Assembly (NCBI RefSeq): GCF_964253315.1
Contig: NZ_CAXUQX020000001.1
Location: 1,899,571 to 1,923,570, forward strand
Length of the DNA stretch: 24,000 nucleotides
From: Trinickia sp. LjRoot230
GTDB lineage: Bacteria; Pseudomonadota; Gammaproteobacteria; Burkholderiales; Burkholderiaceae
Reading direction: 5' to 3'
Part shown: in pieces, positions 1 through 24,000 of the stretch
Position numbering within the stretch: the stretch's first letter is position 1
Layout of the letters: each line of letters opens with the position of its first letter
Program-made: the position numbers and the translations under genes
The notes under the pieces: generated by a model
What the model was told of the DNA's origin: nothing
The model's input: only the letters and a program-made list of their open reading frames with translations
Databases searched by the model: none

Positions 1-132
1 CATTTGTGCGGGGCCGATGCCGAGTGCCTTTTCGATTTGAGGTGCCGCGACGGCGAGGTTGGCGCGATCGATGTAGTTCACTGCTATCGCGAGGAAGCAT
101 AGGAGGATGACCACCCAGCGCATTTTTCTCAT
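1..132 (-). CDS. MFS transporter, anion:cation symporter (ACS) family, N-terminal 44 codons only (continues beyond window start)
   Basis: Reverse-complement translation from ATG at 130-132 gives MRKMRWVVILLCFLAIAVNYIDRANLAVAAPQIEKALGIGPAQM. This is a hydrophobic TM1 followed by the NYIDR-NL motif typical of ExuT/GudP/DgoT/LgoT-type sugar-acid transporters. GGAG lies 9 nt upstream. Not in the ORF track because it runs off the window. Confidence 0.7.
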   Translation of the reverse strand, partial: MRKMRWVVILLCFLAIAVNYIDRANLAVAAPQIEKALGIGPAQM

Positions 133-177
133 TTACACGTCTCCATTCGTTATTACTTAGTAGTGCTTACTATTTCA

Positions 178-1308
178 TTACGCGGATGCCACCGTCCGCA
201 GCGCCGTAGTAAGCCGCGGTTGATCGATCTTCAAGCCTAGCTCCACGGCCATCTCTACCACGGGCTGAAAGCGTCGCATCTTCTTTTCACTGTGATTGCG
301 CGCGATATCGGCCAAGCGGTGATCGAGAAACGGATTTTCGAACCGCTCTCGTACATCCTGCAGATAACGGCGCGCTGTATCGCCCTGACCGAGCGCATCG
401 AATACCGGCAGCACTTCCTGTTGCCAGACCGATTCGAGATCCGCCCGCAATGCCGTATCGCGCATCGCGTGCAGCGTGTTCTCGTCGGCTGCGCGGCCAT
501 CGCCGAGCCAGCGTTCGGCCAGATAGGTGTGACCAAGATTCAGCAGAAACAGCTTGAGCCGTTCGTATTGGATCAGATCGTCGGTGACGATCATCGCGTC
601 ATGCTCACAGGGCAGCACCATGCCGTCGCGACGCTCGATAGCCCACAACGCGTAGGGCTCTGCGATCGCACCAACGGGCTGAATCGGCTCGGACACGATA
701 CGATCGACAAGCGAATTGACCCAGACACAAGTGTCTTCGATATAACGCACAAACGCGGGGTCGCTGTGCCATTCCCGAGCGATACCGCTCACGAGCGCGC
801 GCAGTGTGTCGCCGTTGTTGGTGATGAGTTCGCAAGGCAGCAGCGTCAATGGCGCGGCGCCCGCTGCGAACCGCGCGTGCAGCAGAACGACGAGCTTGGC
901 CGCAAAGCCGCGCGGCACGCGCGCGCCGGGCGCGAGCAACTCGGCCGTGTCGTCGGCGAACGACAGGTAGCCGCTGTCGCTTGTATTCGAGATCACCACT
1001 TGCGCATCGTGTGCGAAGCGCTCGCATACGAGCGGCCAATCGGTGTTCGCATCGAGCGCTTCGTTGATCGCCGTGCTGTCGATCGTCGTATCGACAACCT
1101 TCTCACGCTGCACGCCGCGCACTCGCACCGGGTAACGCCGTTGCGCGCGCAGCGCTTCGATGCGCGCCCGGCTATCGGGGTTGCCCGTGGTTTGGATGAC
1201 GGTGACATGACCGAGTGCCCGCCCGCTTTGCAGCGCCTCGGAAATGAAGAGATCGGCGTGAGCCTGCAAAAACCGGCTCGTGCCGAATTGGAGAATCGGA
1301 TTTCCCAT
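178..1308 (-). CDS. Mannitol dehydrogenase-family oxidoreductase, UxaB-like (tagaturonate/altronate oxidoreductase-like), short form (~376 aa)
   Basis: ORF 178..1323. N-terminal ILQFGTSRFLQAHAD and central LLPCELITNNGDTLRALV...NSLVDRIVS match the ILQFGEGNFLRAF and IIPCELIDYNGDALREL...STLVDRIVTG blocks I recall from E. coli UxaB. The ATG at 1308 is preferred over the GTG at 1323, which abuts the upstream stop. Confidence 0.8.
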   Translation of the reverse strand: MGNPILQFGTSRFLQAHADLFISEALQSGRALGHVTVIQTTGNPDSRARIEALRAQRRYPVRVRGVQREKVVDTTIDSTAINEALDANTDWPLVCERFAHDAQVVISNTSDSGYLSFADDTAELLAPGARVPRGFAAKLVVLLHARFAAGAAPLTLLPCELITNNGDTLRALVSGIAREWHSDPAFVRYIEDTCVWVNSLVDRIVSEPIQPVGAIAEPYALWAIERRDGMVLPCEHDAMIVTDDLIQYERLKLFLLNLGHTYLAERWLGDGRAADENTLHAMRDTALRADLESVWQQEVLPVFDALGQGDTARRYLQDVRERFENPFLDHRLADIARNHSEKKMRRFQPVVEMAVELGLKIDQPRLTTALRTVASA

Positions 1309-1323
1309 GACGATTTCGCGCAC

Positions 1324-2346
1324 TCAACAATCGACGAGCGCTTTGATTACGCCGGCCTGCGGATCGAGCAGGGTGGGAAAACTCACGGGCAACTCCGCTA
1401 GCGAAAGCCTGTGCGTGTTGAGCGCGGCAGTCGGAATCTTGCCGGCGCGCATCGCTTCGAGCACCGTTTCAAAGTCGGCCGGCGTTGCATTGCGGCTTGC
1501 CAGCAGCGTCGTTTCTCGCTTATGGAACTCAGGGTCGGCAAATGAAATTCTGTCTCGCACAATGGAAATCAGCACATACTTGCCGCCGTGCGCGACGAAT
1601 TCGAGGCCACGCTCCATTGCTTTGATGTTGCCGGTGGCGTCGAAAACGACATCGAAAAACTCGTCATCGGTGAGCTGCGCGAGCTGCACTTTGTCCGTCT
1701 CGGCTTCGCTCGCATCGAGCAGCACGGTATGGTCCATGTGTAATTCGGACTCGCAAACCGCGAGCCGGTCGGCACGGCCGTCGAGTACCGTCACCACGCC
1801 GCCGCGCAGCTTGGCGAAGATCGCGGCGGCCATGCCGATCGGCCCGGCGCCGACCACCAAAACACGCTGCCCGGCTGCAACCTCCGCGCGCGCCGCCGCA
1901 TGTGCACCAATGGCGAGGAACTCGAGCATCGCGGCTTGATCGAGCGTCACGCCGTCGGCCTTGAAGGCGAACCCTTGCGGCACAGCGAGGTACTCGGCCA
2001 TCCCGCCATCGGCATGCACGCCGAGCACGCGAATGTTGACGCAGCAGTTGGTCTTGTTCGCCCGGCACGCCACGCACTGCCCGCATGACAGATAGGGCAT
2101 GACGTAGACCTGATCGCCCGCTTTGACATGTGCACCGGCAGGTGCCGACTCGACGATGCCGGCTAGCTCATGACCCATCACGCGTGGGTATGCGAGGAAG
2201 GGCTGATTGCCGGTGAAGATGTGGAGGTCGGTGCCACACACGCCGACACGCTTGATACGAATGAGGACGTCGTCAGGGCCCGCTTCGGGCATCGGGCGCT
2301 CGGCCAGGGCAAGCTTGCCCGGTTGTTCGCAAATGACTGTTTTCAT
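1324..2346 (-). CDS. Zn-dependent medium-chain dehydrogenase, L-galactonate-5-dehydrogenase (LgoD/YjjN)-like
   Basis: 340-aa ORF. It has GVCGTDLH, GNQPFLAYPRVMGHE, the structural-Zn Cys cluster CGQCVACRANKTNCC, the Rossmann motif VVGAGPIG, and FADPEFHKRETTLLASRNATPADF. All resemble LgoD as I recall it. Its stop directly abuts the next gene, consistent with an operon. Confidence 0.8.
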   Translation of the reverse strand: MKTVICEQPGKLALAERPMPEAGPDDVLIRIKRVGVCGTDLHIFTGNQPFLAYPRVMGHELAGIVESAPAGAHVKAGDQVYVMPYLSCGQCVACRANKTNCCVNIRVLGVHADGGMAEYLAVPQGFAFKADGVTLDQAAMLEFLAIGAHAAARAEVAAGQRVLVVGAGPIGMAAAIFAKLRGGVVTVLDGRADRLAVCESELHMDHTVLLDASEAETDKVQLAQLTDDEFFDVVFDATGNIKAMERGLEFVAHGGKYVLISIVRDRISFADPEFHKRETTLLASRNATPADFETVLEAMRAGKIPTAALNTHRLSLAELPVSFPTLLDPQAGVIKALVDC

Positions 2347-2402
2347 CGATGATCAGGTACCTGAGGACGAGTCGCGAAAGAGTTTTGGTCTTACCGGGCA
2401 TC

Positions 2403-2447
2403 AAAATATAAAATAACGACGAATTGGTCAAGCCAATTTTCAATTGG
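2403..2447 (-). promoter_or_regulatory. Candidate promoter of the dehydrogenase operon overlapped by a GntR-type operator
   Basis: On the minus strand: TTGACC (complement of 2426-2431), a 17-nt spacer, then TATTTT (complement of 2403-2408). On the plus strand there is a perfect inverted repeat AATTGG-tcaag-CCAATT (2422-2438) plus a third AATTGG half-site (2442-2447). This resembles the UxuR/ExuR-type AATTGGTATACCAATT box and covers the -35. It lies between the divergent regulator and operon. Confidence 0.5.
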
Positions 2448-2535
2448 ACTACGAAACAATCCGGCCTCGATTTACAATCGCCGCTCTCCGCCGGCCGCGA
2501 CAGCAGGCCGACCGTTCATCAACAGGAACCGCCCC

Positions 2536-3255
2536 GTGGCTGCCAAACCCGCCGAGACGCGACGTCTTTATCTGCAAATCGCCGACAAGCTGCGCGCATT
2601 GATGGAGCAACCGGACTTCGCGCGCAACGGCAGGCTGCCGCCCGAGCGCGAACTCGCGGAGCGGCTTGGCGTATCGCGTCCTTCGGTGCGCGAGGCGCTC
2701 GTCGCATTGGAGCTCGAAGGACGCGTCGAAATTCGGATGGGTTCCGGTGTCTACGTGTGCCCGCTTGCGGATACGGATGCCGATAGTGCTGCCGCAGCGC
2801 TGCCACGCGAGGCGGAACTCGGCGCCAGTCTCGTCGATATCATGTCGGCGCGCTCTGTCATTGAAGGCGCCGTTGCGGCAAGCGTGGCGCCCTTTGCCAA
2901 GGCCCGGGCGCTGAAAGCGCTGCGTGCAATCTACGAGAAGATGGAGTCGGAGGTTCGCGCGGGTCAGGTGCCCGACGCCGCCGATCGCGCGTTTCATACG
3001 ACGATCGCGCAGATGTCCGGCAACGAGGTGCTGACACGGCTCGTCGGTTCGCTATTCGACGAACGGCACAGTCCGCTTTCGACGAAGTTGCGCGGCCACT
3101 TCGAAAACGAGGGCACGTGGCTCGCAGCGCTTCGCGAGCACAGGGACATTCTCGAGGCGCTCGAAGCACACGACAGCGTGCAAGCGCAGGCGGCAATGCA
3201 ACGTCATATGAAGGCGTCGCTCGAACGCGTGATGGCGCAACGCAAGCAGAGCTGA
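2536..3255 (+). CDS. GntR-family transcriptional regulator, FadR subfamily (FCD C-terminal domain)
   Basis: 239-aa ORF with a GTG start. The N-terminal winged helix LPPERELAERLGVSRPSVREALVALELEGRVEIRMGSGVYV is followed by an all-helical FCD-like C-terminus. It is divergent from the sugar-acid operon. Confidence 0.85.
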   Translation: MAAKPAETRRLYLQIADKLRALMEQPDFARNGRLPPERELAERLGVSRPSVREALVALELEGRVEIRMGSGVYVCPLADTDADSAAAALPREAELGASLVDIMSARSVIEGAVAASVAPFAKARALKALRAIYEKMESEVRAGQVPDAADRAFHTTIAQMSGNEVLTRLVGSLFDERHSPLSTKLRGHFENEGTWLAALREHRDILEALEAHDSVQAQAAMQRHMKASLERVMAQRKQS

Positions 3256-3401
3256 TCGAATACGACACAGCGGGAATGCAGCGCAAATGCGATGAATACG
3301 GCGCGCGCGTTCGGTTTGCGAATCGCATCTTCGTGCAGCGATTTTATTCAATTGCGCGGCTCGCTATGCTTGGCACCTGTTTTAATGCCTTGGGGGCCGG
3401 T

Positions 3402-4121
3402 ATGCCGTCAGTATCTTCTTTTGGTGGAGACGCAAATGTCGTGATGCCGCGCGTTGGCGCGACTACTCCACTGCAACCGCTTGATGAGGACGGCGCTACG
3501 CGTCCGTCGAGTGACATGGCGATACGTGCGAGGGAGGGGCTGCTCGCGTCTTTGCCCAGACTTGAGGGGGGCATGCGTGCTATTGGCATTGCCCCTCAAG
3601 CGTCGAATGTAACCGAAGGGGTTTCGCTAATCGACTATCGCAAGCTGCATGCGCAGCTTGCCAAGTGGCGCGCTCATCCCGAGAAGTCTTTTGAAGAAGA
3701 TTTTCCAACGGTGTTGCAAGTGATGCGCACGGCAACGCCCGAGCAATGCGCCGAATTATTGGATATCGTTGCAAAGTGGACGATGCAGCCGGCGAAGGTT
3801 ATGAGCAGCAATGTAAAGCGTGCGTTGAGCGAATGCCCTTCATTAACCGACAACGTTCGGCGACAACTTGTAAATGCCATTATCGAATGGGATCTATCGG
3901 TTATCCCGCAGGACGACAAGCTGCATTGTTTTCGTCGGATCGCACAGGAAGCCTTGATGAATCACCGAGCGGATGAGCGTGATCGTTTGGTAGGGCGCCT
4001 GATGACGATGGCTGCAAAGTGCGGTAATCGCGAAGATCAAGTCCCCGCATTGGAGGGCATCGTAAGGGTTTGTTTTCCTGAGCTACTTGTCGAGCAGCAA
4101 CCGATGATCCCCGCCGCCTAA
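3402..4121 (+). CDS. Hypothetical protein (~239 aa): Ser/Gly/Pro-rich disordered N-terminus followed by a helical domain, no TM segment or signal peptide
   Basis: This is the downstream part of ORF 3117..4121, whose first ~46 codons overlap the GntR gene. The ATG at 3402 has a G-rich stretch (GGGGG) 6-10 nt upstream. Alternative in-frame ATGs are at 3276, 3366 and 3444. My hand count over 3601-3780 gives about 52% GC, against 62-65% for the flanks. I recognise no family. Confidence 0.55.
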   Translation: MPSVSSFGGDANVVMPRVGATTPLQPLDEDGATRPSSDMAIRAREGLLASLPRLEGGMRAIGIAPQASNVTEGVSLIDYRKLHAQLAKWRAHPEKSFEEDFPTVLQVMRTATPEQCAELLDIVAKWTMQPAKVMSSNVKRALSECPSLTDNVRRQLVNAIIEWDLSVIPQDDKLHCFRRIAQEALMNHRADERDRLVGRLMTMAAKCGNREDQVPALEGIVRVCFPELLVEQQPMIPAA

Positions 4122-4124
4122 TTT

Positions 4125-4163
4125 GTGCGAAGCACGGCTGATGAACACAGCCTTGCTTCGCAC
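4125..4163. terminator. Nested hairpin between convergent genes (candidate bidirectional terminator)
   Basis: GTGCGAAGCA-c-GGCTG-atgaaca-CAGCC-t-TGCTTCGCAC forms 10 + 5 bp of stem. It sits exactly between the stop of the hypothetical gene (4121) and the pirin stop (4197). There is no U-tract on either strand. Confidence 0.45.
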
Positions 4164-4196
4164 GATTACTGACTACAGGCTAGGTACCCGCCGGCT

Positions 4197-4922
4197 TCAC
4201 GACCAAAAGTCCGACACCTCGATATTGCGCAAATCGAACACGAGTACCTCTGCGTCGTGGCCGTTGGCGAAATCGAGGCTGCGCTCGCCGCGCACCCGCA
4301 TGCCATCGCCCTCGGACAATGTGTGCCCATTCACCATCACGCTGCCGCGCGCGACATGCACATAAGCGAAGCGCTCCGCAGCAAGGGTGAGGCTCGCGCG
4401 CTCGTCACCGTCGAATAGCCCCGCATAAACGCGGGCATCCTGCCGCAATTCCAGTGACTGATCGGCGCCGTCCGGCGACATAATGATCCGCAATTTGCCG
4501 CGTTTTTCTGCTGGCGAAAACATCTGTTGCTGATAGCGCGGTGTGGCGCCGCTCTTCTCGGTAGCGAGCCAGATCTGCAGAAAATGCACGGTCTCGCTGC
4601 TCGAATGGTTGAACTCGCTGTGCACGACGCCCGTACCCGCGCTCATCAATTGAACGTCGCCGGGTGTGATGACCGAACCCGTGCCCATCGAATCCTTGTG
4701 TTCGAGCGCGCCTTCCAGCACGTACGAAAAAATCTCGACGTCCCGATGCGGATGCTTGCCGAAGCCACGACCCGGCATGACCCGGTCGTCGTTGATGACG
4801 AGCAGGTCGGAAAACCCCATCTGCTTCGGATCGTAGTAATTCGCAAACGAAAACGTATGGCGGGAGTTGAGCCAGCCGTGTTCCGCATGACCTCGTTCAT
4901 CAGCGCGTCTGATTTCAAACAT
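4197..4922 (-). CDS. Pirin-family protein (YhhW/quercetin 2,3-dioxygenase-like bicupin)
   Basis: MFEIRRADERGHAEHGWLNSRHTFSFANYYDP...HPHRDVEIFSYVLEGALEHKDS...VQLMSAGTGVVHSEFN are the canonical pirin cupin motifs. The start at 4922 has GGAGG 6 nt upstream. The 24-codon extension in the ORF track is unlikely to be real. Confidence 0.9.
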   Translation of the reverse strand: MFEIRRADERGHAEHGWLNSRHTFSFANYYDPKQMGFSDLLVINDDRVMPGRGFGKHPHRDVEIFSYVLEGALEHKDSMGTGSVITPGDVQLMSAGTGVVHSEFNHSSSETVHFLQIWLATEKSGATPRYQQQMFSPAEKRGKLRIIMSPDGADQSLELRQDARVYAGLFDGDERASLTLAAERFAYVHVARGSVMVNGHTLSEGDGMRVRGERSLDFANGHDAEVLVFDLRNIEVSDFWS

Positions 4923-5065
4923 ATCGACCTCCGGTTGTTGGGTTGAGGCCGCGAGCCGTTCGCTGCCATTCACCATTCGCTCAGTGTAAGTCAACTTAAA
5001 CGGCTTAAATCATGGGAGAATGCGAATCACTGTCTCAAATTAGTGGACATTCAGTAAGCACTCCT

Positions 5066-5956
5066 ATGCAACTCGACGATCTGCGAATCTTTGTTGTTAC
5101 GGTCGAAGCGCGTAATTTCACCGCCGCGGCGGATCGTCTCCAATTGTCGAAGCAGTTCGTAAGCCGCCGCGTAATGGCACTCGAGGCCGGTCTCGGTGTG
5201 CGCTTGCTCGTGCGCAATACGCGCAAGCTCACGGTAACCGACCTGGGCCAGGAGCTTTACGAGCGGGCGAAGCGAATCCTGGCCGAGGTGACGGATGCCG
5301 AGCAGGCCATGTCGCTGCGACGCTCGCAGCCGCGGGGCTTGCTGCGCGTCAGCGCGCCGATGTCGTTCGGCACGACGCATTTGTCGCCGCTCGTTGCCGA
5401 CTTCATGCGTGGCAACTCGGAGGTGCGTGTCGATATCGAACTGAGTGACCGGGTCGTCGATTTGATTGGCGACGGCTTCGACATGGCGCTGCGCATCGGA
5501 ACGCTGTCGGATTCGACGCTGATCGCACAAAAGCTTGCCGAGATCCGGATGGTGACCTGTTGTTCGCCGGCTTATCGCGCAGCGCGCCGGCCGCCGGCGA
5601 CACCGGAGGACCTGATTCGGCACCCGTGTTTGCTCTACGGGCAGGAAGGGCGCACGGGTTGGGAGTTCGTCATCGACGGCGTAAAGCGCGCTATCGAAGT
5701 GCGGGGCCCGCTGCGTGCCAATAATGGTGAAGTGATTCGTGATGCCGCCATCGCGGGGTTGGGCGTAGCGCTACTGCCCGAATTCATCGTTTCGGCTGCG
5801 ATTGCGAATGGGGAATTGATCGAATTGCTCGATGTATTCGCGGCGCCTGCGCTCGCGCTTTATGCCGTGTGCCCGCAACATCGCGAAAGCTCGCTCACTA
5901 TCCGCGCGTTCACGCAATTCTTGCGACAGCGCTTCGCGCGGGCGCTAGGCATTTGA
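5066..5956 (+). CDS. LysR-family transcriptional regulator
   Basis: MQLDDLRIFVVTVEARNFTAAADRLQLSKQFVSRRVMALEAGLGVRLLVRNTRKLTVT is a typical LTTR helix-turn-helix, followed by a substrate-binding domain. It is divergent from pirin, a classic pairing. The start is chosen at the M that gives the canonical LTTR N-terminus. Confidence 0.9.
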   Translation: MQLDDLRIFVVTVEARNFTAAADRLQLSKQFVSRRVMALEAGLGVRLLVRNTRKLTVTDLGQELYERAKRILAEVTDAEQAMSLRRSQPRGLLRVSAPMSFGTTHLSPLVADFMRGNSEVRVDIELSDRVVDLIGDGFDMALRIGTLSDSTLIAQKLAEIRMVTCCSPAYRAARRPPATPEDLIRHPCLLYGQEGRTGWEFVIDGVKRAIEVRGPLRANNGEVIRDAAIAGLGVALLPEFIVSAAIANGELIELLDVFAAPALALYAVCPQHRESSLTIRAFTQFLRQRFARALGI

Positions 5957-6074
5957 TGCGTTGCGTGGGAAGCGTTGCTTGGGGCAATACCTTGCCGGCA
6001 AAGTCGAGCGACGTTGCCGGCGTGGTATCAAGGCACGAGAGACGCTTCGGGCGTCGGTGCATCTATCAGGACAC

Positions 6075-6287
6075 TCAGTACATCTTCTTCGGCGGTTGCG
6101 AGCGGCGAACCTGCTTGCGCAACCGGGCCACTGCGGCGGCTTTCTTGCGCTTGCGCTCGGCGGTGGGCTTTTCGTAGCTCATCCGGGCGCGAAGCTCTTT
6201 CAGGAGACCAGTGCTTTCAATAGCGCGCCGAAAGCGGCGGAGTGCAACTTCGAGCGGTTCATTCAGTTTAGGCGTAACGGTTGTCAA
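6075..6287 (-). CDS. rpsU: 30S ribosomal protein S21 (bS21), standalone copy with TTG start
   Basis: (L/M)[69 protein letters not shown] is 70 aa, the canonical S21 length and motifs. The TTG at 6285-6287 (complement) is preceded by AAGGA 6 nt upstream. The gene is not linked to dnaG or rpoD. Confidence 0.85.
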
Positions 6288-6710
6288 GTCGTTCCTTGGT
6301 TGGGACTCCAGCGGCGTCGTGCTAAGCGCTTTTGAGCGCATCAACTCGCCGCCCAGGCGCATGAGTCATTCATCAGTCAAGGACAGACGCGCCAAGTGTT
6401 ATATCTGTCGATGATATCGTGCCCCGTTTCCATGAGCCGTAGCCGACGGGTTGGGCCATATCGGCCTTGCAAACGGCCTGCCAACACAATCTATCGGCGA
6501 AAAAGCTCGAGCGCGCGCGGAAAAAAGAAGGGGAGCGAGGGGCTCCGGCCGGGCATCAGGGCGATGCCGATGCGATCGTTCCGCGGCAAAGGGCAAGTCA
6601 CTATACACGTTATTGCCCGGTTGACCCGACGTTTTTTCATTAGTAGCGCTCGAAAAGCGAGCCGGATCATGGCTTTCCGCGTTATTTCGAGAGGCAGCGC
6701 AACAAGCTGC

Positions 6711-6739
6711 TTGACAGTCCGAACGGTGCCGGATACTAT
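6711..6739 (+). promoter_or_regulatory. Sigma70-type promoter for the cold-shock gene
   Basis: TTGACA (6711-6716), an exactly 17-nt spacer, then TACTAT (6734-6739). This predicts a roughly 150-nt 5' leader before the csp ATG at 6897. That is comparable to the long thermosensing leader of E. coli cspA. Confidence 0.55.
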
Positions 6740-6896
6740 TCGAATCTGAAGTTTTCAAGAAGTCCGATTGCTGCTCATCAGTTCACCGCTTGTCGCGCTG
6801 TATTCGTTGTCCTCTCCCTGCTTGATACTTTGACTCTGCACCCGCGAAATTTTTCGCTGGGCGCGTATATGTTTATTTTTTGCTTTAAGGATTTTT

Positions 6897-7100
6897 ATGG
6901 ATACGGGTATCGTCAAGTGGTTCAACGACAGCAAGGGCTTCGGCTTTATTACGCCTGACGCAGGCGGCGACGATTTGTTCGCGCATTTTTCGGAGATTCG
7001 TGGCGAAGGCTTCAAAACGCTCGCCGAGAACCAACGCGTGCAGTACGAAACCAAGCGTGGCCCCAAGGGCCTGCAGGCCGCGAATATCACGGCGCTGTAA
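6897..7100 (+). CDS. Cold-shock protein, CspA family (67 aa)
   Basis: [34 protein letters not shown] carries the RNP1 (KGFGFI) and RNP2 (LFAHF) motifs. AAGGA lies 6 nt upstream of the ATG. Confidence 0.95.
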
Positions 7101-7138
7101 TTTGAAGTGCCTGCGCCGGCCTCAGCGCCGGTGCCGTT

Positions 7139-7175
7139 GCACGGCATCGAATGCTCGATGTCGTGCGCTACTTTT
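7139..7175 (+). terminator. Candidate intrinsic terminator of csp
   Basis: GCACGgCATCGA-atgc-TCGATGtCGTGC forms a 12-bp stem (one G-U pair) with a 4-nt loop. It is followed by gctaCTTTT, about 40 nt downstream of the csp stop. Confidence 0.55.
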
Positions 7176-7282
7176 CCAGCTTCGATTCCTTCGGCCTCGG
7201 TTTACTACGGCTCTTCAATCTGCAGGTCAGTCGCCCTGCTGCTGGTCAATCATTCCACGGATAAACGCTTTTCACGTGCGCA

Positions 7283-7558
7283 ATGCAGCGTGAGGCAAGT
7301 TCCGTTCAAAACAAAATTAAAATGCGTAATTCACGTTCACACTCACATGTTCAGCACTACCGCGGTTATGCGGTACAGTCTTCGGCGCATCGTTTGCCCG
7401 ACGGGTATTTTTCCTCGAACCTGATGATCGAGCGATCGACCCTACCGGTCTCGTCGGATCGCTACGATTTTTATGCGCTCGATTATTTTTCGAACGAAGC
7501 CGAAGCAATCGATTTTTCGAAGCGCTGGGCGCGTCATTGGATCGACTCGCGCGGTTGA
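7283..7558 (+). CDS. Small hypothetical protein (78-91 aa; start ambiguous, 7283 or 7322)
   Basis: The ORF encodes ...HYRGYAVQSSAHRLPDGYFSSNLMIERS...YDFYALDYFSNEAEAIDFSKRWARHWIDSRG. I could not identify an SD sequence. The YRG-aromatic N-motif and the F-x-EA...ID C-motif recur in the ORF at 7888..8181. Confidence 0.5.
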   Translation: MQREASSVQNKIKMRNSRSHSHVQHYRGYAVQSSAHRLPDGYFSSNLMIERSTLPVSSDRYDFYALDYFSNEAEAIDFSKRWARHWIDSRG

Positions 7559-7589
7559 TCGGCTCGGTCACGCGTATGCCAGGCGATAC

Positions 7590-7607
7590 CCGCAAGCTTG
7601 CTTGCGG
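7590..7607. terminator. Short hairpin between convergent small genes
   Basis: CCGCAAG-cttg-CTTGCGG (7-bp stem, 4-nt loop) lies between the plus-strand stop at 7558 and the minus-strand stop at 7608. There is no U-tract. Confidence 0.3.
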
Positions 7608-7928
7608 TCAGAGGAAAGCCAAAAGCGCAAGCTGATGCCGCGTTTCGCCGCCTTTTACGAGCGAATAGAGACACGCCTGCTTGCGTTCTTGCTGCGTCCA
7701 TCCGTTGTCGTCGATGAACCGGTCCCAGCGCGCATCTTCGAGCGAGATAGGCCGCCCACGCGTGCGCGCGAACGATTGCAGCATTCGGCTGGCCGATCGG
7801 CGCATCAACGTGCCGCTCTCGTCGAGAACATACGATTCGTGTCCGATGCGGATGACGAGATAGTGCGGATGGATGGGCGTGTTCACGTCATTGCACATCC
7901 CATAGACTGTCGCCGCCGGTGCTGGCAT
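7608..7928 (-). CDS. Small hypothetical protein (96-106 aa; start 7898 or 7928), second gene of a two-gene operon
   Basis: High GC3 in frame. Sequence: MCNDVNTPIHPHYLVIRIGHESYVLDESGTLMRRSASRMLQSFARTRGRPISLEDARWDRFIDDNGWTQQERKQACLYSLV. The start overlaps the upstream gene's end by 11 nt (ATGTGCAATGA) or 41 nt. Confidence 0.6.
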   Translation of the reverse strand: MPAPAATVYGMCNDVNTPIHPHYLVIRIGHESYVLDESGTLMRRSASRMLQSFARTRGRPISLEDARWDRFIDDNGWTQQERKQACLYSLVKGGETRHQLALLAFL

Positions 7929-8181
7929 CGATCAATTGTTCGGCGTAGAGCGTCGAGGCACGTCGTGCGTCGCCGGTATTCTCGAACGGCTTGGGCGAGG
8001 CCAGCCGAAACACGCGGCTGCGGGCCGCAAGCGTGCCTGATGCGAGCTCGCTGATTCTGACGGCTGCGTCGAAGCCTGCCTCGTAATCGCGCGCGAGTCC
8101 CGGCTGGGTTGCCCGGTGGGGAAAGACGAGGGGATAGATCTCAAAGCCGCGATACAGGCGAAGGTTGGCGGTGATTGTCAT
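7888..8181 (-). CDS. Small hypothetical protein (97 aa), first gene of a two-gene operon
   Basis: This is the 3'-terminal part of the 404-aa track ORF 7888..9102. The ATG at 8181 has GGAG 7 nt upstream. Sequence: MTITANLRLYRGFEIYPLVFPHRATQPG...FENTGDARRASTLYAEQLIDAS. GC3 is high. Confidence 0.6.
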   Translation of the reverse strand: MTITANLRLYRGFEIYPLVFPHRATQPGLARDYEAGFDAAVRISELASGTLAARSRVFRLASPKPFENTGDARRASTLYAEQLIDASTGGDSLWDVQ

Positions 8182-8326
8182 GGACTGCTCCGTGGCCGCG
8201 CTCGCGCGCGGCGTAATGATGTAGGTGGCGTAGCGCAACGGATCAATGGACACGCTGCCGGGTTGATTGCGCAGCCGCGATGAACTGGGCGCTGCTTTTG
8301 CGTTCGCTGGCCGATAAAAAATGAAG

Positions 8327-8350
8327 AAGGCGCACCTTTTGGTGCGCCTT
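8327..8350 (-). terminator. Orphan terminator-like hairpin in a divergent intergenic region
   Basis: AAGGCGCACC-tttt-GGTGCGCCTT is a perfect 10-bp GC-rich stem. Read on the minus strand it is followed by cttcaTTTTTTat. No annotated gene reads into it from either side. Confidence 0.35.
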
Positions 8351-8580
8351 TCGTGCGCTAGGGGTAGAGCACTCGGCTTTTCGCCCGATCGTACGCGCTT
8401 TCCTCTATTTGTACAGTTAAATTTCCGCGCACGTCTGCCGCGACGGTCTATCTGGCGCCGAGCGGCAGAGGCCCCCAAACGGGGAGCCGGGCCGACGTGC
8501 GATAATGCCGGATCACTTCTTTTCCATACGGCGCGCGGACATGGCCTGATCCAAAGCTTGGCGCCGGGCACGCATTCCCC

Positions 8581-9762
8581 GTGAAAAATTTCGTTGTCCC
8601 AATCGATGCGCTCGCCTCGTTCGACGAGATCGTAGACGTGCGCACGCCGCTCGAGTTCGCGGAAGACCACATCCCCGGCGCAATCAATGCGCCCGTGCTC
8701 AGCAACGAGGAACGGGTGATCGTCGGCACGCTTTACAAGCGTTCGCCATTCGAAGCAACGCGCATCGGCGCCGCGATGGTCGCGCGCAATATCGCACATC
8801 ACCTCGACACCTGCTTTGCCGATCGGCCCCGCAACTGGCGCCCGCTCATTTACTGCTGGCGAGGCGGCAAGCGCTCGGGTTCGATGACGGCCTGGTTCAA
8901 CATGGTCGGCTGGCAGGCTCGCCAGCTCGACGGCGGGTATAAGGCGTATCGGCATCACGTGCTCGATCAACTGGAGCATCTCGCGCCGCAGTTGACGTAT
9001 ATCGCGCTGACGGGCCATACCGGAACGGGCAAAACCCGCTTGCTGCAGGCACTCGCCGCAGCCGGCGCCCAGGTACTCGATCTGGAAGCGCTCGCGCTGC
9101 ATCGTGGCTCGCTGTTGGGCGCATTACCCGATTCGCCGCAGCCGACCCAAAAGGCGTTCGACACTGCATTGGCCACGGCGCTCTCGGCAATGCAGTTGGA
9201 TCGTCCCGTGTTCATCGAGGCGGAAAGCCGCCGTATCGGCAAGATCACTGTCCCGACTTCATTGCTCGACGCGTTTCGTGCCGGCCGTTGCGTGCGCGTG
9301 AGCGCGCCGTTGCCGATGCGTGTGAAGTTTTTGCTCGAAGACTACGCGCATCTTTTCGATACGCCACAACATTTCAAGGATCAACTGGCGCGATTGATCG
9401 GGTTGCAAAGCCGCCAGACCGTCGAGCGCTGGCATACGCTGATCGATGCGAACGAGCGGACGCAACTGTTTACGGAACTCGTCGAAGCGCATTACGATCC
9501 TGCCTACGCGCGTAGCAGCGAGCGCTCGTTTGGCCGAATCGACCATGCGATGCAGTTTTCGTTTGACCCATGCGCGTGCGTGGCCAACCGCATCGACCAG
9601 GCGCGCGAACTCCTCGCTCAACTCGAAGCAAACGGCATGATGTCCATTGCTGCTCGCGCCATACCAGGTGCGCCGAGCACGGCATCTGCCGCACCGACGA
9701 ACCAATCGAGCGCGCAACGCAACGGACGGCATGGCGCACCGGCTGGCATTGCGGATAGCTGA
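8581..9762 (+). CDS. selU: tRNA 2-selenouridine synthase (SelU/MnmH/YbbB)
   Basis: The N-terminal rhodanese domain (IVDVRTPLEFAEDHIPGAINAPVL, active-site loop YCWRGGKRS) is followed by the P-loop LTGHTGTGKT, which is the SelU architecture. GTG start. A roughly 40-aa low-complexity C-terminal tail is present. Confidence 0.9.
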   Translation: MKNFVVPIDALASFDEIVDVRTPLEFAEDHIPGAINAPVLSNEERVIVGTLYKRSPFEATRIGAAMVARNIAHHLDTCFADRPRNWRPLIYCWRGGKRSGSMTAWFNMVGWQARQLDGGYKAYRHHVLDQLEHLAPQLTYIALTGHTGTGKTRLLQALAAAGAQVLDLEALALHRGSLLGALPDSPQPTQKAFDTALATALSAMQLDRPVFIEAESRRIGKITVPTSLLDAFRAGRCVRVSAPLPMRVKFLLEDYAHLFDTPQHFKDQLARLIGLQSRQTVERWHTLIDANERTQLFTELVEAHYDPAYARSSERSFGRIDHAMQFSFDPCACVANRIDQARELLAQLEANGMMSIAARAIPGAPSTASAAPTNQSSAQRNGRHGAPAGIADS

Positions 9763-9828
9763 ACCGAATCGCGCGAGATCAGCGACACAAACCCTGTACG
9801 ACAAAACCAAGCGCACGCCTACCGGACC

Positions 9829-10899
9829 ATGGAATCATTTGTTCAAACCCGCCGCCCGGCGGCATCGCCCATCGCCGTTGCAGTTTTTGTGCTGATTGCG
9901 GTGGCCGGGCTCTTTTACGTCAAGTGGTCGCCGTACTACGCGCGCCTCTTTGTCGCCGCGGGCACCCATTCGATCGGACATTCGATCCTCAGCGGCACGG
10001 CTTCGACACCGCCCGCCGCATCATGGCAAGCGGCGCTGCACTACGCGAGCACCTATGGTCGTGCGATTTGGCAAGCGATGGTGCTCGGCTTGCTGCTCGG
10101 CTCGGCTGTGCAGACGCTACTGCCCGCGCATTGGATTGCGCGCGTACTCGGGGGAGCGGGGTTGCGCAGTGTCGCAGCCGGTGGCGTGCTTGCCCTTCCA
10201 GGAATGATGTGCACTTGTTGTGCCGCGCCCGTCGTGGTGGGGCTGCGCAAGCGCCAGGCGTCGCAAGGCGCTGCCGTGGCATTTTGGCTCGGCAATTCCG
10301 TGCTCAATCCGGCCACGCTGGTGTTCATGGGGTTCGTGCTCGGCTGGCATTGGACCGCATTGCGCCTGGTGTTAGGTGTGCTGCTGGTGTTCGGTGGCGG
10401 GTGGCTCGTAGATGCGACGGCGAGCGCCGCCGAACGCGCGTCCGCGCGAGCGCAACTGCAATCGCTGGAGATAGCTGGCGAGTCGCCGCAGGGCAACGCG
10501 TTCGCCCGCTGGCTCAAGCTGCTTGCGCAGATGACCGTTCGGCTCGTGCCGGAATACATCGTGCTCGTATTGCTGCTGGGTGCGGCGCGCGCCTGGCTTT
10601 TCCCGCATGTCGGCCCCGAGGTCGACAACGCGATCAGTTGGATCGTCGCATTCGCCGCGGCTGGTACGCTGTTCGTCATTCCGACCGCGGGCGAGGTGCC
10701 GATCGTTCAGACGATGCTTTCGTTCGGTGTGGCGGCAGGCCCTGCCGCGGCGCTCATGATGACGTTGCCGCCCATCAGTGTTCCGTCGCTCGTGATGACT
10801 GCGCGCGCGTTGGGTACGCGCGTGGTGGTCATGATGCTGCTGATGGTGTTGGCCACGGGAATCATGGCGGGCTGCATCGCGGCGGCGTTGCACTTATGA
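9829..10899 (+). CDS. Polytopic inner-membrane permease, COG0701/ArsP-like (DUF318) family, with an MCTCC cysteine motif
   Basis: 356-aa ORF with about 8-10 hydrophobic spans. LPGMMCTCCAAPVVVGL sits inside a TM segment, resembling the vicinal-Cys (CxC) motif of ArsP-type permeases. The gene lies 66 nt after selU and 43 nt before selD on the same strand. Confidence 0.75.
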   Translation: MESFVQTRRPAASPIAVAVFVLIAVAGLFYVKWSPYYARLFVAAGTHSIGHSILSGTASTPPAASWQAALHYASTYGRAIWQAMVLGLLLGSAVQTLLPAHWIARVLGGAGLRSVAAGGVLALPGMMCTCCAAPVVVGLRKRQASQGAAVAFWLGNSVLNPATLVFMGFVLGWHWTALRLVLGVLLVFGGGWLVDATASAAERASARAQLQSLEIAGESPQGNAFARWLKLLAQMTVRLVPEYIVLVLLLGAARAWLFPHVGPEVDNAISWIVAFAAAGTLFVIPTAGEVPIVQTMLSFGVAAGPAAALMMTLPPISVPSLVMTARALGTRVVVMMLLMVLATGIMAGCIAAALHL

Positions 10900-10942
10900 G
10901 TGCTTTGCGGCTTTTTTTCGCGCGTTCTTTGGAGACACTGCG

Positions 10943-12025
10943 ATGACATCGGTTTCGACTTCGACTTCGACTTCGACGACAGCTGCCGCGGTGCCGCGTT
11001 TGACTGAGCTTTCCCATGGCGGCGGGTGTGGTTGCAAGATCGCGCCGGGCGTGCTGGCCGAGTTGCTCAAGCGCACGGTGCCAATGCCGGCTTTCGCGGA
11101 TCTGCTCGTCGGCTCCGATACGGCCGATGACGCCGCAGTCTATCGGCTCAACGACGAGCAGGCCATTGTCGCGACGACTGACTTCTTTATGCCGATTGTC
11201 GACGACCCGTACGACTTCGGCCGCATCGCCGCAACCAACGCGCTCTCCGATATCTATGCGATGGGCGGCAAGCCGCTGTTCGCGCTCGCGATCGTTGGCA
11301 TGCCGATTAACGTGCTGCCGCGCGAGACCATCGCGAGTGTGTTGCGCGGCGGCGAAGCAATCTGTGCAGAAGCCGGCATACCTGTGGCGGGCGGGCATTC
11401 GATCGACTCGGTCGAGCCGATCTATGGGCTTGCCGCGATCGGCGTCGTGCACCCGCAGCATATCGCGCGCAATGCGAGCGCGCATGAAGGCGATCTGCTC
11501 GTGCTGGGTAAGCCGCTTGGTGTCGGCGTATTGTCGGCTGCTCTTAAGAAGGGGCAACTCGATGCTCGAGGATATGCGGCAATGATTGCCGCGACTACGC
11601 GGCTGAACCGGCCTGGCCCCGCGCTGGCCGCGCTCGATGGCGTCCATGCCATGACGGATGTGACGGGCTTCGGTGTGCTCGGGCACCTGTTGGAGCTATG
11701 CCGTGGTGCCCAACTTGCTGCACGCGTCGACTTCTCTGCGCTGCCTTGGCTGGAAGGCGTGATCGAACTGGCGCAGCGCGGCATGATCACGGGCGCGTCG
11801 GCTCGCAACTGGGCTGCCTATGGTGCCGATGTCACGCTCGCACCAGCGCTGCCGCCGTTTGCACAGGCATTGCTGACCGATCCGCAGACATCGGGCGGTC
11901 TGCTCGTGTCCTGTGCGGCGCACGCGGTGGGCGAGGTGCTTGCCTGTATGAAAGCAGGCGGCTTCGACGAAGCCGCAGTCATTGGTACGCTCGTGCAGGG
12001 CGCGCCGCATGTGGTCGTTGCCTGA
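10943..12025 (+). CDS. selD: Selenide, water dikinase (selenophosphate synthetase), Cys-type
   Basis: SHGGGCGCKIAPGVL is the glycine-rich N-terminal loop with the catalytic Cys in place of Sec. DDAAVY, TTDFF and the AIR-synthase-like fold motifs follow. GGAG lies 8 nt upstream of the ATG. Confidence 0.95.
   Translation: MTSVSTSTSTSTTAAAVPRLTELSHGGGCGCKIAPGVLAELLKRTVPMPAFADLLVGSDTADDAAVYRLNDEQAIVATTDFFMPIVDDPYDFGRIAATNALSDIYAMGGKPLFALAIVGMPINVLPRETIASVLRGGEAICAEAGIPVAGGHSIDSVEPIYGLAAIGVVHPQHIARNASAHEGDLLVLGKPLGVGVLSAALKKGQLDARGYAAMIAATTRLNRPGPALAALDGVHAMTDVTGFGVLGHLLELCRGAQLAARVDFSALPWLEGVIELAQRGMITGASARNWAAYGADVTLAPALPPFAQALLTDPQTSGGLLVSCAAHAVGEVLACMKAGGFDEAAVIGTLVQGAPHVVVA
10955..10978 (+). 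repeat. Hexanucleotide tandem repeat (TCGACT)x3 plus TCGACG inside the selD 5' end
   Basis: tcgact tcgact tcgact tcgacg encodes (ST)4 at SelD residues 5-12, upstream of the catalytic loop. Confidence 0.9.
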
Positions 12026-12050
12026 GATAGCGTACCCGGCCAGGTCATAT

Positions 12051-12947
12051 TTAGGACTCCGAAGTAACGCAACCGACGCACGCGAGACGCACAGCGAGGA
12101 AATCGATCAATGTGCGCACGCGGCGCGGGATCGTACGCCCTGAGAGCCAAACGAGGTGCATCGGCGCCGGTGCGGGCTCGAATGCATCGAGCACAGTCAC
12201 GACCGCCCCGGAATCGAGCAGCGACTGCACTTGAAAGATGGGCGCGCGTCCGATGCCCGCACCGGCGAGCGCAGCCTGGTTGCAGGCCATGGCGCTCGGC
12301 GACCTGAAGCGGCCGGTCACATCGACGGAGCCGCCGGCACGGTTGAATGTCCATGTCTCGCGCTTTGTGTCCTGGCGCAGGATGCACTCGTGCGTAGCAA
12401 GGTCGGACGGATGAGCGGGCCAGCCGTGTAACTCGAAGTAGTGAGGCGCACCGAAAACCACACGTCGCAATGCGCCGATCGGCTTGGCTCGCAAGTTCGA
12501 ATCGGGCAGGCGCCCCAGCCTGATAGCAATGTCGATGTCGTGATGCGCGAGGTCCACATGTCGCTCGTCGAGCAGCAATTCCACTCGAATGTTCGCATGG
12601 GCTTGCAAGAACTGCGCGATGATCGGTGCGACGAAATCGGCACCGAAAGTGGTCGGTGCTCCGACGCGAATGCTGCCGCGCAGCTCCTTGGCGAGATCTG
12701 CAACTTCCTCCCGCGCCGTTCGTATCGCATGGACGGCAGGGCGGATTTTCGCCGCGAATTTCAGGCATGCCGCAGTGGGCTCGACGCGGCGCGTCGTACG
12801 ATGAAAGAGCGTCGCGTTCAGATCGCCTTCGATTGCCGCAAGGGTGCGGCTCACCGATTGCAATGTCCGCCCCAACGATTTCGCCGCGGCAGTGAGACTG
12901 CCGTCGTCGATGATGGCCAGCAATACTTCATATTCGTCTCGGCTCAC
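12051..12947 (-). CDS. LysR-family transcriptional regulator
   Basis: YEVLLAIIDDGSLTAAAKSLGRTLQSVSRTLAAIEGDLNATLFHRTTRRVEPT is the helix-turn-helix, followed by an LTTR effector domain. The gene is convergent with selD (25-nt gap) and divergent from the glcG-like gene. Confidence 0.9.
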   Translation of the reverse strand: MSRDEYEVLLAIIDDGSLTAAAKSLGRTLQSVSRTLAAIEGDLNATLFHRTTRRVEPTAACLKFAAKIRPAVHAIRTAREEVADLAKELRGSIRVGAPTTFGADFVAPIIAQFLQAHANIRVELLLDERHVDLAHHDIDIAIRLGRLPDSNLRAKPIGALRRVVFGAPHYFELHGWPAHPSDLATHECILRQDTKRETWTFNRAGGSVDVTGRFRSPSAMACNQAALAGAGIGRAPIFQVQSLLDSGAVVTVLDAFEPAPAPMHLVWLSGRTIPRRVRTLIDFLAVRLACVGCVTSES

Positions 12948-13011
12948 GGATTCTCTCGATTTTCGGAAGAATGTTTGACGGCTCTGCGCGCTATGCGCGG
13001 CAGGGATGCAA

Positions 13012-13030
13012 GCGTACAGTCTACTGACGC
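13012..13030. promoter_or_regulatory. Candidate LTTR box (T-N11-A dyad)
   Basis: GCGT-acagtctactg-ACGC lies in the 135-bp divergent LysR/glcG intergenic region. It is nested in a wider TGCAA...TTGCA inverted repeat. Confidence 0.3.
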
Positions 13031-13082
13031 GTTCGTTGCATTAGGGCGAATCACAGGTGTTTCACGTGACCGGAGACAAGAC

Positions 13083-13535
13083 ATGACACAAGCGAACACA
13101 ACCGATACCCCGCTTACTTATAGCAGCCAATTGACGCTCGCGGATGCGCGTCGCGTCGCTCAAGCGGCGGAACAAGAAGCCGTGCGTAACGGTTGGCCGA
13201 TGGTGATTGCGATTGTCGACAGCGGAGCGAACCTGATGCTCCACGAGCGGCTAGATCAAGCACAGCTTGGCAGTATCGAAGTCGCCAAACAAAAGGCCGA
13301 GACCGCAGTCAGATTTCGCCGGCCCACGCGAGTTTTCGAGGATGCCGTGGCACAAGGCGGGCTCCACTGGCGGTTGCTCGGTATGACGAATCTCGTGCCG
13401 CTGAATGGCGGCATTCCATTGATGCGCGACGGAGCAGTGGTTGGCGCAATCGGCGTATCGGGGATGAGTTCGGAGCAAGATGCGCAAGTCGCGCAGGCTG
13501 GCGCCAACGCGCTGGCCGAACACGCGCCGCAATAG
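13083..13535 (+). CDS. GlcG/HbpS-like (DUF336) heme-binding-family protein (150 aa)
   Basis: LADARRVAQAAEQEAVRNGWPMVIAIVDSGANLM...GGIPLMRDGAVVGAIGVSGMSSEQDAQVAQAGANAL matches the GlcG signature GGxPxxxxGxxxGAxGVSG...DxxxA. The part of the track ORF upstream of 13083 is antisense to the LysR gene. Confidence 0.85.
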   Translation: MTQANTTDTPLTYSSQLTLADARRVAQAAEQEAVRNGWPMVIAIVDSGANLMLHERLDQAQLGSIEVAKQKAETAVRFRRPTRVFEDAVAQGGLHWRLLGMTNLVPLNGGIPLMRDGAVVGAIGVSGMSSEQDAQVAQAGANALAEHAPQ

Positions 13536-13555
13536 AATAGCTGCGTCGAACGGTG

Positions 13556-15340
13556 TCAGGCCGGCAATGCGGTCGGCGTTGCTGCGCGCACTCTTGCGAG
13601 CGTGTCTGCGAGATAGGACTCGCGCGCTGCACGCCGCTTGATTTTTCCGCTCGATGTCTTCGGGATGGTGCCTGGCTCGATGAAGACAATGTCGAACAGG
13701 CTTAGCTCATATTCATCGAAAATGGCGCGGCGAAGGTGCGCGGCTAGCTCGGCAGTATCGACATTGCGCCGGCTCGCACGTTCGATCTCCTGTACGAGTA
13801 CGACCCTTTCCTCGCCGTGGGGCCCGTCAACGGAAAAAGCCGCGTTGCTGCCGGCGCGCGCGGCAGGGCTTGCCTGCTCGGCGATGCGCTCGATGTCTTG
13901 CGGATAATAGTTGCGCCCACGCACGATGATGACGTCCTTCAGCCGGCCGACGACGAACAGCTCGTTGTCGCGCATCACGCCGAGATCGCCGGTGCGCAAA
14001 TAGCGAGTGCGAGTTTCGTCGCCCTCGATATGCGCATGAAACGTGTCGCGAGACGCCGCTTCGTTCTCCCAATAGCGCTCGGGCACGTGTGAGCCGGTTA
14101 CCCAGATTTCGCCGACCATGCCGTGCGGCAGCGCTTGCCGTGTGTGTGGCGCGACGATGGCGATCGACTCGCCGGCCAATGCGTGGCCGCATCCGACGAG
14201 CCGCGAGTTGCCGTCGGGCAGCGTGGGCGCCACGAGCCGTCCGCCGGCCAACGCGGCCTTGTCGGCGCTAATGACGACGGTGGCAGCAGCCGGGTCTTTG
14301 CCCGAGATCATCAGCGTGGCTTCCGCCATGCCGTAGCACGGGTACATCGCGGTAGCAGACAAACCGAGTGCGGCGAATCGCGCTGAGAACGTCTCGACGG
14401 TGTTCGCCCTAACGGGCTCGCCGCTGTTGAATGCCACCTCCCAACAGGACAGATCGACCTCGCAGGCGCGAATTTTTTCGAACGCCTTGATGCACAGGTC
14501 ATAGGCGTAATTGGGGCCGCCGCTGACCTGCGCTCGGTATTCGCTGATCGCGCGCATCCATAGCGTCGGGTCGCGCGCGAAGTCGCCCGGCGCCATCAGC
14601 ACCGAATGTCCACCCATGTACAGCGGTTGAAGGATGTTTCCGATAAGGCCCATGTCATGGTAAAAGGGCGCCCATCCAACATAAATCACCCCGGGACAGC
14701 TGCGTAACGCATCGCACTGCATCGCGAGATTGGACAATACGTTCGCTTGTCGGACGACGACCCCCTTCGGCAGTGAGGTCGAGCCCGACGTGTATTGGAT
14801 GAACGCGGTGTCGTGCGCAGGATGAAAAGCACCGCCGGTGCCGCGCTCGTCGTCGACGAACGGCGTCCAATCGTTCAGCGGCCAGATCGCCATGTCTGGC
14901 GTCGCGCCATCGAGTTCATCGGCGATCGAGCGCGGCACGTCCTCCGATACCAGACAAACCGTCGCGCCGCAATCGCGCGCAATCGCCGTCGTTGCGTCGC
15001 GCAGGCGCTTGTTGCGCAACGACGGAATAGGAACGGGCACCACGCCCGCGTATTGACACGCGAAGAACGCGACGATGAACGTGAGACCGGACCCGAGCAT
15101 CAGCATGACCCGCGCACCGGGACGCGTGGCCGCGGCGAGCGCGCTGCCGAGCCCGATAGCGGCGCGATCGAGTTCGCGATAGCTGATGCTATCGACGGCT
15201 TGTCCGCGCACGAGGAACGTATACGCCGTCGCATCGGGTTTCACGCTTGCCCAGTGGCGCAGCGTTTGCGCGAGCGTCGAAACGGCACCTGCGTGCCAGG
15301 TCGGGTCGCGATCGAAAGCAAGGCGCAGTGTCATCGTCAT
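13556..15340 (-). CDS. Fatty acyl-AMP ligase (FAAL; FadD32-like adenylating enzyme)
   Basis: 594-aa ORF. IQYTSGSTSLPKGVVVRQANVLSN (A3 motif), YLRTGDLG and GRLKDVIIVRGRNYYPQDIE (the FAAL-typical A8 region), and PKTSSGKIKR (A10) are all present. It is the last gene of the four-gene cassette. Confidence 0.85.
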   Translation of the reverse strand: MTMTLRLAFDRDPTWHAGAVSTLAQTLRHWASVKPDATAYTFLVRGQAVDSISYRELDRAAIGLGSALAAATRPGARVMLMLGSGLTFIVAFFACQYAGVVPVPIPSLRNKRLRDATTAIARDCGATVCLVSEDVPRSIADELDGATPDMAIWPLNDWTPFVDDERGTGGAFHPAHDTAFIQYTSGSTSLPKGVVVRQANVLSNLAMQCDALRSCPGVIYVGWAPFYHDMGLIGNILQPLYMGGHSVLMAPGDFARDPTLWMRAISEYRAQVSGGPNYAYDLCIKAFEKIRACEVDLSCWEVAFNSGEPVRANTVETFSARFAALGLSATAMYPCYGMAEATLMISGKDPAAATVVISADKAALAGGRLVAPTLPDGNSRLVGCGHALAGESIAIVAPHTRQALPHGMVGEIWVTGSHVPERYWENEAASRDTFHAHIEGDETRTRYLRTGDLGVMRDNELFVVGRLKDVIIVRGRNYYPQDIERIAEQASPAARAGSNAAFSVDGPHGEERVVLVQEIERASRRNVDTAELAAHLRRAIFDEYELSLFDIVFIEPGTIPKTSSGKIKRRAARESYLADTLARVRAATPTALPA

Positions 15341-15421
15341 CGAGAATCGACTCGTGAATCAATGGAGTTAGTTCGTCATGCAAAGCGGTGCAATGCAATG
15401 CGGATCTGGCGTTTCGCCATC

Positions 15422-16315
15422 TCACCATCGCGCATCGTGCTTCCAACGGCCGGTGATCGGGCGTAGCGCCAATCGCAGCAGGCCGATTTTTCCCATATGA
15501 AAGCCGATGGCCGATTGTTTGAGATAGCGTTCATAGCGCGACGTGACCGCTTCACCCACGAGTTGCACCGCTTGCTCTCTTCGCTTCGCTAAATTGCGCG
15601 CCCAGCACTCGAGTGTGCGGGCGTAATGCAAGCGATGATTGACGACACTCGTGATCTCGAACAGGTCTTGCGTGCTTTTGACGATTTCTTCGAATGTAGG
15701 CAGGTCTGCCGATGGAAAAATTTCGTTATTGATGAAGGCACTGGCTTCGCTGCGTTTCATCGTTCCGTATGCAATCGTTTGCAGCGACAGGCGCCCGTCG
15801 GGCGTGAGCCAATCGCGGCAGCGACGAAAAAAATCGGCGTAGAGCGCGATTTTTTGGGTGTCGCTGTCCTCGGGGGAGGCGAAGTGCTCGAATGCGCCGA
15901 CCGAGACGATGGAGTCATAGCGCGCCTCGGGTTCGTGATCGGCCCAATGCTCGAGTCGCACGTCGGCGTGAGGCAAGCCAAGCGCGCTGACATAGTCGAA
16001 TTGATCGTGGCTTAATGTGAGCCCCGTGGCTCTCGCGGCTCGCCGTTCGAGGCACGCGAGCTGTAACAGCGCGCCCCATCCGCAGCCAATGTCGAGTACG
16101 TTCGATCCTTCTTGAACATGCGCCGCGTCGAGATGCAAGCGGATCTTCGCGAGCTGTGCGTCACGCAGTTCGCCGCCGGCACTCGCGTCGGGCCAGAGTG
16201 CACACGAGTAGGACAGCGTATCGTCGAGCCAGAGCGCGTAGAAGGCACGGCCTACGTCGTAGTGATAGGCGATCGCGGAGGCCGAACCCCCATAGTTCGT
16301 TGCGGCGGTACTCAT
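15422..16315 (-). CDS. Cyclopropane-fatty-acyl/mycolic-acid synthase-family SAM-dependent methyltransferase (297 aa)
   Basis: HYDVGRAFYALWLD, SAM motif VLDIGCGWGALL, the catalytic-region motif VSVGAFEHF and C-terminal YERYLKQSAIGFHMGKIGLLRL are present. The size class matches CmaA/MmaA (about 290 aa) rather than E. coli Cfa (382 aa). The start overlaps the ACP stop in ATGA. Confidence 0.85.
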   Translation of the reverse strand: MSTAATNYGGSASAIAYHYDVGRAFYALWLDDTLSYSCALWPDASAGGELRDAQLAKIRLHLDAAHVQEGSNVLDIGCGWGALLQLACLERRAARATGLTLSHDQFDYVSALGLPHADVRLEHWADHEPEARYDSIVSVGAFEHFASPEDSDTQKIALYADFFRRCRDWLTPDGRLSLQTIAYGTMKRSEASAFINNEIFPSADLPTFEEIVKSTQDLFEITSVVNHRLHYARTLECWARNLAKRREQAVQLVGEAVTSRYERYLKQSAIGFHMGKIGLLRLALRPITGRWKHDARW

Positions 16316-16602
16316 GCAGCGTGCCTTTGCGGCAGGCGGCGCACAACGTCCGCGGCGAGCTCGGCCAGCGTTGTATTTTCGAATATCACCGACGGCGGGA
16401 TTTCCTGGCGGACATATACCTCGAGATCGAGCAGCATCGAAGTCGTGATGGCTGAGTCGAGCCCGAGGCTGTCGAGCTCGGCATGTTCGTCGAGTTCAGC
16501 CTCGGAGAAGTTGAGCACCTGCGCGAGATAAGCCTTGCACCACGCGACGATCATCGCGGCATCGACGGTTGCGGGGCTGCCTTGGGCGAGTTCTGTGTGC
16601 AT
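16312..16602 (-). CDS. Stand-alone acyl carrier protein (96 aa)
   Basis: The ATG at 16602 has AAGGAAA upstream. The phosphopantetheine attachment motif is LDSLGLDSAITTSM. The upstream part of track ORF 16312..16743 overlaps the desaturase 3' end and was rejected. Confidence 0.8.
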   Translation of the reverse strand: MHTELAQGSPATVDAAMIVAWCKAYLAQVLNFSEAELDEHAELDSLGLDSAITTSMLLDLEVYVRQEIPPSVIFENTTLAELAADVVRRLPQRHAA

Positions 16603-16613
16603 GTTGGCTTTCC

Positions 16614-17573
16614 TTATCGAGTGGCGAGCGGCCGTCGTTCGAGCGCTTGCATTTGGGCTTTCGTGGGCACGTTGACCTCCCGCGCAAGCCCGGTCAGCGC
16701 GAGCAGACAGATGAACCAATAGCCGGGATCGATGCGATACCACGCAAGGCCGAATGACGCCGACGCGGGGAACGCATGATGGTTGTTATGCCACGGCTCG
16801 CCGAAAACGAACGGCGCCAATAACGCGATGTTGCGGCTTTCGTCACGCGCGCGAAATCGTCGCGTACCGAGCATATGGCCAAACGAGTTGAGGGCCCAAA
16901 TCGAGTGTTCGAGAATGAACATTCGCACAACGCCACCCCACAGCGCACCCGTTAGGAGTCCTATCCATTCACCTCGCAGCGCCGCACACAAGATGGCCGG
17001 CAAAATGACTCCCGCGATCGCGCAGTAGTAGTAGCGCCGATTGATGGCAACCAGCAGGCGTTCGCGCACGAGATCCGGCGCGTACTGAACCACATTGGGA
17101 TACGGGTGCCCCGCCATCCAGGTGAAATGGGCATGAGCCAGCCCTCGCAGGCGCCCGCGCAGCGAGGCGCCATGCAAATTCGGCGAGTGGACGTCGCCGT
17201 CTCGATCGGTTAATTCGTGATGCCGCCGATGCATTGCCACCCATGAGATGACGGGGCCTTGACCGGCCATCTGCCCGACGATCGCCAACGCTGCGGCCAA
17301 CACGCGATTTGCTTTGAACGAGCGATGCGTGAAGAGCCGATGGTAGCCAACCGATACGCTGAGCCCCGTCGCAGCCCACATGAGCAAGAACACTACGGCT
17401 TCTTGCATGCCGACGTGAAACGAACGTGCCGTGGCGAATGCAACCAGCGTTACCGGAATCGGCAGAATGTCGAAAATGACGAAGTGTTTGCGCTGCAGCC
17501 GGCGCAACGCGGGATCGTCGATAACCCGCCTGGCTCCAGGGCTCATAGCCGGTCCGCCGGTGCAGCCTTGCAT
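16614..17573 (-). CDS. Membrane fatty-acid desaturase, Delta9/SCD-DesC-DesA3 family
   Basis: Three His boxes are present: GYHRLFTHRSF, WVAMHRRHHELTDRDGDVHSP and GEPWHNNHHAFP. There are two pairs of hydrophobic spans. GGAGG lies 4 nt upstream of the ATG at 17573. It is the first gene of the cassette. Confidence 0.85.
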   Translation of the reverse strand: MQGCTGGPAMSPGARRVIDDPALRRLQRKHFVIFDILPIPVTLVAFATARSFHVGMQEAVVFLLMWAATGLSVSVGYHRLFTHRSFKANRVLAAALAIVGQMAGQGPVISWVAMHRRHHELTDRDGDVHSPNLHGASLRGRLRGLAHAHFTWMAGHPYPNVVQYAPDLVRERLLVAINRRYYYCAIAGVILPAILCAALRGEWIGLLTGALWGGVVRMFILEHSIWALNSFGHMLGTRRFRARDESRNIALLAPFVFGEPWHNNHHAFPASASFGLAWYRIDPGYWFICLLALTGLAREVNVPTKAQMQALERRPLATR

Positions 17574-17670
17574 GACGCCTCCAATGGGTTTTTTCCGACA
17601 ATGGCGAACGCGGTGCTCGTCGATGGGATTTGCAATCCCAATGTTAGGAAAATTGCGTGCTTGCGCGGAG

Positions 17671-17697
17671 CGCGTGTTTCGGAGTCGCGTGTTTCGG
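17671..17697. repeat. Tandem direct repeat CGCGTGTTTCGG x2 (15-bp period) upstream of the desaturase operon
   Basis: cgcgtgtttcgg-agt-cgcgtgtttcgg lies about 100-125 nt upstream of the desaturase start. It is bracketed by the imperfect inverted repeat aattGCGTGC (17651-17660) / GCACGCgcaat (17704-17714). Confidence 0.6.
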
Positions 17698-18079
17698 CGA
17701 AGCGCACGCGCAATGTACGCAAGCCGTTGACCGGCGTGGCGTTGCGCGAAATACGATGGGCCAAACCCAAAAAACGCCTACTACGGGAATGATTAGAACC
17801 GAAACGGCAGGCAGTGCCGTCGATGCTGTTTTCGTTGAGTGCACAACTAAAAGCGGACCGATCCAGGGTGCGGCGTATCGTCGGTGCAAGTGCAAACCTG
17901 CCGTCGCTATGTCGCTTGGCCACAGTGCTTCGCGAATCGGTTACAATCTTGCGTTCGCCGTTTGAAAGGCGCTCGAGTGGAAGAAATGGCGTGAATCTTT
18001 CCACACGGCAGTCCGTCAAGCGGCCGCAGCATGAACAGCGAACACGAACGCGCATTGCATACCTATGCGCGATTCGGCT

Positions 18080-18166
18080 GCGAGGATGGCGAAATTGGTA
18101 GACGCACCAGGTTTAGGTCCTGACGCCAGCAATGGTGTGCGGGTTCGAGTCCCGCTCCTCGCACCA
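18080..18166 (+). tRNA. tRNA-Leu, anticodon UAG (class II, long variable arm, encoded CCA)
   Basis: Acceptor stem GCGAGGA/TCCTCGC, D-arm GCGAAATTGGTAGACGC, anticodon loop TT-TAG-GT, long variable arm CGCCAGCAATGGTGT, T-arm GCGGG-TTCGAGT-CCCGC, then ACCA. It is near-identical in layout to E. coli tRNA-Leu(UAG). Confidence 0.95.
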
Positions 18167-18252
18167 CTTATTTCTCGTTTCTTTTTCCTGTCATCGAAGC
18201 GCCTGCAGTTGCAGGCGTTGCCGCGTCCCGCGCGAATTCAGACACGAACGCC

Positions 18253-19263
18253 ATGAGCGAGCTCACCGGGAACTCAGCACGACCGCCGCGCACCGCCATC
18301 GTCGGTGCCGGTGCGATTGGCGGGTTGCTTGCCGCCGCGCTATCGCAGGCCGGCCACGTGGTCAGCGTACTTGCCCGCGGACAAACACTCGAAGCGATTC
18401 GCAACGAGGGCATTCGCGTGATCGAAACGGGTGGGCAGGTCCGCCGCTTCGACGTGCGCGTAAGCGCTGACGCGGCGGATCTTGGTGAGCAGGACTTCGT
18501 CGTGATCGCGGTCAAGGCGCAGTCCGTACCGGCGCTGGCCTCGGCCATGCAGCCGCTCATCGGCGCCGAAACCGCGGTTGTCAGCGCGACGAACGGCTTG
18601 CCGTGGTGGTTTCTCGATGGCATGCAGCGCTCGCTTGCCGACGCGCGCATCGAGGCCGTCGACCCGGGCGGCGCGGTCTCCCGCGCGCTGCCCGCTGCAC
18701 GCGCGATCGGCTGCGTAGTGCATCTTTCGGCATCGACGGACGCACCGGGCATCGTGCGGCGCGGCCGCGGTAATCGGCTCATCATCGGCGCGGCACAGCG
18801 CGCGCTTGCCGACACCGCGCGAACACTCGCACAGGCATTGTCCGCGGGCGGGTTCGATGCCGTCGCCACCGACGATATTCGCACCGAAATCTGGGCCAAG
18901 CTGTGGGGCAATATGAACATGAACCCGCTCAGCGCGCTGACGGGCTCCACGGCTGACCGCCTGCTCGACGATCCGCTTACGCATGCGTTGGTGCTCCGGA
19001 TGATGGAGGAGGCCGATGCCATTGGCGCTTGCCTCGGGCTGTCCACTGGCATGGCCGCGAATGCGCGCGTCGCCATCACGCGCGAGCTCGGAGCGTTCAA
19101 GACCTCGATGCTGCAAGACCTGGAAGCGGGCCGACCGCTCGAAATCGAGCCGATCCTCGGCGTCTTTCCCGAGTTGGGCCGCAAGATCGGCGTGCCGACG
19201 CCATATTGCGATGCCGTGCTGGGCCTCGTGCGCCAGCGCGCCGTCAACAGCGGGCTGTACTAG
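18253..19263 (+). CDS. 2-dehydropantoate 2-reductase (PanE/ApbA) family oxidoreductase
   Basis: N-terminal Rossmann motif TAIVGAGAIGGLLAAAL, then FVVIAVKAQS and SATNGLPWWF, and a ketopantoate-reductase-type C-terminal domain. The larger antisense ORF 18168..19247 was rejected. Confidence 0.75.
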   Translation: MSELTGNSARPPRTAIVGAGAIGGLLAAALSQAGHVVSVLARGQTLEAIRNEGIRVIETGGQVRRFDVRVSADAADLGEQDFVVIAVKAQSVPALASAMQPLIGAETAVVSATNGLPWWFLDGMQRSLADARIEAVDPGGAVSRALPAARAIGCVVHLSASTDAPGIVRRGRGNRLIIGAAQRALADTARTLAQALSAGGFDAVATDDIRTEIWAKLWGNMNMNPLSALTGSTADRLLDDPLTHALVLRMMEEADAIGACLGLSTGMAANARVAITRELGAFKTSMLQDLEAGRPLEIEPILGVFPELGRKIGVPTPYCDAVLGLVRQRAVNSGLY

Positions 19264-19266
19264 CTG

Positions 19267-19299
19267 CCTGCTAGCGCAGACTAGTCGGGCGCTAGCAGG
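19267..19299. terminator. Perfect 11-bp hairpin between convergent genes
   Basis: CCTGCTAGCGC-agactagtcgg-GCGCTAGCAGG starts 4 nt after the panE-family stop. Its loop and 3' arm overlap the last codons of the MarR gene. There is no U-tract. Confidence 0.4.
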
Positions 19300-19730
19300 T
19301 TCGTAATGACCTTGTCGAGCATCTGTCCGAGCGCGGCTTTTTCGGCGTCATCGAGGCAACCGAAAAGATCTGCATTCCATTTGCGGGCGATCGGCATCAC
19401 TTTGCGATAAAGCTCGCGACCTTCCTCGGTCAGAGAGATCAACACGACACGCCCGTCGTCGCTGCAAGACTCGCGCCGCGCGAGCCCGCGTTGGATTAGC
19501 GCTTCGGCTGCGCGGCTCGCCTGGCTTTTGTCGAGGTTGGCCCGCTTGGCGAGATCCATGATCGAAAACGGCCCGAACGAGCCGACCGATGCGATGACGC
19601 GCGCCTCCGGCAGCGTGATTTCAAGCTTCGTCTGATAGCGTTCGCTGATGAAGCGATCCGAAAGCTTGTTCAAAACGTGCATACGGTAGGTCAGAAATTT
19701 GTCGAGCCCGGCTTTGGCAGCGGCCTTCAT
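19281..19730 (-). CDS. MarR-family transcriptional regulator
   Basis: The winged helix is LPEARVIASVGSFGPFSIMDLAKRANLDKSQASRAAEALIQRGLARRESCSDDGRVVLISLTEEGRELY. The start is at 19730 (MKAAAKAG), with an alternative at 19760. Confidence 0.85.
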   Translation of the reverse strand: MKAAAKAGLDKFLTYRMHVLNKLSDRFISERYQTKLEITLPEARVIASVGSFGPFSIMDLAKRANLDKSQASRAAEALIQRGLARRESCSDDGRVVLISLTEEGRELYRKVMPIARKWNADLFGCLDDAEKAALGQMLDKVITNLLAPD

Positions 19731-19810
19731 AGGAATCCCGTGGGTTGGATGGCAAAGCAAGTGGCCCGGCGTGCCGCGAAAAACGCAGTCAGGGGGGCTG
19801 CATGTGCGAC

Positions 19811-20953
19811 TTAGTTGCCGTATTTTAGGCGAGTCAACTGCTCGGCCTCGTTAGCCAACAGCCGGGCGGCGTCGCGAATCGCCACGTCGAGCGCAATCGG
19901 ACCGGGCGCGGGCGAAAAGCAGCCGGTGAAATACTCCGACAGCGCGACAAGCGCCGCGGCGTCCACTGCGCCCGATAGCAACGACGCCGGTACACCGGCC
20001 GCGCGCGCATGCCGGCAGGCGACGAAGGGCGCTTTGCCGCGCAGCGTTTGCGCATCGGAGCGGCCTTCGCCGGTAATGAGCCAATTAGCGCCGTCGAGCG
20101 CCGCATCGAGCCCGAGTTGGGCCGCTATCACCTCCGCGCCGGGCTGGAATTCGGCGCCCAGCATGTGCAAGGCGAAGCCGAGTCCACCCGCCGCGCCTGC
20201 GCCGGGCAACTCGCGCGCGCGGCGGCCAAGTGCCGCTTCGACAAGCGTCGCGAAGCGGCCGAGTACGTCGTCGAGCGAGGCGATCTGAGCCGCGCCGACG
20301 CCTTTTTGAGGGCCGAAGACGGCGGTTGCGCCATGTTCGCCGGTCAGTGGGTTGTCGACATCCGACATCGCAACGAATGAAGCTTGCGCGAGCCGTGCAT
20401 CGAAGCCGGAGGCGTCGACGCGCGCAACCCGCGCGAGCGACTCGGGCGTGGGTTCGATTTCGCGGCCATCGGCATCGAACAGCGCGAGGCCGAGGCCGAC
20501 GAGCAGGCCCGCGCCGCCGTCGTTGGTGCTGCTGCCGCCTAGCGCGACGAAAAAGCGCCGCACGCCCGTGTCGAGCAATGACCGGATAGCGACACCCATG
20601 CCGCGTGTGCTGCGCCGCTCGACGGGCGCGTGCATAGCTGTTTCATCAGTGATGCCGACGACTTCCGCGGTCTCGACGATGGCACTGCCGTCGGGGAGCA
20701 GCCCGACGGCGGCTTGGCGTTCGTCGTCGGCGGCGCCGGGCACGCTCAACATGCGACGCTCACCGCCGCGCGCGAGCAGGGCGTCGAGCGTCCCTTCTCC
20801 GCCGTCGGCCATCGGCACGATGCGCACGATGGCGTCCGGGCGTGCCCGCATGATGCCGGTTGCGATGGCATCAGCAACGCCTTGCGCGCTGAGCGAGCCT
20901 TTGAACGAGTCAGGGGCGATGACGACGACCGGCGAGGGCGGCGTATTCGGCAT
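19811..20953 (-). CDS. Glycerate kinase (GlxK/GarK family)
   Basis: VVIAPDSFKGSLSAQGVADAI, PMADGGEGTLDAL and GGSSTNDGGAGLL are canonical glycerate kinase motifs. Confidence 0.9.
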   Translation of the reverse strand: MPNTPPSPVVVIAPDSFKGSLSAQGVADAIATGIMRARPDAIVRIVPMADGGEGTLDALLARGGERRMLSVPGAADDERQAAVGLLPDGSAIVETAEVVGITDETAMHAPVERRSTRGMGVAIRSLLDTGVRRFFVALGGSSTNDGGAGLLVGLGLALFDADGREIEPTPESLARVARVDASGFDARLAQASFVAMSDVDNPLTGEHGATAVFGPQKGVGAAQIASLDDVLGRFATLVEAALGRRARELPGAGAAGGLGFALHMLGAEFQPGAEVIAAQLGLDAALDGANWLITGEGRSDAQTLRGKAPFVACRHARAAGVPASLLSGAVDAAALVALSEYFTGCFSPAPGPIALDVAIRDAARLLANEAEQLTRLKYGN

Positions 20954-21127
20954 GGTGTCTCCGGATATCGAATTGGTATGTAGTAATGTATCTGCCGCTG
21001 CAATAGCGCGGTCGCCATGACTGACTGCTGACGTCCGGCCGACAGCTTATCAGCGCCGCGTCGATTAGCGATAGCATGGCCGATTTTCGCAAGTGAAGCG
21101 CAAATCCGGGCTGGGCGAACGAATAGT

Positions 21128-21136
21128 TTGCTAGAA
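21128..21136 (+). promoter_or_regulatory. Possible extended -10 promoter (TGcTAGAAT) upstream of tig
   Basis: TGCTAGAAT is at 21128-21136 with no good -35. It would give a leader of about 210 nt before the tig ATG at 21355. Confidence 0.3.
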
Positions 21137-21354
21137 TATTCGATTCTTCCGATCCAGACTGTGCTCCCGGCTTGCTGATGAAAACGTAATGCGGCGACGT
21201 AATGCCGACGCAATGCGTTATCCGATGCGACGTTGTGGTGGGGAAACTGCCGGCGCGAAAAAAGTGATGCGGCGCCGTTTTCGTGTGGCGGTGCTCCGGC
21301 ATGCACGGAGAAGGTGACCCGATTCGCTAGACCAATTTTAGGACGATTGAAGCC

Positions 21355-22701
21355 ATGGCTAACGTTGTTGAAAACCTCGGCAAGCTCGAACGCCGCGTGA
21401 CCATTTCACTGCCGAAGGAGGCGGTGCAAAAGGAAATCGAATCCCGTATTCGCCAGATCGCGAAGAATGTGCGCATGCCGGGCTTCCGTCCGGGCAAGGT
21501 GCCGCTCAAGATGGTGACGCAGCAGTACGCGGGGCAAGTCGAGGCCGAAGTGCTGAGCGACAAAGTGGGCAAGCAGTTCTTCGATATCAGCCGTGCGGAA
21601 AATCTGCGCGTGGCGGGCCAACCGAGCTTCAGTCCGAAAGACGACGCAACCGCTGACGCCTATGCGTTCGACGCGACGTTCGAGGTTTATCCGGAAGTGG
21701 CGCTCGGCGATTTGTCGACGGCGCAAGTGGAGCGCGCGGTGACGACGATCTCCGACGCCGAAGTCGACCGCACACTCGAAATCCTGCGCAAGCAGCGCGT
21801 GCATTATCACGCACGCGGCGAGTCGGGCGAGCATGGCGACGGCGGCGGGGATCAAGCGGTGCAAAGCGGCGATCGCGTCACGGTCGATTTCGTCGGCAAG
21901 CTCGACGGCGTGCCGTTCGAAGGCGGCAGCGCGGAAGATTTCTCGTTCGTGCTCGGCGAGGGCCGGATGTTGCCCGAATTCGAGCAGGCGGCGATGGGCT
22001 TGAAGGTTGGCGAGTCCCGCGAATTCGATCTGAAATTCCCGGACGACTACCACGGCAAGGAAGTGGCTGGCAAAACGGCGCAGTTCACGATCACGATGAA
22101 GAAGGTCGAATGGCCGCACCTGCCCGAGGTCGATGCCGAATTCGCCAAATCGCTCGGCGTGGCCGATGGCGATCTCGTGAAGATGCGCGCCGAGATCAAG
22201 GAAAACCTCGAGCGCGAGGCGAAGCGCCGCACGCAAGCAATCGTCAAGAACCAGGTGATGGACGCTATCTTGAAAATTTCCGAACTCGAAGTGCCGAAGG
22301 CGCTGATCGAGCAGGATCAGGAGCGGCTCGTCGAAATGGCGCGGCAAGACCTGACGCAACGCGGCGTACCGAACGCCGCGACCGCGCCGATCCCGGCTGA
22401 AATGTTCAAGGAACAGGCTGAGCGTCGCGTCAAACTCGGCTTGGTGGTGGCTGAGCTCGTGAAGGCTAATCAGCTCGAGGCGAAGCCCGAGCAGATCCGC
22501 GCCGAGGTCGAAGAGTTCGCGAAAAGCTATGAAGACCCGAAAGAAGTCATCCGCTGGTATTATTCCAACCAGCAGCGCCTGGCCGAAATGGAAGCCTACG
22601 TCGTGGAAAGCAACGTCGTGGAATTTGTCCTGGGCAAGGCGAATGTGACGGATAAGGAAGTCAGCTTCGAAGCATTGGCGAGCGCCTCGGCGCAAGCGTA
22701 A
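21355..22701 (+). CDS. tig: Trigger factor (ribosome-associated chaperone / PPIase)
   Basis: 448-aa ORF with the ribosome-binding signature GFRPGKVP, a central FKBP-type domain and an acidic helical C-terminus. Confidence 0.95.
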
Positions 22702-22713
22702 GGCATCGCCGCG

Positions 22714-22757
22714 AACGGCGTGCGAGCTGTCGAAGTGACGGCCGCACGCCGTTTTTA
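22714..22757 (+). terminator. Intrinsic terminator/attenuator after tig
   Basis: AACGGCGTGCG-(18-nt loop)-CGCACGCCGTT forms an 11-bp stem immediately followed by TTTT, 13 nt after the tig stop. Confidence 0.6.
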
Positions 22758-22814
22758 CGTGTGCCACACTCGGCTGATGCCATCCAAGACCCATTCCGAA
22801 GAAGGAACCATTGC

Positions 22815-23468
22815 ATGACCTTTCGCGCTCAATTGCTGGACACGTTGGCCTCCCACGCGCCGCGGGATCTGGAAGCGCAGGCGTTGGGGCTCGTTCCGAT
22901 CGTCGTGGAAACGAGCGGTCGGGGCGAGCGTTCATACGATATTTATTCGCGTTTGCTGAAAGAGCGCGTTGTCTTCATGGTCGGCGAAGTCAACGATCAG
23001 ACGGCGAATCTCGTGGTGGCGCAGTTGCTGTTTCTCGAGAGTGAAAACCCCGACAAGGACATCAGTCTCTATATCAACAGTCCGGGTGGCTCAGTGTCGG
23101 CCGGCATGGCGATTTACGACACGATGCAGTTCGTCAAGCCTGATGTCTCCACGCTCTGCATGGGCTTGGCGGCCAGTATGGGCGCGTTCTTACTTGCATC
23201 CGGTGCAAAGAACAAGCGGTTCGCGTTGCCGAATGCACGGGTAATGATTCACCAGCCGCTCGGCGGTGCGCGCGGGCAGGCGTCCGATATCGAGATTCAG
23301 GCGCGTGAAATTCTTTACCTGAAAGACCGCCTCAACCATCTGCTGGCGCATCACACTGGCCAGCCGGTGGAGCGTATCGCGCGCGATACCGATCGCGATA
23401 ACTTTATGTCCGGGGAGGATGCCCAGGCGTACGGACTGATCGATCAAGTCCTGCAAAAGCGCCCGTAG
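22815..23468 (+). CDS. clpP: ATP-dependent Clp protease proteolytic subunit
   Basis: Catalytic triad context is present: [11 protein letters not shown] (Ser), MIHQPLGG (His), RDTDRDNFM (Asp). GAAGGAA lies upstream of the ATG at 22815. The 18-codon extension in the track is unlikely to be real. Confidence 0.95.
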
Positions 23469-23665
23469 CCACATCGCATAAGTTGGCAATCTTTCGCCGC
23501 TAGGTGTGGTTGCCGGCTCAAGCGATGCTATAAATGGTCGATAATACGATCTGGGCGCCGACGGCGGGGACGCCAACGAACGTCTCGCCGTAATCATCAG
23601 ACCCTCAATAGTGGGGCGATGTACGGCGTGCCTTGTTTTTCGAGTGTCCGGAGGCTCGCATATCC

Positions 23666-24000
23666 ATGGCGGACAAAAAAGGTTCGAACAGCGAAAAGCT
23701 GTTGTATTGCTCGTTTTGCGGCAAGAGTCAGCATGAGGTGAAAAAGCTGATTGCCGGCCCGTCGGTGTTCATCTGTGATGAATGTATCGACCTGTGCAAC
23801 GAGATCATCCGCGACGAAGCCGCGGGAGCAGGCACGGACGCAGGCTTGTCGAAGTCCGACTTGCCAAGCCCGCAAGAGATTCGCGACATCCTCGATCAAT
23901 ACGTGATCGGGCAGGAGCGCGCGAAAAAGATTCTTGCTGTGGCGGTCTACAACCACTACAAGCGGCTTAAGCACCTCGACAAGAAGGACGAGATCGAACT
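23666..24000 (+). CDS. clpX: ATP-dependent Clp protease ATP-binding subunit ClpX, 5' partial (runs off window)
   Basis: My translation from the ATG at 23666 is [51 protein letters not shown]...[27 protein letters not shown]. It has the C4 zinc-binding domain and the start of the AAA+ module. It is not in the ORF track because there is no stop in the window. Confidence 0.95.

What the first reader, a model, noticed from the sequence alone, without database searches (positions are those of the whole stretch)
9829..10899. Cys-rich (MCTCC) ArsP/DUF318-like permease inserted between selU and selD: candidate selenium transporter
Seen in sequence:
- A 356-aa polytopic membrane protein sits co-directionally 66 nt after selU and 43 nt before selD, so the three most likely form one transcript.
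- It carries three cysteines in a CxCC arrangement within the motif PGMMCTCCAAPVV, inside a predicted TM helix.

Established knowledge:
- SelD needs a supply of reduced selenium, and SelU consumes selenophosphate.
- ArsP-type permeases of this superfamily use a vicinal Cys pair in a TM helix to handle soft metalloids.
- The selenium-uptake candidates discussed in comparative genomics are mainly YedE/YedF and DedA-type proteins, not this family, as far as I recall.

Inference: this permease imports selenite, selenide or an organoselenium compound, or delivers it to SelD, with the cysteines forming transient Se-S bonds. The window has no selA, selB, selC or yedE/F. The locus therefore looks like a self-contained selenouridine trait with its own transporter.
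Basis: partly seen in the sequence, partly recalled or inferred. Interest (0 to 1): 0.65.

Follow-up and report, generated by a model that had tools for sequence, protein, structure and literature searches.

The report
Candidate selenium transporter (YraQ-type permease)
A membrane permease between the two selenium-tRNA genes belongs to a widespread, uncharacterised family (E. coli YraQ) that sits beside selenium-utilisation genes in several unrelated bacterial groups, which makes it a strong and testable candidate for a dedicated bacterial selenium transporter, something two recent reviews say has not yet been identified.

Summary
selU/mnmH (8581-9762), a 356-aa ArsP_1 (PF03773) permease (9829-10899) and selD (10943-12025) are co-directional, with 66-nt and 43-nt gaps and no convincing terminator between them. 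The permease carries PGMMCTCCAAPVV.

The CxCC motif defines a subfamily. C128 and C131 are invariant, and T129 and C130 are at least 90% conserved, across 41 representatives of 29-64% identity.

- 65 of 76 species genomes and 27 of 47 metagenome loci with usable flanks have selU, selD, selA or selB within 5 kb.
- These fall into 14 gene arrangements.
- The taxa include Burkholderiaceae, Methylocella/Hyphomicrobium, a Dyella-type gammaproteobacterium, Paenibacillus/Peribacillus and a Ligilactobacillus megaplasmid selenium island.
- Where selU is absent the permease sits beside selD/selAB, so the link is to selenium supply rather than to SelU chemistry.

The family is not always linked. E. coli YraQ (b3151, 49% identical, same motif, uncharacterised), actinobacterial, marine and Sulfobacillus members stand alone.

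Direction and substrate are untested. I favour import of a thiol-reactive selenium species. Efflux is the main rival, because the named relatives are described as exporters.

I found no paper linking this family to selenium. Novelty: new variant of a known kind. Interest 0.7.

The parts
8581..9762 (+). selU/mnmH, tRNA 2-selenouridine(34) synthase (393 aa, GTG start). First gene of the trio.
   Evidence: NCBIfam NF008752, 525 bits against a cut-off of 266. Pfam Rhodanese plus P-loop.
9763..9828 (+). 66-nt selU-permease spacer.
   Evidence: No promoter-like or terminator-like site found. In Burkholderia relatives the two genes overlap by 4 nt (L001: 4874-6004 and 6001-7059).
9829..10899 (+). 356-aa polytopic permease. 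CxCC (YraQ/UPF0718) subfamily of ArsP_1.
   Evidence: PF03773 at 85.8 bits. More than 3670 homologues. AlphaFold2 model pLDDT 92.2. 49% identical to E. coli YraQ.
10198..10236 (+). Motif PGMMCTCCAAPVV (residues 124-136), at the break of the first discontinuous helix. C128 and C130 correspond to the family CxC pair. C131 is the cysteine specific to this subfamily.
   Evidence: Sequence. Conservation. Helix break. A canonical ArsP_1 member has TPFCSCSTIPV at this position.
10681..10701 (+). Motif PTAGEVP (residues 285-291), at the break of the second discontinuous helix. T286 and E289 are invariant.
   Evidence: hhalign of the N half against the C half puts it in register with the CxCC loop (E 0.081, suggestive only).
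10900..10942 (+). 43-nt permease-selD spacer.
   Evidence: Only a weak 5-bp stem with a T-run at 10906-10922. The region has fewer such sites than shuffles.
10943..12025 (+). selD, selenide water dikinase (360 aa). Cys-type N-terminal motif GGGCGCK.
   Evidence: NF002098, 544 bits against a cut-off of 299. AIRS and AIRS_C domains.

Best explanation
The gene encodes a secondary transporter of the YraQ/UPF0718 branch of the ArsP_1 (PF03773) permease superfamily. This branch is functionally tied to selenophosphate-dependent selenium use.

Most likely it is transcribed with selU and selD. It probably brings a thiol-reactive selenium species into the cytoplasm, so that SelD can make selenophosphate for SelU. 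Candidate species are selenite-derived Se(II)/selenotrisulfide, selenide or selenopersulfide.

Proposed mechanism:
- Two halves, which may be related by an ancient duplication, each contribute a broken helix.
- The C128-x-C130-C131 thiols at the first break and the T286/E289 loop at the second break form the central substrate site.
- Selenium would be bound transiently through Se-S bonds and released on the cytoplasmic side.

Shown: the gene order, family membership, motif conservation, the predicted fold, and repeated co-localisation with selU, selD and selAB in several phyla.

Inferred: co-transcription, selenium as the substrate, inward direction, and the Se-S relay.
For: (1) Anatomy. The three genes are co-directional with 66-nt and 43-nt gaps and no convincing terminator. 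In Burkholderia, selU and the permease overlap by 4 nt.

(2) Co-localisation.
- 65 of 76 GTDB species loci with at least 1.3 kb on both sides have a sel gene within 5 kb. Counting the two loci cut by a contig end, L012 and L048, it is 69 of 80.
- 27 of 47 metagenome loci with usable flanks are linked.
- My rough estimate of the chance expectation is about 1% or less.

(3) Fourteen arrangements in unrelated lineages.
- selU>P: Burkholderia, Caballeronia, Janthinobacterium.
- selD>selU>P: the Paraburkholderia xenovorans group.
- selU>P>selD: the window, Trinickia, P. phosphatilytica.
- selU<selD< then P> (divergent): Paenibacillus, including P. durus.
- selU< then P> (divergent): Peribacillus.
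- selA>selB>selD< then P> (divergent), followed by fdhE and a formate dehydrogenase operon: Methylocella. Hyphomicrobium facile has the same sel-gene order.
- selD>selB<selA< then P> (divergent): Dyella jiangningensis type.
- selA>selB>selD>P, all co-directional: L152, L167.

(4) Link to SelD. Where selU is absent, the partner is selD/selAB. The common denominator is therefore selenium supply to SelD.

(5) Lactobacillales. On a Ligilactobacillus salivarius megaplasmid, a 37%-identical CxCC member lies at the edge of a selenium island. The island holds a YeeE-like protein, TusA, a rhodanese, prdAB, yedF, DUF3343, selB, selA, selD and yedE.

(6) Motif and fold. The CxCC motif is near-invariant down to 29% identity and is often the only cysteine content. 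It lies at a helix break in a model with pLDDT 92.

(7) Gap in the field. Reviews from 2022 and May 2026 state that no specific high-affinity selenium transport system has been identified in prokaryotes (PMC9312934 and PMC13188914).
Against: No experiment bears on function.

The named relatives in the superfamily are described as exporters:
- ArsP: TCDB calls it the organo-arsenical exporter family, as quoted in bioRxiv 10.1101/2022.07.06.499078.
- SO_0444: Cu/Zn efflux.
- SaoE: efflux.

Many subfamily members are not next to selenium genes:
- E. coli yraQ, between yraR and dolP.
- Solimicrobium.
- Pseudonocardia.
- A marine clade.
- A clade with an adjacent M20 peptidase, and a Sulfobacillus clade.
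- 11 of 80 Burkholderiales loci.

I could not check whether those genomes carry selD elsewhere.

Most linked loci are Burkholderiaceae, so the raw counts overstate the number of independent events.

In L. salivarius the nearest neighbours are sulfur-trafficking types (TsuA/YeeE-like, TusA, a rhodanese resembling 3-mercaptopyruvate sulfurtransferase). The substrate could therefore be a sulfur species.
Confidence: 0.55

Rival explanations
1. The permease is an exporter, like the named ArsP_1 relatives. It would remove excess selenide or selenium species, or another thiophilic metal(loid) that poisons selenium metabolism. This would protect the cell while SelD and SelU operate.
For: Superfamily relatives are described as efflux systems. 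The nearest NCBIfam models are the SO_0444 Cu/Zn efflux transporter and the efflux transporter SaoE. TCDB classes the family as organo-arsenical exporters, as quoted. The CxC pair shared with those relatives is retained. Stand-alone copies such as E. coli yraQ would suit a housekeeping detoxification role.
Against: The scores to the efflux equivalogs are far below their cut-offs: 52.8 against 300, and 45.4 against 325. Function therefore cannot be transferred from them. No ars, czc or mer genes and no metal-sensing regulator were annotated next to the permease in the window or in the related loci whose neighbours were annotated. From general knowledge, trace-element utilisation operons usually carry importers. 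Tight coupling to biosynthetic genes, such as the 4-nt overlap with selU and the co-directional selABD-permease loci, is unusual for a detoxification pump.
Confidence: 0.2
2. It is a general chalcogen or sulfur transporter, for example for thiosulfate, persulfide/polysulfide or sulfide. It would carry selenium only incidentally. Its place beside selU and selD would reflect shared S/Se chemistry rather than selenium specificity.
For: In L. salivarius it is flanked by a TsuA/YeeE-like thiosulfate-transporter homologue, TusA and a double-rhodanese sulfurtransferase. SelU is itself a rhodanese-domain enzyme acting on 2-thiouridine. Many members occur away from selenium genes.
Against: The recurrent partners are selD, selA and selB, which are specific to selenium, including loci that lack selU. 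Only the L. salivarius locus had annotated sulfur-trafficking neighbours. The other loci whose neighbours were annotated had none, and no YeeE or TusA homologue was detected in the window or in any other locus searched.
Confidence: 0.15
3. The adjacency has no functional meaning. The permease is an unrelated housekeeping transporter carried along with selU in Burkholderiaceae by synteny.
For: Most linked loci come from one family. Eleven of 80 loci keep the permease at a selU-less site; the four whose neighbours I annotated share an ABC-2 transporter downstream with the selU-linked Burkholderia locus, and three of them an aldo-keto reductase just upstream. The E. coli orthologue is unlinked.
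Against: Fourteen arrangements occur, with different orientations and partners, in Beta-, Alpha- and Gammaproteobacteria, Paenibacillaceae/Bacillaceae and Lactobacillaceae. Inheritance of one ancestral adjacency cannot explain that.
Confidence: 0.05

Closest known systems
E. coli YraQ (b3151), UniProt family UPF0718. RefSeq annotates it as 'yraQ: permease'.
   Same: 49% identical over about 98% of the length. It has the same LPGMMCTCCAAPV and VIPTA(A/G)E(I/V)PI motifs and a similar length (346 against 356 aa). It is a core gene, present in 5425 of 5426 complete E. coli genomes.
   Different: It is not next to selenium genes; it lies between yraR and dolP/diaA. No function is reported. It is listed as 'uncharacterized protein' in PMC2731931, and only 10 papers mention the name.
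ArsP organoarsenical efflux permease and the generic Pfam ArsP_1 (PF03773) family
   Same: Same Pfam family (85.8 bits). The CxC pair is at the same position of the first repeat (TPFCSCSTIPV against PGMMCTCCAAPV), and the glutamate in the second repeat is conserved.
   Different: About 26% identity to a canonical member. It has a third, invariant cysteine (C131) where the canonical member has Ser. It has no ars context and sits in a selenium-utilisation context instead. Direction is unknown.
SO_0444 family Cu/Zn efflux transporter (NF033936) and SaoE (NF040736)
   Same: These are the closest curated NCBIfam models. Some SO_0444 members are selenoproteins with UxC in place of CxC (PMC13188914; bioRxiv 10.1101/2022.07.06.499078). 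The motif position is therefore a chalcogen- or metal-handling site.
   Different: Scores of 52.8 and 45.4 bits against cut-offs of 300 and 325. It is not a member of either equivalog.
YedE/FdhT with YedF, the published candidate selenium transporter (Lin et al. 2015, PMC5322559)
   Same: It has the same kind of evidence: a membrane protein found beside selD, selA and selB. It co-resides with yedE and yedF in the L. salivarius selenium island and, from general knowledge, in the E. coli genome.
   Different: It is an unrelated family (PF04143 against PF03773), and the permease gives no NCBIfam hit to the YedE models. The window has no yedE or yedF. The linked taxa named here are largely soil genera (Burkholderiaceae, Paenibacillus, Methylocella, Hyphomicrobium, Dyella), whereas Lin et al. 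report YedE in Bacteroidetes, Firmicutes, Spirochaetes, Synergistetes and Delta/Epsilonproteobacteria.

Membership tests
Pfam ArsP_1 (PF03773) permease superfamily | HMM score above the gathering threshold | tested here: met
   85.8 bits against 32.3, E 3.8e-24.
Pfam ArsP_1 (PF03773) permease superfamily | Conserved CxC pair in the first repeat and a conserved acidic residue in the second | tested here: met
   C128-T-C130 aligns with the C-S-C of a canonical plasmid-borne member, and E289 aligns with the E of RAETLIP. The internal repeat is only suggestive (hhalign E 0.081).
YraQ/UPF0718 CxCC subfamily (E. coli b3151) | Full-length similarity to E. coli YraQ, plus the [ML]MC[TS]CC[AST][AS]P and PT[AG][AG]E[IV]P motifs | tested here: met
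   49% identity over residues 6-351. Motifs are identical or near-identical. No formal reciprocal-best-hit analysis or tree was made.
ArsP (methylarsenite/organoarsenical efflux, TCDB 2.A.119) | Location in an ars operon or arsenic-responsive context | tested here: not met
   No ars genes in the window. None among the neighbours annotated in related loci.
ArsP (methylarsenite/organoarsenical efflux, TCDB 2.A.119) | Efflux of trivalent organoarsenicals | not testable with these tools
   Requires transport or resistance assays.
SO_0444 family Cu/Zn efflux transporter (NF033936) | Score above the curated equivalog cut-off | tested here: not met
   52.8 bits against 300, covering only residues 84-209.
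SaoE efflux transporter (NF040736) | Score above the curated equivalog cut-off | tested here: not met
   45.4 bits against 325.
YedE/FdhT putative selenium transporter (TIGR04112, NF033796) | Homology to the YeeE/YedE family | tested here: not met
   No hit to these models at E <= 0.01. Different Pfam family.
Selenium-utilisation accessory genes (defined by gene neighbourhood, as for YedE, YedF, DUF3343 and LysR_Se in PMC5322559) | Recurrent co-localisation with selD, selA, selB or selU in evolutionarily distant organisms | tested here: met
   65 of 76 and 27 of 47 loci linked. Fourteen arrangements in at least five bacterial families and two phyla.
Selenium-utilisation accessory genes (defined by gene neighbourhood, as for YedE, YedF, DUF3343 and LysR_Se in PMC5322559) | Occurrence restricted to, or enriched in, genomes that contain selD | not tested
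Whole-genome presence or absence of selD could not be queried.

The most novel reading that the evidence does not exclude
The YraQ/UPF0718 CxCC permeases are a dedicated, high-affinity selenium importer of bacteria, the system that reviews still describe as unidentified. This would include E. coli, where yraQ is a core gene of unknown function. They would use a thiol triad at a broken membrane helix to capture selenium as a selenotrisulfide or selenopersulfide and hand it to the SelD pathway. They would act in parallel with, or upstream of, YedE/YedF.
Probability: 0.35. Interest if true: 0.85.

Novelty: new variant of a known kind. Interest (0 to 1): 0.7.

Why it matters
How bacteria acquire trace selenium specifically is an open question. 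Reviews from 2022 and 2026 both state that no specific high-affinity selenium transporter has been identified in prokaryotes. YedE remains a prediction from comparative genomics.

This analysis adds a second, unrelated candidate family:
- Its neighbourhood evidence is of the same kind as that behind YedE.
- The linked loci come largely from aerobic soil genera.
- It would give a first functional hypothesis for a conserved E. coli y-gene (yraQ).
- The prediction can be tested at once with existing E. coli knockout strains and 75Se labelling.
- If it holds, it shows an ArsP-type metalloid permease scaffold put to nutritional selenium use, with one added cysteine. It would also improve annotation of hundreds of genomes that now say only 'permease'.

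Tried and rejected
- PDB by sequence: no hit even at E <= 10.
- Foldseek of the AlphaFold2 model against the PDB: nothing at E <= 1e-3. The best hit was the TRAP transporter SiaQM (E 0.064, TM 0.33), so no solved homologue guides the mechanism.
- Rfam on the whole window: only tRNA-Leu, with no riboswitch or SECIS-like element.
- Promoter scan: no sigma-70-like site upstream of the trio. This is uninformative.
- LysR_Se idea: the LysR at 12051-12947(-) is not conserved next to the cluster in relatives. No hit above 45% identity was found in any related locus. Burkholderia has a different LysR upstream of selU. I rejected it as part of the unit.
- SelU by-product exporter idea: rejected, because alpha- and gammaproteobacterial loci and co-directional selABD-permease loci lack selU.
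- DsbD/CcdA-like thiol-disulfide transfer across the membrane: considered and dropped, because the second repeat has no cysteine.
- Greedy ORF clustering of neighbours: gave shadow-ORF artefacts in high-GC DNA. Apart from selU and selD, the top clusters were confined to closely related loci; the one recurrent partner I could name was the fdhE-position gene in alpha-type loci.
- hhalign of the N half against the C half: E 0.081, suggestive only.
- Look-up of Actinoplanes friuliensis P0304: not on record.
- The L. salivarius 'rhodanese-like' neighbour is not SelU. Its best match is 3-mercaptopyruvate sulfurtransferase, below the cut-off.
Full report
**1. The observation**

The window holds three co-directional ORFs:
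- 8581-9762, 393 aa
- 9829-10899, 356 aa
- 10943-12025, 360 aa

They are separated by 66 nt and 43 nt.

- NCBIfam identifies the outer two as tRNA 2-selenouridine synthase MnmH/SelU (525 bits, cut-off 266) and selenide, water dikinase SelD (544 bits, cut-off 299).
- The middle protein is a Pfam ArsP_1 (PF03773) permease (85.8 bits, cut-off 32.3).
- It carries PGMMCTCCAAPVV at residues 124-136, nt 10198-10236.
- No convincing terminator separates the genes.

The window has none of the following:
- selA or selB
- tRNA-Sec; its only tRNA is tRNA-Leu
- YedE, YedF or DUF3343

The flanking genes are unrelated to selenium. They include a cold-shock protein, two LysR regulators, an HbpS-like protein, a fatty-acid modification cluster, PanE, glycerate kinase, trigger factor and ClpP.

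**2. The protein**

A full scan of 1.84 billion cluster representatives gave 136 clusters at E <= 1e-30 and 1840 at E <= 1e-3.

Alignment of 41 full-length representatives (29-64% identity) shows these conserved positions:
- invariant: C128, C131, T286, E289
- at least 90% conserved: T129, C130

Many members contain only the three motif cysteines.

A canonical ArsP_1 member from a Cupriavidus plasmid reads TPFCSCSTIPV at the same place. C128 and C130 are therefore the family-wide CxC pair. C131 is a subfamily-specific replacement of Ser.

AlphaFold2 with this alignment gives a confident model (pLDDT 92.2, pTM 0.91) with two discontinuous helices:
- H112-121, loop 122-128, H129-141, carrying the CxCC
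- H269-281, loop 282-288, H289-298, carrying PTAGE

A profile comparison of the two halves puts these loops in register, but only weakly (E 0.081).

No solved structure resembles the protein, by sequence or by fold.

The nearest curated families are the SO_0444 Cu/Zn efflux transporter and SaoE. Both score far below their cut-offs: 52.8 against 300, and 45.4 against 325.

**3. The co-localisation test**

The best 80 loci were screened by tblastn for SelU, SelD, SelA and SelB.
- 69 of 80 have a sel gene beside the permease.
- Among loci with at least 1.3 kb on both sides, 65 of 76 do.

A metagenome scan used a consensus-first alignment to spread across clades. It gave 27 linked loci out of 47 with usable flanks. 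My rough estimate of the chance expectation is 1% or less.

More telling than the counts are the 14 distinct arrangements:

| Arrangement | Taxa or loci |
|---|---|
| selU>P | Burkholderia cepacia complex (4-nt overlap), Caballeronia, Janthinobacterium |
| selD>selU>P | Paraburkholderia xenovorans group |
| selU>P>selD | window, Trinickia, P. phosphatilytica |
| selD< then selU>P> (divergent) | L143, L158, L172 |
| selU<selD< then P> (divergent) | Paenibacillus, including P. durus |
| selU< then P> (divergent) | Peribacillus deserti |
| selA>selB>selD< then P> (divergent), followed in Methylocella by fdhE and a formate dehydrogenase operon | Methylocella, Hyphomicrobium facile |
| selD>selB<selA< then P> (divergent) | a Dyella jiangningensis-type gammaproteobacterium |
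| selA>selB>selD>P, co-directional | L152, L167 |

The remaining arrangements are small variants of these.

A Ligilactobacillus salivarius megaplasmid carries a 37%-identical CxCC member at the edge of a roughly 25-kb selenium island. The island holds a YeeE-like protein, TusA, a rhodanese, prdA, prdB, yedF, DUF3343, selB, selA, selD, yedE and a second yedF.

The permease pairs with selD/selAB where selU is absent. The functional link is therefore to the common step, selenium supply to SelD, and not to SelU chemistry.

**4. Limits of the association**

The subfamily also occurs away from selenium genes:
- E. coli YraQ (b3151). It is 49% identical, has the same motifs, is present in 5425 of 5426 complete genomes, lies between yraR and dolP, and is uncharacterised.
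- Solimicrobium.
- Pseudonocardia.
- A marine clade.
- A clade with an adjacent M20 peptidase.
- A Sulfobacillus clade with a divergent LysR.
- 11 of 80 Burkholderiales loci. Four were annotated: they share an ABC-2 transporter downstream with the selU-linked Burkholderia locus, three have an aldo-keto reductase directly upstream, and none has selU.
- Modestobacter, which has selB and selA 6 kb away. That is weak evidence.

I could not test whether the unlinked genomes encode selD elsewhere. From general knowledge, E. coli does.

Most linked loci are Burkholderiaceae, so raw proportions overstate independence. The diversity of arrangements and taxa is the stronger argument.

**5. Mechanism**

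Best-supported reading (confidence 0.55): a secondary transporter that supplies a thiol-reactive selenium species to the cytoplasm for SelD.

The CxCC thiols and the T/E loop, at two broken helices, would form the substrate site. Inward direction and Se-S chemistry are inferences, drawn from the operon logic of trace-element utilisation genes and from the known reactivity of selenite with thiols.

Rivals:
- Efflux (0.2). Named ArsP_1 relatives are described as exporters.
- A general sulfur or chalcogen carrier (0.15). This is suggested by the sulfur-trafficking neighbours in L. salivarius.
- Adjacency without functional meaning (0.05).

**6. Comparison with what is known, and novelty**

- It is a member of Pfam ArsP_1 and of the YraQ/UPF0718 subfamily.
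- It is not a member of the SO_0444, SaoE or YedE families.
- It has no ars context.
- It works like the proposed YedE in the sense that the evidence is of the same type (PMC5322559).

Full-text searches found no paper linking PF03773, UPF0718, YraQ or ArsP to selenium utilisation. Reviews from 2022 and 2026 say a specific selenium transporter is still unidentified.

One related fact from the literature: some SO_0444 members are selenoproteins with UxC at the homologous motif.

I rate the finding as a new variant of a known kind, an ArsP-type permease with an added cysteine recruited to selenium nutrition. Interest is 0.7, because it makes an open question directly testable in E. coli.

Noticed in passing
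L180 4911-5951 (E. coli NZ_OL790696.1); all E. coli genomes: E. coli yraQ (b3151) is a 49%-identical member of the same CxCC subfamily. It is a core gene (5425 of 5426 complete genomes), is annotated only as 'permease', and lies between yraR and dolP, away from the sel genes.
   Followed up: partly
L184 (Ligilactobacillus salivarius plasmid NZ_LT604075.1, 156-180 kb): A roughly 25-kb plasmid-borne selenium island. In order: aldo-keto reductase, CxCC permease, YeeE/TsuA-like protein, TusA, double rhodanese, prdA/prdB/prdD, TauE, APC permease, yedF, DUF3343, selB, class-V aminotransferase, selA, prdC, selD, yedE, yedF.
   Followed up: partly
L014, L018, L020 (upstream of the permease); L001 1-862; L181 7154-8002: An aldo-keto reductase gene recurs next to or near the permease in Paraburkholderia loci that lack selU, in Burkholderia, and in L. 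salivarius. It may be coincidence, since the family is large and identity is 25-30%.
   Followed up: no
L001 2272-3693 (-); L094 6477-7886 (+): A Peptidase_M20 gene lies near the permease in Burkholderia (upstream of LysR-selU-permease). It lies directly upstream and co-directional in an unrelated clade that has no sel genes nearby.
   Followed up: no
window 12051-12947 (-): A LysR-family regulator converges on selD. It is not conserved beside the cluster in relatives, whereas Burkholderia and a Sulfobacillus clade have other LysR genes next to the permease. I did not test whether any belongs to the published LysR_Se subfamily.
   Followed up: partly
window 9640-9762 (SelU residues about 351-393): SelU has an Ala/Pro/Ser-rich C-terminal tail of about 40 residues beyond the end of the MnmH profile match (which covers residues 2-350).
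   Followed up: no
window 7100-8580: About 1.5 kb upstream of selU has no confidently assigned gene. A strong terminator-like hairpin lies on the minus strand at 8350-8327. A possible small ORF lies at the 3' end of the 7888-9102(-) reading frame.
   Followed up: no
window 13556-17573 (-): A cluster on the minus strand: an AMP-binding (fatty acyl-AMP ligase-like) enzyme, a cyclopropane-fatty-acyl synthase-like methyltransferase and a fatty-acid desaturase. This suggests a lipid-modification operon unrelated to the finding.
   Followed up: no
L090 8001-9161 and 15320-17161 (Modestobacter): In this actinobacterium the permease lies 6 kb from selB and selA, with housekeeping genes (dnaJ, hrcA, hemN-like) in between. 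Too far apart to count as linked, but noted.
   Followed up: no

Follow-up and report, generated by a model that had tools for sequence, protein, structure and literature searches.

A four-gene desaturase, carrier protein, methyltransferase and fatty acyl-AMP ligase cassette in Trinickia sp. LjRoot230: a probable minimal member of a conserved family of fatty-acid tailoring cassettes

Background

The fischerazole starter module of Fischerella sp. [quoted passage not shown] Co-location of a FAAL, an ACP and a membrane desaturase is also the operational definition of "alkyne cassettes", by which 4,990 were found, 95% of them in Proteobacteria, while polyyne clusters require three desaturases, a thioesterase and a rubredoxin (PMC8406139). 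Here we present a cassette of related composition in the root-associated Trinickia sp. LjRoot230, located in a 24-kb stretch of DNA (below, the window) and first described by a sequence-only reading.

Results

The cassette occupies positions 13556-17573 on the minus strand and consists of four adjacent genes. The operon's first gene (16614..17573) encodes a membrane fatty-acid desaturase (319 aa; PF00487, 4e-19) with the three His boxes HRLFTH, HRRHH and HNNHH, whose closest solved structure is the stearoyl-CoA desaturase SCD1 (4ymk, 2e-22); its start is set by NCBI to give 310 aa, versus 319 aa in the sequence-only reading, and a GGAGG precedes the ATG at 17573 by 4 nt. It is followed by a stand-alone ACP (16312..16602, 96 aa; PF00550, 8e-11) with the phosphopantetheine site LGLDS, which by NCBIfam comparison is a divergent, PKS-like carrier, then by a short CMAS/CFAS-family SAM methyltransferase (15422..16315, 297 aa; PF02353 CMAS, 3.9e-66), an 81-nt spacer (15341..15421) and, as the last gene, the FAAL (13556..15340, 594 aa; PF00501, 1.8e-59, and PF23024). 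All top NCBIfam matches of the latter are FAAL subfamilies, and its top PDB matches are all FAALs (7r7f at 1.5e-125, 3kxw, FadD32 and 3pbk). The gene coordinates, domain assignments and operon-like packing first proposed for the locus hold, the suggested Pfam/HMM search having matched all four principal families, and each motif that had been named is present in the translations, including VLDIGCGWG, VGAFEHF, YTSGSTSLPKG and GRLKDVIIVRGRNYYPQDIE besides those above. Direct reading likewise confirms the junctions: the TAA stop of the desaturase (16616-16614) is followed after 11 nt by the ATG of the ACP at 16602, the ACP stop and the methyltransferase start share the ATGA at 16315-16312, and 81 nt precede the FAAL. 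All four open reading frames are intact with their catalytic motifs kept, and their GC3 of 0.68-0.75 is gene-like.

Upstream of the desaturase lies a non-coding leader or promoter region on the minus strand (17574..18079, 506 nt, GC 0.56), in which direct reading finds a palindrome, TGGGATTGCAAATCCCA, at 17640-17624 and a tandem repeat, CCGAAACACGCG, at 17697-17686 and 17682-17671. Neither an Rfam family nor a sigma-70 consensus or sigma-70-like promoter is detected in this leader. A "hypothetical protein" of 153/170 aa placed upstream at 17543-18055 is probably no gene, with a flat GC1/2/3 of 0.54/0.58/0.58 and no family matches or homologues. The locus had been described as having no flanking regulator, which is wrong, for a LysR gene (12051-12947) and a MarR gene (19281-19760) lie beside the cassette; they are not orthologous to the regulators next to related clusters.

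The cassette, the divergent LysR gene and a divergent HbpS-like gene (about 13131-13535) make up a strain-specific islet of 6.05 kb (12026..18074) between selD and a tRNA-Leu gene (anticodon TAG; 18080..18166, plus strand; ARAGORN, and Rfam RF00005 with 53.6 bits), which forms the right-hand boundary. T. symbiotica (L175) and T. caryophylli (L176) lack the islet; both are collinear with the window outside it, have a selD to tRNA-Leu gap of 185-265 nt and carry the tRNA-Leu at the same position (100% and 95% identical, respectively). The cassette was thus most likely acquired horizontally. The genes around the islet are housekeeping genes. As had been claimed, no thioesterase, acyltransferase, KS, PKS or NRPS is detected anywhere in the window; the islet likewise encodes neither a release enzyme nor a PPTase, an electron donor or an exporter, so the pathway is not self-sufficient.

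The neighbourhood survey that the sequence-only reading had proposed shows that desaturase, ACP and methyltransferase recur as a unit. Eleven relatives from Burkholderia, Bordetella, Thalassospira, Variovorax, Paraburkholderia, Nocardia and metagenome contigs have a readable context, and a P450 follows the methyltransferase in all 11; the named carriers are B. ubonensis, Bordetella genomosp. 13, Thalassospira marina, Paraburkholderia domus, Variovorax paradoxus and Nocardia salmonicida, beside the metagenome contigs. The order desaturase-ACP-methyltransferase is found in every relative whose contig extends far enough, one context showing ACP-methyltransferase only, and the methyltransferases of these same-order relatives are 53-69% identical to that of Trinickia. 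The full set of desaturase, ACP, methyltransferase, P450, thioesterase and FAAL is present in five distinct clusters. Natural fusions of P450 with FAAL (L089) and of P450 with thioesterase (L090) show that these three are functionally tied, and the coupling of ACP and methyltransferase genes is kept in L001, L005 and L091 as a 4-nt overlap or direct abutment. In cyanobacteria, a FAAL-desaturase-ACP-methyltransferase set (L009) lies directly upstream of a type I PKS, and a related cluster on a Ralstonia megaplasmid has patatin and lysophospholipase genes alongside those for methyltransferase, thioesterase, ACP and desaturase. Among 13 related contexts, the P450 is absent only from the Trinickia cassette and from L008, a second copy of the same reduced layout with 92.6% nucleotide identity; in the other relatives the P450, with or without a thioesterase, sits where these two have the 81-nt spacer.

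Neighbour-joining trees of the methyltransferase, the desaturase and the FAAL (12-14 sequences, without bootstrap support) are congruent, placing the Trinickia cassette and L008 as sister to L007 within the P450-bearing clade. Given this congruence and the same gene order in the relatives, the four-gene arrangement is far beyond chance. Since the cassette falls among the P450-bearing clusters in all three trees, its four-gene form is most simply read as a derived loss. The cassette would then be a reduced derivative of P450/thioesterase-bearing clusters, and the simplest account of the absent release enzyme is that this lineage lost it, not that the family is built without one. Neither this origin nor the strain-specific tRNA-Leu islet could be seen by the sequence-only reading. 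Homology to L008 ends exactly at the FAAL stop codon, and in L008 a Tn3 transposase fragment lies directly behind the FAAL. The 81-nt spacer is conserved in L008; nothing in it still resembles the P450-FAAL spacers of L007 or L092. The ACP is 98% identical to that of L008 and 61% to that of L007. Compared with L008, the methyltransferase has a dN/dS of 0.12, the FAAL one of 0.10 and the ACP one of 0.04, with dS of 0.16-0.29; as both strains share the reduced layout, selection has acted on the reduced form, and the cassette is not decaying but under purifying selection.

Phospholipid CFA synthases carry an N-terminal lipid-binding domain that the methyltransferase does not have: its alignment begins around residue 111-119 of those enzymes but runs end to end with the mycolic-acid methyltransferases, and its scores reach the NCBIfam cut-off of neither family. 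Of the five bicarbonate-site positions (site per PMC3132707) four are kept (C38, E143, I181 and Y231), and Gln179 stands where the His would be. Gln179 is present in 68 of 175 tabulated methyltransferase homologues. Comparing Gln179-type with His-type enzymes, a FAAL neighbour is found for 24/65 versus 3/96, an ACP neighbour for 19/65 versus 0/96 and a desaturase neighbour for 16/65 versus 2/96, in a test whose cassette-derived tblastn queries bias it to close relatives and make it weak on divergent ACPs. Here, the His-to-Gln change serves as a clade marker only.

Discussion

We hold it probable, with moderate confidence, that the locus, gained by horizontal transfer, is a minimal version of a conserved cassette family that tailors fatty acids on carrier proteins, acting in the order FAAL, ACP, desaturase and C1 transfer. 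The FAAL would adenylate a free medium- or long-chain fatty acid and load it on the dedicated ACP; the membrane desaturase would introduce a cis double bond in the tethered chain, or act beside one; and the short CMAS-type methyltransferase would move a C1 unit from SAM onto that double bond, giving a cyclopropane, a methyl-branched alkene or a vinyl branch. Two further steps would follow in most relatives, oxidation of the chain by the P450 and its release by the thioesterase. As the Trinickia lineage would have lost both, hydrolysis or transfer of its modified acyl-ACP would fall to an enzyme whose gene lies elsewhere. Carrier-bound desaturation and C1 transfer, already proposed from the sequence, agree with the missing N-terminal domain of the methyltransferase, with the coupling of its start to the ACP stop, which is seen in distant relatives too, and with the in vitro precedent of FshA, FshE and FshF. 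In particular, carrier-bound action of the methyltransferase is well supported, because the related FshF acts on a FAAL-loaded acyl-ACP; the more frequent FAAL, ACP and desaturase neighbours of the Gln179-type enzymes also speak for it. The view that this is not a characterised system is, with the fischerazole work (PMC13548996, 2026), out of date; the kind of system is no longer uncharacterised, and the Trinickia four-gene form is a minimal variant.

The chain might instead be modified in the reverse order, with the FAAL loading a cellular fatty acid that already has a double bond, for instance palmitoleate or cis-vaccenate, the methyltransferase acting first and the desaturase afterwards, and the P450 of the relatives adding oxygen last, which we consider unlikely. 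The product would be a cyclopropene or a methyl-branched conjugated diene, for which the plant sterculate and the furan-fatty-acid pathways offer parallels. FshF indeed takes FAAL-loaded free cis-unsaturated acids in an assay without desaturase, and FshD has no settled role (PMC13548996); moreover, the bicarbonate-site His-to-Gln change, like the Cys-to-Ser/Ala change of some relatives, is common to plant cyclopropane synthases from cyclopropene-producing species (PMC3132707). Against this, the desaturase stands first in the gene order, and Gln179 seems here to mark a clade only. We also know of no bacterial cyclopropene fatty acid, and count this against the reverse order. The desaturase of the Jam, Ttu and polyyne systems, furthermore, acts directly on the loaded acyl-ACP (PMC8406139, PMC11837247). 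These systems suggest another reading, a JamABC/TtuABC-type cassette in which a bifunctional desaturase/acetylenase forms a terminal alkyne while the chain is ACP-bound, the methyltransferase being an accessory enzyme that does something else. The co-located FAAL, ACP and membrane desaturase match the definition of an alkyne cassette (PMC8406139), but CMAS enzymes attack cis-olefins, the desaturase-ACP-methyltransferase triad is kept as a unit across phyla, and the sole characterised homologous module yields vinyl and cyclopropane products, not alkynes (PMC13548996), making an alkyne product extremely unlikely.

As for the fate of the chain, salvaged free fatty acids could be modified on the ACP and end up in the phospholipids, ornithine lipids or lipid A of this root coloniser through the action of a housekeeping acyltransferase. 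The islet with no PKS, NRPS, exporter or release gene in its housekeeping neighbourhood, the purifying selection despite the missing thioesterase, and the patatin and lysophospholipase genes of the Ralstonia cluster, which point to phospholipid traffic, would all suit such membrane-lipid remodelling; we nevertheless give it a small probability, because the relatives encode dedicated thioesterases, P450s and sometimes PKS/NRPS, as specialised-metabolite clusters do, and because the cassette ACP is a divergent PKS-like carrier, whereas AcpP is the normal partner of housekeeping acyltransferases. It is very unlikely that the cassette is a non-functional remnant, left to make nothing by deletion of the P450, thioesterase and accessory genes from a larger cluster. 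The P450 missing from only two of the 13 contexts, the lack of a release enzyme or PPTase, the Tn3 fragment in L008 and the leader in which no promoter consensus was found are what a remnant might leave, but the four intact frames with their catalytic motifs, the gene-like GC3 and the low dN/dS (0.04-0.12) between two strains of the same reduced layout argue against it.

With respect to known systems, the favoured reading, carrier-bound desaturation followed by C1 transfer, is nearest to the fischerazole module, which has the same four protein families and, judged from the fsh gene lettering, the same desaturase-ACP-methyltransferase order. The comparison rests on cyanobacterial homologues with an fsh-like module (Tolypothrix L009 and Scytonema L010), not on the FshF sequence itself; these are 40-47% identical to the Trinickia proteins and also have Gln179. 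However, fsh lies inside a PKS/NRPS/halogenase cluster and passes its chain to a PKS, while the Trinickia cassette stands alone without a downstream acceptor, and the FAAL is first in cyanobacteria and last in Trinickia. The Jam, Ttu and polyyne (cay, ccn, pgn) systems also put a free fatty acid on a dedicated ACP by a FAAL and have a membrane desaturase working on the thioester (PMC8406139, PMC11837247), but the Trinickia cassette has one desaturase and no rubredoxin, and the polyyne survey mentions no CMAS methyltransferase (PMC8406139). The genes are thus not part of a characterised afc or polyyne cluster: polyyne-type membership is rejected by the need for three desaturases, and the window gives no hint of afc. 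Phospholipid CFA synthases (E. coli Cfa, L. acidophilus CFAS 5z9o) have a homologous catalytic domain (4e-39 to 5z9o), but the Trinickia methyltransferase lacks their N-terminal domain of about 110 residues, reaches 156 bits against a cut-off of 400 and has Gln in place of His at position 179. The mycolic-acid methyltransferases (CmaA1/2, PcaA, MmaA1-4 and UmaA), which act on carrier-bound chains, resemble it in their length of about 290 aa, the missing N-terminal domain and a collinear alignment (E-values 1e-32 to 7e-39), but it reaches 166 of the 390 bits that NCBIfam mycolic_MTase requires, has Gln for the bicarbonate-site His, and works with a FAAL-loaded private ACP where they have an AcpM/FAS-II partner. 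For the P450-bearing clusters, literature searches found no published characterisation or product of desaturase-ACP-methyltransferase-P450-(thioesterase)-FAAL clusters. The Trinickia cassette differs from them in lacking the P450 and PF00975 thioesterase as well as the frequent accessory 4HBT, TauD, DUF6817, Mem_trans, MR_MLE and PPTase genes, but its genes are their direct homologues in equal order, with identities of 55-69% for the methyltransferase, 53-65% for the desaturase and 44-58% for the FAAL.

Gene content of the cassette and its flanks

The cassette comprises four minus-strand genes, which encode a membrane desaturase (319 aa, 16614-17573; PF00487, 4e-19), an ACP (96 aa, 16312-16602; PF00550, 8e-11), a CMAS-family methyltransferase (297 aa, 15422-16315; PF02353, 3.9e-66) and an adenylating enzyme (594 aa, 13556-15340; PF00501, 1.8e-59, and PF23024). 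For the last of these, the top NCBIfam and solved-structure (PDB) matches are without exception fatty acyl-AMP ligases (FAAL). The window is chromosomal DNA of Trinickia sp. LjRoot230, whose RefSeq entries are identical to all four proteins and to the flanking trigger factor. The ACP start follows the desaturase stop after 11 nt, the ACP stop and the methyltransferase start overlap by 4 nt in ATGA, and the FAAL is preceded by an 81-nt spacer. On reading of the junctions, translation and domain searches, the coordinates, junctions and all motifs quoted in the sequence-only reading are found as it had claimed. The 319-aa start of the desaturase has GGAGG 4 nt before it, and RefSeq takes a 310-aa start.

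The ORF at 17543-18055, a 153-aa hypothetical protein in RefSeq (WP_436019087), was considered as a fifth gene and dropped: its codon-position GC is flat, it has no Pfam or NCBIfam match, and no homologue is present in any related locus. This composition and the missing homologue suggest that the gene call is spurious and that the stretch is better taken as part of a 506-nt leader. Within this leader are a perfect 7-3-7 palindrome, TGGGATTGCAAATCCCA (17624-17640), some 50 nt ahead of the start of the desaturase gene, and two copies of CCGAAACACGCG 15 nt apart (17671-17697), which may be operator sites. In the leader, a scan for sigma-70 promoters gives no consensus and terminator-like matches are fewer than expected by chance, and the search of the window for riboswitches and other RNA elements finds the tRNA alone.

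The earlier statement that no regulator flanks the cassette is wrong, since a LysR gene (12051-12947) and a MarR gene (19281-19760) both lie within 2 kb of it. These two proteins have at most about 26% identity to proteins beside related clusters, which is generic family-level similarity, and as cluster-specific regulators they were dropped for this reason. The companion statement, that the cassette has no thioesterase, acyltransferase or PKS/NRPS module beside it, extends to the full 24-kb window, across which no KS, AT, C or A domain is detected. Neither the islet (12026-18074) nor the rest of the window encodes a thioesterase, acyltransferase, PPTase, rubredoxin or exporter, so these functions must come in trans.

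The methyltransferase and its Gln179 type

Over its whole length the methyltransferase aligns with the mycolic-acid enzymes, while its alignment with the phospholipid CFA synthases begins only at their residue about 111-119, which shows that it is without their N-terminal lipid-binding domain. Its start is coupled to the ACP stop not only in the window but also in distant relatives. The bicarbonate site consists, in E. coli numbering, of C139/E239/H266/I268/Y317 (PMC3132707); the window enzyme keeps C38, E143, I181 and Y231 and has Gln179 (codon at about 15779-15781) in place of the His with which CFA and mycolic-acid synthases bind bicarbonate. The change is the mark of a large clade: among the matches listed, 68 of 175 homologous loci are of this Gln179 type. 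For loci taken from the methyltransferase scans of genomes and metagenomes, the Gln type is enriched for cassette-like neighbours: among the matches listed, and with a query bias in them, a FAAL lies within 5 kb in 24 of 65 Gln-type against 3 of 96 His-type loci, an ACP in 19 of 65 against 0 of 96, and a desaturase in 16 of 65 against 2 of 96 (Fisher p 1e-5 to 5e-9). The His-to-Gln change was also considered as an argument against cyclopropanation and dropped, because active plant cyclopropane synthases bear the same change (PMC3132707) and Gln therefore does not rule this chemistry out.

Related gene clusters in other genomes

The methyltransferase has many homologues of roughly 300 aa at 52-69% identity, and the gene context is readable in eleven relatives outside the Trinickia lineage, covering B. 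ubonensis (two assemblies), Bordetella genomosp. 13 (two records), Thalassospira marina (two assemblies), Paraburkholderia domus, Variovorax paradoxus, Nocardia salmonicida and three metagenome contigs. The order desaturase-ACP-methyltransferase is constant in them wherever the contig extends that far. A P450 stands directly after the methyltransferase in 11 of 11, followed usually by a PF00975 thioesterase and then by the FAAL. Among the contexts read, the P450 is missing only in the window and in L008, a 3.8-kb contig from another sample, which has the same reduced layout and 92.6% nucleotide identity to the window cassette. A tblastn search of the window with the P450 of L001, a larger related cluster, gives no match, and P450 or thioesterase remnants, sought in the 81-nt spacer and the rest of the window, are not found. 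The PF00975 thioesterase, with no match in the window, is also absent from the P450-bearing relative L007 and from the P. domus locus, and does not show up on L092, a partial contig of another P450-bearing relative. Two natural fusions tie the partners together, namely P450::FAAL in P. domus (1031 aa, L089 10934-14029) and P450::thioesterase in V. paradoxus (654 aa, L090 10894-12858).

Many of the proteobacterial copies have extra 4HBT, TauD, DUF6817, Mem_trans, MR_MLE and Sfp-type PPTase genes, and some have a KAS III and a radical-SAM enzyme; the Thalassospira copy comes with an NRPS and the Nocardia copy with a PfaA-like PKS. The content of FAAL, ACP, 4HBT and TauD (and NRPS) in the larger relatives prompted the idea of isonitrile chemistry as in ScoA-E/Rv0096-0101. 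This idea was rejected, as comparison with solved structures brings up no ScoE match for the TauD protein of L001 and no Rv0098 match for its 4HBT protein; the closest solved relatives of the former are At3g21360 and 9yut, and the latter is PaaI-like. Tolypothrix and Scytonema, both cyanobacteria, have the layout FAAL-desaturase-ACP-methyltransferase, which in Tolypothrix is followed directly by a type I PKS, and the Tolypothrix desaturase-ACP-methyltransferase triad has 31-47% identity to that of the window.

Two further arrangements are found on plasmids. The conjugative plasmid bgla_1p of B. gladioli BSR3 (74210-84863) carries LuxR-FAAL-desaturase-desaturase-ACP-methyltransferase-PKS-ACP-P450-hydrolase-LuxR, with a CMAS methyltransferase 48.5% identical to that of the window. 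A homologue of the window methyltransferase is also present in 111 Ralstonia plasmid or megaplasmid records, for which the gene context is taken from one record alone (1 of 111), the R. solanacearum megaplasmid CP023017.1. Its cluster (2010344-2015605) reads ferritin-like-methyltransferase-thioesterase-ACP-delta-9 desaturase-patatin-lysophospholipase, without a FAAL, and its methyltransferase is Gln-type and 39% identical to the window enzyme.

The profile scan of genomes with the methyltransferase alignment and the scan of metagenomes with the single methyltransferase are swamped by the (L)DIGCGWG motif, and no close relatives are among the matches listed. In the literature, which was covered incompletely, we found nothing beyond the fischerazole paper on the six-gene, B. 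gladioli plasmid and Ralstonia clusters, and no paper characterising the proteobacterial and actinobacterial cluster family. On the whole, a widespread family of lipid-tailoring clusters, partly plasmid-borne, appears to be unstudied.

Reduction of the cassette and its genomic context

By neighbour joining, the methyltransferase, the desaturase and the FAAL give mutually congruent trees, showing that the cassette genes travel as a unit. In these trees the window and L008 are sister to L007, which has the P450 and not the PF00975 thioesterase, inside the proteobacterial clade; Nocardia comes next and the cyanobacteria are outside. Because the window and L008 nest inside a P450-bearing clade, the four-gene form would most simply, from a small tree without bootstrap, be a derived loss of the P450. 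Compared with L008, the window has dN/dS of 0.12 in the methyltransferase, 0.10 in the FAAL and 0.04 in the ACP, with dS of 0.16-0.29. By these values the reduced cassette is not decaying, and since both copies are reduced, selection has acted on the four-gene cassette itself.

The homology of the window with L008 ends exactly at the FAAL stop codon, and directly after the FAAL L008 has a fragment of a Tn3-family transposase (PF01526, 2868-3215), which suggests that the cassette moved between contexts. The whole window is collinear with the genomes of T. symbiotica and T. caryophylli, at 71-86% nucleotide identity, except at 12026-18074; in both species tRNA-Leu(TAG) and panE come 185-265 nt after selD. 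As collinearity is broken there, the cassette lies in a strain-specific 6-kb islet, which abuts the 5' side of the tRNA-Leu. The GC3 of the cassette (0.68-0.75) is near that of host genes (0.71-0.80), so its acquisition is either not recent or from a similar genome.

The islet also holds a divergent pair of LysR and HbpS-like (PF03928) genes at 12051-13535, which is beside no related cluster and is not shared with L008. Next to the islet, a selenouridine-type trio at 8581-12025 (selU-like rhodanese/AAA, ArsP-type permease and selD) is kept in all three Trinickia genomes compared. Further upstream, about 2.5 kb (5952-8495) separates a LysR gene (5012-5956) from selU, which are adjacent in T. 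caryophylli. This stretch, with lower GC (0.555-0.573), ORFs of flat codon-position GC and no Pfam or Rfam match, may be a second strain-specific insertion. About 0.9 kb between the GntR and pirin genes (3256-4198) likewise has no counterpart in T. symbiotica and T. caryophylli, and its 334-aa ORF has no family match.

Proposed mechanism and alternatives

[quoted passage not shown] That these steps occur on the carrier is argued by the methyltransferase without lipid-binding domain, its coupling to the ACP, the neighbours of the Gln-type enzymes and the precedent of FshF, so that the methyltransferase most likely acts on acyl-ACP and not on phospholipid. FshF is the CMAS/CFAS-family methyltransferase of the fischerazole starter module (fsh); with the FAAL FshA as loading enzyme, it turns cis-8-hexadecenoyl-FshE into vinyl-branched and cyclopropanated products, and many uncharacterised homologues of it in other phyla are given by that study as targets for future work (PMC13548996). 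The on-carrier logic of the sequence-only reading hence stands. Its novelty was overstated, as it named no characterised system of this four-gene combination and the fsh module was characterised in 2026; the cluster family and the islet context were missed.

The order of the two modifications may be the reverse, and methylation followed by desaturation would lead to a cyclopropene or methyl-diene. Terminal-alkyne formation would be a different outcome: since Mullins et al. define an alkyne cassette operationally as FAAL + desaturase + ACP (PMC8406139), the window cassette would qualify as one, but the conserved methyltransferase and the chemistry of FshF argue otherwise. That the genes are a dead remnant of a larger cluster is disfavoured by the selection data.

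A use of the product in remodelling of membrane lipids concerns only its fate and is compatible with the proposed on-carrier mechanism; the housekeeping neighbourhood of the cassette and the linkage of the Ralstonia cluster to patatin and lysophospholipase speak for it, while the thioesterase, P450 and PKS of the relatives speak against it. It seems rather improbable to us that the four genes form a complete, naturally minimised pathway to an unusual acyl chain (cyclopropene, vinyl-branched or methyl-branched diene) on a private carrier, which the root-associated Trinickia feeds into its own lipids or a signal. If this were true, the family of Gln179-type methyltransferase, ACP and FAAL would be a class of carrier-dependent systems for lipid tailoring in Proteobacteria and Actinobacteria that has so far gone undescribed, taking in the P450/thioesterase clusters, the LuxR-flanked B. 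gladioli plasmid cluster and the Ralstonia megaplasmid cluster.

Implications

Outside mycobacteria, FshF (2026) is the sole enzyme we found for which C1 transfer to a carrier-bound fatty acyl chain has been demonstrated, and the window has the smallest natural version of such a system, with four genes and without assembly line, P450 or thioesterase. Owing to this small size it is a convenient handle on the position of the double bond, on the order of desaturase and methyltransferase, and on whether Gln for His steers the carbocation to cyclopropane, vinyl or methyl products. The cassette also ties to testable chemistry a set of orphan clusters, some plasmid-borne, from plant-associated and pathogenic Burkholderiaceae. 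It is thus a clean four-gene entry into a widespread cluster family and no surprise in kind.

Comparison with known systems

Judged by its sequence features, the locus belongs neither with the polyyne clusters nor with the phospholipid CFA synthases or the mycolic-acid methyltransferases. The hallmark of the polyyne clusters (cay/ccn/pgn) is a desaturase triad with thioesterase and rubredoxin (PMC8406139), whereas the window has one desaturase and neither of the other two. Compared with a phospholipid CFA synthase, the window enzyme is without the N-terminal domain and the bicarbonate-site His and scores 156 bits against a cut-off of 400; against the NCBIfam mycolic_MTase model it scores 166 bits, with a cut-off of 390. 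With the JamABC/TtuABC alkyne cassettes the window shares co-located FAAL, ACP and membrane desaturase. From the six-gene core of its relatives (desaturase-ACP-methyltransferase-P450-thioesterase-FAAL) it differs in having neither the P450, the 81-nt spacer standing after the methyltransferase, nor the PF00975 thioesterase; it shares the 5' desaturase-ACP-methyltransferase, the 3' FAAL and the single direction, and nests within that clade in the methyltransferase, desaturase and FAAL trees, which are without bootstrap support.

A FAAL-loaded private ACP with a membrane desaturase is already known from the Jam, Ttu and polyyne systems, and since 2026 also with a CMAS-type methyltransferase from fsh. 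Although the fsh-type module passes its chain to a PKS/NRPS assembly line, which the window cassette does not have, the two are alike in the FAAL and in a stand-alone ACP that has a membrane desaturase on one side and a CMAS-family methyltransferase on the other.
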